Source: Amphiscolops sp. MND2022 | Taxonomy: Eukaryota | Length of the DNA stretch: 64,000 nt | Assembly: GCA_964187785.1 (NCBI GenBank) | Contig: OZ076409.1 | Coordinates: 8,000,001-8,064,000, forward strand | Direction of reading: 5' to 3' | In this document: positions 1 through 64,000 of the stretch, one piece after another | Layout of the letters: each line of letters opens with the position of its first letter | Position numbering within the stretch: position 1 is the first letter of the stretch | Program-made: the position numbers and the translations under genes | Notes under the pieces: model-generated | Told to the model about the DNA's origin: nothing | Databases searched by the model: none | Seen by the model: the letters and a program-made list of their open reading frames with translations, nothing else

Positions 1-261
1 TTTTTCTTTATAAATGTTGGTTATCTATGTATATTAGAATAGTTTGATATTAGAATCATTTGCTACAAAGACGTTACAGCATGAAGTTGCTACAATAGAG
101 GAGATTTTAAAATATAATCCTTCCGTTTATAGAAACCAAGTCAAAATAGAACAACACGAAAAAAATTAAACTTGGTTTATTCAGGTAGATTCGTCAACTT
201 GCTGACAACAGACCAAAATCAAAAACTCAAAGTCAAAATTTGGAGTTTTCAACTCAAATGA

Positions 262-590
262 TCAATTAACAGCTCGATTTGGAGAAATCTCGAAAGGACT
301 GGGTACCATAAGTGTCATCTCTGCGTCGGTGAAAGCTTTGGCCCATATTTGGTCTGTCAAATTCTTATCCAAGATACTGTGTAAGACCCATATTCTGTGG
401 AAACTTCCAGGCAACTTCTCAAATTTTTTAATATCTTCGACATTGCGTAACATTGTCCGTTTTGTTTGTAGAGGTGGAAAGTTGTTGGCCACAATTTTGA
501 CGAGTAAAAATTTGGGTGCAAATTCGGTGGGCGTCAATTCATCTCTATTGTCAAGAAATGTTGTATGTTTGGTATTTACGTTCATTGTGA
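262..590 (-). pseudogene. Coding fragment resembling the uncharacterised N-terminal domain of some bacterial/fungal alginate-lyase-family proteins; apparently disrupted
   Basis: Translation KFLLVKIVANNFPPLQTKRTMLRNVEDIKKFEKLPGSFHRIWVLHSILD recalls the motif 'LYRIxGNDLPPRH..GQ...Nl.FIL..E.......K.WVLNRI.D'. The upstream part of ORF 262..828 is repeat-derived (600-900), and stops follow at 262. Confidence 0.35.
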
Positions 591-1028
591 TGAGTTGAAA
601 TTTATTTCTTATCTCCAATTGAGAATATATTGGAAAAAATTGTTGAAAAAAATGGGAACTTTGTCCAAACTGATGAAAGTATACAGATATAAACTTCGTT
701 GACGCCATTTTTCCCCATGAAGTCACGCATTCTTGATCAAAATTCAACAACTTCCTGTTTTTAGTCGCAAAAAAAAACTTAATTTTCAACATTTTCACTG
801 CCAAAATGTGTGAAAAATATTTGTTCAAACGAAAACTATCCCAATAGAACTTAACTTCCTGTTATGGGAAAAACTTCACTTCGAATTCAACAAGTTTGAA
901 ATTTTTTGTAAATTCAAAGAGAACCCCCAAAGAAGTTTGATGGTGGGTGAACAAACATGAAAGAGTCCAAAATTCACAGTTATATCAAATTTAATTGGCT
1001 GAGAACGTCATAGGGGACGATTTCTCAA

Positions 1029-1301
1029 TCACAGTACTGTATGTCTTGACACCTCAATGAAGGCTGATGAATAATAAAAAAAGACTAATACAATTTCAAA
1101 AGTTGAACGTAAATACAATCGTTTCTCGTCCGCTTCGCGAAAGTGTTGCTGAAATTCTTTAACGCCATTGAAATGAGGCGTTTGGCTATAGGTGCGATTA
1201 GAGGGTTTTTGAAAGTACAAACCAGAAAACAGAAAGTAAAAGCCAGAAAATATAATAATAGCAATCACTGGGCACAGTAAGTTGTATCTTCTCTTGTCCA
1301 T
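1029..1301 (-). CDS. Possible 5' exon of a type II membrane protein (short basic N-terminus + one TM + stem)
   Basis: MDKRRYNLLCPVIAIIIFSGFYFLFSGLYFQK: ATG start, basic residues, ~22-aa hydrophobic run. The ORF ends inside a MITE terminus at ~1010-1035. Confidence 0.35.
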   Translation of the reverse strand: MDKRRYNLLCPVIAIIIFSGFYFLFSGLYFQKPSNRTYSQTPHFNGVKEFQQHFREADEKRLYLRSTFEIVLVFFYYSSAFIEVSRHTVL

Positions 1302-1315
1302 TGGTGGCTAAAGCT

Positions 1316-1737
1316 TGGCTCTTTTCTGCCCCCCCCCTTCCCAAAAAATAAAGTAAATTTCTTTAAGTAGAAAAAATCCCTAAAAATTTCAGACGAACCT
1401 AATTCACTAAAAGTAAAACCTTTTTTCGTAACAGGAAGTTAACGTCTATTAGAATAGTTTTTGTTTGTAGAAAACGTTGTTCACACATTTTGACTGTGAT
1501 TATATTCAAATAAACTGTTTTTTTGACTCAAAACAGGAAGCTGTTGAGTTTGTTAACAAGAATGCGTGACTTCATAATCAAAAATAGTGTGCACAAAGTT
1601 TGTATCTCAATTCCGAGCTGTCACTCTGGGAACACATTTAAATTGAAGGTTTCTGGTTTGTATTCAAATCTTTTTGTTATAAGATTTTCACTACTTTTCG
1701 AAACAAAAATGGAGGTTAGGGGGTTTAGAAAAGAGCC
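1316..1737. mobile_element. MITE with GGCTCTTTTC...GAAAAGAGCC TIRs (Merlin-like family)
   Basis: TIRs followed by C/G runs. The internal core (aacaggaagttaacgtctatt...cacacattttgactg) recurs at ~600-900, 11880-12235, 51607-51996 and 57970-58290. Confidence 0.6.
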
Positions 1738-2309
1738 TATAGTTTCCGTAACAAACCAGTTATTTGAGCCAAACTGTGGATCAGGGTCTCAAACAAATCG
1801 TTGATGCAATTATACTAGATTGACAAAATGTTGGCAAAACTATCATTTTACGCTGGGAATGTTGTGTAGAGTTGAATCATGTAGGATCGATCGAAAGTTA
1901 GCAAAGTTATGTAGGATCGAATTGTGTCTTTATTTTGTTTACGATCGAAAGAGGTGGAAATTTCATTACTACCACACCTTTCATAATGTGCCCTGAATAC
2001 AGGAGGCCCTAAATATTGTGCCCTACATTTCCTATACAGGAGCGAAGCGGAGCGACGTGCCACTACTTGACCAGCGACCGGTTTTGACGATGACGGAACT
2101 AGCTGGGCGGAAGTACAAAGGCCGAGTCATACAATCAATTTTGGTTTCTGAATTGATAATAAAATTATCATTTTCGATCCGACATGATTCGATTCTAAAT
2201 ACTTCGATTCTAAATAATTTGTTGCAATTTTCTATTGGACTCTGAAGAGGCCACTCGACCCATTATAGTTCCTTTATACGTATAGGTCCATAATAATTCC
2301 TATTGAATA

Positions 2310-3244
2310 CCCGGGTTGACCCTCCATGGACATCGTAGTAAGATCTTGGCAAGATCTTGTCAAGACCTTAAAACAATCTTGGCTAAGATCTCGTCAAGAT
2401 CTTGCAATGGTATTCATTTTGTCATGATAAGATCTTATCAAGAGAGCCATGTTCCCAAGTAAAATTTTATTGTAAAATCCTAATTGGCTAGGAAGGAAGT
2501 CAACAAAAATCCACATCTATGCAGATTTACATTGTTAGACATGACAACTTTCTGTTAGCAAGGAATAAAGTTTGATTGAAGAGTCCTCACGTTGTATATT
2601 TAGGGAGGCACTGATTAAATTGTTCTGTCAATTGCAAAACAGTCACCAATAACGGCGTGAGAAAAGCCTCGAGCTGAATCATTACCCAAACCGCGGCAAT
2701 GACCGCCGTTACCATCAGTAAAAGGGCTGCTGAAACAGTCTCAAAGCAAGCTGGAGTTATGAATTGACAAAATTATAACCGAATTTCTTAGTGTTCTTCG
2801 AGTAACGTTCCGATAGTGGCTTTGGACTATTGAGAGCATTTTTCTCCATCTCGGTACATTCGCATTTCTCAGTCGTAAACAGGTGAGGAGTTATTAGGAT
2901 TCTCGTCAGAATTCCGGAAGACAGAATACGTTATTGTAATTTTTCACAAATTTTTGCATGCAAATTTGTTTCAGCAGATTGAAGCAATTTGATTATGAAA
3001 ACGAGTAGAAATAGTCGTTGTTGGGTGAAATGGGCCTATAGATTGAGTCTCGGCTGTTTGTACCGAAAATATAGTGTTTTTTATAATCGTATCTTTTTAT
3101 AAGATACGATCTGGGAATAATGTATTGTCTTAGTATGATCTTAATAAAAATCTTGCCATGGGATCCATGGTTGCCAAGATGTAGTAAGAATTTGGCAAGA
3201 TCTTGCCAAGGCAGCTAAGATGCTAGTAAGGGGGTCAACCCGGG
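2310..3244. mobile_element. Non-autonomous DNA transposon, CCC...GGG termini, 2-bp TSD (EnSpm/CACTA-like)
   Basis: TIR CCCGGGTTGACCC / GGGTCAACCCGGG, flanked TA/TA; subterminal (c)aagatcttg repeats; inverted second copy at 49890-50861. Confidence 0.75.
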
Positions 3245-3320
3245 TAGTTATTTCGACACAATGGAAGTACGATGTCTCCGAAAATCCGTCGCTTGTTTCA
3301 GTTTTAAGAAAGTAAAACAA

Positions 3321-4190
3321 AACCAGAGCCGCATATGCGGTAAAGGAGTCGGCTTAAGTCTTTTTCCTTCTGACTCGCTTTCGTTCGAATCGTATGAACA
3401 GTTTGTGAGAAAATCGAAAAAATCGAAAAATGACCGTTTTTTGGCCATTTTTGGGCTAATTTTGGCTATGTTTCTCACATCCCAGCCATACGATTTTGAT
3501 GCCATTGCACATATAGGACTCTAATATGGTGTAGAATAACTGTAGAAAATTTCGTTCAAATCGTATGGACAGTTTTTGAGAAAAGCGAAAAAAGTCGAAA
3601 AATGGCTGTTTTTTGGCCATTTTTGGGCTAATTTTGGCTATGATTCTCACACCCCAGCCATACGATTTTGATGCCATTGCACATATAGGACTCTAATATG
3701 GTGTAGAATAACTGTAGAAAATTTCGTTCAAATCGTATGGACAGTTTTTGAGAAAAGCGAAAAAAGTCGAAAAATGGCTGTTTTTTGGCCATTTTTGGGC
3801 TAATTTTGGCTTTGTTTCTCACATCCCAGCCAAACGATTTTGATGCCATTGCACATATAGGACTCTAATATGGTGTAGAATAACTGTAGAAAATTTCGTT
3901 TGAATCGTATGGACAGTTTTTGAGAAAAGCGAAAAAAGTCGAAAAATGGCTGTTTTTTGGCCATTTTTGGGCTAATTTTGGCTTTGTTTCTCACATCCCA
4001 GCCATACCTATTTTGATGCCTTCGCACACGCAGGGGCCCCTTTGGGTGTAGAATGACTGTGCAAAATTTCGTGAAAATCGTATGGACAGTTTTTGAGAAA
4101 TTTGAAATTTTCATTAAAAGGTCGGGAGAAAAAAAAACAGAAAAAAGCACGATTGCATAAGTAGTCGAAATTTTTTTCCGACTCCTAAAA
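3321..4190 (+). mobile_element. Helentron-associated (HINE/DINE-1-like) element carrying an internal 172-bp tandem array
   Basis: Subterminal IR AGGAGTCGG (3344-3352) / CCGACTCCT (4178-4186); terminal palindrome CCGCATATGCGG; stem AGTCG...CGACT at the other end; A-rich flanks. Confidence 0.65.
3378..4100. repeat. 172-bp tandem repeat, ~4 units
   Basis: Near-identical units; ORF-track ORFs 3456/3628/3800 are offset by exactly 172 nt. Confidence 0.95.
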
Positions 4191-5692
4191 TCTGAATGTA
4201 AAATTTTTTCGTAACGTCGACAGCACTAAAATTAGCTAAAATTTACTAAAACGATGGAAGAAACCTTTCCATTAAACTTACGTTTATTTGCATAGTTTGT
4301 TTTCTCCATAAATTTATCAATATGTTTGTATGAAAAACTTCTTTTGCATTCATTTATGTACGCATGAGGAAGTTTTATCAACATGCTTTAAAACTGACAC
4401 GTCCTTCATGCAGAACCACAGTGTGTTTAACGTTTAAAAACGATTATTCTTTTGGCAAGCGGAAACGGCATACAACACCACGACAAGCCGCTGCAAGAAT
4501 GCTCCGTATTGTAACTGATGCTCAATCCAGTGCATAGCTGACAAAAAACAATTCAGTTCTAAAAGACCTGTTGTGACAAAAGCAGAAAACGGTACGCAGC
4601 TTGAAATCGTGAAAACATAACTGAACAAAAATTTTGAAAGCATGAAGACAATTAGACGTCGAAAACTTGAGCAACTGAAAAGTTCAAGCACCAAAGCCGG
4701 AGAACTTTGATATTTCTCGAATATTTTCAAAAATAAGTTAGCACAAGGAAAACAAATCCACCACAAAATCATCAAAAATTGTTTTGTTATCTAAGTTTTT
4801 TTAAAGTAGAGAGTTATATTGTCAAAAGCTACAGCGTTGTTGTTGAACATTCTCTGAGTTCTTTAGGAACGAACAAAAGATGTAACGGCAAGCTGTTGTC
4901 GGTCACTTAACGCGTAAGCAGAAGTGGAGGGACCTGCAGAAATTGGTAAATCGCTCGGGACGAACAGGCGTCCATCACCAAAGATCCATTTCGCCTCCAG
5001 GGGTGAAAAACGTCCCGGGCCTTGGGTGCTTCGAAGAATACTGTCCAAAAGGTCCTAGTCGTTGGTTGCTAATAGTAACGGGCATCTTCCTGACTATCTA
5101 AAGACCACCACTTCACTAGCACATAAAAACAATGCCGAAAATAAGGTAAATTTCCAGTTCCAGGGTAACATCGGAATAACATTTAAAATTGCCAAAACTA
5201 GTTCTCGGGCTAGCAAATACAGCTAAAAACAGTGAAAATACAGTATAACTCGCATATATATGGCAGACCATGCAGCTACAAGGTGGGTTGCAGGAGCTCC
5301 GAGTACCAAACAAGAATCTTTAGGCGAAAAGACTCATTTTAACGGTTTCCGCTACACAAAGGGTAGCATAATGCTAAAAAACGAAAAAAAACGGGTGTCA
5401 GCACCAAAAAAGAGTCTTTCTATGAGTTTTTACAGTCTATATGGGCGCTCGGGTCATCTCGTTCTCTGTGTTCTCGCTCGGTCTGCTCTCGTCTTCGTTT
5501 TGCATTGCAAATGGCGAAAACAGCAAAGAGAGCCATCACATGCTCAGTGCCACATCACACATTGATTGAGAACTTTTCAACAATTTTCTGAACATTGATT
5601 TTGCTATACCAGAGGGTGCCGTTACAAGAGCTTAAAGACAAAATAAATTACCCACAAGTCAACTACAACTGTATAATTTAGCCAGAAAGAAC

Positions 5693-6525
5693 CTAAATGT
5701 TCAATCCTTTTACTGTTTTCTCTTTTGTTTGTATGTACACTGACATAATCCGGGTGATTCGCTCATTGTATTCTCGGTAAAGTTTCTTCTGAAGAGCAGG
5801 GTTTCTCCTTGCAAATGTCGCGAAATGTTCATATGACTGTTTTTTTTCAACTTCTCGAATATTCTGAAAGACTTTCCACAAGTTTAGATTCCTTGTGCCA
5901 TATTTTTTCCACAGCATGTTCCAGTTATCGCACAACTTGGTTGTTCGGAATGTCACATGTCCGTCAAAAACGGTCCATATCTCTATTATGATGAGTCCAA
6001 AAACCCAAACGTGCGAACTATGATCCAGACTGTTTTCGATTTTTGGGAACAGAAAAACTAAAAATCGGCACTCTTTCTTGAAATGTTGGAATTTTGACAA
6101 TAGTTCACATAAAGGCAAAAAGGCCAAGCTGAATAACATCCGTACACGATTTTGGAAATCCTGTTGATCCAAATATGGCGTCGTCAAGCCAAATTCTTGT
6201 TTTTTTTATGTATACATGGGGAATGATAGAATCAGCAGACCAAATGTTCAACAAACGGAAAGGTAATTTGGATAGCGGCAATAACTCCTATTCAAAATCG
6301 GTCATTGTTTTTTCTGGCATCATATGGATATAAAGCAACAGGTGACATTTTTAGTTGATAACAATGAAACTGTTATTCTGAAGCTTGTTCATATATTGCT
6401 TGTCATTTTTTCACCGAGCAATCCCGAAATGATAGGGATGTTGTATTCGTCTACCGATCCAAAAATTGTAGTATTTGTTGGAAAGGTGGAGGAGCCGTCT
6501 TGAAAGTGCCATCCGACGACATAAC
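5693..6525 (-). pseudogene. Mutator/MULE transposase fossil
   Basis: Minus-strand remnants MSSDGTFKTAPPPF (~6480-6522), TMTDFE (~6290-6310), and RVRMLFSLAFLP...WTVFD...RTTKLCDNWN typical of MULE DDE transposases; multiple stops and frameshifts. Confidence 0.8.
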
Positions 6526-7557
6526 GATACATATGCCGCAACGAACTAGCAAGATCTTGCTAGTTCGATTAACAGTCAAGAGAAACGCGGTATTATTTCT
6601 GATACGCGTTACGAGTTTTTCTCGATACACTGTGTGATTTGGCGTTACGCGTAGTGATCAAACTACAGTAAATGACTACTTTACACTCTCTACAATTACG
6701 TACTTTGACTGGTTTCCACTTCACACACGATGACGGAAAATGATTGTTTACATTAACCTGGTACACATTTTGACTGGAATTCACTTTAAAAGTGAAAAAC
6801 AATCAAAGTGTGTAAGTTAGTGATAACTTCGACTGTTTTCCACTCTGAAGCATTCGACAGTTTCTTTCAAACCTGGTACACATTTTGAGTGGAATTCACT
6901 TTGACAAAGTGTGTAAGTTAGTGACACCTGAACATGTATTATAAATAGGACGCCTACTATTCGGCTGAATCTAGGACAACCGCTCAGTCACTCGACTAAA
7001 ATACTCAATTATGTGGAAGCATTTAGCTTGGAAACTGCAAAGCAGCAAAAATGGTAAAAGAATTTGGTTCCAAAATGTTAAATTTTCAATTACTTGTCAC
7101 AAAGATCAACAATTCCAAATACTAAACCTAAAGATTTAAAAAAGGTTTACAATGAATTAACACGAAATGGAATAAACGGTCTTCAACATGTGAATACCCA
7201 ACAGGAGCCATATCTACTGTATCTGGGAGCTCTTTGTCACCCTTTTGTTTTGTGAGCCCCCCAATGGATGTACCCAAGATTTAGCGTTCTCTGACGATTC
7301 TCTGAAACATATGCAGAAAACATAGTACATTGAGGATACCCATGTGAATTCAAGCATGTAATCATATAAATAGTGTACATGTAAACCAGTCAAAGTGAAT
7401 AGTGTGAAACCGTCAACCTAATCAGCGACTGCAATTACAATGTGAAGCGTTTTTGTTCAATAAGAAAGCAATACGATATAACGTTTCTTTGGTGTAAAGT
7501 AGTCAAACTTTGATCACTTTCCCCGTTTTCAATGAATGATACTTCTTATTACTAAAA

Positions 7558-7709
7558 AAGTGAATTCTAGCCAAACATTGACTAATTTACGTGGTACATA
7601 GCTCTAAGTACTCGACAAGTGAATTCTAGGCAAACATTGACTAATTTACGTGGTAGATAGCTCTAAGTACTCGAAAAGTGAATTCTAGTCAAACATTGAC
7701 TAATTTACG
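7558..7709. repeat. 59-bp tandem repeat, ~2.5 units
   Basis: gtgaattctagNcaaacattgactaatttacg starts at 7560, 7619 and 7678. Confidence 0.9.
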
Positions 7710-8001
7710 GTTTATACACGTTAAGGAATTGAGCCAATTGTAGGTTGAAATTCTTGACTTGTTTCCACTTTTCTCTAATTACGCTCAATGACCACAATCC
7801 GCACTTTCTGATTACACTGTGCATCAAAATTCACGATGAACACATTGCACTGTTTGACTAGATTACGGTTCGTTCTCGTTTTACTGAAAATACACTTTAT
7901 ACTTGATGATAAATTGCACTTTTGCGGCACATGTATCGTAATTGAATTGAATTTTGAACGAAGACGAAATTCGGTTCCTTGTTTAGTGGCGAAAATTGGC
8001 G

Positions 8002-8636
8002 TTTTTAGTCGGCGCATTTTCCTTTAGAGAAAAAAGCCCGACTATTACAGTGGCTAGTTTTTTTTTCTTTTTTTTTCGTCAGACCACAGAGCTCATCGCG
8101 TATCTACCACTTTTTACAGAAACTGATAAGTTCACTCAGGCCAAATTCGACCAATGCAAACTTACTGCAAAGGGTCCCCCCTTTCGTTATTTACCTTTTT
8201 ACGTAACCTACAAAACCGGAAGACTCCAAAGGGTCCCCCCTTTCAATTTTTTTTCGGCACTGTGCGAATTTTTTTTCGAAAATTTTTATTGTTTCAAAAG
8301 AGTCCCCCATTCGGATTTTTTGATATTTTGCAACAGAAAGTATTTTAATGAATCCCAAATGGTCCCCCCTTTTCATTTTTTGGCACTATGCGACGTTTTC
8401 GAAGTATTTTTTAAAAAAAAATTCCAAAAAAATTTTTTTTTGGAAAATTTTCAAAATTTTTTTTGTTTCCAGTCGAGAAAAGTGATTTTCCAGTCATATC
8501 GAGCATGAAAGGCACACTTTGGGTGTCTCGAAAGTGTTTTCAAAGCTTTCCATGAATACATCCTGGGCATATTTAGAAAACTCTGCGCTTTTTGAGCCTT
8601 AGATATAGCGCCGACTTTAGACGTTCCCGTCTTGTT
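8002..8636 (-). mobile_element. HINE/DINE-1-like interspersed element (family A)
   Basis: Ends TTTTAGTCGGCGC...GCCCGACTA and AGCGCCGACTTTAGACGTTCCCGTCTTGTT; internal gggtcccccc subrepeats; many copies in the window. Confidence 0.7.
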
Positions 8637-9133
8637 CCCTCTTGATGCAATGAAAGTTGTTTACGTTGTTTACTATCACTTGTAATTGCCATTTTGCACT
8701 TGAATACTAACCTTTTCAAACGTTTTAGATCTTTTGGTAGACTATTCTGACGCTTACAAACTGAACTAGGTCGAATTTGTTGTTACTCAGTGGGATGAAA
8801 TTTGTATTTCAGGAATTTTTTCAACGTCAGTTTCATGAAAGATGCTCGATGGACCGACGGTGTTTTGGCGGTTTTGGCTAGGATATTTTGTACAAAAATT
8901 TGCTCTACAACTGTGTCGTCTGTGGGTTTATGGGAATGGGCGCTCAGATATTTCATATTCATTTTAGAGAATATCTTTTATATTGCTGAAATACTAAAAG
9001 TTGCAAAAACAACGGGAAAATTGTGTTAAATGTGAAAAATGATAATTTTAAATAGATCTAAAATAGCGTCAAAATTGTGAAACGTTAGTTGATTATCCCT
9101 GACTGCGGCAGTAGAGCAGCGTAATCCAGAATC

Positions 9134-9338
9134 GGATCTTTTCTGTCAATCCCCCCCCCCCCACAGTAAGCGCGGAAATTTTAATTCCCCACCACTATCC
9201 CGATGAGTTTCAGTTTCAGTTAGAGTTATAAAATACTGCAATTTGATTGGTTGTTACTATTAATTCAATGATAATTTCTCTTGGCCTCTTAACTGGGGGG
9301 GGGATTAAATTGGTGGGGGGAATTAACAGAAAAGATCC
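9134..9338. mobile_element. MITE, GGATCTTTTCTGT TIR, ~8-bp TSD (Merlin-like)
   Basis: TIR GGATCTTTTCTGT/ACAGAAAAGATCC; flanks CCAGAATC / CCACAATC; related inverted sequence at ~53050-53205. Confidence 0.65.
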
Positions 9339-10558
9339 CCACAATCTTTTGTTATGCATCTGTAGTACTGAACATCAGCGTGTTTTTTACTTTTTGCGAA
9401 CAAAAATCTACCAATTTGCAAGTTAAAGCCACGTGTTTTTGCTTTGATGTTACGATAGTCCATTAAATCTTTGAGGTTTTGAGAATTAGAAAGCAATTTG
9501 ATTCACATGGCTTCTGAAAATGACTCAGAATCCATGACTCGGAGTCCTGAATTGAGTTTAACTTTCAACTAATTTCAGCCAATGAGAGCGCTTGTTGCTG
9601 TTTTCTGGTTGGTGAACAACTCTATTCGATTACTGCATGCAACGTTTTCTGTTTAGGGAACGAGAACCGTCAGGTGGGGCATCTGAGCGAACGACGGTGA
9701 GAGCAACACCGGATTCCCACATCTATCAATTCTACTGACGTTATGAGTCTAGACATTTATATTAAAACTACAGATCTGACAAAATGAGAACCAATGTCCC
9801 ATGGAAGAAATGGTGGAAGTACCTATTGCGTTTTAATAAGTACTGCAAACAAAAATTACACTGCTTAAGAACGCAAGCATCGCGCCAAGTCGACGTTAGG
9901 TCCACTATCGTTTTTAACGAAAGTATCTAGATAGCACAATTTGATTGGCAAGAATACGTTGCGGACGACGCGTCAACTGGACATCTGGGTGCTTTTTTGT
10001 TTCTCTTGTTGGAAACTTCCCTTCAATGCAAGTATTAAACCACATCCTGAATATTGCGTGGCTTTACCTGATTCACGTCACCTTGAAGAAACCTATTCAA
10101 CTAAACCCTAAACATTTAATTACAATGAATAACAATGTACATAATGTCGAATACTTGAGGTCGGCATTTACCTCAACGCAGTCTGAACATCCATTTACAA
10201 ACGATGACACTGCGGGAAAGAGTTTGCAATGAGTTTTTCTCCCAGCATTAACCAACTTATATTATCATCGCCGGCGCCAGCATGTAACTTGAAAGACATG
10301 TAACATCAGCCACCTAATTTCCTTAGCGCAGGTGAAATCAGCGTTGTAAAAATATATGTTAAAAATATATGTTCATAAAAATAATTTTAGAATAATGACT
10401 CCCTTAAAAATAGGTATTTTCATTAGAAAGAATTTATATTTATCAAATTAAGTAACAACGTCATCAACATTTTTATTGTTCCATGAACGTGTGTTAGCAA
10501 ATAGTTGCGAAATGCATTGACACCACTTGTTTTTCTTTTCTCGTCAAGTGTCAGCTTT

Positions 10559-11352
10559 CCCACGTTTTCGATCTTTGCGAATCTGTGCAGAAATGCTGGA
10601 TTTTTCTTCAGGGTTCTGCGAAGATCGTTGCACTGAATAATCTTGAAGATCCGTACAGATCTGCAAGATCCTTACAGAAGTGTGCAGATTTTCTTTGAAG
10701 ATTTTTGCATAAGTTTGTTTTTCTGCAGCTTCTAAGGAACCAATATTCTGCATTTTTGGACTATTTTATCGAGTATTTTAGCTGTCAATCAGTTGAAACT
10801 CTCCATCACTGAAAATTCTCGAGAAGGTCAGTTTGTCCCCATGATGGTAATTTTGGTGACTGGAGAAAGTGCGGTTTTGGTTAAACACCGTAATTTATCC
10901 ATTTCGCTTGAACATTCAAGTAGTGGTTGTTCAACTTTGAGAGGCTCGTTGGCCATATTGACTTCGTTTTGGGAGATAAAATTTTACATGTGGCAACCTT
11001 CTGGGTTGGTCGATGTGTTGATAAAGTGTTCTTGTTATAATATTTCCACAACATAGTTTGTAGGAGTATTTTTTAGTAATTGCAGTTAACTTGGAATACG
11101 TTATAGTAATTTATTGGTCCTTGTTTGGCTCTGTAAAGATCTGCAAAGATCTGTAATCTCTACGGATCTGTACAGATTGCTACAGAAAAATGTTTCATCA
11201 TATTGACATAAATGAGACTTCTCTCCAGTTTTAAACATTTTTTATTATTCGTTTGACATCGCTGTGGGGGTTTTATTGTGTTTCTGAGTATGTCAGTTTT
11301 TTTGATCCTGCAAAAGATCTCTGCAAAGATTCGCAAAGATCGAAAACCTGGG
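10559..11352. mobile_element. Non-autonomous CCC...GGG element with TT TSD (EnSpm/CACTA-like), nested in an older CAGGG-type MITE (~10339-11526)
   Basis: TIR CCCACGTTTTCGATCTTTGCGAATCT / AGATTCGCAAAGATCGAAAACCTGGG; subterminal gatctgcaa(a)gatc repeats. Confidence 0.75.
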
Positions 11353-12501
11353 TTGCAAGACTGAAGAGACTCTCTACAATATTAGAAGTGCGAGTGAACA
11401 TTGCAATGCTAGCTATACAAAACATTTATTCTAAAGAATCATTCAACCTTAAAATTAACGTATTTTTTGTTTGAGTTGAACAAAATATATATTTATTTAA
11501 GAATATAAATATTTTTTACAACCCTGGGTGCAATTAGTTGACGAGAATGCAAGTTCAAGAACTTATCGAAGATTACAAATTTAGTTCGACAACTAAACAT
11601 GCACTCGTTTAAACACGAAGAGATTTAAAGAAGACGGAACTTAAGTCGATCATAGTTTGAAAATATGACAGAATCAGAATTGTTCGGAGACGTTGTTGAA
11701 CATCGAGAACGAAAATGTTTAATCTGAGGTCCACTAATTACAGTGTATTAAGAATCTATCGAAACTAGTTGCGTATATTAATATTTTCATTTTGCTTCAG
11801 GTTAGTTTTTAAAGGAAATCATTTCCTTTAAATGATTTTTGAAAGAAATTCCCTTACAAACTTTAGACTAGCCTAATTAAAAGAAAACCTTTTTTCATAA
11901 CGGGAAGTTAACGTCTATTGGAACAATTTTCAGCTTGGACAAAACATTGTTCACACATTTTGACTCTAATTATGTTCGTATTAAGTGTTTATTGAGGACT
12001 CAAAACAGGAAGCTGTTGATTTTTTCATCAAAAAAAGCGTGACTGCATACGGAAAAAGAGTGAACAAAGTTTGTATTTGAATCCTAAACTGTCACCCTGA
12101 GAATAACTTTTAAATTGAAGCTTTCTGGTTGGTATTCAAATCTTTTTAATATAAGATTTTCATTAATTTTCCAAAAAAAATAATGGTGGTGGTGGTGGTG
12201 GTGGGGGGGGGGGTTATGGACAGAAAAGAGCCCATTTTTTCTGCCGTTTTTAAACTCAAGGCCCCCTTTGATTTTCTGCAAAAACGTTTTGTGATCTCAG
12301 AATGCCCATCATGGCGGTTTTTTGGCACTGTACGACCAATCACAAAATCCTTGAAAATAAATTTCCACTTTTTTGTTTTTGAGATTTCTGTTGAAAAAAA
12401 AACATTTTTGCGAGTCACAGGTAATCTCTTAGGTTATTTTATGGTCCTGTGGGAATGACGGGAGTTTTTTTAATTTTTTTTGGAGAAAATTGTTTGCGGT
12501 T

Positions 12502-13020
12502 TTTTAATCGGCGCTTTTCCTAAGAAAAGAGTCAACTATAGTCATGGTTTTTCGTCAGTGTTTTTTTCGATACACCTGAAGTGACCAAAATAGTTCTACC
12601 AAAAGTTCTACAAATTTTAAGAAGGCGCCAATTTGTACCTGTTGGCCCAGGGAACTGAACCAGAAAAAAACTTTTTCCTTTTCAGGTTCTTTGGCATTGT
12701 GAGACTTTTTCCGAAAACATAATTCCCAGAGGGTCCGCTTCAATTTTTTGATGTCTTGCGTTAGAATGGATGTTGAATAATCCCAAAGGTTCCCCCCTTT
12801 CAGTTTTTTGAGCATTGTGAGACTTTTTTTCACCAAAGGTCCCATTTCCATTTTTTGATGATTTGCGACAGAATGGATGAAACAGCTCAAAGTGTTCCCT
12901 GGCGCGAGATTCAATCCAACTTTTGGGTTTTTCGGATACTGTAGAAGAGAATACGTTGACATTATGAAGCAGTTTTGCTATTTTTGAGCCTCAGACGTCG
13001 ACTTGGACCGTTCTCGGCTT
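12502..13020 (-). mobile_element. Degenerate HINE family A copy
   Basis: tttaatcggcgcttttcctaagaaaagagtcaactata at one end and gtcgacttggaccgttctcggctt at the other. Confidence 0.55.
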
Positions 13021-13882
13021 TCTCTCCCCTGTTCACCTATTGCGAAGATCTGGTATGACATCTTTCGGGAACAGATTTTTTCTAAGCTATGCTAAGTGAG
13101 ATAGGATCTGTAGTTTTTGTACGAATTCAAAGCAAAAAATACAAATGTAATCCATATGAAAGTTTGAAATACTTTTTTTGTCCAACGAATATTGAAAATT
13201 TGAACACTGCATGTATTGTTTCATTTTTTCTTTTCCTTAAGAAGGTCAAAAATTTCTGAGCCTTTCATTAGCAACCTTCAATCGACGTAGCAGTGGCCCA
13301 GTTGTTTGGTTCCATTCATGTTTGAGTGGGTAATTACTAGTTGTTTTTATTTCTTCAAAAAATGCATTGTAACCTTTTTAGAATAGCTGGCAAAATTATC
13401 TGTCATGGATTTCCGTTTTCTTCACCGAATTTACAATATGCCTCAAAGGGTTCTTTTCAACATTATGATTTTTCCCATAATCTTTGGCCGGCTACTAATT
13501 TTCTGTAGACAGTGAGATTAGTATGAGTCCTGTTGACTTTCTCTGGTATTAGTATGAGCAAAACTTTCTTCTGCCTGAAACTATTACATCAGATTGATTC
13601 CGCTGGAAAGTTTTTGCTACTTGGTCGAGAGGTTACTGTAGACGACTGAGTGTGGTGATTGGGGCTGGGAACCAGGTGTAGGTGGTTTCTAATCCCGCGC
13701 TGGTCTAATTTTTTCTAATTTTTACAAAGGTGGAACTTATATATTATTAATATTGTGAAGAATCCACAAAACAATTTCCTCATTTCTTGAAAATTTCATT
13801 TTTGCACTACCAATATTATTGTCTGAATTCTTCGGTCAAATTGGCGGCACTTTGAAGCTCACTTTTTCCTCATTTCTAGAAA

Positions 13883-14248
13883 ACACATTTTGGTAGTCGC
13901 AAAAGTCAATTTTCCTCAATTCTTGAAAAAACCAAAGTTCCCTGCTTGGCGTCGTAATGAAGAGGTCACGTATTGGAGTTTTTCAGCACTGTCCTATTAA
14001 GAAAATTTGAGAACACTTAGGTTCAATTTTTGAGTTGGCTCAAAATCTAAAGTGCATTCAGGGGTACCCCTGAATGCACTTTAGATTTTGAGCCAACTCA
14101 AAAATTGAACCTAAGTGTTCTCAAATTTTCTTAATAGGACAGTGCTGAAAAACTCCAATACGTGACCTCTTCATTACGACGCCAAGCAGGGAACTTTGGT
14201 TTTTTCAAGAATTGAGGAAAATTGACTTTTGCGACTACCAAAATGTGT
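13883..14248. repeat. Perfect spacerless palindrome, 2 x 183 bp
   Basis: Centre ...TTCAGGGGT|ACCCCTGAA... at 14065/14066; the arms read as exact reverse complements out to acacattt/aaatgtgt. Confidence 0.95.
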
Positions 14249-15030
14249 AGTGCCAAAAATGGCCGTTTTGACTTTTAGAATTATTTTTACCAAATTCAAA
14301 AATCTGAATGATATGCCCTCTGAGTTTTCTTGGCACCGGGCGATTTTTAGGGAAAATTTCTTCGCTGTGTTTTTCCCTATATTGTTGGTAATATCAAGTT
14401 ATCTCTTTTTTTTGCTTTTTGACGTTCCTCGGTTTCCAAGTTCCAAGTTGAATCCAGACCACTCATTTTCTTTTTGTTTGTTCACAAAACGCTCGAGTGA
14501 AGCGTCTTAAGTCCGTGCAAATTAACTTTTTTGTCAGAGTATCCTTTGTTTAACACCTGTCGCAGTGTGTTTTGAGCTGCGGAAAACTTCCACATTGTTC
14601 AACTATTTGTTGACACTATTCAAACTCAAATTCAGTAATCGTAATTGTAAACTCAACATTAAGCATTTTTTTTACCTCATTCAAAACCTGCTAATACGGT
14701 TTTCGAGACAAATCAGTCACTCACATTCCAGTTTCATCTGTTCGAGAAAAAAGTACCATAAATTTGTTGTACTCTGCTATCAAGCTATCCTTTCAACTGC
14801 GACTTAAAAGTGTTTCATACGTTTTGCATAGCCGAGTGCTAAACTACGCGATGTATTGTATTCGCAGAGAAACGTGTTCTAGCTCAGAAACGTCTCCCAA
14901 GTTTTTCCATTGTTTTTGCGAAAAACCAGAAAACTGAGATGTGTTGTATGTAGAGCATACACGGAACGAACTCAATGTATCCCGTTAATTGATCTCAGAT
15001 ATTAAAATTATCTCAAAGCGGCTATCAATT

Positions 15031-15848
15031 TACAAGACGGGAACGTCTCAAGTCTTAGGCGCTATACCTAAGGCTCGAAAAGCGCAAACCTAATGAAATA
15101 TCCTCAGGACTTTTTCATGAAAAACTTCCGAAAAAGTTTCGAAAAATGCAGAGGGTAACATTAGTACTCGGAAAACTCTTCAGTAGTTCGGATATAGCGT
15201 ACTGAGACAAATGCGAACGCTTTTTTGACCATACGGCTCCTCCTCTGTAGACGCAAATTACATCGGATATCGCGTTCAAAGTTCGGGTATAGCGTGCTGG
15301 GACAAATGGGAGCGCTTGTTTTAGAACCACTGCCTCCTCTTTATTGAAACGCAATATAGTTCGGATATAGCGTCAAAAATTCAGATAAACCGCAATATTT
15401 CGAACCTCTACCTACAAAATTCAGATAGTATTGAAATTATTCATCGGTGGATATTTTTTGAGAAAATCTAATATGAGACAAAAAATGAGAAACTTGAACA
15501 GTCTCATAGTGCCAAAAAATGTAAAAACGGGGACCATGTAGGATTTTTTAACATCCTTCCTGTTACAAAATATCAAAAAAAAATTTGAGGGGACCCTTTG
15601 AAGACAGTGGAAATTTCCCGGAAAAAAAAGAAAAATGAGATTTTTGTACAGTGTCACAGTGCCGAAAAGTCTAAGTTGAAAAACCAAGATGGCAAGAGTG
15701 GGGATCCTTAGTCTATTTTTGAGGTTCTGAAGTTTCGAGTATGTTTTGGACCGTAGTTTAAGTTGAACAAATAAACAAAGAAGTAGACCTTACGCGTCTA
15801 AACTACCCACTGTAAGAGTCTGGCGCTTTTCAAAAGCGCCAAAAAAAT
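15031..15848 (+). mobile_element. HINE family A copy with internal insertion
   Basis: Starts tacaagacgggaacgtctcaagtc, ends gagtctggcgcttttcaaaagcgccaaaaaa. Confidence 0.6.
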
Positions 15849-17070
15849 TTCATTTGATGAATTTAAAGAGTTAAACATCTTCAAGCCAAATTATATCAAG
15901 CCTCAATGAAACAAGCCGCTCAAAGTTTTAAAAAACCAAGTTCTTAAAATGTGTAAAGGGACACTTTCATAATGCCGGAAAATACCCGGAGATATCCATC
16001 ACGGCCGCTTTCTCTTAACTGGGAACGTCAAAAACATTTTGAAAACAGTTTCGAATTTTGTCTCTAAAAAGTCTAGAGGTGACGAAGAATGAGGTTTCAG
16101 CTCGCAAAACGCTTTTTTCAAGCCGAAACCATTTATGAAAGTTAAAGTGGTACTACCCTGCAACCAATTAAAATTTTTTACGAAACGTTTCACAATTATC
16201 GAGAAAACTCCCACCAGTTCTACAGGAACAAAAAAGTAATCAAAAGGGCACCCTCAGGACTCGAAAAAAATAGTTTTTTTTTACAGAAAACCTCAAAAAA
16301 ACATAAAATATGGAAACTTTGCTTCAACGTTTTGATTTTCAAAACTATTCTTCAAAGAAGCCCATTGTGCCGAAAAATTACTGGGCCCCCTTAATGAACT
16401 TGCTTGAACTTTTTACATGTTCTTTAAAGTTGCCATCAACTTTTTAAATGATTTTCTAAAACTCCTACGGAAACTTTAATGCGTTAATAATTCCCTGTTG
16501 TCATCAACCAACTTTTATCAAGCTGCTTGAACGTATCATCAAAGCTTTGGCGGCAATTTCCAGCCGTGAAGTTCTGCAAGTTTTATTATGCATCAGTTTT
16601 AATTTTAATAGCAGCTGAGACGTCAAAAATTTTGCCGCCATTTTACTGCAAAATAACTTCATTCACAATGTAAATAACAAACTTGCGTCATCTTCAGTGC
16701 TCTATTTGAGAAGCGTTGATTAAATCAGATGAGTAGTTGAGAAATTAAAACGTGAATACAACGTGATCCTATCCGTAAAGAAGCGGGAAATATTTTGAAA
16801 TTTAATTGCAGTAGTGGAAAATGCAGTCTAATTCTCCAAGATTAACCACCGGATGCTTCCTGAATTTTCTAGGTTTTAAAAAAATTAACCTGCGTGCAGT
16901 CCTGCAGCATGTAAGAAGTTCAAGCAGTCTCAACTAGGGCCTCTATGCCCGCAAAGCGCTGTTTCGGCTAAAAATCAAAGGGCCACAGTTGAAACTACTC
17001 CGAAAAAACTCGGTCTCACCTCTACTTTTGCAAGCATAAAAGATTTTTAGTTTAGTGGCAGACTGGAACC

Positions 17071-17470
17071 TGTGATGCCATGATGCATGTCCTCAAAGAT
17101 TCTATAAATCTGAAATACTCTGAACTCTTAACCAAAGCAATTAGTAAATGTAATCTAATTTAGAAGCTAAGAAACTTCATTTAATAGATCCTGTATCAAG
17201 CTCCCCTGATTCATCCTGTTGCTGTCAATTGTTAATTGATGTAACCTACCCTAGTTAATAGAATATATCTACTCGGAGAAATTGAGAATTCATCCTAACA
17301 ATCGGTCTTCCTCCCGCACTTCGATAACTGAGATCTCAGAAATAGATTGTACTCAGAACTAGCTAGCTACAAGATATAAGATAAGACGACTCCGCTGTTA
17401 AAATCTTAGACTTCTTATGACAGTACTAACACTCCTAAAAGAAACCACCACACAACTTTTTAACAGCTCA
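17071..17470 (+). repeat. 5' LTR (400 bp)
   Basis: TGTGATGCC...AACAGCTCA; differs from the 3' LTR at about 4 positions (3 substitutions, 1 indel, counted by eye). Confidence 0.97.
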
Positions 17471-17472
17471 AT

Positions 17473-17482
17473 TGGTGCGACC
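17473..17482 (+). promoter_or_regulatory. Primer-binding site (TGGTGCGACC), tRNA not assigned
   Basis: TGG (complement of tRNA CCA) 2 nt (AT) after the 5' LTR end. Confidence 0.7.
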
Positions 17483-18163
17483 AAGAAAATTCTTCTTTCT
17501 CTCCCATTCATTTCACACATCTACAATTGTTGTACCTCTTTCCTCGACTTTCTCATACGCTATCTCTTTGTTCGACACACAGTTTCTCCACCTCTCAATA
17601 TCGCCTATCGTTACTAACTTCAACGTTGCAACCAATTTCTATTTGAAATTGATCCGTGTTGCTATGGTTCTGACTGCGTTTCTCAACGTAATTCCTGTCA
17701 GTCATATTTCTTGGTTCTGACTACGTTTCTTGACGTAATTCCTGTCAGTAAAATTTTCGTTCCAACCACCACTGAGTGAATTTGTGTTGGCTTTCTCTCT
17801 TTCTTCCGTTCCAACCGCAGACGTGCGATACGTGTTGGCCCTTCTTCAGTGCTATCCAGCGATTCCTGCTAGTAGAAATCTCCTTGGTTCTAGCCGCTTG
17901 GATCAACTTTAAAGTTGGCACACATATATAACACATATTTTTTACATAACATAATTATAATACTTTTCTTGTTCTCTCCTCTATAGTACAAATAACATAC
18001 AAAACTCTTTTAAAACTAGCTTACGGATCCAAATACATAACAATTAATATATATAACACATACATCACATATTTCTTTATATAACTTTCATTTTTCATAC
18101 ACCTATATACAACAAATTTTTGTACAACTTCTTTGACATACTCTTAATAGAACTTTATTGTAT

Positions 18164-18545
18164 ATGCCGCCTTCAGTAGACACTATAGTTAAACTCATTG
18201 TCTGCTTTTGGTTTTTTGTTGCTATCATTGCCGGTCTTGCACTCTTTTTGGACAAATTCTTAATTTCATTCATACCAAAACTTTGTAGTACAACCTTTTT
18301 CTTCTATGTTAACAAGTATAGTACTACCTCTTTTTGGACTACTTAGTATCTACCACACTTTCCATACACTTATTCAATATATACAAAACCCATTCCTTCT
18401 TTTCATAAGTATTGCACTTACTATTTTCTTACAAGTTGTTTTCATAGATCAAATTTTACCATATAATTCACAATTCAATACAAAATATCTTCTTTTCCGA
18501 TACATCTATCCTTTATGGCAATCTTATTGTACTAATCAAACTTAA
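18164..18545 (+). pseudogene. Accessory ORF0 upstream of gag: small hydrophobic membrane protein, one frameshift
   Basis: ORFs 18158..18346 and 18306..18545 join near 18340 (WTT/LSIYH). Hydrophobic segments LIVCFWFFVAIIAGLALFL and FLLFISIALTIFLQVVFI. Stops 9 nt before the gag ATG. Confidence 0.5.
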
Positions 18546-18554
18546 TATCATATA

Positions 18555-21500
18555 ATGCTTCCCACTCCATTTACAGTCACTACTGACAAAAGACAAAATC
18601 GATCTCTTATACAAGATGTAACACCTTTTCTACAAAACATTATCTTTCAGTACACAAACCCACTTCCATTTGAAACAGAACCCCATATATTACATACTAT
18701 TCCATTAGTACGAGAACATTGTGATTCTTATCTATATTATATCCACTATAAAACACTTGATATTACACCATCACAAATCCCATTTCAAGTTATTTTTAAC
18801 CCTGTTAAAGGAATAAACCTTGGAACGTTTTATAGAACTATACACCCACAAAATATTACACTTTCTATACAAGATGTTTTTCACACATATATGCAAAAAC
18901 TCATTGAATTCAATGAAAACCAAGACACACCACCTTATCGTCCTTCTCATTTACAAGAACTAAAACACAGATCTGAATATTTCGAGGTCCCAGATCTTGA
19001 CACGAAAGTCCAACGACATGATAATCCTCATTATTGGTTACAACGAGATATCTTACAAATAAAACATTTTCAGTACAGATTCTTTAACAACATTATTCTT
19101 ACAGATGACACTATACCTCAAGTCAAATTTTTTACACAATTCCTATTAAAGTTTCTTAGATTTAACTACCAACTAATTTGGGAACAAAAAGATCAACAAG
19201 CCTATGTTAACTTCCCTCAAATATTAACACATATAGAACTCTTACCATACATCATAAAAAATGAAAACAAACATTTACATTACCGAGATCTTACTTCATT
19301 AAATGTTACACATTTTGAACAAATAAACTTAGATCACAACTTTGTACTTGAACATTCTGAAACATCAGATAACAGACCCTTTACTACACCTGATACTTCT
19401 CATGAAACAATTCCTGAAGAATAACCTAGTGTTGAACATTCATATACAAGACAACAATCAGAACAATCGGAACAAGAATCTCCAGAACAAGAAGCCCTTG
19501 GTAATCTTTTTCAAAATCCTGATCCTCCTCAAGAACAACCATCATACCCACCATTATCACAAATCTCAGATATGCAACAACCAAATCCTTCTGAAACAAA
19601 TACAATTCACAATACATCAGAATTTTCTGAAGAAACAGTACAAAATACACGAAGTTTTACAATAACCGATGATTCAAATCTTATAATAATTCCCACCCAC
19701 AATATCACACAAAATGAATTTACAAACCAAAATCAAGACAACACTTCAAATACAAACCCAGACAATACCTCTATTTTATCTACATCTAATACTAATATTA
19801 CTCAACACTCTCAGACACAAATACTATCTCCTCGAAATTATAATCCACCTTGTGTTCCACCTCAATTCTCAACTCAGATAAATACTCATGACTCCTCTCA
19901 ACAAAGCTCATCAAATACACCCTACATTGCACAAAACAATAATACAGTACATTTTCAAACACCAACTCCACCATTATCTTCTGAAATACACACTTCGACT
20001 TATACTCCAGCTCAAACCAACTCAGTACAAACTACACAACCTACCTTAAACATTAACACCATCCATTCCAACCCATCTACAAATTATACCACTGCCAGAC
20101 ATCTTTCTCCACCTCCATTACAACCTATATTAACTAACCCATTATCATACAGTCTCACCAGTACTAATCCAAGTCATACACAACAATCTCAGATAAATTA
20201 CAACACTTCCAATCCATTAAATACTCTTTCTTCTCAACATACATCCAATACAATCACTCCTACATTACAAACTTCTCAATTTCAAATACCAAATCCTCCT
20301 TAAACAACAATTAGAACTAACCCTCACTTTTATAATACTTCATCTACTTCTTTACCTAATATTTCAAATAATCCTACGTACAATACAACACCCCCATCTA
20401 CTATATCTCATAACACTATGTCACACCCAACATATATTAACTCTTCTACTTATATATCAGAACCCATTAAACCTTTTGAAGGACTCGATCACAATTATAC
20501 ACCTGAAGAATATTTACAACATATTGAGGCACGTGTTACATTTTCCTTAGGTTTACAACCTACATCGGATCATGAATATAAATTTTGGCACGCCCGTCGC
20601 ATGGCTTTCATACAATGTTCTTTAACAGGTACAGCACTAAGCTGGTACATTCGTTTAAACGACACTTATAAACATGATTGGCACGCTTTTATACAAGCTT
20701 TCAAAAAACAATTTTCTTCACAAAAGAACGCTTACTATGCTCACGTTGAAGCCCTTAATTTAACAAAAAAAGATAATGAAACAGTACGTCATTTTGCACT
20801 CAAAGTTCAACAGCTGGTTGAAAAAGGCTGGTGTAATGAGAATGCATCTACTATAAAACCTTAAATGTAATGAAATCTTTACAAAAGGACTTCCAAAAAA
20901 CCTTAAAGATTTTGCAAATAAAAGACAAGTAAAACACACCTCCACTGTTCTAGAACCTTCAATTCCTTTTCATACATTAGTAAAACTTGTTGATGCTGAA
21001 GACATAGCAAACGACAAAATCAGATCACATGATCTTGCACTTGAAATTAATAATATTACAAAACAATTGAACACTCAAACTCTTGATCACTCATCTCAAG
21101 AACAACTTATGTATACACAACCCAAAGACCCAAACAACAAAAATAAACCTGCATATAAAAATATTGCTCATATTGTCATAGAACAAATCACTCCATTTCT
21201 GCCTGTTTCAAAAAACAACGAGATGATGAAGATAAACGAGAAGCATATGCTCGAACAAAATCTCCACAAAAATCATTCGTTCAGTACTTTCGTTCTCCTT
21301 CCAATGACAGAACAAAACACTATGATAATCGATACCGAAGTCGAAGTACCTAACGAGACAACTCTTACAACAAAAAATTATTCACAAAACCGATACCGTT
21401 CTACATCTCTCGATAGAGACAGATTTCGTTACGACAAAAGTACTACTCCTCCACACTACTCTAGAGCAAGATATGATACATACAAACGTGATTCTCGATC

Positions 21501-24500
21501 TTACCGTTCTCCTTACAGATCTTCTTATAGATCCCCATATCGACAAAACTCTCGTCCTAGATACAGATCACGCTCCTATTTAAGAGATAACAAATTCACC
21601 AAGTACACAAATTCATATAGACCACCTTCAAGACCAAGAGACTCTAGATTTTCTAGATCTCGCTCACACTCCAATTCTAGAAATAAAGTCAATATGATAC
21701 AACAACAAGACCAAACTGACCCTATCAAATTTGAAGTACACATTTATCACCCAACAGCAATGGCAAATGCTGTCACACCTACAATTTGGTTTTATACACT
21801 AAATGTACACAACCTATCAAGAATAGTACAAAGAGACAACCCATCTAGATTAGAAATTGCATTCCTCCTAGATAGCGGTGCTTCCATTTCTGTACTCAAT
21901 TACCCAACATACATAACTCTTACAAAACTCCTAGATATTAGATCAAATCACACCTCTAATGTTGGACCAACTCGAAATTCCAAAACATTAACCGTTGCAA
22001 ACCAAACTGAAGTTCCTATTTTACATTATGCAAATTTAATTTTGAACACCACTATTGATGAAAACTATCGTTACTTTTCAGTACCTTTCGCAGTAGCTGA
22101 TATCAAATACAACATCCTTGGCACACCATTCTTTGAAGACAATATACAAAACATAAACATACAAGATTTTACACTCGAATTTAAATACCAATCAAAAACA
22201 CACCCAAATTATGCAAAATTCACAACACTCCTATCTAAAGATTATTCATACTTCTCTTACATTTATAGAATTAACTCAAAAACTCAGATACGTCTAAAAC
22301 CCAAATCTTCACAAATTGCACACTTTCCGATCAAAAATTATCATAATCGTCATTTTACAACCACACCACAAAACCACTTCTTTCCTTTAGTACCTCATAC
22401 CTATTTTGCTACCAAATTCCGTAAAAATTTCAATTTCATTGAAGTATTTACAGACGACAAGCCAGATATTTGTGCAACTATTATTCAGAACACTTCAAAA
22501 CATATTGCAACCCTACCTACAAGACATATTGGATACATTGAAGTTCCAATTACTAATGAAAACCCTAAATTCTTCCAAGTTAACGACATTAATACTTTAA
22601 TACATAACGTTACCCATACTTATCATCCTGATATTACTGAACCACTTCCACAGACCAACTATATTGTACAATATGATGATCCTACAACCCCTCCTCCTCC
22701 TCAATTCTCTCTACATCAAATTTATATGACAAATAACGACATTCCAAATCAAACTTCTCCTTTATATAACGTTCAGCCTACTTCTCATACTTCCGAAAAA
22801 CGCATTTTCCCTTCTCTACCATATACTTCTGAAAATCTGAAATTTATTAATAAATTTAACTTCCAATTTTCTGACCTTACAGATTCAGAATACATTACTC
22901 ATTGCAATATGTTACTCAAATATAAAACATGTTATGCAACTCATAAAAACGATGTTGGAAAACTTTCATTACCATTTCGTATACGACTTAAACTAAATGC
23001 TCAACTTATGACACAACGTCCTTCCAAAGTCCCTATCCACTACCGAGACAACCTTAACGTACTTCTCAAAGAACTCGAAAAATATAACATTATCAAACAA
23101 ATTGGTTCTTCTCCTCAAGACAAACCCGTTTATGGCACAACTAATTTAAACCCTCTTATTATAATCCCCAAGGGAGATACAATAAAATGTGTATTAGACG
23201 CTCAACATCTTAACTCCAATACAGAACAATCCGATGAATCTTGGCCTATTGAACCTCTTGCTCCACAACTAGCACGCGCAAATAAAAAGTACAAATCTGC
23301 TATTGACCATATGTATGCCTATGCACATACACCTCTTGACGAAGATACTATAAAACTTACTAGTTTCTCCTCCGGAGATAAACTTTTCGCTTTTATCCGA
23401 GGCTTTTATGGTCTCAAAGGACTACCAAACTTCTTTACAATACAAATGTCTACTTTCTTTAAAACTCTTATAGAACATGGTTTCGCTCTTGTCTACATTG
23501 ACGATATATTACTTTTATCTGATTCAAAAGAACACATGTTCCAACTCATAGAACAACTACACATTATTAGTACAAAAAACAATCTTAAACTAGCCCCTGA
23601 AAAATCCTTTTTCATGCTTCTTAAAGTCAAATTCCTTGGACATGAAATTGGTTACAATACAATTAAACCAATTCATTCAAAAATTGCAGCTATTCATAAG
23701 ATCCCTTCTCCAACTGGCAAAGTTGCCCTAATTAGTTTCATTGGCGCACTCAATTTTTACACCAAGTTTATTGAAAAACTACATATTAACCTCAAACCAT
23801 TTTACGATCTTTTACATGAGAACACTCCTTGGAAATGGACAGACGAACACGAAAGTCTATTCCAAAAACTTAAATTGTCTCTCACTTCTGAAACAGAATT
23901 AACAATACCAAATACAAAACATCCATTTTTCATTACAGTTGACGCTTCCCTTATTGGATTAGGCGCTGTCTTATTTCAATTGAATGAACAAAACAAAATG
24001 AAAGTCATATCGTACAACTCTCGTATACTTAATCCACAAGAACAAAAACTCTCCACACTTGATAGAGAACTTCTTGGTATAGTACACGCACTTCAAATCT
24101 ATGAATTTCTCATCATAGGTTCTCCCCATCCAATACACATTTTTACTGATCACAAACCTTTATTATATTGTTTTACAAAGAAAGGTAATCTCAGTCCTCG
24201 TTTCTACAGAGCTCAAATGCAATTGACAAAATTTTCAAAACTCAAAATAATTCATACTCCTGGAAAAAATCTCTCTGTTGCCGATATGTTGAGTCGCTCC
24301 TTCACAAAAGCTGAATTACAACTAAACCAATTAAAACATAAACACCTCCCACCACAAATCGATTTTGCACTTTTACAAGATAACACTCTTAAACCTGTAC
24401 ATTACTTAATAAAACATGAAGAAATTTTACCTCATCAAAAACATGACTCTCATCCAATTCCTGCTGATTATGGAACAGATCAATTCTCTATTCGTATCAA

Positions 24501-26752
24501 TGATAAAGGAAATGACATTGTTGTCAAACCGTTACAATCCTTCTCATTCAAATCCATAACTCCTTTTCAAACTAAGTTCAAGACACCTACAAAAAAGAAC
24601 AACAAAACCCTCCATCAACAATCTTTCTTACTTAATGATACTGACGTTACAAGTGATGACGAAGATCATATTTACACCAGAATTCCAAAATCTGACTCTT
24701 CTTTCTTACAAGATACAACATTACAAACAGAAAATTGTTCTACTCTTAAACAACCAACTCACACTACCTCACAAAAATCAATTTCTTCAATAAATGTACA
24801 ACCAAAATTACCATCTCTCACACACTGTCAACATATCATACCTTTCTATGATACATCATTTTTTAAGTACAAAAACTATTTTCAAGGTTTCTTCCTTCCA
24901 GATGATTACTCATTGGACATAAAAACTTTTCAACAACAACAATCCCAAGATCCGGTTCTTAGAACTGTTTATTCTTGGTTATTAAACAATGAAAAACCCG
25001 AATTTGTAACACCTCTCATCACTGGTACTCCATTTTTACATGTATATTACAAAAGATTCTCACAACTTTTCATTGACGAATCCACAAATCTTATTAGTCT
25101 AGATATTACAAACCCCACTGTTATCAACCAATCCTCTACTCCAAATTTTGTACAAGACACTATTCGTATATGCCTTCCTTTCCGACTGTTTAAAGCTGTC
25201 TTTAACAAACTCCATGAACACTCCCATACTGGTATGAAAATCACCTACAATACATTCAAACAATATTACTACATTCCATTCCTTGAAAAATGGCTTTCCA
25301 TTTTCATACATGATTGTATTGAATGTCAACGAAACAAACTTTTTGATATGAAAATTCAAACTGTTCCTACACAATCATTTTCAGAACATGCTCCATCTTT
25401 CAACTATCGAATTTCAATGGACACTAAAGGACCTATTAATCCTCCTTCTCACAACAAATCCTATATACACGTGATAATTGACGCTTTTAGTCACTTTGTT
25501 GTTACAGTACCCATCAAATCAAACAACGCAAAGACTGATATCAAAACTCTCCTACACCATTGGATTATTAAATTTGGACCACCCATATATCTTGTTCCTG
25601 ATCGTGGATCAGAATATGTTAATAAAGAAATGGCACACCTTTGCACACTTATGGGAATTCGTCATTCTCCTAGAACAGCTTACTCTCCTTGGACAAACGG
25701 CCTTGTTGAAGTACAAAACAGAAATCTTGGTACCCATTTACGAATGTTCTTACATGACATACCTAAAGATTGGGCATTCCAAGTCCATATGTACGCTTCT
25801 GCACATAATTCACAACCACTTTCAGAACTCAACATTTCACCTCAAGAAATTGTTTTCCACACCCGACCCAGAATACCCCTTACATTTGATTTGAACCTTA
25901 ACCGAGACACCTCTAAAACATGTATTTCACGATATTGCTCTCAACTTCCAGCACACTCCCATTATGATAAATCAGATTTAAACCCATTTTTCTATAAAAC
26001 ACTTTCAAAACCCATTCCACATTGGTTTCTCGCTGTAGAAACTGCTATGTTACAAATTTATTCTACAGTATACGAAAACACTCTAAGAAAAATCAATTCA
26101 CACGCCTATATTACAAAAACTTACCATGAAGGTAAACCCCTTCCTATTGGTACCTTTGTTTTAAAACGCAATTTTACACGTTCACTTTTCTGACAAACTA
26201 AAACCCCTTCGGATTGGACCATACAAAATTCTTGACAGATTATCAGACGTCACATATGAACTACTTGCACAAGATGGCTCTACAGTCCACGTCCACAGAA
26301 AACATTTAATTCCATATTATCCAAAAGAACCACTCTTAAATCCACACCTGCGTAGTTTTATGCGCTTTTCAGACACAACTCAATTTCAAATTCCACAACC
26401 TATCAAATATGCAAACAGTGATTCTTCTCCTTTTAACTCAGACGAATCGTTGTCAGAAGAAGATTCCCAAACATTTGTAACACCATCATCATTTAGTACA
26501 TCCAATCAGAATACACCATCTATAACATCCAATGACAAGTCTTTGACTCCCTCAACCAATGACAACTCCTTATATAGACATATAATTAATACCCCTCACA
26601 CTAATGTCTCTAGTGACAGATCAAGACACTCATCTAATAACCAAACAACTTCACTTCCTCCTCTAATTGACAGAACCACAAAAACTACTTATAAACTACC
26701 ACAACAACCCAAATTAGATTATAGACTTTTTATTACACCTTCAAAACTGTAA
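18555..26752 (+). pseudogene. gag-pol: gag-pol polyprotein (Gag capsid, CCHC knuckle, RS-rich region, protease, RT, RNase H, integrase with GPY), ~2700 aa, decayed
   Basis: ORFs 18555, 19572 and 20418 are in one frame. Motifs: SLTGTALSWY (gag), CSYCHRTNHSISAC (21165), LLDSGAS (PR), YIDDIL (RT), DASLIGLGAVL/TDHKPL/ADMLSR (RH), H-H-C-C and D-D-E (IN), GPY after 26178. Stops at 19422, 20301, 21351; frameshifts ~20856, ~21160, ~21372, ~26178. Confidence 0.95.
21377..26193 (+). CDS. pol: Uninterrupted pol portion (PR-RT-RH-IN)
   Basis: Part of ORF 21067..26193; catalytic motifs DSG, YIDD and IN SMDTKGP/PDRGSEY/NGLVE are present. Confidence 0.93.
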
Positions 26753-26838
26753 TCCAGTCATTCTATCCGTTGGCTCACTCAAAACTAGTCACTCCAGTTG
26801 AATGAAATATAACCCATAACAAGTTATCTCAAAGATAA

Positions 26839-28080
26839 CCTGTTGAAAACACTTCAACAATCCTGGATCCTCCCTCTGATATATCTCCATCAGCTCCAAC
26901 TATTCCTTCCCCACCTGAATCTTCAGTATCTAGCACTACAAACTCTAGTAATGTAACTCCTACTACTCCTTCTAAAAGATCAAGGTCATACATCTCTAAA
27001 ACCACCTCTTCCTCCCTTCTTCACAGACCACCTATATCTGAAATTCCTATAAACACTCGTCCTCAACAAACTTCTATTAACACTCCTATTATACATATAC
27101 CAAACCCTGAAAGTGTTGAACAATACGTAACATACAAACATCCTACAGCTATCAAAACTGTTAGACTACAACCTCAACTTAATCTTGTACAAATCCCTGA
27201 TACTGAATATACAAAGCTACCTTCACTAAAATTACCTTCAGAACTTAGCACTACTTCTTCAAAACTTTATCCACCATTAAAACCTCTTCGAAAACCCTCT
27301 ACATCACTCTCAAATCTTTTAGACAATAATACTTCAGACTACGCTCCATCACAAGACACAAGCTCACTTTTTGTACCTAAACATAGATATAATCTTCGTG
27401 ACCTTCCTTCACGTAGACTTAGTACAGACACTTCAACACTCAATTTTTCGGCTCTTTCTAGCAATTCTGCATTACGACTTGTACGACAACACGCTCAACC
27501 ATTGTCCTCTGACACACCATATTCACAACTCTTCCAATCTCCTTATTTTACTTCTGTTTTTGAAACCGCTTCACTACTCTCATCTAACCCTCAGACTGCA
27601 TTTTTATCAGGAGACCTTTTCTCACAAGTAGTAATCCCTACTCCTGTTCCTGCACATATTAGACTGCCCGAATACTATACTGCAGAACACTCTAGACCTC
27701 CAACTCCAAATTTTGCTGACTATTCACTTAGAGTCGATGGTATAACCATCTACGACCCACAAAACGATCCCCGATTTCCAATTCTTGCAGAACGTTTCAT
27801 TAACAACAACGACCTCTTATCGCACAAACGCAAAGAAACAGAACTAAAACGCCTCCAGACATCAAATCTAGAACTTAAATTTGAAGTCAAAGTCAAATTT
27901 CAAGGATTAAATCCACACCCAATATTTCACGTCTCTAAAATAGAACATAAAACCTCTCCTGCTCCTTTTGAAGTAGTACATATTGAATTTGAACGCGATC
28001 TTAATATACCCACTATCACATATGGCAACATTGTCTTCTGTAACCCATATTCCGGTCTTAAATATACATCATCTTTTTAA
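26839..28080 (+). pseudogene. Accessory ORF X between pol and env: long S/T/P-rich region plus a ~130-aa globular C-terminus
   Basis: The frame of ORF 27502..28080 is open from 26839 (~413 codons); two upstream in-frame stops at ~26803 and 26836; no ATG in the open part. Confidence 0.5.
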
Positions 28081-30736
28081 ACCCTACACAACCTTTTACA
28101 TAACACATCTCATTATTTATTTACATTTATTTAACTCTACCTTTTCCATACCCATAACACCCTCTGACACAGAAAACTATCTTCCATCGGATGACCCAAA
28201 TATTACAAATCTCATGGTTTCTCATTATGACTGTGAAAAACAACACAATCTGAGACAATTTACTCTACTCAATGTAAAACAATGCACTGAAGCTCCTTCC
28301 GACATTAAGCATGCAAGTGTTAAAGCCCGTGTATATGTCCGAGCAAAAGCTAAACGCATCAAAGCTTTTAAATGTGTTGCTTATGTAAAGAAAGAAAGGA
28401 AAATATGCTTTCAAGGTTCCGTAAAATACCGTCGTGTTGATAGAACCGTATGGAATCATAATACATTACCGCTCCCTGTTACTCTTGATCCAGTAGAATG
28501 TAAAAACATTATAAGACATTTAAATGGTACAAATGATAAGATACTGAATAACCTTCAATACAACAAAACTTTTACACTCTTAGAAGATCATTATTTTCAA
28601 GAACGTTTAGAACAATATCAAACCCTTTTCACTGTATATCAATTGAACAAAATGTATACAGGTACATTTACATTTATGCCTGCTGATAAAAACTGGATAT
28701 ATGACCCTACTCAAAACCCTTATCATAACTGTCCTGCTCATCATCAATTCGAAGTCAACTTAGTTAGTTGGCGACTAGAAATTTCTGAAGTAGAACTTAC
28801 ATATGATGACACATCTAATGACATGATAATCGATGGACATACATTACCCTGCTACTTTGCAGATGGTTTCTGTAAACCCACTACAAAAACTCCTTTTACT
28901 CTTGTTTGGTTCAATGATGATTATTGTCTAATTTTTACCTTACAAGACTTTATTGGACGTATGACTAAAATTGAAGATAGATATTGGACTGAAACAGACT
29001 CTTTTGTACATTCTCCACATCCAATAAAATCTAAAACAGCTTCTGGTATCAAAGGTACAGAACATCCCTATGTTTATGCTCCTCATACACAACATCCAAA
29101 TAATCCAAGTCTTTCAAGATTTGAAGTTTTTCCTACAGCACAAACCTTTTGTGGTAAACCAGACCCTCTTTATTCTACACAATATTCAGACCTTTTTGTT
29201 ACATACACTGATGGTTTCAATATGCATACTGGACAACCCAATCCTCATTCCATGATTGATGAATATATTTCTGGTAAAATAGTATTAGACACTTCAAATA
29301 ACAAATTTGTATTCCCTGCATTAAATGTCTCAAACAATTTTGCTACCATTGATTATGATGCACATATAAACACCAAAATCAATTATACTATTAATTATGT
29401 TTTCCGATCAATGACAGTACAAGAACTAAATACTCTTCAAACAATATGTGAACTAGAACGAAACCAACTCCTTACAATACTCGCAATGTCAGTACAAAAC
29501 CCTCAACTTGCTGGTTTCCTCTTAACCGGTAATAGAAGTAACTTCTTATACGTTGAAGGCCCAACCGCCTGGCTTTACGACTGTCCTCATTTTCTATCTC
29601 CTTTATACAAAACAGATAGATGCTTTGACCGTATACCAATACATTTTAAAGATACCTTAATGTACGTTGATCCTATTACAAGACAAACTTATGATTATGC
29701 TACACCAATTACATGTGATAATAATCCACGTAACATTATTGAACTAGATCCTGATTCAGACGATCAAGACTTTTACATTCTTGGACCTGAACCTATTAAA
29801 CGCAAACCTCCACTAATGTTTACACCTTCACAAATCAAAACTACAAAACGCCCTAATACTTTTACAGCCCAAGATGCTGGTATAAATTCAAATGCAGAAC
29901 TTGATCAATTTTGGAACCGTATTTTATTTTCTAAACATTCTGATTCTACGCTCCAATTACTAGGCAAAGCTCTTAGTTATTCCTTCATTTCATCTAATAC
30001 TCCAAATTACGATGCAGATTCCCCTCAAGACTCTGGTAATCCTTACAATACATTACGTATAGGACTCCATGATAAACTCTTGAATTTAACTCCTCTTTTT
30101 ACACCTACATGGTTTTCAGATGCTTTTATTGCACTTTTTGGATACCCTTGTTACATTCTCACACAATGTGGTATATACTTTTCTACATTTCTTTTCGTAC
30201 AATCTACTCTTACACTCATTGTAAAACTTTACAAAACAATATCTATTAAATTTAATCTAAAAAATAATATTACTTTATTTAGTTCTATAGCACATGGTTT
30301 TTTTAATGTTCTTACAGCACGAATGGTCAGTGACCTCCATGAGACTCAAAACAAAAAACCCAAAAGTACACTTTTAAAATCCAAGTCTTTAGATAATTTT
30401 ATTGACACTTCTCCAAATCTAATTAACCATTCTACATCTACAGATGTTACTTCCCCTCCACCTTTCTACACTAAACGTCCTAACAAAATTCAATTTCCTA
30501 AATTTAACTTGTTTCCGAAACGACACCACAATTCTCACCATAAAACGGCTCCACTTCCTTTCTCTCCTGTTCAACATCCTCCACTTCCTAATTATACTCA
30601 TAAAGACTTTCACTCGAATGACAATCTAACTACTCAACATGACACTTTAATTAACAATCCTGTCACTTCTACTACGGATACACCAATTAAAATCTATTCG
30701 CGGATAAACTATCCTTTTCCTCCTCCATCTTCTTGA
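28022..30736 (+). CDS. env: Envelope glycoprotein, chuvirus-like/class III fusion protein, 904 aa, intact
   Basis: Hydrophobic signal-like N-terminus; motifs HYDCEK...LLNVKQC, FKC...KICF, ICELERNQL...NPQLAGFLL...LYDC...RCFDRIPI...VDPITR...ITCD; N-glycosylation sequons; C-terminal TM (FGYPCYILTQCGIYFSTFLFV) and Pro-rich tail. Confidence 0.85.
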   Translation: MATLSSVTHIPVLNIHHLFKPYTTFYITHLIIYLHLFNSTFSIPITPSDTENYLPSDDPNITNLMVSHYDCEKQHNLRQFTLLNVKQCTEAPSDIKHASVKARVYVRAKAKRIKAFKCVAYVKKERKICFQGSVKYRRVDRTVWNHNTLPLPVTLDPVECKNIIRHLNGTNDKILNNLQYNKTFTLLEDHYFQERLEQYQTLFTVYQLNKMYTGTFTFMPADKNWIYDPTQNPYHNCPAHHQFEVNLVSWRLEISEVELTYDDTSNDMIIDGHTLPCYFADGFCKPTTKTPFTLVWFNDDYCLIFTLQDFIGRMTKIEDRYWTETDSFVHSPHPIKSKTASGIKGTEHPYVYAPHTQHPNNPSLSRFEVFPTAQTFCGKPDPLYSTQYSDLFVTYTDGFNMHTGQPNPHSMIDEYISGKIVLDTSNNKFVFPALNVSNNFATIDYDAHINTKINYTINYVFRSMTVQELNTLQTICELERNQLLTILAMSVQNPQLAGFLLTGNRSNFLYVEGPTAWLYDCPHFLSPLYKTDRCFDRIPIHFKDTLMYVDPITRQTYDYATPITCDNNPRNIIELDPDSDDQDFYILGPEPIKRKPPLMFTPSQIKTTKRPNTFTAQDAGINSNAELDQFWNRILFSKHSDSTLQLLGKALSYSFISSNTPNYDADSPQDSGNPYNTLRIGLHDKLLNLTPLFTPTWFSDAFIALFGYPCYILTQCGIYFSTFLFVQSTLTLIVKLYKTISIKFNLKNNITLFSSIAHGFFNVLTARMVSDLHETQNKKPKSTLLKSKSLDNFIDTSPNLINHSTSTDVTSPPPFYTKRPNKIQFPKFNLFPKRHHNSHHKTAPLPFSPVQHPPLPNYTHKDFHSNDNLTTQHDTLINNPVTSTTDTPIKIYSRINYPFPPPSS

Positions 30737-30795
30737 ACACTCTCTCAGTTTTTCTGTAACTCTCTTTCAGTACACTTGCCTACTATCTCTTCACA

Positions 30796-31245
30796 ATTGC
30801 TACTCCTCCACCGCTCGAAACTCTTGCAGAAGTTCATCTTCCTCAGCCCAACAATACTTCTCTAATAATAACCGTCTTCAAAAACTCTTCAACTAAAGTT
30901 GATAAATCCACTCGTTAGTGTAATTTATAGTACTTTCACTTTAAGGTGCTAAGGCCTCTTGGAATAGATAACACTGTGATTGTTGATGTTTTTAAAACAA
31001 TGACACAAGCACAAATTGACCTACAAACACAGCTTGAACAAGCAACCCCAACAGATCTTATAACTAGACCTCTTTCAAATGATTCTCCTGTTCTCTATAA
31101 TGAGACTTCAGAACAAACACCTCCAACTTTTCTTGAACCAATGGAACACACAAAAGTTGAAAACGAAAATTCAAAACCTACTCCTCCACAAGATGATACT
31201 GATCATACACAATCGACACCACCTCCTCCAAAAAAAACGATATGA
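30796..31245 (+). pseudogene. Accessory ORF Y downstream of env (~150 aa, two stops)
   Basis: The frame of ORF 30946..31245 extends upstream through two TAG codons (~30916, ~30928); acidic/Pro-rich with a PPPPKK end. Confidence 0.35.
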
Positions 31246-31249
31246 AATT

Positions 31250-32329
31250 ATGAAAGATCCAATCTTTCTTTCATCACCAATATATCCTCCTTCAATACCT
31301 TCAAAAATTTCACTTTGCACGAACCGCGACGATCATTTGATCTCAATTCTTTCTACTGACGATTTCGTCTTCAAAGCCCAGCTAACTTCTCTATATATGC
31401 ATCCTACTGACTATTCATTTCGCTTATATGACAAAAATCAAGACTTCTTCACATCCATTGCTTCCAAAATAATGGGTCCATACCAATATTGGCTCGAAAA
31501 CGGAGTTAAAATTTTCTCTCTCCAATTCAATTTTCTTTGACCTTCTATATACGATCTCAAAACAGATGAATCTGATCCATCTTTTCTCTCTATAGCACAA
31601 AAAGCTACTCATCATCAAACATATACTAAATTCCTGCAATACACGAAACCACAAAATCACATTTTTGTCAATTACAAATATATATCACCGTTCACAATGA
31701 CAAATATGTACACTCTGGACCACTCCTGTATAACAGGCTACCTTCGAAACTATGACCCTATGAAACAATACTTCTGTTTGCTTCCATACAACAATACTTC
31801 ACGCCCACCTATTGTACCTCAAGAATATCTCATACATTACGATGATTTTTTGTTGCCTTGCAACATTCCTACTCAAATTGCCAAACCTCTTACTGTTATT
31901 AAACACCTAGTATCTTCTCCACTTGACGATAAAGATAGAACGTACTATACAGCACTCTACAAGCAAACGTATTCCTACAATGAACTTCTCTTTATTTCTG
32001 CCAAAACTATCTCTTTCATGGTACAAGCTGAACAAAAAACTGAACATAAATCACACGCTTCACCCATAAAAAACGCTCCTGACAAACTTTCCTCTGTAAT
32101 AAACAATCGAACACTTCGCGACATAACAAGTTTACTTGAACCCTATAAACGAAACTCCTCTGAAACATCTATCACAACACTCACACATATACTACACTGC
32201 TACGACAGAACACACAAACTCCTTCAGACACTCGATTTAGACTCTCAACGCATCACTCAATCATCCCAAGCAATCCAATCTGCTTTGGAAACTATAACTA
32301 CTCTTTTTAACGCAACTAATCTTCATTAA
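31250..32329 (+). pseudogene. Accessory ORF Z (~359 aa, one internal TGA), unknown function
   Basis: ORFs 31079..31540 and 31697..32329 are in the same frame and the interval after TGA 31538-31540 is open; aromatic-rich globular N-part, helical C-terminus. Confidence 0.6.
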
Positions 32330-32784
32330 ACTCTTCTACAGGTAATATAAAGTTCTTAATTTTTCTTCTCTGGTACACTCTATGATACATCTGTGGCACA
32401 TTATAAAAGGTATTTTCATTTTTACCTACTTCTTTAAGGTAAATTTTTGCTTTTGAATGAAATCTCAGGACTATTTTTCAAGTACACTATTTTTTCCTAC
32501 AGTACATGTCAAAAATCTAACTATTTCTATCAAAAAAAACTACAATACAAGACATACAAGACAATATAGCACAACACTACATATGATACATTATAGCACC
32601 CAATTTTGTTGTACATCTTTGACTTGATATTGTCATTCTTCTTACACTTCCTTTGTTTTAGAAACATCCATTCTTCTTCCTCCTCCTTCCATTCTCTTTC
32701 AGAACATCTCCACTTCTCCTTTTTCGTCTTCTACAGGACTCTCTCGTCATTGCCCCCAACGCTGAAATACAAGATATAATAACA

Positions 32785-33201
32785 ATGACTTCCAGCCACT
32801 CAAAAGTTCATAGCCTAAAAGCAGCTATTTTTCACACAATGGCCTACAAACTTTCCCTGGAGATCAACAACAATAAAATAACGCCAAAATCTCTTATCGC
32901 TTTTCTGAAAGTCTTATATATTGTCGCCCAAATCAAAAAGAAACACATTACATTTGAACAATATTCAAGGATTCATGTCGCCAGACCAAAAATTGCCATT
33001 TGTGAAACGGCTTCTAACGTCGTTTTTGTGTTAAACTCGGCGTTCACGTCTAAAGACTAATATTTTCAAGCTGCCCTACACGAAGCCACAAACGCATTTA
33101 ACGAGATGCTTCATAGTTTTGGATATACCCAGAAACTCGAACACTATGATCCTCATCAACATCAGGCACACCCACCTCAACAACATCCTCTCTACAACTA
33201 A
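32785..33201 (+). pseudogene. Accessory ORF W (~138 aa, one internal TAA)
   Basis: After TAA 33058-33060 the frame continues YFQAALHEATNAFNEMLHSFGYTQKLEHY...LYN*; polypyrimidine-CAG acceptor at 32736. Confidence 0.45.
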
Positions 33202-34402
33202 AACAAAATTCTACTTACTTTTATCACTCTTCAACTCCATCTCTTCTTGAATCCATCATTCTTCTTCAATGATGTTTGAGATGTAGCTGTCGATCACTCC
33301 TTCAAAAAACTCCTACACATGCTGAAACTCTTCACTCCACCCACACACGATGGTCAACAACATCCATCTCCACTTTGGGTTCATCGACGTTGCCAAATTT
33401 TGTCCTCGTATAACTTTAATACAGTGTAATGCTATATACTCTTCCCTAATCTTTAGTGCTATATACTCTTATATACTCTTAATCTTCTGTAATCGCATTA
33501 TAATTACCCCATTATTGCAAAATCCCTTCAAAATTCTACCGATAATTATCTTTGTAACCACAATATTATCTGCTCCTATTTTCTTGTGTATAGTACAATA
33601 CCTTAATCTTATCTAATTATGTTGATACATCAATAATTCACTTCAAAAATGTTTCTCCAATACCCATCTTTTACAGAACACAAGTCCTACCTACAGTACA
33701 AGAAGCTTTCTAAGATTTTTGGACAAAAATTTTTTTCTTTTACCAAACATGTTCTACCCCTTTGTTTTAATCCCCAAAAACATTCCCAAAAACTTTCCAA
33801 ATTTTTCTTTAGAACTCTTGAAAAATGTCACTTCTAGCTTTCTAATGTTTGAAACTTGAAATTGCCAAAGTTTTTTTTTCTCAACTTTTGCCTCTGCTCT
33901 ACTCTTCACTTTCGTTGAAAATGAACTCTCACTTGAACCTTGACTTTTCGAAACTTCTTCACTTTAGGTTCACATACCCGCCAATGTTGGTTCACAGCTC
34001 ATTGACAACTTCACGCTTTAGTTCTTCAACTTGAAAAGTTTTCCATGCTGACTAACTCATGTTGATGAAAGAATTTTTTCAAACAAGCCGATGGCTGATA
34101 CGAAAAAGAAACATGAAATGATAAATAGTTGTCAACAATAACTTCAAAGAACTTGTCAGTCAAAGAAACTGAAAGAACTTGAACCTTGCCTGAACCTTTT
34201 TGCACCAATTGAATCGTCTATGACGTAAGAAGTCAAATCGTCTTAGGTTGTTCTCACTCCTTAAGTATGGTACTTTACAAAACGAAACTCATGGAACTCT
34301 AGTACAACACATATGAAACAAACCCATGCATATAACAAAAACTTCTAGAACTCCTCAAACCCAAAGTGCATATATGTAATTTATTTTAAATTCCCGGTTG
34401 AT

Positions 34403-34803
34403 TGTGATGCCATGATGCATGTCCTCAAAGATTCTATAAATCTGAAATACTCTGAACTCTTAACCAAAGCAATTAGTAAATGTAATCTAATTTAGAAGCT
34501 AAGAAACTTCATTTAATAGATCCTGTATCAAGCTCCCCTGATTCATCCTGTTGCTGTCACATTGTTAATTGATGTAACCTACCCTAGTTAATAGAATATA
34601 TCTACTCGGAGAAATTGAGAATTCATCCTAACAATCGGTCTTTCTCCCGCACTTCGATAACTGAGATCTCAGAAATTGATTGTACTCAGAACTAGCTAGC
34701 TACAAGATATAAGATAAGACGACTCCGCTGTTAAAATCTTAGACTTCTTATGTCAGTACTAACACTCCTAAAAGAAACCACCACACAACTTTTTAACAGC
34801 TCA
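34403..34803 (+). repeat. 3' LTR (401 bp)
   Basis: Direct repeat of 17071-17470, followed by the AACC TSD. Confidence 0.97.
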
Positions 34804-35312
34804 AACCAATGTGATCCTGTTTTTCAGACACCAGAAAATCCGGGGTAACTTCTCGGCCAAGAGGCAGAAGTTACACAGTTAAACTAACTTATATATTGGC
34901 TTTTAAACTAGTCAGTTGGCGGGTCTCAAAAAAGCCACTGCTATAGTCGGGTCTTTTCTTACGAACAATTCGTGAAACTTAGTTAAACATGGCCTTATAG
35001 CGTATTCAATAGAGCCGTTGTTTCAGGGAGGCATCTCCACCCTTCCTTCTTTCGCAGTGTAAGACTGAAGTGGCTGGTCCCGAAAGAGCAAAATCTTGCA
35101 GTTCCACTGCGCCTGCTTTGATGTGCATATACCCTGTCAGATTTGCAGAGAACCATTGAATCACGTGACTGATCATGAACAACAAAAGCATGTTTGTAAA
35201 TTTTTGAAGAAAAAAGAAAATTTGCTATAACCAAAATGTATACAAAATTTATAACATTGTTTGATGGAAGCCTCCTTTATTTACAGGTGGTTGTTTTCAG
35301 GACTGTTGGAGT

Positions 35313-35478
35313 CTAAATGTTCTGTGACGTCATTTCCTGTGCTGAGAGGAGAATCGCTGAGTTTGGAGAAGAGGCCATTTCTTTTCGCACGTGTTTCCTC
35401 GAATGTGGTTCCATTTGGTTTGCAGTGCTGAACGAAAAGAGACAGCCCTGTCTTATGCAGTGGAAATGGGCACACTTC
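35313..35478 (-). CDS. CASZ1: castor exon 13 (terminal): [29 protein letters not shown]...*
   Basis: tttcag acceptor, phase 2 in, TAG stop, downstream AATAAA. Confidence 0.85.
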
Positions 35479-38400
35479 CTGAAAAAAAATAAGATATCCC
35501 TAGTTGAATCTGCTGGAAAGTTTTACATGTTTATTAAGGTTGCCAAGTAGGTTTAGTATGATTTTGGGAGTTTCATAGAGAATCATTAATGCTAAGTATT
35601 TCCCTGATGCAATGCTATTTCTCCCAGTATTTATTAGTATTTCTATACTTCTATCATTTAGGATTTCATTTATCTTTGAAACAATTCGACGGAAAGTAAT
35701 GGTTAGACATAGTGCATCATCTAAACTTGTACTGGCAAATTAATGCCAATTGTAAGACCATCGACATTTCGATTTAAACATCATAATTTAAATCTGTCCA
35801 ATTTCATGGAATGAACAGATTCTGCATAAAAGTCATCAGAATGCTCAAAATATTGGTACATCTTCTAGTAATATGAACTTCAGGAAGGAAATGAAAATGA
35901 AAACTTACCCAAACTTGATGGAAATAATACTTCTCAGACCACTAATAACGGTCTTGAAAACAACCTCTCTTAGAAGTTACCTCAGAAGTTTGTATACATT
36001 TATTATTTAAAAAAGCGTGTGATACATGGATTTTAGAAGCAACCTCTAATACAATTGCTACTTGTAACAAAACGAGAACGTCTAAAGTCGGCGCTATATC
36101 TAAGACTCAAAAAGTGCAAAACTTTTTTTGGGAAAAAAACTTGAAATTTTCGAAAATTTTTCTCTTTCGGAAAATGTCGCACAGTGCTGAAAAGTGTAAA
36201 AGGGGGACCCTTTTTGATTTATAAACATGCATTCTGTTGCAAAACAACAAAAAACTCAAAGGGGGACCCTTTGGGACATTAAAAAATTTTCGAAAAAAAG
36301 TCGCACAGTGCCGAAAAAAAATCAAAAGGGGTGACCCTTTAGTCTCGGCCGGTTTTGTAAGTTACGATAAAAATTGACTAACTGAAAGAGGGACCCTTTG
36401 CACTATCTTAAATGCGCTGCCAGTATTTTAGTAGTACTGTAATTAGTAGTTAAACGTTAATTTTAACGTTCGTCGCTTCGAGTCTATCTTAAAAAAACGA
36501 GTGACTGTAATAGTCGGGCTCTTTTATTAATAAAAGCGCCGACTAAAAACATTAATTATTCAAATCCATTTTTTTCTAGAGAACCTTGGAAACACTTCGC
36601 GGTTCCGGGTTTGCTGTGTTTTTTGAATTCTTAAGAAATCAATGAAAAAGATCCATAGAGTGGTTTTCGCACGATGTAACAGAAGACAGGATCTTATCAA
36701 GTAATTCACCTTGATGAAAAATCAACTCATGAAACGAAAGTGTTGAATGTGAATTGTGAAGAGAAAGAAGAAAGGGACGGTACTAGGTGAACCAAAAACA
36801 AGCCGGGACCTGCTCAAGTCGGCGCCATATCAAAGGCTCAAAAACAGCAAAAGGACTTCAAAGTGTCAAAGTATTCTCTTCTACAGCACCCGAAAAACTC
36901 AAAAGTTGGACCGAACTGGGGCACATGGGACACTTTGAGATTTTTCATCCATTCTGTGGCAAATAATCAAAAAAAATTGAAGGAGGATCTTTGGTGAAAA
37001 AAAAATTGAAAAAAAGTCTTACAATGACAAAAAAACTGAAGGGGAGGGACCCTTTGTGATTTTTCAACAACCATTCTGTCGGCAAACTCCACAAAAATCG
37101 AAGGGGAACCTTTGGGGAAATTTTTTTCGAAAAAAGTCTCACAGAGCCGAAAATTTCTTGGATGATGTAAAAATACGTTGCAATTGTGCAAGCTTTTGTG
37201 CAATTATTTAAAAATTTGTTTGGTAAAATTCACGACTCATAAAAATTGTAAAAAATTGACCATTAAGAGAGATTGTCAACTGAAAAAAAAACTAATGCTC
37301 TCAAAATGTCAAATACATGTATTTGTCAACAAAATGTTTCAAAACAACATTGAACTCTGAAATTCAGCTTGTCAATCATTCAAGTTGACAACATTGCTTT
37401 CACACATTCGAGTGTCAAAGAATTTTCACGCATCAGAAGTGCAAACAAAGTGACTGGTAAAAATGTCTTGAATTTCACTGAGGGTTCAAGTCACCTTTTG
37501 TTGAAGATTTGATTACGTAATGAGAGCTCCGATTTCGAAAATTGACTGGACAGGTTTCTGAGCCTTGTTTACAAATATTTCAATTTTGAAGAGCGAAATT
37601 TTCTTGGCGTTCTGTTTTTTAGTCGGCGCGTCTTCCTTTTAAGGAAAAATGCCCGACTATAACTGTCACCTTTTTTTAGTCGGCGCGTTTGCCTTTTAAG
37701 GAAAAATGTCCGACTATAACAGACCACAGACCTCTTTTTTCTTCAGACCACAGACCTCACACTGATCGGTCCACTTTTTAGAGAAACTACTGAAACTGGT
37801 TAAGGCCAAATCCGGCTAGTGCAATATTAGTGCAAAGGGTCCCCCCTCCAATTTTTTCGTCGGCGCTTTTGTTAAGAAAAGAGCCCGACTATTACAGTCA
37901 CTCGTTTTTTTTCTTTTTTTTTTATTTAAGACAGACTCGAAGCGACGAACGTTAAAATTAACGTTCAACTACTAAATACAGTACTAGACTACTGGACCGC
38001 TAAAGGCAAACGGGGAGCGCATTCATTTACTTTTTAAACGTTACCTACAAGCCCGGACGGGACTAAAGGTCTTTCGATTTTTTTGGCACTGTGCGACTTT
38101 TTTTCGAAATTTTTTTAATGTCCCCAAAGGGTCCCCCCTTTGAGTTTTTTGTTATTTTGCTACAGAATGCGTGTTTATAAATCAAAAAGGGTCCCCCCTT
38201 TTACATTTTTCGGCACTGTGCGACATTTTCCGAAAGAAAATTTTTTTTCGAAAATTTCAAGTTTTTTTCCAAAAAAAATGTTTTGCGCTTTTTGAGTCTT
38301 AGATATAGCGCCGACTTGAGACGTTCCCGTCTTGTTTACTTTTTAAGGTAACCTACAAAACCGGAGGAGACTAAAAGGTCCCCCCCTTTCGATATTTTTT

Positions 38401-41400
38401 GGCACTGTGCGACTTTTTTTCCGAAATTTTTTCAATGTCTCAAAAGATCCCCTTTGAGTTTTTTGATATTTTGCAACTGACTGTATGTTAATAAATCCTG
38501 AAGGCCCCCCTTTTACATTTTTCGGCACTATGCGACATTTTTGGAGAGAAAAAAATTATCAAAAATGTCAAGCTTTTTTTTCCTAAAAACTGTTTTGCGC
38601 TTTTTGAGCCTTAGATATAGCACCAACTTTAGACATTCTCGTCTTGTTTGGTTCACCAAGTAGTATCTCACTCACCTCCTGAAAATGCACGAAGATCGCT
38701 GGCAGTCGACTTTCTGGGAGAAGTGTTTGTATCCCTGCTGGCACTTCCTCTGGCTCGACTGGTGCTTCCGGTAGTGGGCGGGGAAAGTGCGCACATTGGT
38801 GGTGCTGAAAGTGCAGTTTTCAACCTTGCAATGGTAGTGTCGCCTTCTTACCATCTCGCACTCGGCAAACGCACACTTCTCCGAAATCTGTAAAAAACAC
38901 ACACAAACATAGTCATTGGACAGAATAGTTAGTTAAACTTGTTCCGTTTTGAAAACCCGAATCATACATGCAGCAACTTTGAATTAGGATAAATTGATCT
39001 CAGCAGAACTGGACTCAAACTAGACTCCGCAGAATTTCACGCACGGTGAAATCGTGTAAACGCGTGAATTATTGAATTATTGCTCAATCGAATTTCAGCA
39101 TTTCACCGAAGATGAAAGCGTGAAACAACTCAGTTTTCGTTCAAAATTATGTTGTAATATGGCGGGGAACTGAACGGGAAACACCAAAAACATGAATTTT
39201 GGCAGAAACATTGTTTTGTCGTTTCCTAACTAGCACCGACACAGCAAAGTTTTGCAGCCAGCTGAAAATTCTGACAAATGAGCGAGCGTAAAAGTTTAGA
39301 TTTGAAACTCAGAACAAATTATTGTTTTTGTATGCCAATACCAAACGGAAATTTTTTTCTAATTTTGAGCAAGAAAAGGCGCAAAGTTAGGGTGGAATTG
39401 AAGCAGAATTAGCATGACACGGAAGCGTGAAATTTGATGGTTCTTCAGAGTGAAAAAAATCAATCCAATTTTTCCCGAAATGAGTTTCAGTTGTTGGAAA
39501 GATGAAAAAGAAAGGGTTTTCACACAGGTACTTCACTTTTCTATACCAACTCCGTCGAAATCAGTGAAACAAAATTCCACTGGCAGATATCTGATTTTTT
39601 TTCCAATTGGGACAGTTATTCTGTACAACGACTGTACCAATGTAAAAACACACTGCAAGCAACCATGGGAAAGCAAAGATATTGTTTTTCGACACTAAAA
39701 TTCAAGTTTTACAAGCTCTTTAAGACGGAAAGACTCAAAAAACTGCAGCTCGCTTCATGATTCATAATTCAACAGTTTTTAGAACAAATTCTAAACCAGC
39801 CAGTCAAGTCCACCGGAGTTGTCGGCGATATTGTGAGTCACAAAAACCTTGGTCAACCCGTTACAGACTCGATTGTCGATCATTCTCAAAAAGCACCGTG
39901 CATCCCCGAAGGAAACAATTTTATATTATTATAAAATAGAACTGGACAATCCTATTTCTCTATCAACACTTTGTCGCAGAATTCGATCAAGGAACAATGT
40001 CAGAAGGACTCCAAAAAGCAGCTTATAATCAAGGAAAAAGCAGCAAAAACTGGGTAAAACAGCGGAAAATTCACCGAAATGCCACCATTCAAGACTGGAA
40101 AAGTTGGATTTTTCGGACGAGTGCCAAGTAGTCAGTGACAACGACAGGAAAATCAATATTCGGGAGAATAAGACGAGAAAAATGATCATTGTCGATGTGT
40201 CAAGAAAGATCGAAAAAAGATGGCGCTTATGGTCTGGCGTGCCATAACGTTTTCTGGACATAGAACTCTCATTCCAGTGACTGGCATTGTAAATAACTAA
40301 CAAAATAGTGAAAATTTGTCAGAGCATTTTCTGGGTCTTATTTCAAGCTTCGGAGACGAACAGTGCATTTTCTATCAAGATAAAGCCCAGGCCCACGCTT
40401 CAAAACTTTTGGCCCAATATTTCCCAGAAAATATACTTCCAACTGATTGGCTTGCTCAAAAACCCGATATAAATATTATAATGAATCTGTGAAAAGTAAT
40501 CAACAATGATGTGAGGCTCTCCTTTACCAAAATGAAGATGAAACAAGAGCTTTTCGAAAGACTCAATGAATGAAGCTTTGTTGAACATTCCCTTTAAAAG
40601 TATTCAGGAAAAATATGAGTCCTTGCCGAAAATACTAGAGGCTGTTATCAAAATGAAGGGTTTCAGGAGCCGCTTCTAATCTTTTTTTATGTATTGTGCT
40701 CTATTCGACTTTGTTTGCTAAAAATGAGGTTCAAAAGTCCATCATGTTTTGAACAGTTGATTTTGCTGCTAATTTTCTGACCAGTGACTGTAACTTTCAA
40801 AAATTTCCCAGAGCCAGCAAACGGCTTGTAAATTTGTCACTCCACCGTCCATCTAATCTTCGACGACCTTTTTTCCTGGAATTTCTCAACTAACCTTCAC
40901 ACAAATGAACATGGACTCTTCATCCACTGCTTCGTCATCTCCTGTTTTGTCGGATTGTCTCTTTAACTGGCCGAGAGTGCCATCAGGTGTTCCATTCAAA
41001 CTATCTTCTCCTTCGGAGGAGGAGTAACACAGCCTGTCCACTCCGTTCGGAAGATCCTTCAACTAGAAAAAAAAACAATTTTTGATGAAAAACGCGTGAA
41101 AATGTAGAAAACACACCAATTCAAGGGCAAAAACTGCAAAAAATCTTTGAACAATTTCTAAAATAGTGGGCCTAGGTTTTCAGTGGCGACTGGCGAGATA
41201 GCTCATTTGTGCCAACCAGTTTTGGGGTCGATACACCGAATCGGTTCAAATCCGATAAAAGTTGGACTGAAATTTTTTGAGCCTTGTCGATGTATTGACG
41301 TAGAAAAATTATTTTCGGGGTATCGCCCCAATATGCAACCTAAAGGTATCCATAAAATTGTATTTATAAGGTACAATTCTGTTCAATTCCCATTTTACCG

Positions 41401-44400
41401 AAAGTGACATTTATTTTGCCGAAAACGAGGAGAAAAACAGCCAAAAATGAGCGCCAAAAACAGCTTGACATGGCTGAAAAGTTTTGTTCCTACCCTCAAC
41501 CCACGAATGCTACTGCTCCCCCCACTTTCCTCGTCAGAGTCCATCCTCGGAACTTTGGCCCTGGGCGCGAGAGCTTCAAATTCGAACGATGACTCAGAGG
41601 CATCGCTTTTTCCTCCAGGGTTAATGTTGTTCATGACGTGTTCATCTCTGGAAGCATGTTGTTCAGCATCTGTTATGGACAGAGAGACGCTGGAACAAGC
41701 CTCAACTGTGCAATGGAAGTGATCGATAGAGATAAAGGGACAGGGGCCTGAAACGAATTTGTGTCGAGTTGCAAATGAACTTCGATTTACAATGTTACAA
41801 TAATTGCATTACATAGTTTATGATTGCCAGTGTTATAATAAACATTCAATACTACTTCTTTAGTATCCGATGACCTAAACCACGGTATCCAAGCACTTTT
41901 GGAGTTTTGACACCGCTAATCAGCGATCTAGCGGCGAATTAGCGGCCGCGCAGAATTTTTTCAGCGATTCTATTGGCTTTTCAAATTAGCGGCAACCAAT
42001 AGATTGCCCAAATTTGAAATTTCGTCGAAACATAACGGAGTTTCTAAGTGAATTTCGAAACATTCCAATTCTTACCTCGGCCAAACCCACACAGTATGAA
42101 AACTCTAGTCTTTTTCTTGCAAAAACTGAATAAAGATATTTTAAAAATTTTGGAATTCAAATGTTCAATAGCTTGAAGAAGAAGATTTTCAGCGAAATAT
42201 TGATTTTGAAAATAGCGGTTTAACGATTAGCGAAAAAATAAGCGATGTCAAAACTCTGCTTTGGATCTGTAGATTTGATGCTCAATCTTGAATTTTTCTA
42301 TTGAACTCGTTTCATTTTGTTTTCCATTTTCACATCTGAGAAAAGTTAAGGGTAAAGTTTTCTAACAAGTATATGCATTAGAGTGTCGAGTGTTCGGGAC
42401 ATGAGTGACGTAATGAGACAGCATCTCGGGAAGCGTCGTCTGCACTGTTGCGTCACACAGTGAGCCTTCTTTCGTCACCTGAAGTGACAATCCATTTTGA
42501 AACATGTTCTAAAGCCTAGCTCGAACCTTCGACCTTTTCAAAACATAAGGTCAACAGAAAACTTATGATCAGTTTTTGATGTTTGTCAGACTGTTTGTCA
42601 GAATTTTTCCCGATCATTTCTGTACGTTTGACAACGTTATTTTTTTTTTCCAAAATCCATTTTCTGAAAAATGAACAACCAAAAACTGTGGCAATTCCCT
42701 AACACATAGTGGTAAAACAATATTTCATCAATCAAATGCTTAAAGTTTGTTGCAGGGAGTTTTTTTACGAACATTTCGAGATATTGTACCGGAAACTTCA
42801 GAAAATGCCAAAATCTACCAAGTGTCGTCGGGTGTCCTCTATTTTTCAAAATTCCTTGTATTCTTCAAAAGATGCATAAAGTGTTTCTAAATAGAAGTTT
42901 GAAACTCCGTAAAATTTAAAGATTTCTTCGGATAACATTTTTTTCAGAATGTGCCACACATTTTTGATCAAATTTGAATCCGGAGAATGTGGGGGCCAGT
43001 TTCCAGTGATGTAAAAGCATTCTCTTGAAAAAGAAACATTGTCTTTGTTACCTGCATGGGCCGGTGCGTTGTCCTGTTGGAAAACTTGATATAGATAAAG
43101 AAAGGGAAGAACCTTCTTTTTCAAACAATCAATGTAAGCATCAGCGTTGATTTTGTTTTTGATGGGAAAAATCAACCTTTCGCCATTCGATCTGACACAT
43201 CCCCAGATCATCAGTTTTTTTGCTGGCACTTTTGAACTTTGGCGTGAATAAGTGGTGAAACCCAAACTTACGTGGTCTTCTGACATGTATTCGACGAGTA
43301 GGTCATATTTCAATCATCGTCTCGCCGACATTCCACCAGTTTAGCCCATTTCTTGTCGACTTTTGATATAATTTTGATCAGCAAAAAGTGATTCTTTTCA
43401 CCCGATTTAAGTTGGAAACATTAGGTATTTTGTTGTAAAATTCTGCCTTCAGGTTGTATTTACTTAAAATCTTGCAAACCGTGAAAGGTGCGATCAAAAC
43501 TTGTAAAATTTAAACAATTTCAGCTGTTAAAAAGGGTCTTTTTACATGTTCGAACAACGGTTTTTTCGGTAAATGCGTTACGTTTTCGTAGGCTTCCGGG
43601 CTGAATTTGCGCTGAATCGTTCTTCGTTCTAGAACTCTCCCAATAACAGGTGAAACGTTGCTTTTACGAATGCTCAATATTTTGGAAACTTGAGAAAAAC
43701 TTTTTTTTGCAAAAAAAGTAATAATATTTGCTTTATCTTCAGCGTAGGTTTGAAGCGTCTTTGGTTAAAAGAATTAGAACTTTTGTAAGAAAGCTTGTCA
43801 AATTACTTTTTGATCAATAGCTTGTTTACTTTTCCAGCTACCCTAGAGTTTGCGTTATTTGATAACATTTGCCTAGCAAATTGTTGAAGAGGTTGCAGTA
43901 TTTTAGAACGCTACTGTATTTGTATAGTTTGTTTACAAAACTGTGATTAAGAAAACGTACCCCTATGCGCTAAGCGCCATTATAAACCAATTAGAATAGC
44001 ATATTTGCTCTCACTTTTTACTTTGATTGAGTTACTCCGCATCAAGTGAAATCTCAGGTGCAGAAGGAACACTTTTGGAAAAACAGCAAAAATTCCCAAT
44101 TTTGCTCAAAATCAGCGATTTATAACTTTCTCTCTTTCTTTGCTCTAGAGAATTCAAAAAACTATAAATTAAACTAGATGAATTTCTAAGAAACTCTTAT
44201 TACTGAAGTTTTTCAAAATTCTCAATCGCTTAGAGAAAATCAAGCCTAAAAAGGCCCGGGGGACGTTTTCTTAATCACAGTACTGTGTTTTAGAATAAAC
44301 GACTTCAGATTGTCAGAACAACTAAATTTAACTAACCACTTGACAATGTGAGTGAAGTTCTTCGTCATTGCTGTGGATACAAATCAGTCTTTCGCAACCT

Positions 44401-47400
44401 TCGAAGCAGCTTTTCATTTTCTCACTGAAGTCTGTGTGTACGCTAAACATTACGAACGGGTGATCACTTTGCCCAAGTAAGGATTGTGAAATGACTGACG
44501 AAAAAATTGACATGTTTCTTATCCCCCCACGCGCAAGCGGCCACTGGGAAATGACAAACAAGGTTCAAATACCATTATGTCGACATCGTTTGCATTGAAA
44601 TTTTGGTCCAGTGAAATAATTGATGTCGACATAACCCTATCTTTTACATTCACTGCCAGTTAAAAGTTGCTCATGAGGTTTCCTAGGGGAGAACAGGGTT
44701 ACCGACAAAATTGTTTCAACGAAAATAACTGCAACAAATCCTTAGTTTTGGGATGATGGAATAAAAATGATTCATTTTCGAATCTTGAAATACAAATTAT
44801 TTATTCAACCGTCAAAATATTTCTCCAATAACGAATTTCGTCATCAGCCAATAAAAACGCGTCGCATTAGAAACGGTATTGTTTCAAGAGCTGGTGATCT
44901 GTATCTGCTATCGTTGCTTTAGTCGTAGTCGGTTAACACAAACTCATTTTCGACATGCATTGTCGCCACAGCAGTCAATTTCTCCATTATAACAGGGAAC
45001 TCTGGTCGACAGAAACTGTTTCAAAACCTATATAATTGTAGAAATATATTGTGAAATTATTGCAATCGTTGTAATAATTTATTTTTGAAACAAACGTTTG
45101 CAATTAAAATATTTATTTTTGAGAATAGAAATAACAATAATTGCATTTTTAGCTAAAATTTTATCAAAATAATATTTTCGGTAACCCTGGCGGAGAAAAT
45201 TTGCATTGAAATAGGTACCGGACCTGTTTGTACGATTTTAGCTTGTCCTAATCGTGAATTTTTGCTTTTTTGGACAATAATATCAAAAAATTGGGGTCAT
45301 TTCTGCTGGAAGTGTCAAAACAGCTGTAGAGACAATCTTCCGAAGCAACAGTCTGAGTATTTACATTCATCTAGCGTTCTCTTATAAGTTCGTGAAATAA
45401 CTTTCATCAAGAATAAAATGCGCTTTTGTGTCAAAAGAAGGCGTACCTAGTAGGGATGTGCAATTAACCGACCGAACTCGATTAACCGACCGAAGTTGTC
45501 AATAACCGAAACCGACCGACTTATAATATAACCAGCTTCGGTTGATTCTTTCAACCAATTAGGATGAAAAACTTTTTCAAATTGCATAAAGAAAACATAA
45601 ATTATAAAGAATAAAACCGACTCAATGTTTGAATCTCAGCCCAGAAACTTTCTGCAAACTTGTTTTTTCAAAGAAATTGCTTTGAGTAAATTATTCAAAA
45701 ATGAAGGTTAAATTTACTGATTCACACGTTTTTTTTTAATAAATAACTGACCGATAACCGACCGATTTTTTAAATAACCGACCGATAACCGACCGATTTT
45801 TTTAAATAACCGACCGATAACCGACCGAACTCAAAAAGATGATAATTGCAGAGCCCTAGTACCTGGGGATAAGAAACATGAACCAAGTGAATGTTCTCAC
45901 CTTCTATGTTCCTTCAAGCCTGTGAAGTTCACGTCCGAAAAGCCGCAACGTTCAACTGCGCAGTGCCAATGAGTTGCGGCTTGAAAAACACAACCTTTAT
46001 CAGCGCATTTTCCTGGCAGCCGCATTTCGAAACCCTCGACACAAGAAAGCGACCCCGTCAATTTCTCGTGGATTAAACTGCCCAAACTAAATTGTGTTTG
46101 TGGAATTTCGACATTCTTCTGAATTGGGGCCATCGTTGTTTGTGTATTTGAAGGATACTGAGAAGTTTGTGGTAGAGGACTTTGTGACGGTGATGAACGG
46201 GAACTTCCCGCAAGTTTTGGAAGAAAATCTGCAGAAAATGCAGTACTGTTTGATGAACTGTTGCTTTCGATGGTTGTTGTTGTTGATGACTGTTTTTGAG
46301 TAGATTTCCTCACTGAAACATGAAAGTTTTGATCACCGTTTTGCTTTTACTAATACACGTTTCCAATCTAGATGAACAAAATTTCAAGTTAATTGGTGGA
46401 TCCACCAATAAAATGTAATCCTTCCATTTACTTGTACCCGCTGATCGGTGTCAATTGAAATGAGAAAATTTCAGCTTAAACGAATTTGCGAGATAAAACT
46501 GAATACGCAACAAAATTTCAATTTAATTGGATGAAATTCCATTTTAGATGAAATAAACACCATTGTCATGACACGATTGTCTATCTTGAGCATTTAGATC
46601 GAAATCAAAAAGTCTTTTACGGTCCTTTGCACTACCTCTGCCTTTCAATTTATTGAAGTGCATACTAATTTTATTGAAGAAAAGGAAAGAGAAACGTTCA
46701 TTTGATTGGAAAGGAGAATAGCATGTTTAAGAGCAAATAACAAGCCGATGTGGGCGGAAAAAGCCAATATGGATCAAAACTCGTCGAGTCCCCACCCAAA
46801 GAGAACCAATTATAGGGATAATGAAAAATGTACTAATCCAATTCTTAGGATTCGTCAAATAATATTGTCAAATACAATGGTGGGGGAAACACGACCTTAT
46901 TTCGAAATTAGGTTCCAAATAAAGCGAACTCAGTCGATTTCCAATTAATGGTTCGATATCAAAAGTAACTAAGGTTTTCATTGCTGATAACAAGCATCTG
47001 TTTTCAAACTAGATGCTTATTCTCAGCAGGGATAACAATAGTTATTTTTGATATCAAACATTTATTTTGAAATCGACTAAGTTCTTTCAAGTTGCAAGGC
47101 ACCAAACTGGCTACCGTCAATCAGTTGAGTGTTCTTGAGGAAAGGACCTGAGAATTCTCGCTGGATAAACGTTCTACTATAAACCGTTGCGAAGAGACCT
47201 TTTTGTGCCATCTTATGCAGTTAGTGTTTTGAAAATACACATCGAAATCAACTTTTTGTAATTGCCCAACTTGCCCTAGATGTCGAAAAAGTTTTTTACA
47301 TTCGTCACATTGAAAAGATCGACTTTTGTTTCGTTGTAACATCTTTCGCCGAGAGCCAAGTTTGGTAATGAAAAAGTTTGCTCAAGTTTTTCTTCTTTGA

Positions 47401-50400
47401 GCAGATTCAATTTTGGAAAAGTTCGATTTGGTTGCTGATCCATACTTCAGAAACCCGTAACATATTACAAACGTTGCAAAGTGTTATAAAGCAACAATAA
47501 ACACATATGAGTGTACCTCATATGAGACCTTTAAAGACGTATTTTAAACATAGGACCAGAAAGTTTACCACTATATAATCCACTATAGTTTTTTCCACTA
47601 TATATCCGATATGTTCATTGAATGTTAGGTATCTTTCCACTTAAACCCCTGCATATTTGCATGCATTTTTTTAATTCAACGTTTTGTCCAATATACGGAG
47701 TTTACAAGGGCGGCCTTTTTTCGATCGGCTTTGATGATTGTAGTAATCACTATCTCCTAAGTTGATGTCAGTTATGTAAAATAGGCCCCTCCGGGGCTCA
47801 GTACTATTTCTGCTTTAATCTTTATTTTTTTAAAACAAAAAATCATTAATAAAAGAATCATATCTGGAATACCAATACACTCCTGTTTAATCATTACTTA
47901 GAGCACAATTAATCACTGTACAAGTTTACACTGCCTTTAATTCTTCTCGGACTAAAGAAAATATAACTAAGCGTAGACGAAGTTTCGCATTCGCATTTGA
48001 ATGCAGGCGAAGCTCTCAACGAACGAATAATTAACACTCATTCGCTTCATCTCAATGACGTCAGCATACGAATGGATAATTACCACTCGCTCGTTCTATC
48101 GCACTAGAATTGAATTGTTGTCGGCAGCTTTCCCACGCTTACACTCACTGCCGAACAAAATATCTGAATTATTCAGTAGGACGAAATTTGACGACTGAAA
48201 AAAAAAAGGACCAACTTTGAGGTTACAATAACATTCCTGCTAAAGCAGAAATATTAAAAACAAAAACAGACAAGGTCTTAAGACTCAACCCTAGGGTCAA
48301 CCAGTTTCAACGTTCAGGCACGGCGTATTCAATCAAAAAAGCAATTTGTAATTACTTTATTTTAAGTGAGCTTTAGGTCTTTTGCAGTGTTATTGTTTAT
48401 TCAAATAAAATTAGCTTTCATTCATCCTAATTGGAATTGTTCTATAGCGTTGATTTATTTTAATTGTCGTCGGTGGAATTATTCGTTGGTTACTTTGAAT
48501 ATATTCAAAAAGAAGAATTTCAGGGTCTTTCTTTCACCAAGGCATTTCGTGTCAAAACAATCTTCAAAATGTTAGAAACTGGTCAAACTAAGCAAGAATG
48601 ATTTTAGGATTTATTGAGAGACATTGGAACTTTTGATGGTGTTTTTTTGTTTCGTTCAATTTCGCTCGTGGAACTTTCATGTTTTCACAATTGCTCTTTC
48701 CAGTCACGAACCAACTTATTTTATTTTCGAAAACGATTACAGCTGTGTGGAGATCAGAATAGAGATTACTTCCAGCATCTAATGTAGATGAAGAAACTTT
48801 TAATGTAGCAAACACAAAAATTCTTATAATGTTGAAAATCTGTCGATAAACCGTTAGGTTTTTTTAGTAGTTATTTACATATTTTAAATAGAAATTTCTC
48901 AAAGACTTTGTAGTTTTCCTTTTCTCTAATTATTGTCTTTCCGGACACAGTACTGTTGTCAGTTGTTTTGTTCCTTTTTTAACAAACAAAGTTGGGCGAC
49001 AATTTGTCCCGGTCGACGATTCGTCACAAATTTCAAAAACCGACAATTCGTAATAAGTGGCAGTTTGTCCCTTTTTAAAACAGCGAACTTTCGTCCCATT
49101 TGTAAGAAGCGACAATTCGTCCCAAATTGTTCAATTGATAGGCCATTTACCTACTTTTTGAAGATTGAAATCAAAAAAAGACCGATTAAACTACAAACTG
49201 AGGCCTCTAAATGAAATATTTTCGTATTCATTATAACAAAGCTAATAATTGGCAATTAAGTTGGGGGCGAATTGCAGCTTTGAATAATTGGGACGAATTG
49301 TCGTTTTTTCAAACTGGGACGAATCGCCACTTGGACGAACAAACAAGTTTAATTCCGAAAAGGGGATGAACCGAAGTCGTACCTTTCTTGAGAGCGGCCA
49401 GTCGCATTTTCTCATGACGTTTTTGATGACCCACCATTTGACTCGTTGAGTGTGAACTGAAGTTGCAACCTGGGCAAAAACACAACTTGAAATTATTAAA
49501 GTACTCAAAAGCGCCTGATCGTGTAACTGCATGGAAAGTCATAAGCACCCGAAAAAAACTGGACAACCTGAAAAAAAACATAACATTGAAGCCTAACTTA
49601 TACTGCGAATAAGAGCAGCGAATAAGTTTTTCCGTAATCCTAAAAACTTTTTTCACAATTTTGGGAGTCGAAAAAAATTTCGACGACGTGTAATGCAATC
49701 ATACCTTTTTTCTTGCGACCTTGCGAAGAAAATTTCAAATTTTACAAAAATTGTCCATATGATTTTGATAGAATTTAGCACAGTCATTCTACACCCAAGG
49801 GTGCTCCTGCGTGCGTAATGGCATCAAAATCGTACGCCTGAGATCTGAGAAACATGGCCAAAATTAGCGCAGAAAGGACCAAATGACAACCCGGGTTGAC
49901 CCTCTGACTAGCATCTTGGCTGTCTTGGCAAGATCTTGCCAAATTCTTACTACATCTTGGCAACCATGGAACCCATGGCAAGACTCTTATTAAGATCTTA
50001 CTAAGATAATACTTATACCAAGATCGTATCTTATCACGATGGACAAAATTTTAGGATTATAAAAAAAGCGCTGTACCTTCGGTACAAGCAGCCGCGACTG
50101 AATCTAAAGGCTCATTTCACCCAACAACGACCATTTCTACTCGTTTTCATAATCAAAATGCTTCAATCTGCTGAAACAAATTTGCATGCGAAAATTTGTG
50201 AAAAATTACAATATCGTATTCTGTCTTCCGGAATTCTGACGAGAATCCTAATAACTCCTCACCTGTTTACGACTGAGAAATGCGAATGTACCAAATGAAA
50301 CGTCATTTCAAGGGCTTTCCAAAACTTGTAATTTATCACTCCTGTCGATTCCAGAGACGGAGAAATATGCTCTAAAACGTCCAGACCCACTATCAGAAAG

Positions 50401-53400
50401 TTACAAAGGAAAGACCTTAAAATCGGGAAATTTTTGTCAAAATCATATTTCCAGCTTTCTTAAAGCCTGCTTCAGCTGCCTTATTACTGCTAGAAAAGGC
50501 GGTCATTGCACTAAATTGGGTAATGATTCAGCTCGAGGCGTTGTTGGCGACAGTTTTGCAATTGAAAGAACAATTTAACCAGCGTCTACGTTAATAAATA
50601 TCCCTTAAATCAAATTTTATACATTGCTAACAGAAGTTTTAATGTCTAACAATATAAATCTGCAGAAATGTTGATTTTTGTTGACTTCCTTTCCGATTTT
50701 TTTTGCCAAATAGGAATTTACAATAAAAGTATTTTTGGGAACATGGTTCTCTTGATAAGATCTTACCATGACATCTTGCAATTCTTGGCAATTTTTTGGC
50801 AGGATCTTAGCTAAGATTTTTCCAAAATTTTACTACGATATTCATGAAGGGTCGACCCGGGAATAAAGTAGGTGATTCGTTTTTCAATATTTTAATCCGC
50901 TTCCGTAGTATGCGGCTCTGGTTGAAGTTCCAGATAAATTCAATGCGCAGAGTTCTATGTATTGGTGCCAAACATTACATACAGCTTCCGTAGTTCTAGG
51001 ATTTTACACCCAAAGACATTACGCCCAAAGCAGGCACCACGTCCAATAATTTGAAAGATTGTTTACCATCTCCTTATGTATAATCAGGGATGTAAAATAT
51101 TGTATTTCAATATTTTTTCAAAAAATAAATATATTTAACAGTTACTGGCTATTAATAAATAATTTAAATATAATGTCCGATATTGTAGGAGGGAAAATAT
51201 ATCGTTAGAACAGAGATTTCGTTTGTATACGTCTTGGACTTTATTTATAACAACCAATAATTTTATCAAACTTTCTGAATCAATTTCTCTACCCAGAAAC
51301 TAAATCCGAATACTTCGAGAAATTGGATTGAGTTTTGTGCATTTTGCGTACATGATCATAATACATTTGTGGGAATATTTACCAACATTTAAAAAATGAT
51401 CATCAAAATATATTGGCCCATAACACAAATACACTGGAACGAAAAGTAAATATACTGTATTATAGGAACCTAAAAATAAATATATTTTATTTATTTATTG
51501 TCAATGTATTTAAATACAATGTATTTTTAACATCCCTGTAAATAACTATTGGGTATATTGTCCTTGGGCTTTACTTTCGTAAATGCACCACTTTCGGCGA
51601 CACCGCGGCTCTTTTATGCCCCCCCACCACATTATTTTTTGGAAATAATATGACGAAATGACTTGGATACAAACCAGAAACCTTCAATTTTACACTTATT
51701 TGTAGGGTGATAAATTAGAATTGAGAAACAAACTTTGTTCACACAATTTTTGCATATGAAGTCGCGCATTTTTGATAAGCAAAGCAACAACTTCTTGTTT
51801 TGAATGACAAAAAACAGTGAATAAGAACGTAATTATGGTCAAAATGTGTGAAAAATGTTTTGTTCGAACCAAAAATTATTCTACTAGACGTTAATTTCCT
51901 GTTATGAAAGACGGTTTTGCATTTAATTTGTCTTTTCATAACTTTTCAAGGAAATTTGCTTTCAAAAAATTGGTGGTGGGGGAACGGAAAAGAGCCGACA
52001 CCGCTTCCGTACTTCTAACCAGGGTTGTTATAGTATACAGTTTTTTCATTTTATGCAATTAAACATGTTTTTTTTTCGAAAAAAAAACAAGTTTTTTTCA
52101 TCTAATTTATGCTATATCAAAAAAAAACATTTTCAATTATTTTTTTTATTTCAAAATTTTGGAAGAATCACAGTCTTCATTGGTCCTCGGCACAGAAAAT
52201 TCAGTTTGCCAGCTTTCTCGACCCCTAACTGCGTGCGTAGCCACCCATAGGTGAACCCCATCGTCAAAAATTGGCGCTCCAACCCGCCCTTTGCTTGAAA
52301 AAAAAACAAAAATCAATGTGTTTTTCAAAAGTGTTTTAAACAGTTATTTCAAGCTTGTTTAGAACAGCGTGTTTCAAGCATAACAACCTTGCTTCCCTGC
52401 TTACCTGGAGTCAAGCAATGGAAGTGGTTGAGTTTGGATGAATAGATGCACTGTGGCTCGCAACAGGGCGCGTCTTTGAGATGTTTGATGAAACCCATGG
52501 CGACGTACTCGTCGTTCTTCGCATGGAAGCTCTTGTGTTTCTCCATTCCACATTTCTCCTTGAAAGTCACTCGGCAGTCGCTGCGTGCACAGTGGAAGTG
52601 AGTCGTGCGATCACTGCGTTGGAAAGCAAGAAGAAGATTAGAACCAATTAGAAATGGAGGACCATGTCATCTAAACCACCCCCCTCCCCCCCAAAAAAAA
52701 ACTGCGGCGGGTTTGGTTTGGGAAATACGACAGAAGGTTCAAATACCATTATATCGACATCGTTTGCGTTGAAATCTTGGTCCAATAAAATAATTGATGT
52801 CAACATAATCCTATCCATTACATTGACTGTCAGTTAAAAGTTGCTCATCAGATTTTATAGCGGACAAAATTTGCGCTGAAATAGGGGACTTTTTATACAA
52901 TTCTAACTTGTTACAAACGTGAATTTCTGCTATTTTGGACCATAATATCAAACAAATTATGGTAATTTTTTGTCTGAAGTGTCCAAACAGTTGTAATTCC
53001 CAACAAAGTGTACCTGGGGGGGGGGGGGATAGATGACATGGTCCGTACGGGTAGTAATTGCCCTGGGTTGTCAGTACCGGTAGTATTTTATAACTCTAAC
53101 TGAAACTGAAGCTCATCATCGCTCAAATTGGGAGGGGGGTAATTTTTCCGCGCTTACTGTGGGGGGTGTTAGGGGGGTTTGGAATCAACAGAAAGAAAAG
53201 ATCCATGGTTCGTCTCCTCACTTGATGAATGCACAGTGGGGGGTATTGCAGTTTTGAGAGGCGGAGAAGCGGAGGAAGCCCTCGTTTTGGATCAATTCGT
53301 CCCGGATGTGGTGTTTTCTGTGCAGCTCAATGTCCGTCGTGTTCATTATCACTTTCGTGCAATTAGGCTGCAAAATAAACAAACAAACAAACGCTTAGTT

Positions 53401-56400
53401 ATTCGTGCTAAACCCAAGCTGAACTTACCCAAAAGCAATGGATATTTTCTGCTCTGGAAGAGTCTGAATTGATGGTTTAAATATTCACGTAGAGAGTTGA
53501 GAAAAACCGGTAGCCGTTCGTATATAACCGAACGAGCTTGAAGAAAAACGACCATGAAACCGATCTCAAATCTGATTGGACGACGAAATTTTAAAAAAAC
53601 TGTCACCTTGGCAGCCGTGACTTTAGCCACTATTTGCGTCGAATCAAAAATTAGAGGTGTATCAAAAGTTTGTTGGTGAATACGTTTCTAATTTATCGTT
53701 CAAAACGATACCAAAAAATGAAATGATTTTGAAGCAAGGTCAGGTCCATTGTTATTTTCAATGTTGATTTTTTCATTGTTTTAATTTTAGCAACTCTATT
53801 CTTGGTTTAATTCCGCTGTTGTTAAATTATTAAATTATATAGTCGGCCAATTGCACAGTCGTCGAATTACACAATCGGTCAATTGCACAGTCGGCCAAAA
53901 GTGCGGTCGGCCAATTGACCTAGCACAGAATTCGCATGCATTGACTTTCATTTATTCTGATCAGTTGCAAAGTTGCAGAAAAATTTAATCATTCAAAACT
54001 CACAGTCGAACGGAGCGACCAATCGCAATTGAGAATTCTATTCGGTTCTCATTAGCGTTCGACTATACAACCTAGCACCGAGAAAAGAAAAACAATTGGA
54101 TTATGCTATGATGTAACATTTCATTCCCACGAATCAGGAAGTTCAATCGAACTGATATTTGCCCCCTGGACGTACCAAACCAGACTTGACAAAAAAATCA
54201 TGGAATATTCAATAAATTTTCAATTGAGCGTTCCTTGATTACAAAGAGCCCCAGACATAATAGTCTCTCATAGTTTGTCAGAAACACATTTTTTTCGCTT
54301 TGAATTTGAATGATTTGCTATTTTTGTTTTGCCGTAATGAGCCACGGTTGGTATGTGAAAGCCCCAGCGACGAATTTTGTAGCCTTTGTTTTGTTTGCCA
54401 GCTTTTAATTTTATTACTTTTTGGAAAACGCTTTTTCTGAAAACAAATATCTCAAATATGTGAAAACATACGAATAAATGAAAGTGGCATTTACCAAAAG
54501 ATTTTGACGGAATCGCAACTACTTTTTGGTCATTATTTCTAAACTGGGAGCTCTGAAAAACGTTTTTTTTTGTTTTACCGATGATTTCTGAGACTTTGCA
54601 TCTGAAAAAATTGAAAATGGATATATAGATATCTATTTTAGAACTCTTCTGCTCTTCTTTTAAATTTGTAAACCTTCTCAATTCATACGTACACTACCTC
54701 TCTTAGAATCGATTTCGTTTTATGATGGGAATTTAGTGTTTTCAGTTGGCGCTTCATTGAGTGAAACGCGACTATACTAGTGACTCTGTTTTTTCAATCC
54801 CACGAACTGACCAAAATAAATATACAAACTCTACGAAATTTAAGGTGTCAAATTGAACCATTTCGCACAAAGAACTGAAATATAAAAGTTGTTCCTTTGT
54901 TCAGCGTAACATACAATACCGGGCGAGACTAAAGGGCCCCCTTTCAGTTTTTTCGGCATTGTGAGATTTTTTTGAAAACGTTTTATGTCTTCAAAGGATC
55001 CCGCATCAATTTGTTTGATATTTTACAACATACTGGATGTTAAAAAACCCAAACGTGTCCCTCTTTCAGCGCGCCCATTCGGTCCAATTTTTGGGGTTTT
55101 TCGGTACTGTGGAAGAGATTACTTGACACTTTGAAGTCCTTTTCCTATTTTTGAGCTTTAGATATAGCGCCGACTTTGGACGTTCTCGGCTTGTTTTTAA
55201 TTTCAGGACTTACGTGCATGCAATGGTAGTGGGTATTTCTGCCCTTGTGGAAGCAGTTGGGCTGTACGTGGGCACAGCTCTCGTGGATGGAGAACCGAAG
55301 GAAGCCCCTCTGCATGCAAGTGTTCCTTTTCCGGTGGTAGTTCAGGTGTCTCATCACCTCATCCTTGCGAACCAACTTCTGAAACAACAACAAAAAACAA
55401 GATAGATTATGAGTTAGTAGTAGATCATGGTTCTGCTCAACAAGGGACCAGGTATCGATGTTATAGATTCTGACACCACAAGGAACAGGAAACAAATTAG
55501 TTTACATCAGAAAGCTACTCCAAATTTTTATCGAATTGCTACTCTTTTTGTTTTTGTCTAGGTTTTATCAAAACATGGTATTAGTTTTGTCGACAACTGT
55601 TTGACTTTCACGCTACCGATGCATTTTCGAACTCGCCACAGTCGATTCAGGCCAACAGCTTTCCCCTTTTTGAATTACCATAAAACAAAAACTCAACTTT
55701 TGTCCGCTGAATTCATTTGACACGTGAAAAATACAGACGTGTCACTTCTGATTGCCAGCTGACTTTAGGTCTGGAAAAACTACCTTGATTGAAATTTAAT
55801 AGTACGCACTATTGATAATCGTTGCATAATCGGCGCTAAAGTTCATGCACTCATTATACTTTAGCTGCCGTTTTGTTTTCATTGCACCGTTGCAGGCTCA
55901 AACGCGTATTCATTTCTCCACTTGATGGTTGAACCACATGCACCCTTAACGGCCTCATTATCTTTGTATTCCGACCAAAATAACTCGCAACCAATTGTTT
56001 TTTTTTAACGAAAAACGTTTCTCTCCGAATTGGCAAAGTCAGAGTTCAACTATTATAGTTCAATTTCGAAAGTAAAGCTTTGAAAACGGTTAGACTATAA
56101 CCCCACATTGTTGCTGGAAAGACCTCACTTAATTTGGAGACAAAAGAAGTCCGCAAAGCACTGGGATATTTTCCGCTAAAAATGTAACGCTTCAGTCCGG
56201 GTTCGTACCCATGACCTCGTGCCTGGCAGGCACACGCACTACCAACTGCGCCATGGCGCTATTTTAGTTACTTGACTATTATAGTTACTAGTAAAATAAT
56301 CAAGTCACGAAGTGGAGTGGAGATAAAGTGGAGTTTTGGCCGAATTTAAAAAAAAACGCATCACAGACCATGATTTTCCTCCCCCATTTATGTGGGCGGA

Positions 56401-59400
56401 AAATAACAAAATCTGCAGCCCGAATATACCGCAAACTTTCATCGGAATAGGCATTATATCAGGAAATGGTGATAGCATATCCCAATTCAACAAAATACAA
56501 AAGTTCAAAATGGGTTACACGGTAACTCTTGCACAAAAAAATATCCTTGCTGTTGCGTTTCTCTCACTTTTTGGTATATTGTAACTTCATGCTCATAAAT
56601 CACTTTCGATGTTTAACGAACACATACTTTCGTAGCTTAAATATGGAAAAATCCTAACAAGTTTTGAACATTTTTCGAATGTATAATGCGACTATAGTTG
56701 CAGTCGTAGAAAATACGCGACGTCTTCATTGATATAATCGAAAAACAGATTACAGCAAAAATTGAAAAATTCCATGAATAGGCAAGCTCTTCATGCTTCG
56801 ACCGGTTCCCGTTTGTCTGAAGAAACTGACCGGCAAATATCAAAATCGAAGCCCGCTCATAGCTCAATATACGCTAATTTTTTCCACTTGGCTCAAAAAT
56901 GTTTTTTTTCGTAAATTACTATCTCGAGAAAAATGCGTTTTTCTCACTTTTTGGTATATTGTAACTCAGAACTACCAGCTTCATGGTTAAAGGTTCCCCA
57001 AAGGTTTCGAGCATGAAGGCTTCATGCACGAAATCTTTGGGGAACCTTTAACCATGAAGCTGGTAGTTCGTGTGGGTTTTCAAAAAGTTACAAGCAGCCT
57101 GATAATATTGTGGTTAAGGGCTGATGACAAAGATTTTCGAATTTGAGGAAAAATCGTACGAAAACACGTTCATGTCAATTTCAATTGGGTTCATGTCAAA
57201 CCCGAATACTTTTATAACTAAATCAGGATACTAAATCTCAAAATTGACAAAAAACGTACACTATATATGATCTTTTCAAAAATTTTTTGCCCTGCTTTGA
57301 CCAAATTATAGCTGAAAAAAATTTTTCAAGCTTTGAAACATAAAATGTCGAAATTGATAAAAATGTGGATGTTAAGTTGAAATTGATCAAATCAAAAGAC
57401 CTCAGGATATAAATTTTATATCTTTTATAAAGTCATGAGAAACATTCAAAAATTTCAACCATAAATTTGGTACAATTATATCTTGTATAATTTATAATAA
57501 TAAAGAAAGATATATAAACCATGTAAAAGTTACTGTAGTAATATTTTGATCAAATATTAATTCTGTATCGTATTTTTGCTTAAAAATCATCAAATCTCCA
57601 AGCGCGATTCGCTTTATTCACCATAAAAATACAGTTTCAATCTCTAAACCAACGCAGCATAGTGAAAGCTTCAATTTTTCAATGCTTTTGGTATATATCA
57701 TTGCAAAACCTCATCAACGATGTTCAAAAATCTCAATAAGCATTAAAACAATCAGGTCATAATGCGAAATAAGTCTTGATAAAACGCATTCATGATACAG
57801 TACGTGACTTAAATATCCATATATGGACACGTAGTATCATTCTGAAAAAGTTCATGTATTTCTAGTAAATTAACATTTTCATTTTAAAGATTATTTGGCT
57901 TTTCTATTTTTGCCCTTCATCAAAAATTTTTTCGAGAACTTCCATAAAATTTTCATACTGATTTAGTTAAAAGGAAAGTCCTTTTCCATAAAGGAAGTTA
58001 ACGTCAATTAGGATAGTTTTTTGTTTGAACAAAGCATTTTTCACACATTTTGACTGTGATTATGTTGAAATTTTAAATGTATATTATGACTCAAAACAGG
58101 AAGCTGTTGTTTTTCTCATCAAGAATGCATGAATTCAGAGGAAAAAATAGCGTGAACAAAGTTTCCATCTGAATTCTAAACTGTCATCCTGAATACAAAT
58201 TGTGGGTTTCTGCTTAGGCTTCAGCTCTTTTTGTTCTACTATTTTTTAAACTAATTTTCCAAAACAATTGGACGGTGGTGGAAAAGAGAAAAGAACCGAT
58301 TCTCTGATCGTTTCAACGCTAGAATCTCACATCGGTTGTAAAAAAAAACATTTCGATTTTTTATCAATAATTATAATGCATGATAGAGGTGTACCGGACA
58401 ACAAGTCCGGTCCGGTATCCGGCCGAATTTCAGGAAAATGTCCTGTCCAGTATCCGGCCGGACTTTTTACAATGTCCGGCCGGATATTATCTTAAAATAA
58501 TAATCCTAAAATTTCGGAATATCTAACTTAGAAAAAGTGTGTGCATAGAATTTGTGACTGTGAATTAAAATTCATTAAATTATGGCGGAGTGAAAATAGT
58601 TTTTCACCGCTCTGTGGTGAAAGCCTGCTTCGTTTCTAGTAATCCTCATTGCCCAATTCTGAAAACAGCCCTTCATAGCTTACAATTGAGGATAATGTCC
58701 GGTCCGGCCGGTATCCGGCTTCAATCAGTCCTGTCCGGTTGTTCGGCCGGACGGAAATTTTCCTGTCCGGTGCACCTCTAATGCATGATATTATACTGAA
58801 AAGAATAAAGATAATTTTATTGAACAAAACGTGAATAAAATAACTGAACTAACCAAGTTATCGCAAGTTTCATCCAAACAATGGAAGTGATCTTTGCCGT
58901 ACATGGAACAGTGTTTACATGTTTCCCAGAATGAAACCCTGAAAAAACATCTTTCATAATAAAAAATAACTAATATTTCCCCCCAGCTAAACCTTGTTCC
59001 GAATTTACTCCCTAACACGAAAGCACATTTTATTGTTGAATAAAAATATTTTACTAATAAGAGAATTTTATATGAATGTAAATACTTAAGGATTGTCTCT
59101 GCAACTGTTTGGACACTTCAAGCAAAAAATTATCATATTTTGATATCATTGTCCAAAAAAGCAGAAGTTCACGCGTTTGGAACAAGCTAAAATCGTATAA
59201 AAAGGCCCTATTTCAGCGAAAATTTTTTCCGCTATAAAATCTAATGAGCAACTCGTAACCGACAGTCAATGTAATGGGTAGGATTATGTCGACATCAATT
59301 ACTTTATTGGACCAAAATTTTAGCGCAAACGATGTCAACATAATGGTATTTGAACCTTCTGTCTTATTCCTCCCCGCCGAAGTTTGGGGGGGGGGCAGAT

Positions 59401-60029
59401 TACATGGCCCCAAAAATTAAATCATTAGAATTTTGAACAGCCCGGTAGTTTTAGCAACTAAGGTCTAGTTTTTCCAAACAAAAAAATCCAATCACGTGAA
59501 AATAGTACCTGTGAATGATTTCGAAAGAAGAACTTCCTTGCCCGAAAAGGAAATTTTCAATCGCAGGAGTTGGTTTTTCGTATCCTTCTAATGGTTTCAT
59601 CGCTTTTTCGGTGCCAAGAACCTCTATCAAAGGCATCAAAGTTTCATCATCTAACATCAGCGAATGTTCTAACAACGACGAACTCTGACTCGAGACGATC
59701 GTCTTGAAATCGGAATCAGGCCCATTAGAGACGATCTTTTCAGATATTCCAGCTTGCGTTTCTTGATGAATTTCTTGAGCGGCCAAAACATTTCTATCGT
59801 CTTTCAAAGTACTGAAAATATTGTTTGTGTCCTCAAAGTTTTTGGTCATTGTTAGGTCAAGAATGTCAATTTCGTTGGTCGCATGATCAGTAATATTTTT
59901 GTCGCAAGAATAATTGGTCCTGCTTTCTTGAGTGACAAGATTTGAGTCGGATTTTACTCTCAGATCTAGAGGAAATTCTGTTCCACCGCTTTCCCAAGGG
60001 GGAATAATGTTTTTCTGAGACAAATCCAT
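35313..60029 (-). CDS. CASZ1: Castor/CASZ1-like zinc-finger transcription factor, 13 coding exons, 888 aa (manual model)
   Basis: Castor-type C-C-H-x-H-C...C...H-xxx-H fingers, e.g. [21 protein letters not shown]...THYHC and [15 protein letters not shown]...NHFHC. All GT-AG junctions are phase-compatible and total 2667 nt. In-frame TGA upstream of ATG 60029; AATAAA at 35281-35276. Confidence 0.88.
36066..36549 (+). mobile_element. HINE family A, complete copy
   Basis: AACAAAACGAGAACGTCTAAAGTCGGCGCT...AGTCGGGCTCTTTT..AAAAGCGCCGACTAAAAA. Confidence 0.75.
37615..38648 (-). mobile_element. Compound/tandem HINE family A copies
   Basis: Repeated AGTCGGCGC...CCGACTA ends at 37621-37720 and 37858-37890; CGTCTTGTT termini at 38337 and 38648. 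Confidence 0.7.
38676..38887 (-). CDS. CASZ1: castor exon 12
   Basis: [25 protein letters not shown]...HYRKH...GYKHF...[11 protein letters not shown]; ttacag / gtgagt. Confidence 0.87.
39575..40790 (+). pseudogene. Tc1/mariner transposon fossil
   Basis: Remnants [43 protein letters not shown]; 3' end ...CCAGTGACTG|TA. Confidence 0.75.
40895..41062 (-). CDS. CASZ1: castor exon 11
   Basis: Open 56 codons [12 protein letters not shown]...SMFICVK; ttctag / gttagt; phase 0/0. Confidence 0.7.
41494..41747 (-). CDS. CASZ1: castor exon 10
   Basis: [17 protein letters not shown]...QHASRDEH...RGLR; tttcag / gtagga. Confidence 0.8.
41902..42258. mobile_element. MITE with GAGTTTTGACA(C/T)CGCT TIRs
   Basis: gagttttgacaccgcta ... 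agcgatgtcaaaactc; subterminal tagcg repeats. Confidence 0.6.
42367..42478 (-). CDS. CASZ1: castor exon 9
   Basis: [26 protein letters not shown]...; cttcag / gttaga; supplies the C..HxxxH half of a finger. Confidence 0.6.
42846..43750 (-). pseudogene. Tc1 (DD34E) transposase fossil
   Basis: [30 protein letters not shown] motifs in ORF 42846..43313. Confidence 0.85.
43941..44280. mobile_element. MITE, CTGTGATTAAGAAAACGT TIR
   Basis: ctgtgattaagaaaacgtacccc / ggggacgttttcttaatcacag|ta; a related terminus occurs at 1010-1035. Confidence 0.65.
44337..44466 (-). CDS. CASZ1: castor exon 8
   Basis: SDHPFVMFS...[24 protein letters not shown]; completes HRSDH with exon 7; AAG acceptor is weaker. 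Confidence 0.6.
44694..45189. mobile_element. hAT-type MITE nested in another repeat
   Basis: TIR CAGGGTTACCGA/TCGGTAACCCTG; TSD GGGGAGAA/GCGGAGAA. Confidence 0.75.
45451..45858. mobile_element. hAT-type MITE with taaccgaccga subrepeats
   Basis: TIR TAGGGATGTGCAATTA/TAATTGCAGAGCCCTA; TSD GTACCTAG/GTACCTGG. Confidence 0.8.
45901..46312 (-). CDS. CASZ1: castor exon 7
   Basis: S/T/Q-rich linker then [33 protein letters not shown]...KEHR; tttcag / gtgaga. Confidence 0.85.
49383..49469 (-). CDS. CASZ1: castor exon 6
   Basis: [21 protein letters not shown] (cf. castor [20 protein letters not shown]); cccag / gtacga. Confidence 0.88.
49659..50923 (-). mobile_element. Second copy of the 172-bp-unit HINE (about one unit), interrupted by a CCC...GGG element
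   Basis: Ends ttgggagtcgaaaaaaatttcgac and tatgcggctctggtt are reverse complements of the 3321-4190 ends. Confidence 0.65.
49890..50861. mobile_element. CCC...GGG element (same family as 2310-3244, inverted), AA TSD
   Basis: CCCGGGTTGACCC ... GGGTCGACCCGGG; internal reverse-complement identity to ~2850-3240. Confidence 0.8.
51085..51538. mobile_element. hAT-like MITE
   Basis: CAGGGATGTAAAA / TTAACATCCCTG termini; TSD imperfect. Confidence 0.55.
51607..51996. mobile_element. Merlin-like MITE with perfect 8-bp TSD
   Basis: GGCTCTTTT...AAAAGAGCC flanked by GACACCGC on both sides. Confidence 0.8.
52405..52613 (-). CDS. CASZ1: castor exon 5
   Basis: [30 protein letters not shown]...NHFHCLTP; acgcag / gtaagc. 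Confidence 0.92.
52659..53044. mobile_element. MITE, GGACCATGTCATCTA TIR with C/G runs
   Basis: ggaccatgtcatcta...tagatgacatggtcc; internal core shared with ~44560-45330 and ~59100-59400. Confidence 0.65.
53222..53367 (-). CDS. CASZ1: castor exon 4
   Basis: [48 protein letters not shown]; ttgcag / gtgagg. Confidence 0.92.
54918..55195 (-). mobile_element. Partial HINE family A copy
   Basis: Ends agatatagcgccgactttggacgttctcggcttgtt. Confidence 0.6.
55214..55378 (-). CDS. CASZ1: castor exon 3
   Basis: [55 protein letters not shown]; tttcag / gtaagt. Confidence 0.93.
56187..56260 (-). repeat. tRNA-derived (SINE-head-like/pseudo-tRNA) segment
   Basis: Minus strand GCGCCATGGCGCAGTTGGTAGTGCGTGTGCCTGCCAGGCACGAGGTCATGGGTACGAACCCGG: A box, anticodon-like stem, degenerate B box; poor acceptor stem. 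Confidence 0.55.
56969..57069. repeat. 101-bp near-perfect hairpin
   Basis: gaactaccagcttcatggttaaaggttccccaaag...ctttggggaacctttaaccatgaagctggtagttc. Confidence 0.9.
58384..58780. mobile_element. hAT-type MITE with perfect 8-bp TSD
   Basis: TIR TAGAGGTG(T/C)ACCGGAC; TSD ATGCATGA on both sides; tccggccgg subrepeats. Confidence 0.9.
58854..58938 (-). CDS. CASZ1: castor exon 2
   Basis: [28 protein letters not shown]; tttcag / gttagt; phase 2 in, 0 out. Confidence 0.85.
59509..60029 (-). CDS. CASZ1: castor exon 1 (first coding exon)
   Basis: ATG preceded by an in-frame TGA and an acceptor at 60050; PLDLRVK motif; donor CAG|GTACTA is phase-compatible with exon 2. Confidence 0.75.
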
Positions 60030-62010
60030 CAAAACGGCGATTCACGAATCTGAAACAAAACTTTTCACAAAAATTTGTGATATAGATGCGTTATGCAGTT
60101 ATATCGAGTTATTAATAAATTTGCTGGCCAGTATATTGTACTAGCTTTGCTGTGCATAAAAAAAAGTTAAAACTTGGCCCCGTAAAGTTCGCCAAATTGA
60201 ATTCAAGTACCATTGAAACGAATTTAATAAAGGCCAATTTTTCCAGAAATTTTTCCCCATATCTTTCTTTTTTTTAACTTAGAAAGTAAAAAATAACGAA
60301 TTTCTCCGTAATTCACGATTTTTTGATTTTATTCCTTCTCAATAGAACATGTTTTAATAAACCGGAAGTGTTTGTTTGTTCATCAACTTTTTCACACTGA
60401 AAAAGTTTCAAGATGAAATCAAAAAGCGGGAAGAACTGAAAAAACTAACCAAAGTTGATGAATTTGACCAAACAAATTGATCGTTTTCCTTTTTCAGCTT
60501 GACTCTTGCTTGATTTTCAGATTTCAATGTGAAAAGAAGACTTTTTGCTCACTCGGACTTACAACCGACTCGTCTCGCTCGGGTATCCAATCAGGTGTCA
60601 AGGTTTAAAGCGATTGTTGAAATCTAGATTAAATCGGTATTCTGTTCTTCTTCAGAAATGAGCAAATCAAATTAATTCTCGGAAATGATGAAGTGACGAA
60701 GTTTCATTGGCGTTCGAATGAATAATTGATGAATTTGAGCTGAAGTCTGAAGAAAAAGAATGTGTAAAAAGAGAAAAGATTGAATTGAATGGCAAGCGTG
60801 TCAAATGTTGAATATTTGTGCGATTCCTTTGCTGCGTTTAATGCTTTTCGAGGCAAATTTGAGTTTTGTTGTTGGTAAATTAAAACAAAAGTGAGCTTTT
60901 ATGAACACATCTGTGAACGCAGAATCGCTGGCGCGACGCCTCGAAAAATAACTTTTAGCGACGATAACATGAATTATGCTAAAATGAAATAAAATCGGAT
61001 GAAAGAAGAATTTTAGCTCACTTTTTTATTATTAATAAGAGCACTTTTACTAAATGAAAGCTAAAACCACACATATCGCAAATTTTCTCTCAATTTTTCT
61101 TCTTTTGCTTGAATAATTTGATGTTACTTATGTTTTATAAGCCGCGCTGTGTAATATACAGCTTGCCATAATAACACAAGTTCTACACAAAATATGTTCC
61201 ATAACAATCGAAGATACAACACTGCTTTTTGTGTTTTTTCTTCGTTCTGTCGTTTCGTTTCTATGGTTTTTCTTCATTTCACTGCATTTCATTTTTCTCT
61301 CACATGCTTCCAAAATTCAGTGCTTTTTCTTTTCAAATTTTATCTACATATTGCTCTACACTAGGATATGGCACAAGAAGTGGCCATAATTCAAATGTGG
61401 GATAAATCTATTATAGCGTCGGATTTGGAAAACATTGATGTTTAGTCAGATGAAAAAATAAAGGAAAACACAAACACATTAACAATTGATAGAAAAGAAG
61501 TTGCATTTGCGTGGTTTTTATAAAATTTTATCACCATCTTGCGTTTTTCACAAACAATCTTTGAAGTGACAAATTTCATCACAACAGCACATTTTGGCAA
61601 AACTTTTTCAATATTTCCTGCTTGTATAAAAATAAAACGACCTCTCGAGAATTACAGTGCGTTCTAGCATAAAGTTTACGAAAAAGCTTTCATACTGTCT
61701 TTAACTTTTGCTTTTTTCAGTAAGTTTGAAAAACAATTAATTGGATTTCGCTTCATCAATATAAGTAGCTAGAAGAGTAGTTTGGACCCGCATGTCAACA
61801 GAGAAATTTTGTTGCAATTGTTGGGACATTTCAAGAAGTGCGTGAGTTTGACAGTAATTGCCTTTTCAGACAAATTGGAAACTCAACTTCGATATTCTTC
61901 ATCTCCCAGGTTGTTTACATGCCATGGCTTTCCTTCCATGAATCATCCATGATTCATTGGTTCGCCATGGCGAGAATCATTCCATAATCATGGATAAATA
62001 TTCAAGGTAA

Positions 62011-62220
62011 CACGGATGATCATGAATGAAAAGCCATGATTCATGGATGATCATGAATGAAAAGCCATGATTCATGGATGATCATGAATGAAAAGCCATA
62101 ATTCATGGATGATCATGAATGAAAAGCCATGATTCATGGATGATCATGAATGAAAAGCCATGATTCACGGATGATCATGAATGAAAAGCCATGATTCATG
62201 GATGATCATGGATGAAAAGC
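62011..62220. repeat. 31-bp minisatellite, ~7 units
   Basis: catggatgatcatgaatgaaaagccatgatt repeated with period 31. Confidence 0.95.
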
Positions 62221-64000
62221 GACAGTGTCACTACTGATTATGACGGAAAGTGCTTTACCTTTTGTAATAGTTAGTGATGCTCTAAAACACCACTAAGTTA
62301 GATAATTGGTGAACTGAAACTAGCAGTACCTTGTTTAAAAAAGATGATATGTCAATTCTTACCAAACTTTGTTTTTATATAAATAAAACGGTGTAAAATG
62401 AATCTAATTCGACAAGTTGGTTTTAAAACACTTTTTAAAGGTTTCATAGACTTTATTTTTGTTGTTTTCCCATATTTTTGCAGTAAAAATTTTGTGAACG
62501 AAATTCGTTCCATTCGAACACTCTCGATTAGTTTTATCTCAAATGCATAAATTATCTCAGTCTTGGTAAAAGATTCCGTGGTTAACAAGACGCCCGCTAA
62601 ACACCAGGATATTTTCCGCCTTGTCAAAAAAAATCAAGCGAAAGCGAGTTTCGAACCCACAACCTACTGATTGATAGTAACTGAAATAGTCAAGTAACAA
62701 AAATAGTCAAGTAACTAAAAGATGGAGATCGTGGAGATGATAAAAAAGATGGAGATCGTGGAGATGACAAGTAACTGAAATAGTCAAGTAACTTGAATAG
62801 TCAAGTAACATGAAGATGGAGATCGTGGAAATTTATGAAAAAAACGCAACAAAAATTATAATTTTCCTCCCCCATTTTATTTGGGCGGAAAATAACAAAA
62901 CATGTATCTCTCTGTCTGGGTTTATCTTAACTTTAATGGTTTGATCATCATTGCCGTGAAGAACACGAAGAAGACATTATTTATATGGGTTATTTCGTAC
63001 TAAATGTCCAAAGATGATACAGTATTATATACCAACGAGCCGAAAACAATAATGGGTTAGCGCCTCACGTAAGGCTCAAAAAGAGCAAAAGACTTCAAAC
63101 CCTCAAGTTTTCTCCTTCACAGTACCCGAAAAACAAAAAAGGGAAGGGAACTCGCGCGCAAAAGGGGTGACCCTTCGGAATTGTTAGAACATTTTAGACA
63201 CAATAAAAAGATTTCAAAAAAAATTGAATCACAGTGTCGAATGTGTCGAATAATAGTCGAAAGGTGGCCTTCAGTCTCGTGTCTCGTCCGGTATTGTATG
63301 TTGCAAAAAAAGAACTATTAAAGTTCAGTTCCTATGCCCTTTAAAACTTCGTAGAACATGGAAGCACTGTTTTGGTCAGTTCATATGGGCTGACAGAAAA
63401 GTCACTTTTATAGCCGTGTTTCACTTCATGGAGTACCGAAGAAAGACGGGAAAAATTTAAAAAAACTCGTTTCATCCGAGCTTTGAAACCTTCGTTTCGT
63501 TTTGTTCAGATCTTGAAGAATTAATGCTGGAGCCCAGGGAAACAACAAAGAAGCCACAATCTAGATTTTAATTGCAGAGTGGAATCTTAATTTCTTTGTG
63601 ACAACAAAAGCGACAGAAATGATTTCATGCTATTCTCCTGAACAATCGAACAAGGCTCCCTTGAGATGTCCTCTCATAGTATTTTTGATTTGCATGAATT
63701 ACACATTTTTACCTCACTGTAAAAACGCAATCTTAGTTTAACTTCATGGTGTTAGTATCGCATAAAATAAATTTTGAACCATCAAAAATTTTGAACTTTC
63801 TCGAAAGGAACCGTGAACTGGAAGCTTATTTGACACCGTGAAAATCAAATGAACTTTCACTCAGGCATCATTCCAGGATTGTACTAATCCCTGCTAAATC
63901 TTGTACGATGACTTTTTCCTGCAAACTCTTCCAAGTTTAAGGTCTTCCTTGCAAGATTCTTGCAAGGTCAATGTTTCTCTTGCAAGATTCTTGCAAGTTC

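Follow-up and report, generated by a model that had tools for sequence, protein, structure and literature searches.

An env-bearing Ty3/gypsy-type element of 17.7 kb with probable additional genes in Amphiscolops sp.

Env-carrying Ty3/gypsy elements, the 'errantiviruses', whose env resembles that of HSV-gB or Chuviridae, occur across metazoans according to Chary and Hayashi (eLife 2026, PMC13524379). In the portion of that survey considered here, its authors state that only the three canonical ORFs were covered and that other ORF arrangements were not searched. Burro, or GYPSM1, designates giant gypsy-like elements of planarians, reported at more than 30 kb (Arkhipova and Yushenova 2019, PMC6431247). 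Other accounts describe LTR elements of bdelloid rotifers, whose ORF3s vary (PMC5408684), and a chuvirus-like glycoprotein in BEL/Pao elements of mosquitoes (PMC7642597). Env-bearing gypsy elements are widespread in animals and described with three genes; the family presented here shows seven conserved frames.

The element lies in a window of 64,000 nucleotides, the whole stretch of DNA that was analysed (Amphiscolops sp. MND2022, contig OZ076409.1, positions 8,000,001 to 8,064,000), and coordinates are those of this window. The reading we favour, with a probability of roughly 0.8 for the explanation as a whole, is that a single defective insertion is seen here, belonging to an env-bearing endogenous retrovirus of Ty3/gypsy type that has many copies and was recently active; in this retrovirus, the frames X, Y and W and two leader peptides would be genuine protein-coding genes, maintained by selection acting on the element. 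An initial annotation had placed a 17.7-kb LTR element at 17071-34803, and this element is real, as the LTRs, the AACC duplication and the primer-binding site (PBS) are all present:

17067..17070, + strand, 5' copy of the 4-bp target-site duplication AACC (3' copy at 34804-34807)
17071..17470, + strand, 5' LTR with TG...CA ends (direct-repeat search and sequence reading)
17473..17483, + strand, TGG-initiated primer-binding site TGGTGCGACCA, beginning 2 nt past the 5' LTR
17665..17756, + strand, tandem 47-nt leader repeat, two copies, with an internal inverted repeat in each
34393..34402, + strand, CCCGGT(T/C)GA(T) block adjoining the 3' LTR, kept in three lineages while its flanks are not
34403..34803, + strand, 3' LTR with TG...CA ends (direct-repeat search and sequence reading)

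The repeat search of the window returned the LTRs as a direct-repeat pair of about 400 bp (17071-17471 and 34403-34804), 99-100% alike. With lengths of 400 and 401 bp, the two LTRs differ by 3 bases and one 1-nt indel. A first look at the LTR gave 2,855 candidates; the 41 matches that were scored are all 97-100% identical, and 26 of them form 13 same-strand pairs with a spacing of 15.1-21.3 kb. The env cluster at 90% identity or more counts 1,758 members. Two more distant relatives were used for comparison. Copy D (17,856 bp, LTRs 99.0% alike), which shares 69-78% nucleotide identity with the window element, stands for a sister subfamily about 25% diverged, and has all frames open in the same order. 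Lineage E, a third lineage (18,759 bp, LTRs identical at 320/320 positions), has an env that is 52% identical and preserves the succession of uORF1, a hydrophobic ORF0-like frame, the gag N-domain, pol, X, env and Y. The order in the family is LTR, PBS, leader hairpin repeats, uORF1 (~40 aa), ORF0 (~79), gag-pol (~2,700), X (413-454), env, Y (465-505), an intron-like spacer, W (~150) and LTR, with W present in two of the three lineages.

Several terminal features are shared by these lineages. All 11 letters of the PBS recur in the corresponding position in the sister subfamily and in the third lineage; the 12-nt tRNA end that matches them is absent from the table of PMC13524379, as far as the consulted portion of that source goes. 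The leader repeat, possibly a packaging or dimerisation signal, is found in 3 copies in copy D, and lineage E has 4 copies of a different hairpin-like unit. The block adjoining the 3' LTR is presumed to be the plus-strand primer site, though it is not purine-rich.

The 5' part of the interior contains two small frames followed by gag-pol:

18164..18283, + strand, uORF1, hydrophobic, ~40 aa; its stop is lost in the window copy, where the frame runs on to 18346
18306..18545, + strand, ORF0, hydrophobic, 79 aa, the ORF0(TM) of the initial annotation
18555..26752, + strand, gag-pol, ancestrally one ORF of ~2,700 codons (Pfam and comparison of copies)

The gag-pol product comprises an N-terminal domain, a low-complexity linker, capsid, a CCHC knuckle, protease (DSG), RT (YIDD), RNase H, integrase and an SH3-like tail. 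Pfam families matched in the window are Retrotrans_gag (3.3e-09), RVT_1, RT_RNaseH (4.2e-25), Integrase_H2C2, rve (3.4e-16) and SH3_Tf2-1, and the intact sister copy has the same domains. The pol domain order (protease, RT, RNase H, integrase) and the gypsy-type RT_RNaseH and H2C2/SH3 modules, together with the LTRs, the duplication and the PBS, identify the sequence as a Ty3/gypsy (Metaviridae-type) LTR retroelement; neither BEL/Pao (Peptidase_A17) nor a copia-type pol order was seen in the Pfam scan. Membership of the Retroviridae was considered and ruled out, the Pfam matches being to Ty3/gypsy-type families (Retrotrans_gag, RT_RNaseH, RT_RNaseH_2, SH3_Tf2-1). On this point the wording 'complex retrovirus' of the initial annotation is not supported.

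In the window copy, gag-pol is interrupted by two in-frame stops (19422 and 20301) and four frameshifts (near 20855, 21157, 21372 and 26177). It forms one frame in copy D, and in copy A it is continuous for 1,584 codons. The long pol frame and the three at 18546-19424, 19425-20303 and 20304-20864 are thus fragments of a single ORF, and frame 26165-26752 is the integrase C-terminus (Pfam SH3_Tf2-1). The frames downstream of gag-pol are as follows:

26839..28080, + strand, ORF X, 413 codons, no ATG, intact in the window copy
28022..30736, + strand, env, 904 aa, intact (Pfam PF24664)
30931..32329, + strand, ORF Y, 465 codons stop-to-stop, ATG at 31000, single frame in copies A and C
32662..33060, + strand, ORF W, ~150 aa from ATG, 179 codons stop-to-stop in copy A

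The env is a Monjiviricetes, or chuvirus-like, fusion glycoprotein according to its match to Pfam PF24664, Monjiviricetes_fusion (E 2.1e-22; 79.3 bits against a cut-off of 27). In its translation, a hydrophobic signal is read at the N-terminus and a membrane anchor at the C-terminus, and a sequence-profile search of the PDB gave no match. ORF X is rich in S, T and P over its N-terminal two thirds and has a conserved C-terminal domain of ~120 aa; its AF2 model is disordered to about residue 290, reaches a pLDDT of 64-84 in parts of 300-420, and gave a Z of 3.9 at best in structure comparison. X, Y and W have no match in Pfam, PHROG, PDB-sequence or Atlas searches. The idea that Y is a chuvirus nucleoprotein found no match in Pfam, PDB-profile, viral-contig and Atlas searches, and the AF2 model of Y (pLDDT 34.7) was too poor for a structure search. 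A 447-aa protein 40% identical to ORF Y is not encoded in this genome at >50% identity.

ORF Y is also broken in the window copy (frameshift near 31230, stop at 31538), and ORF W has lost its start codon and carries a premature stop at 33058. Altogether, the window copy contains four in-frame stops and five frameshifts and is defective. The gene map changes as well. The frames 30931-31245, 31064-31540 and 31541-32329, from which Y and Z had been read as separate abutting genes, are one 465-codon ORF elsewhere, the last of them probably being what had been called W. Two frames were missing from the first listing, namely the conserved ORF at 32662-33060, here named W, and the second small leader ORF (ATG 18164). 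In the proposed order LTR-PBS-ORF0-gag/pol-X-env-Y-Z-W-LTR, gene number and borders do not stand, as Y/Z(/W) form a single gene and so does gag-pol. Two close junctions were read correctly: the ORF0 stop (18545) is 9 nt from the gag ATG (18555), and X (26839-28080) overlaps env, whose ATG is at 28022.

The long frames all lie on the + strand, as had been noted, and no minus-strand frame exceeds 91 aa in the ORF listing. As only 9.8% of the interior is G, the frames might be accidents of a G-poor strand, in which TAG and TGA are few and non-coding frames stay long; several overlapping + strand frames of 60-140 codons are indeed clearly non-coding by-products. Nevertheless, TAA alone holds the expected stop frequency near 6% per codon, so that at this composition a stop is expected about every 17 codons, and frames of 413-919 codons are far beyond chance. 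Such an accident also fits poorly with the persistence of the frames in lineages at 37-52% protein identity, with amino acid identity at least equal to nucleotide identity for X, env, Y and W, or with dN/dS values of 0.10-0.33 in the true frames versus about 1 in off-frames. It is considered extremely improbable.

Between subfamilies (NG86, subfamily 1 against copy D, with dS near saturation at 1.2-2.1), dN/dS is 0.148 for X, 0.099 for env, 0.125 for Y, 0.225 for the gag N-terminus and 0.066 for the capsid region; dS is not computable for W. For the leader frames, it is 0.33 for uORF1 (51% amino acid identity to copy D) and 0.26 (0.257) for ORF0, which has 78 aa and 41% identity in copy D. Among four subfamily-1 copies (6 pairs), dN/dS is 0.30-0.46 for every ORF versus 0.62-1.85 in the two off-frames: for example, 0.30 for X and for env, 0.33 for Y, 0.30 for W (off-frames 1.85 and 0.85) and 0.44 for ORF0 (off-frames 0.96 and 1.57). 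In best-scoring genomic matches only, a choice that favours intact copies, X is without a stop in 84/101 and Y is open in 76/91, and in the sister subfamily Y is open in 88/90 and W in 147/150. ORF Y is 67-68% identical to its counterpart in the sister subfamily and 37% to that of lineage E, and W is 62% identical to that of copy D; W was searched for and not found in lineage E. A homologue of X stands at the same place in lineage E, where uORF1 is recognisable by the motif MPS..D...FIP; the hydrophobic 78-aa ORF at the place of ORF0 has no significant similarity and is alike in position only. Among the best-scoring copies, then, the frames are mostly open, and the true frames lie well below a dN/dS of 1, with off-frames about 1; at the level of the family, the conservation and selection of these frames uphold the accessory gene set first proposed, and its gene borders and the integrity of the window copy do not.

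The large size could instead result from nested unrelated insertions, or from host genes captured by an otherwise typical gypsy element. Homologues of X, Y and W are confined to the element family, and element size varies with the LTR spacing given above (15.1-21.3 kb), as such an origin would allow. Against this, the repeat search found no further LTR pair or long direct repeat inside the element, all frames share one strand and the same extreme composition, and order and spacing are constant in four subfamily-1 copies, copy D and lineage E. An old capture followed by co-evolution is possible, yet would amount to an accessory gene rather than a nested insertion. This explanation is very improbable; given their recurrence in one order and on one strand across three diverged lineages, their dN/dS values and their shared G-poor composition, the extra ORFs are neither chance, nor neutral, nor nested insertions.

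How these genes might be expressed is suggested by four short features:

26803..28021, + strand, ATG-poor stretch before the env start (shuffle test)
26863..26865, + strand, candidate CUG start of X, with A at -3 and G at +4
32339..32347, + strand, 5' splice-site-like CAG|GTAATA, 12 nt past the ORF Y stop
32651..32661, + strand, 3' splice-site-like TTTGTTTTAG, upstream of ORF W

ORF X has no Met codon in any of the three lineages. Counted in any frame, the stretch before env contains 2 ATGs versus 10.8 expected, that of copy D 3 versus 11.8, and that of lineage E 0 in 1,622 nt versus 11.5 (P <= 0.001 with 2000 shuffles in each case). In the window element and the lineage E piece, no other stretch as long has fewer ATGs, and in copy D none of those scanned has as few; the residual ATGs open just 1-17 codons. 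This depletion is compatible with a CUG start and with a weak spliced-in AUG alike.

An in-frame A-N-N-CTG-GAT motif was found in 6/6 copies examined, from three lineages, and the conserved CUG at 26863 is a candidate start codon of X; it could also be no more than a conserved Leu codon. Alternatively, X may be a C-terminal extension of Pol, made by read-through or frameshift, or a second exon joined by splicing as in Cer1 CERV. This would account for the missing ATG; X and pol do share a frame in copy D and lineage E, and in the latter a branch-point-like TACTAAC and a pyrimidine tract lie just upstream of the CUG, which fits a splice acceptor instead. On the other hand, two in-frame stops 37 codons apart part pol from X in copy D, and pol and X are in different frames in subfamily 1, so that read-through is not conserved; the splicing variant meets no contrary observation in these data. 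Overall, this alternative to a CUG-initiated X is a serious one, if unlikely.

The splice-like motifs were assessed by eye and by motif counts. GGTAA occurs just 9 times in the 16.1-kb interior, and one occurrence sits 3-12 nt past the Y stop in all three lineages. The TTTGTTTTAG motif also precedes W in copy D and, in lineage E, lies 2 nt before the ATG of the following ORF. In the contigs of one run that was inspected, no splice joint was seen. Together, the conserved donor-like/acceptor-like pair after Y, the ATG-poor stretch and the CUG suggest leaky scanning and splicing.

The full-length RNA would be translated by leaky scanning or reinitiation; start contexts are weak for both leader ORFs, and the ORF0 stop either precedes the gag AUG by 9-12 nt or overlaps with it. 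X and Env would share one subgenomic RNA, X starting at the conserved CUG in its strong context or receiving an upstream exon by splicing. Ribosomes bypassing the CUG would scan nearly ATG-free RNA of 1.2-1.6 kb to the env AUG. Comparable devices exist elsewhere: vpu and env of HIV-1 are expressed from a bicistronic mRNA by leaky scanning, and the glyco-Gag of MLV has a CUG start. Y and the downstream ORF would be joined by removal of a conserved intron beginning just past the Y stop. Regulated, spliced expression of accessory genes, which the name 'complex retrovirus' implies, is likewise inferred from such signals. The leader peptides may be small membrane proteins, and our guess, modelled on Cer1 CERV, is that X has a role in RNA export or regulation, or helps in assembly or assists Env. 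More broadly, and as a tentative proposal that may well prove wrong, the family and its sister lineages could be a clade of invertebrate gypsy-type retroviruses with an independently evolved complex-retrovirus programme: membrane peptides before gag, an AUG-less, CUG-initiated (or spliced) X sharing an mRNA with Env by way of ATG-free scanning, intron coupling of Y and W, and an RNA with <10% G, with X, Y and W as new classes of accessory proteins.

Three orphan proteins of some size and two small putative membrane peptides, all of documented conservation, thus come from one family; RNA export, Env handling and evasion of host silencing are candidate roles. As the family has thousands of young copies and its sequence bears signatures of leaky scanning and of splicing, independent accessory-gene programmes in invertebrate retroelements become directly testable. 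In the interior, G is depleted to an extreme degree and within sharp boundaries, a trait that may be relevant to replication or host defence.

Compared with known systems, the family resembles errantiviruses, as described in PMC13524379, in its LTR-gag-pol-env order, Ty3/gypsy pol and env related to negative-strand RNA viruses, with gag, pol and env in one LTR-bounded unit present in many near-identical copies. Unlike them, it has five additional conserved frames, its gag and pol are fused into ~2,700 aa, and it measures 17.7-18.8 kb. With Burro, as presented in PMC6431247, it shares an oversized gypsy-like provirus in thousands of copies, a mononegavirus-fusion-like env and accessory ORFs. 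In Burro, env is in frame between gag and pol within a 4,873-aa polyprotein, and host-like BIR, MATH and ankyrin domains are carried, whereas the present env is separate and after pol and the extra proteins match nothing. A Burro-like giant gypsy was rejected on these grounds (env a separate ORF after pol; no BIR, MATH or ankyrin Pfam domains). The rotifer and mosquito elements, in the accounts of PMC5408684 and PMC7642597, are likewise invertebrate LTR elements with captured env-like and other extra ORFs. As a rule, however, they carry a single such ORF, often for an enzyme (GDSL lipase, DEDDy exonuclease, dUTPase), or else have a BEL/Pao backbone; none of these domains was found in domain searches of the present element. 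Cer1 CERV of C. elegans, according to the description in PMC10309623, is like X a post-pol, lineage-specific ORF without its own start and without homologues outside the hosts of the element. CERV occupies the place of env, whereas X precedes a true env; splicing of CERV and its action in the export of genomic RNA were demonstrated, whereas for X both would be proposals from sequence.

Finally, like the complex Retroviridae, the family carries conserved protein-coding genes in addition to gag, pol and env. Accessory frames surround env, the frame upstream overlaps the env start without strong AUGs between, and splice-like signals are present. Its pol is of Ty3/gypsy type and its accessory proteins have no sequence relation to theirs; the resemblance would be convergent.

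The element is bounded by direct repeats recovered in a repeat search of the window (17071-17471 and 34403-34804, 99-100% alike, at a spacing of 17.33 kb). The LTRs of this copy differ by three bases and one 1-nt indel, the same four bases, AACC, stand on both sides of the element outside them, and TGGTGCGACCA begins two bases past the 5' LTR end. The main features of the window copy are as follows.

17071-17470, plus strand: 5' LTR, with TG...CA ends read from the sequence
20304-20864, plus strand: frame with Retrotrans_gag (Pfam)
20857-26193, plus strand: frame with RVT_1, RT_RNaseH, Integrase_H2C2 and rve (Pfam)
26165-26752, plus strand: frame with the integrase SH3-like tail (Pfam)
27977-30736, plus strand: 919-codon frame with PF24664 Monjiviricetes_fusion (Pfam, E 2.1e-22)
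34403-34803, plus strand: 3' LTR, with TG...CA ends read from the sequence

The window translations also show the protease motif DSG, the motif YIDD and a CCHC knuckle. Judged by these domains, the backbone is of the Ty3/gypsy type, joined to a fusion glycoprotein like those that chuviruses and related viruses carry. Plus-strand frames of 413-1,778 codons are not due to chance, because base frequencies of the interior predict a stop about every 17 codons; the minus strand of the element has no frame longer than 91 codons.

Copies were searched for in the host assembly (1.07 Gb, 1,929 contigs). Among 2,855 first-look LTR candidates, all 41 scored matches were 97-100% identical, and 13 same-strand pairs, spaced 15.1-21.3 kb apart, account for 26 of them. 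Copies A, B and C, three more members of this subfamily (96-98% identical) whose two overlapping halves were analysed one at a time, were compared with the window copy by frame maps and indels. A single gag-pol ORF, unbroken over 1,584 codons in copy A, takes in the window frames 18546-19424, 19425-20303, 20304-20864 and the pol frame. The window copy interrupts it with two in-frame stops (19422, 20301) and four frameshifts (near 20855, 21157, 21372 and 26177). Similarly, the frames 30931-31245, 31064-31540 and 31541-32329 constitute one 465-codon ORF after env, here called Y, in copies A and C; in the window copy its frame shifts near 31230 and meets a stop at 31538. The following frame, ORF W, spans 179 codons from stop to stop in A, B and C, while the window W has no start codon and ends prematurely at 33058. 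The frame between pol and env (ORF X), env, and the small ORF0 ahead of gag are intact. The window insertion is dead. The initial annotation had listed three frames Y, Z and W after env: the element and its sense-strand frames are real, but the Y and Z of that list are pieces of the one 465-codon gene of copies A and C, and its W is probably another piece. About 200 bp present in A, B, C and a public contig are missing from the window copy at 33409, in the 3' untranslated region.

Protein searches with env and Y returned only unnamed ENA proteins. For env, one cluster at 90% identity or more has 1,758 members, and others lie at 76, 61, 53 and 27% identity. Full-length relatives of Y extend down to 57% identity, and include a cluster of 473-aa proteins (502 members, 67% identity). 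It belongs to a sister subfamily that this genome also carries, and 88 of its 90 best matches have no stop. Copy D, an element of this sister subfamily, measures 17,856 bp and its LTRs are 99.0% alike; every frame is open and the order is unchanged (a single gag-pol ORF of about 2,673 codons, then X with 420, env with 909, Y with 481 and W with 165 codons). A more distant Y relative of 447 aa (40% identical), for which this genome encodes no protein at better than 50% identity, pointed the way to more lineages, whose Y frames span 376-601 codons. Among them is lineage E, which measures 18,759 bp and has LTRs identical at 320 of 320 positions. It has pol and the gag N-terminal domain, an X homologue of 454 codons (39% identical in its C-terminal half), an env of 953 codons (52% identical), and a Y of 505 codons (37% identical). 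W was not found in lineage E, where a downstream 308-aa ORF has no similarity to it; this S/T/P-rich ORF occupies the place of W (L040:1028-1954, on one piece of the lineage), and its ATG lies 2 nt after an acceptor-like TTTGTTTTAG.

Selection was assessed between subfamilies and, within subfamily 1, over six pairs of four copies, with two off-frame controls per frame.

dN/dS of the frames (between subfamilies by NG86, with dS of 1.2-1.8, near saturation; within subfamily 1; off-frame controls)
gag N-terminus: between 0.225; within 0.32; off-frame 1.32, 1.24
capsid region: between 0.066; within 0.36; off-frame 0.84, 1.45
pol: within 0.46; off-frame 0.98, 1.02
X: between 0.148; within 0.30; off-frame 1.02, 1.52
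env: between 0.099; within 0.30; off-frame 1.01, 1.18
Y: between 0.125; within 0.33; off-frame 0.62, 1.35
W: between, dS not computable, dN 0.31; within 0.30; off-frame 1.85, 0.85

In their selective behaviour the accessory frames resemble env and pol. In the biased sample of best-scoring genomic matches, 84 of 101 are stop-free for X, 76 of 91 for Y, and 147 of 150 for the sister-subfamily W. The initial annotation had taken the compact packing as a sign of a functional accessory gene set, for which genomic copies should give dN/dS below 1 and open extra frames. Ratios are indeed 0.30-0.46 within subfamily 1 (NG86 0.066-0.33 between subfamilies), and the extra frames are all open in copy D. 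With frames kept across lineages at low dN/dS, the proposal holds for the family; the window copy itself is defective.

Conservation extends to the leader, where two small hydrophobic ORFs ahead of gag are kept, though the DNA is too diverged for BLASTN.

18164 (ATG), plus strand: uORF1, about 40 aa, 51% identical to copy D, dN/dS 0.33, recognisable in lineage E
18306-18545, plus strand: ORF0, 79 aa, 41% identical to copy D, dN/dS 0.26

At the ORF0 position, lineage E carries a hydrophobic ORF of 78 aa, with no significant similarity to ORF0 (BLASTP E 0.43). The ORF0 stop lies 9 nt ahead of the gag ATG in the window, as initially reported, and 12 nt ahead in copy D, and the two overlap in lineage E (TGATG). 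In the window and copy D, both uORF1 and ORF0 have T at -3, and gag has A. The leader peptides may, as a guess, be small membrane proteins. Tandem units also occur in the leader, two in the window (17665-17756), three in copy D and four in lineage E, each with a short inverted repeat; the unit sequence of lineage E is unlike that of the other two. They are possibly packaging or dimerisation hairpins. An Rfam search of the element gave no match at E <= 0.1.

The gag N-terminal domain (window 18555-19424) comprises about 290 aa; a low-complexity linker, about 300 aa in length, joins it to the capsid. The domain is kept in all three lineages, and a comparison with the Atlas protein clusters gave a weak, unconfirmed lead to DUF8422 clusters of rotifers and arthropods (score 0.94, recognition 1114).

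Read from the translations, X lacks ATG codons in all three lineages. Between the pol end and the env ATG, counting all frames, there are 2 ATGs in 1,219 nt of the window (10.8 expected), 3 in copy D (11.8 expected), and none in 1,622 nt of lineage E (11.5 expected), each with P <= 0.001 over 2,000 shuffles. In the window element and the lineage E piece, no stretch of equal length has fewer ATGs than this one, and in copy D none of those scanned comes as low. The leftover ATGs are out of frame and open merely 1-17 codons. Where the conserved part of X begins, six of six copies carry CTG in frame, flanked by A at -3 and G at +4 (window 26863). On the favoured reading, X and Env would share one RNA, Env being reached by leaky scanning past a weak X start. 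Alternatively, X may be spliced to an exon further upstream, as demonstrated for Cer1 CERV (PMC10309623); lineage E has TACTAAC with a pyrimidine tract directly 5' of the CTG, and maps of AG as candidate acceptors for X single out no clear site. An intron conserved between Y and the next ORF is also suggested: the three interiors contain just 9, 8 and 3 GGTAA motifs, one of them per lineage falling 3-12 nt past the Y stop, and the acceptor-like motif stands ahead of the next ORF in each lineage. Contigs of a single sequencing run (kind unspecified) show no joints along the element. Letters at a contig end at 24901 are presumably a cDNA template-switch adapter, and another contig of that run continues beyond the 3' LTR with a dissimilar flank; neither was counted as evidence. 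Expression mechanisms for the extra frames are putative.

X, Y and W have no relation in Pfam, PHROG, PDB-sequence, viral-contig or Atlas searches, with no PHROG match below E 0.07. As the chuvirus gene order is L-G-N, Y was tested as a captured chuvirus nucleoprotein; this found no support in Pfam, the Atlas, the PDB sequence profile or viral contigs (214 pattern matches, none confirmed). A Y profile run against 1.84 billion representatives found 556 matches, all unnamed, and most of the best 150 listed are fragments. The AF2 model of Y (mean pLDDT 34.7, 23-row alignment) is unusable for fold searching. That of X has some 290 disordered residues, then a small C-terminal domain of alpha/beta type, modelled with moderate confidence; for this model neither VIA-align (best Z 3.9; 0 of 48,161 chains at Z >= 5) nor Foldseek against BFVD (best E 8.5e-03, TM 0.07) found a convincing structural neighbour. 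X is S/T/P-rich, has basic motifs and stands ahead of env; at a guess, it may act in regulation or RNA handling, or assist Env. Functions proposed for the extra proteins are all tentative in this sense.

Base composition also sets the element apart. The interior has A 34.9, T 30.9, C 24.5 and G 9.8% (GC skew about -0.45), with a sharp drop from the 18-19% G of the flanks. The G-depleted zone (17936-34030; G 7-10%, C raised to 20-25%) starts about 465 nt past the 5' LTR, ends about 370 nt short of the 3' LTR, and covers genes and non-coding leader and trailer alike; the LTRs and adjoining parts have 14-15% G. Lineage E shows the same pattern (interior 8% G). A simple gradient of G-to-A editing does not fit, because the lost G is replaced mostly by C, not A, and the zone just 5' of the 3' LTR is spared. 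At the expected polypurine tract position, the block CCCGGT(T/C)GA(T) abuts the 3' LTR (34393-34402); it is kept in all three lineages yet is not purine-rich, and shares GGTCG with the complement of the primer-binding site. Outside the element, the only match among 14 long flanking frames scanned is a DDE_3 transposase (E 2.5e-09) in a 154-codon frame at 42846-43313 on the minus strand, probably a DNA transposon remnant.

Taken together, the object is real, and the inferred functional accessory gene set holds at the family level, the window copy being defective. The family belongs to the env-bearing gypsy elements, of which examples with gB/chuvirus-like env are described across metazoans (PMC13524379). 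That survey scored gag, pol and env only, its authors stating that other ORF arrangements were not searched, and the tRNA 12-mer matching the primer-binding site is absent from its Supplementary file 1. A published description of the family was not found in a literature search that was far from exhaustive. What is unusual is the number of conserved orphan frames, the fused gag-pol of 2,700 aa, the translation and splice signatures, and the composition. The planarian giant gypsy-like element Burro also combines a mononegavirus-like env with accessory ORFs, but its env lies in frame between gag and pol and host-like domains are recognisable (PMC6431247), whereas env is separate and follows pol here, and the additional frames are orphans. 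Bdelloid elements carry varied single ORF3s (PMC5408684), in contrast to the several conserved orphan frames of this family.

Follow-up and report, generated by a model that had tools for sequence, protein, structure and literature searches.

The window analysed here, a 64,000-nucleotide stretch of contig OZ076409.1 from Amphiscolops sp. MND2022, contains a 904-aa open reading frame downstream of a retroelement pol gene. This raises the question of whether the frame encodes a viral-type fusion glycoprotein and, if so, whether it belongs to the retroelement, was recently captured from an RNA virus, or is a viral fossil that landed there. The evidence set out below indicates that it is very probably the env of a Ty3/Gypsy LTR retroelement, one of the env-carrying elements that Chary & Hayashi call 'errantiviruses', here with an ENV of gB type, that its product is a Monjiviricetes-type, chu-like class III fusogen, and that the window copy is defective.

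The env frame lies inside a Ty3/Gypsy element

An earlier note on this DNA, made from the sequence alone, had placed a complete 904-aa ORF within LTRs and downstream of a Gypsy pol. This arrangement was borne out: env (28022-30736) lies between the LTRs (17071-17470 and 34403-34803) of a 17.7-kb element, where it follows a Ty3/Gypsy pol (open ORF 21109-26193). The parts of the element, with the evidence for each in brackets, are as follows.

17067..17070, + strand: 5' TSD copy, AACC (direct reading)
17071..17470, + strand: 5' LTR, 400 nt, TG...CA (direct repeat with 34403-34803)
17473..17485, + strand: PBS-like TGG... motif, 2 nt past the LTR (direct reading)
18555..20303, + strand: N-terminal gag region, long and of low complexity (ORF map; dN/dS)
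20304..20864, + strand: capsid-like region of gag, Retrotrans_gag at 20607-20822 (Pfam PF03732, E 2e-09; dN/dS 0.13)
20857..26193, + strand: pol (Pfam, motifs, dN/dS)
21868-21885, + strand: pol protease, DSGA (motif)
23275-23649, + strand: pol RT, YIDD at 23494-23505 (Pfam, motif)
23836-24234, + strand: pol RNase H (Pfam)
25183-25689, + strand: integrase zinc finger and core (Pfam, motifs)
26165..26752, + strand: integrase C-terminal region, an SH3-like domain (26180-26278) and an unconstrained tail (profile matches)
32330..34402, + strand: 3' untranslated region (copy comparison)
34403..34803, + strand: 3' LTR, 401 nt (direct repeat)
34804..34807, + strand: 3' TSD copy, AACC (direct reading)

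The two LTRs start with TG, end with CA, and differ by three substitutions in 400 aligned positions and one indel. The pol ORF matches the Pfam families RVT_1, RT_RNaseH, RT_RNaseH_2, Integrase_H2C2 and rve, and the DSGA, YIDD, HHCC and D,D,E motifs follow one another in PR-RT-RNase H-IN order. SH3_Tf2-1 (E 5.9e-06) and Integrase_p58_C (E 2.1e-05) matched the integrase C-terminus, both just under their cut-offs, and the 317-aa bridge between RNase H and integrase (24235-25185) had no Pfam match. A search of the organism's own genome with one pattern found no tRNA 3' end matching the PBS-like motif, and no polypurine tract was seen just before the 3' LTR. The TG...CA LTRs, short TSD, PBS-like site, Retrotrans_gag domain and PR-RT-RNase H-IN order point, at the level of sequence features, to a member of Ty3/Gypsy. 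Named homologues of the RT were 'K02A2.6-like' or hypothetical arthropod proteins (29-34% identity). The coding strand of the element contains only 10% G.

Env is predicted to be a class III fusion glycoprotein

The env gene and its predicted parts are listed below.

28022..30736, + strand: env, 904-aa class III fusion glycoprotein (profile match, model, dN/dS)
28085-28147, + strand: signal/anchor-like segment (sequence features/model)
28148-30109, + strand: ectodomain (sequence features/model)
29354-29488, + strand: central helix (helix 445-489 in the AlphaFold2 model)
30110-30241, + strand: membrane-proximal region and TM (sequence features)
30242-30733, + strand: Pro-rich tail (sequence features)

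On direct reading, the ORF runs from an ATG at 28022 to a stop codon at 30734-30736 with no internal stops. The signal-like N-terminus, ectodomain cysteines, C-terminal TM and Pro-rich tail described in the earlier note were all recovered by hydropathy and composition. A moderately hydrophobic segment at residues ~22-42, weaker than the TM peak, is followed by an ectodomain with 14 cysteines and 7 N-x-S/T sequons. The TM is the lone Kyte-Doolittle peak above 1.4 (19-residue windows starting at 716 and 718; segment ~716-738), and the tail of ~160 residues has 19 prolines in its last 124 residues and contains PPFY. A motif scan of the 904-aa protein showed no R-x-K/R-R (furin-type) site. With an N-terminal hydrophobic segment, a single C-terminal TM and no cleavage site, Env is predicted from hydropathy to have type I topology.

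The motifs that the earlier note had matched to a chuvirus G pattern are present: HYDC (68-71), CELER (476-480) and YVDPITRQT (near 548-556) are consensus positions in an alignment of 25 relatives. The profile comparison that it had proposed also succeeded, env matching Pfam PF24664, Monjiviricetes_fusion, at 79.4 bits (E 2e-22), far beyond chance and above the curated gathering threshold of 27 bits. The match spans env residues 425-652 and profile positions 289-509 of 653, and the same domain is precomputed in 55 of 58 env homologues. Pfam Glycoprotein_B was not matched by env. The nearest Atlas clusters of env were PF24664 clusters of Negarnaviricota (score 0.95).

Structural comparison, another check put forward in the earlier note, agreed with a class III fold. 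Env was modelled with AlphaFold2 (mean pLDDT 63, pTM 0.36; ectodomain pLDDT mostly 72-90). The top Foldseek match of the model in BFVD was the glycoprotein of soybean thrips chu-like virus 4 (E 2.6e-27), followed by Tacheng tick virus 4 (E 1.1e-26) and dermapteran chu-related virus 142 (E 4.3e-26), with xinmovirus (2.1e-25) and qin-related (3.3e-23) glycoproteins close behind these three. Identity to the viral glycoproteins among the BFVD matches listed was 8-15% by structural alignment. Against the PDB, 93 matches were obtained at E<=0.001, and the top matches listed were all herpesvirus gB (best E 5.9e-10). With VIA-align, residues 60-640 of the model were aligned with post-fusion HSV-1 gB (Z 11.2, rmsd 11.4, 410 residues aligned), and Mokola virus G gave Z 6.3 over 119 residues. 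Global TM-scores to gB were low (0.2-0.3, Foldseek PDB), the expected outcome for a multi-domain protein modelled in another conformation, but weaker than a clean superposition. As in class III proteins, the predicted beta-rich ectodomain has several domains arranged in the gB/G order, together with a long central helix. The model and profile support assignment of Env as a class III, chuvirus-like (Monjiviricetes) fusion glycoprotein, with chu-like and other Monjiviricetes glycoproteins close to one another in score.

Env shares with the glycoproteins of Jingchuvirales and other Monjiviricetes the PF24664 domain, the predicted fold, the conserved cysteines and the CELER...AG(Y/F)LLTGNR...DPITRQ core. 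It differs in lying beside RT/IN in a DNA-integrated retroelement, not in a negative-strand RNA genome, and in being ~200 aa longer than typical BFVD matches (598-749 aa), mainly through its cytoplasmic tail. Herpesvirus gB, the best solved-structure match to the modelled residues 60-640, is 10-14% identical to Env; gB needs gH/gL, whereas no gH/gL-like partner is recognisable in the window element.

Env is under purifying selection in a recently transposed family

Ten further genomic copies, picked as the best env matches, were compared. In every one of these and in the window copy, 11 in all, env occupies the same place between pol and the 3' LTR. Perfect 4-bp TSDs, each different, flank eight of the nine copies with both LTRs covered, the ninth having one mismatch, and LTR-LTR divergence is 0.5-1.75% in nine copies. 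The env frame is intact in 7/10 copies, a figure that overstates env integrity because the copies were chosen as best env matches; similarly, in-frame stops are absent from 33 of the 50 best env matches in the genome, a sample biased to well-kept copies. None of the 10 compared copies has an uninterrupted gag-pol.

Selection was assessed by pairwise dN/dS over 10 copies (45 pairs, the values not being independent). For env, dN was 0.0147 and dS 0.1395, giving a ratio of 0.11 against 1.43 and 1.45 in the two wrong frames and equal to that of pol (0.09-0.13). The N-terminal gag region gave 0.22-0.30 in frame versus 0.9-1.5 out of frame, and the integrase tail (26546-26752) ~0.9. Mean pairwise p-distance in the 3' UTR was 0.13 for 32330-33400 and 0.05 for 33410-34402. 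These comparisons show that env was under purifying selection along the lineages leading to the copies, and that the family recently transposed by integrase-type insertion while under selection for env.

The window copy itself is a defective, non-autonomous member with an open env, in which gag, the integrase C-terminus and ORF Y, a gene downstream of env, are interrupted. Its gag contains two in-frame stop codons (19422-19424 and 20301-20303), and there is a 1-nt shift at the gag-pol junction, where gag and pol share one frame in 10/10 other copies. A 2-nt difference at ~26176, private to this copy, cuts the integrase C-terminus from pol; a frameshift near 31230 disrupts ORF Y, which also has a stop at 31538-31540, and ~130-245 nt present in 9/9 other copies are missing near 33409. 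These disruptions speak against the suggestion in the earlier note that the element may be infectious, as far as the window copy is concerned.

Drosophila gypsy and class III fusogens suggest a mechanism by analogy, in which the env mRNA would be subgenomic and probably spliced. Env may then trimerise on membranes and be taken up by Gag particles, and would fuse particle and cell membranes, allowing the element to pass between cells, for example from soma to germline, and to insert new copies. The element could instead keep env for a non-infectious role, such as cell-cell fusion, intracellular particle trafficking or superinfection interference, and spread only within germ cells. Purifying selection shows that env counts in lineages that proliferate, but does not reveal its role there; Env has an unusually long cytoplasmic tail with a PPxY-like motif, and Chary & Hayashi state that the transmission mechanism outside Drosophila is unknown (PMC13524379). 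A non-infectious role is nevertheless considered unlikely, since the parts of a fusogen all appear to be kept (modelled ectodomain fold, conserved cysteines, TM anchor) and Drosophila gypsy, the sole tested system, uses env for soma-to-germline transfer (PMC13524379).

The association of pol and env is old

A distant relative, L029, has the same order of genes as the window element (gag-PR/RT/RH-IN-env), with env 30%, pol 31-34% and gag 29.5% identical. Because the layout is shared at this level of divergence, pol and env have long travelled together and their association is old. The closest full-length env relatives outside the family are 27-35% identical, some of them in the same Gypsy context, and two further env relatives lie on contigs equal in size to those carrying Gypsy pols 47-48% identical in RT.

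These relatives bear on the independent capture proposed in the earlier note, here read as a recent event in which a Gypsy lineage would have taken an exogenous chuvirus G gene and founded a new retrovirus-like lineage. Such an event would fit a Monjiviricetes-type Env whose best structural matches among viral proteins are chu-like. In addition, the PBS 12-mer (reverse complement of the motif) does not occur among the 1,513 rows of the element table in PMC13524379, so the family may not be catalogued there. Recent capture is, however, very unlikely: the pol of L029 is as diverged as its env, the other relatives include the same Gypsy context or contigs of matching size, Env is only distantly similar to the listed viral glycoproteins, and PMC13524379 reports Gypsy elements with such an env from four arthropod groups. 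That env is a non-retroviral EVE, a fossil chuvirus G that landed in or beside a Gypsy copy, is hardly credible and is already contradicted by the copy comparison. In Hymenoptera and Coleoptera, Gypsy fragments often flank glycoprotein EVEs of Jingchuvirales, and one survey reported 'no clear evidence' that Gypsy elements had captured such genes (PMC10084718). Here, however, env occupies its place in 11/11 copies, each with its own TSD, is intact in most of the best-matching copies with a dN/dS equal to that of pol, and recurs in the same layout in L029.

The reading of env as the element's own gene places the element in a class already in print. Chary & Hayashi (eLife 2026, PMC13524379; preprint 2023, 10.1101/2023.10.26.564294) describe gB-type env in Ty3/gypsy across metazoa, including 114 gypsy elements with a chuvirus-like glycoprotein. 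Their elements resemble the window element in several ways: inside the LTRs a Ty3/Gypsy gag-pol is followed by a class III env, each genome holds many similar copies, env has diverged in step with pol, and no furin site is needed (PMC13524379). What they term an errantivirus, with gag, pol and a fusogen env in one LTR pair and multiple similar copies, is found here; all three ORFs intact, their stricter definition, are found neither in the window copy nor in any of the 10 compared copies. The window element is longer (17.7 kb) and has two more selected regions, ORF X and ORF Y; the main text of PMC13524379 makes no mention of such regions: it contains neither 'accessory' nor 'fourth ORF' nor 'splic', and 'additional ORF' is confined to a general remark and a cited title. 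The window element is thus a further example of the published class, and the novelty as a lineage that the earlier note had proposed is not supported.

Drosophila errantiviruses (gypsy, ZAM, Idefix, 17.6) have an F-type, class I-like env that is furin-cleaved, and the TSD of Drosophila gypsy is 4 bp. The window element shares with them the Ty3/Gypsy type, the third env ORF and the 4-bp TSD, but its Env is class III and without an R-x-K/R-R site, which places it outside the genus Errantivirus in the narrow sense (gypsy, ZAM, 17.6), and gag and pol share one frame in its 10 sister copies. Anakin comprises Pao (BEL/Pao) elements of mosquitoes whose glycoprotein derives from a chuvirus (Dezordi et al. 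2020, PMC7642597). These are likewise LTR retroelements that were amplified through retrotransposition, and their env is a chu-like class III glycoprotein. The pol of the window element, in contrast, has the Ty3/Gypsy set (RT_RNaseH, Integrase_H2C2, Retrotrans_gag, SH3_Tf2-1) and matched no Pao-type Pfam family, which sets the element apart from Anakin.

Two orphan coding regions flank env

26839..28080, + strand: ORF X, orphan 413-codon open frame overlapping the start of env (dN/dS)
30931..32329, + strand: ORF Y, orphan gene of ~445-475 aa after env (open frame in sister copies; dN/dS)

Both regions are under selection. For ORF X, dN/dS was 0.04-0.24 from 26989 to 28077 (9 copies); an in-frame ATG is absent in 9/10 copies, and no Pfam or PDB match was found. 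For ORF Y, dN/dS was 0.06-0.24 for 31231-32130. A single frame is open for at least 434-438 codons, to the end of the compared segment, in 5/9 other copies; the nearest copy has a complete frame of 465 codons, and in L002 the frame is ATG-started with 411+ aa. ORF Y has 316 homologues, and the 120 listed are 58-96% identical and carry no Pfam domain.

We tentatively suggest, as a possibility that is less likely than its converse, a 'complex' invertebrate retrovirus-like lineage: a 17.7-kb Ty3/Gypsy element with five selected coding regions, in which ORF X, which lacks a start codon, and ORF Y accompany a long gag, pol and a class III env. Alternative splicing might yield the mRNAs for ORF X and ORF Y, whose products might assist Env in the export or entry of particles. 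In view of the LTR divergence of 0.5-1.75% and dN/dS near 0.1, an active copy may persist in the genome.

Implications

With this element, the class of Ty3/gypsy elements already described with gB-type, chu-like env gains a well-preserved member that is very abundant and was recently active. The element also provides direct within-genome evidence that env is selected as strongly as pol (0.11 versus 0.09-0.13). It further calls for caution: many of the 'chuvirus glycoprotein EVEs' described from animal genomes may be env genes of retroelements instead of RNA-virus fossils, and the same may hold for chu-like glycoproteins from metagenomes or transcriptomes, which need not be RNA-virus genes. ORF X, ORF Y and the G-poor coding strand offer leads on the expression and mutation of the element.

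Structure of the element

The 904-aa env gene lies inside a pair of LTRs and downstream of a Gypsy pol, as the earlier note had described from sequence. The LTR retroelement measures 17.7 kb, and env stands ahead of its 3' LTR. The main features of the window copy are as follows.

17071-17470: 5' LTR, 400 nt, TG start and CA end
26839-28080 (+): ORF X, open for 413 codons, between pol and env
28022-30736 (+): env, ATG to stop, 904 aa in the standard code
30931-32329 (+): ORF Y, after env, ATG-started, approximately 445-475 aa, broken in this copy
34403-34803: 3' LTR, 401 nt, TG start and CA end

The sequence AACC borders both LTRs (17067-17070 and 34804-34807), and direct comparison of the 5' and 3' LTRs gave three substitutions and one 1-nt indel. 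A primer-binding-like site initiated by TGG begins two bases past the 5' LTR. Its reverse complement does not occur in the primer-binding site table of Chary & Hayashi (PMC13524379), where the family may stand under another primer-binding site call. A search of the same genome with one tRNA-3'-end pattern for the primer tRNA returned 0 matches, while the reversed control gave 3 and 6, and ARAGORN and Rfam gave no match within the window.

Pfam searches of the internal region identified the following domains.

Retrotrans_gag: gag piece, E 2e-09
RVT_1: pol frame upstream of env, E 3.5e-12
RT_RNaseH: pol frame upstream of env, E 4e-25
RT_RNaseH_2: pol frame upstream of env, E 5.7e-25
Integrase_H2C2: pol frame upstream of env, E 2.7e-08
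rve: pol frame upstream of env, E 3.2e-16

With motifs in the order DSGA, YIDD, HHCC and then D,D,E, the pol frame bears a Ty3/Gypsy signature. The protease region and the bridge between RNase H and integrase had no Pfam matches up to E 10. The capsid-like domain of gag is preceded by an unusually long N-terminal extension of approximately 580 codons (18555-20303), which is of low complexity, rich in T, S, N, P and Q, and without a family match.

The coding strand of the element is depleted in G (10.2%, versus 24.3% C; GC skew about -0.45). At third codon positions G falls to 4-5%, compared with 18% G and 18% C in the window flanks. Mutational bias of reverse transcription and deaminase editing are guesses at the cause. 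No host genes were recognised among 14 ORFs in the flanks; the sole match was a DDE_3 transposase fragment in the 3' flank (42846-43313, minus strand, Pfam E 2.6e-09), so that another transposon remnant lies close by.

Predicted fold and relatives of the env protein

The features listed in the earlier note for the env protein were recovered: a hydrophobic N-terminal stretch, an ectodomain with 14 cysteines and 7 sequons, and one strong transmembrane peak at approximately residues 716-738, followed by a tail of some 160 residues that is rich in proline. The note had also proposed a chuvirus-like class III glycoprotein and named profile and structure searches as checks, and both bore out a class III protein of Monjiviricetes kinship. 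The single Pfam match, PF24664 (Monjiviricetes_fusion), scored 79.4 bits (E 2e-22), where the cut-off is 27. An AlphaFold2 model was built from an alignment of 25 relatives; mean pLDDT was 63, with most of the ectodomain at 72-90 and a long central helix at residues 445-489. When this model was compared with predicted viral structures using Foldseek, the best match was the glycoprotein of Soybean thrips chu-like virus 4 (2.6e-27), followed by those of Tacheng tick virus 4 (1.1e-26) and dermapteran chu-related virus 142 (4.3e-26), with xinmovirus and qin-related virus glycoproteins close after the chu-like ones. Against solved structures, the top matches among those listed were all herpesvirus gB, the best at 5.9e-10. 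A second aligner placed residues 60-640 of the model on post-fusion HSV-1 gB (Z 11.2, rmsd 11.4, 410 residues), and gave Z 6.3 across 119 residues for Mokola virus G. Neighbours of env in a protein atlas were PF24664 proteins of Negarnaviricota. Taken together, these results confirm the class III fold and Monjiviricetes kinship of env. Env is likely of the chuvirus type rather than of a neighbouring order. A scan of viral contigs with a pattern from the env alignment gave 7 matches, of which 0 were confirmed.

The Pro-rich, long cytoplasmic tail contains a PPxY-like motif, PPFY, at residues 812-815 (30455-30466). In other viruses, PPxY-like motifs serve as late domains in budding.

Comparison with described elements

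Dezordi et al. 2020 (PMC7642597) described a chuvirus-derived glycoprotein in Anakin, which is a Pao element of mosquitoes. The element studied here has a Ty3/Gypsy pol and is therefore not an Anakin. Neither is it a Drosophila errantivirus in the narrow sense, since its env belongs to class III instead of the F-type. Gypsy fragments adjoining such glycoproteins in Hymenoptera and Coleoptera were reported by Dezordi et al. 2023 (PMC10084718), with, in the words of that report, 'no clear evidence' that Gypsy had captured them. PMC13524379 cites a study of nematode metaviruses that carry a glycoprotein captured from an RNA virus (Sacco et al. 2022). In PMC13524379 the Ty3/gypsy elements have an env of either F-type or HSV/gB-type (class III), which is described as having diverged together with pol; 114 of its gypsy elements, found in Coleoptera, Hymenoptera and Polyneoptera as well as Hexanauplia, are of the chuvirus-like-glycoprotein type. 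The element fits this class of Ty3/gypsy with a gB-type env, and the suggestion in the earlier note of a new lineage is not upheld, the combination being already present in PMC13524379.

Age of the association between pol and env

One scan of metagenome records identified 7 loci that encode relatives. One of them, L029, is a 13.2-kb contig whose ends have approximately 75 nt in common. It encodes gag (Retrotrans_gag), protease, reverse transcriptase and RNase H, integrase, a PF24664 glycoprotein (E 7e-38) and two more ORFs, and its G depletion is milder (16.5% G, skew -0.17). Identity to the window element is 30% for env, 31-34% for pol and 29.5% for the gag core. Since gene order is alike and pol and env are similarly diverged, L029 argues for long co-descent of the two genes and against the recent independent capture that had been proposed. 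Two other env relatives, approximately 33% identical, lie on contigs exactly equal in size to contigs with Gypsy pols of 47-48% RT identity, which suggests, and does not prove, that they share a layout of the gag-pol-env type. Of the clusters of env relatives looked up, 10 of 10 had no name. A pol homologue search gave 444 matches; among the 120 listed, nearly all were unnamed, and those with names, 29-34% identical, were 'K02A2.6-like' or hypothetical proteins of arthropods.

The two ORFs that follow env in L029 (9651-12095; 368 and 312 aa) lack a Pfam match, and similarity to ORF Y could not be detected in them; extra post-env genes may recur in the group without homology. A further contig, L033 (6,081 nt, 45% A), encodes a PF24664 glycoprotein 26% identical to env. 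The neighbouring ORFs, of 168, 316 and 497 aa, lack reverse transcriptase, integrase or any Pfam match, and L033 could represent one segment of a genuine RNA virus, not a retroelement.

Copies in the genome and selection on env

A search of the 1.07-Gb genome with env gave 11,800 first-look candidates, and a search with the LTR gave 2,853, neither figure being a copy number. The best 50 env matches were scored: all were essentially full length and 95-100% identical, and 33 had no in-frame stop. In every copy compared (9 of the best matches and one further copy, the nearest relative) env kept its position between pol and the 3' LTR. Both LTRs were covered in 9 copies; LTR-LTR divergence in these was 0.5-1.75%, and 8 of the 9 had perfect 4-bp target duplications, no two alike. 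Divergence from copy to copy was approximately 4-5%.

Selection was estimated from 45 pairs drawn from 10 copies (the window copy and 9 of the best matches); copies were chosen for their env score, and the pairs lack independence.

Selection on coding regions of the element (45 pairs)
Region; dN/dS
env; 0.11 (dN 0.0147, dS 0.1395)
pol; 0.09-0.13
gag core; 0.13
N-terminal gag region; 0.22-0.30

Read in the two wrong frames, the env columns gave 1.43 and 1.45. The in-frame values, allowing for env-picked copies and non-independent pairs, indicate that env was kept by selection as strongly as pol in the source lineages. Constraint on the N-terminal gag extension is weaker but real. The element is very abundant in this genome, and its env is demonstrably under selection.

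State of the window copy

In the window copy env is open, and gag, the continuity of pol and ORF Y are interrupted. The gag region has nonsense codons at 19422-19424 and 20301-20303, and a 1-nt offset separates the gag frame from that of pol at about 20855. Differences of 1 nt near 21156 and 21375 put 222 nt in another frame, and a 2-nt difference near 26176 severs the SH3-like C-terminal domain of integrase (SH3_Tf2-1, E 5.9e-06) from pol. In ORF Y the frame shifts near 31230, and a nonsense codon stands at 31538-31540. All three nonsense codons are substitutions. The five indels occur in the window copy only, the other state being found in each of the 9 other copies as well as in the nearest relative (97.5-98% identical); some may be slippage or assembly errors, because 4 of the 5 lie in A-runs. 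Uninterrupted gag-pol was found in 0 of the 10 copies compared. Programmed frameshifting at 20855 was rejected, as gag and pol share one frame in 10 of 10 other copies, one of them 97.5% identical.

An alternative frame within pol (21086-21694, plus strand) is open for approximately 200 codons over an Arg/Ser/Tyr-rich part, and for 199-254 codons in all other copies. In the window copy, 222 nt of this stretch are read in a frame unlike that of its relatives, and no stop is met. The open frame may be an effect of composition.

Two further coding regions

ORF X extends, in another frame, over the first 59 nt of env. Its dN/dS from 26989 onward is 0.04-0.24, and the stretch from the pol tail to that position evolves freely. 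An in-frame ATG is missing in 9 of 10 copies; judged by its sequence, ORF X would have to be expressed by splicing or in another non-standard way. The splice donor search returned one weak donor-like site, at 17688, matching 7 of 9 consensus positions and kept in 9 of 9 copies, and an AG following a pyrimidine tract was noted by eye at 26977-26978. This pair does not match the phase of the nearest ATG, for which reason the element is given no splice model. ORF X had no Pfam match, no PDB match below E 0.37, and no BLASTP match to the metagenome loci L029-L035.

Of the 9 other copies, 5 have ORF Y open, as does the nearest relative, and the intact form of ORF Y is represented by L002:2-1234 (minus strand). 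With a dN/dS of 0.06-0.24, it is under purifying selection. The protein collection holds 316 homologues, of which the 120 listed are 58-96% identical and without a Pfam domain. Nothing was found for ORF Y in Pfam below E 0.1, in the Atlas, or among PDB profiles below E 0.97, and an AlphaFold2 model from an 18-sequence alignment was unusable (mean pLDDT 34.6). Comparison with the post-env ORFs of L029 and L033 by hhalign gave probabilities of 0.1-0.2%.

Accessory genes and splicing go unmentioned in the main text of PMC13524379. The element carries two unexplained extra genes, ORF X and ORF Y, beyond this published picture.
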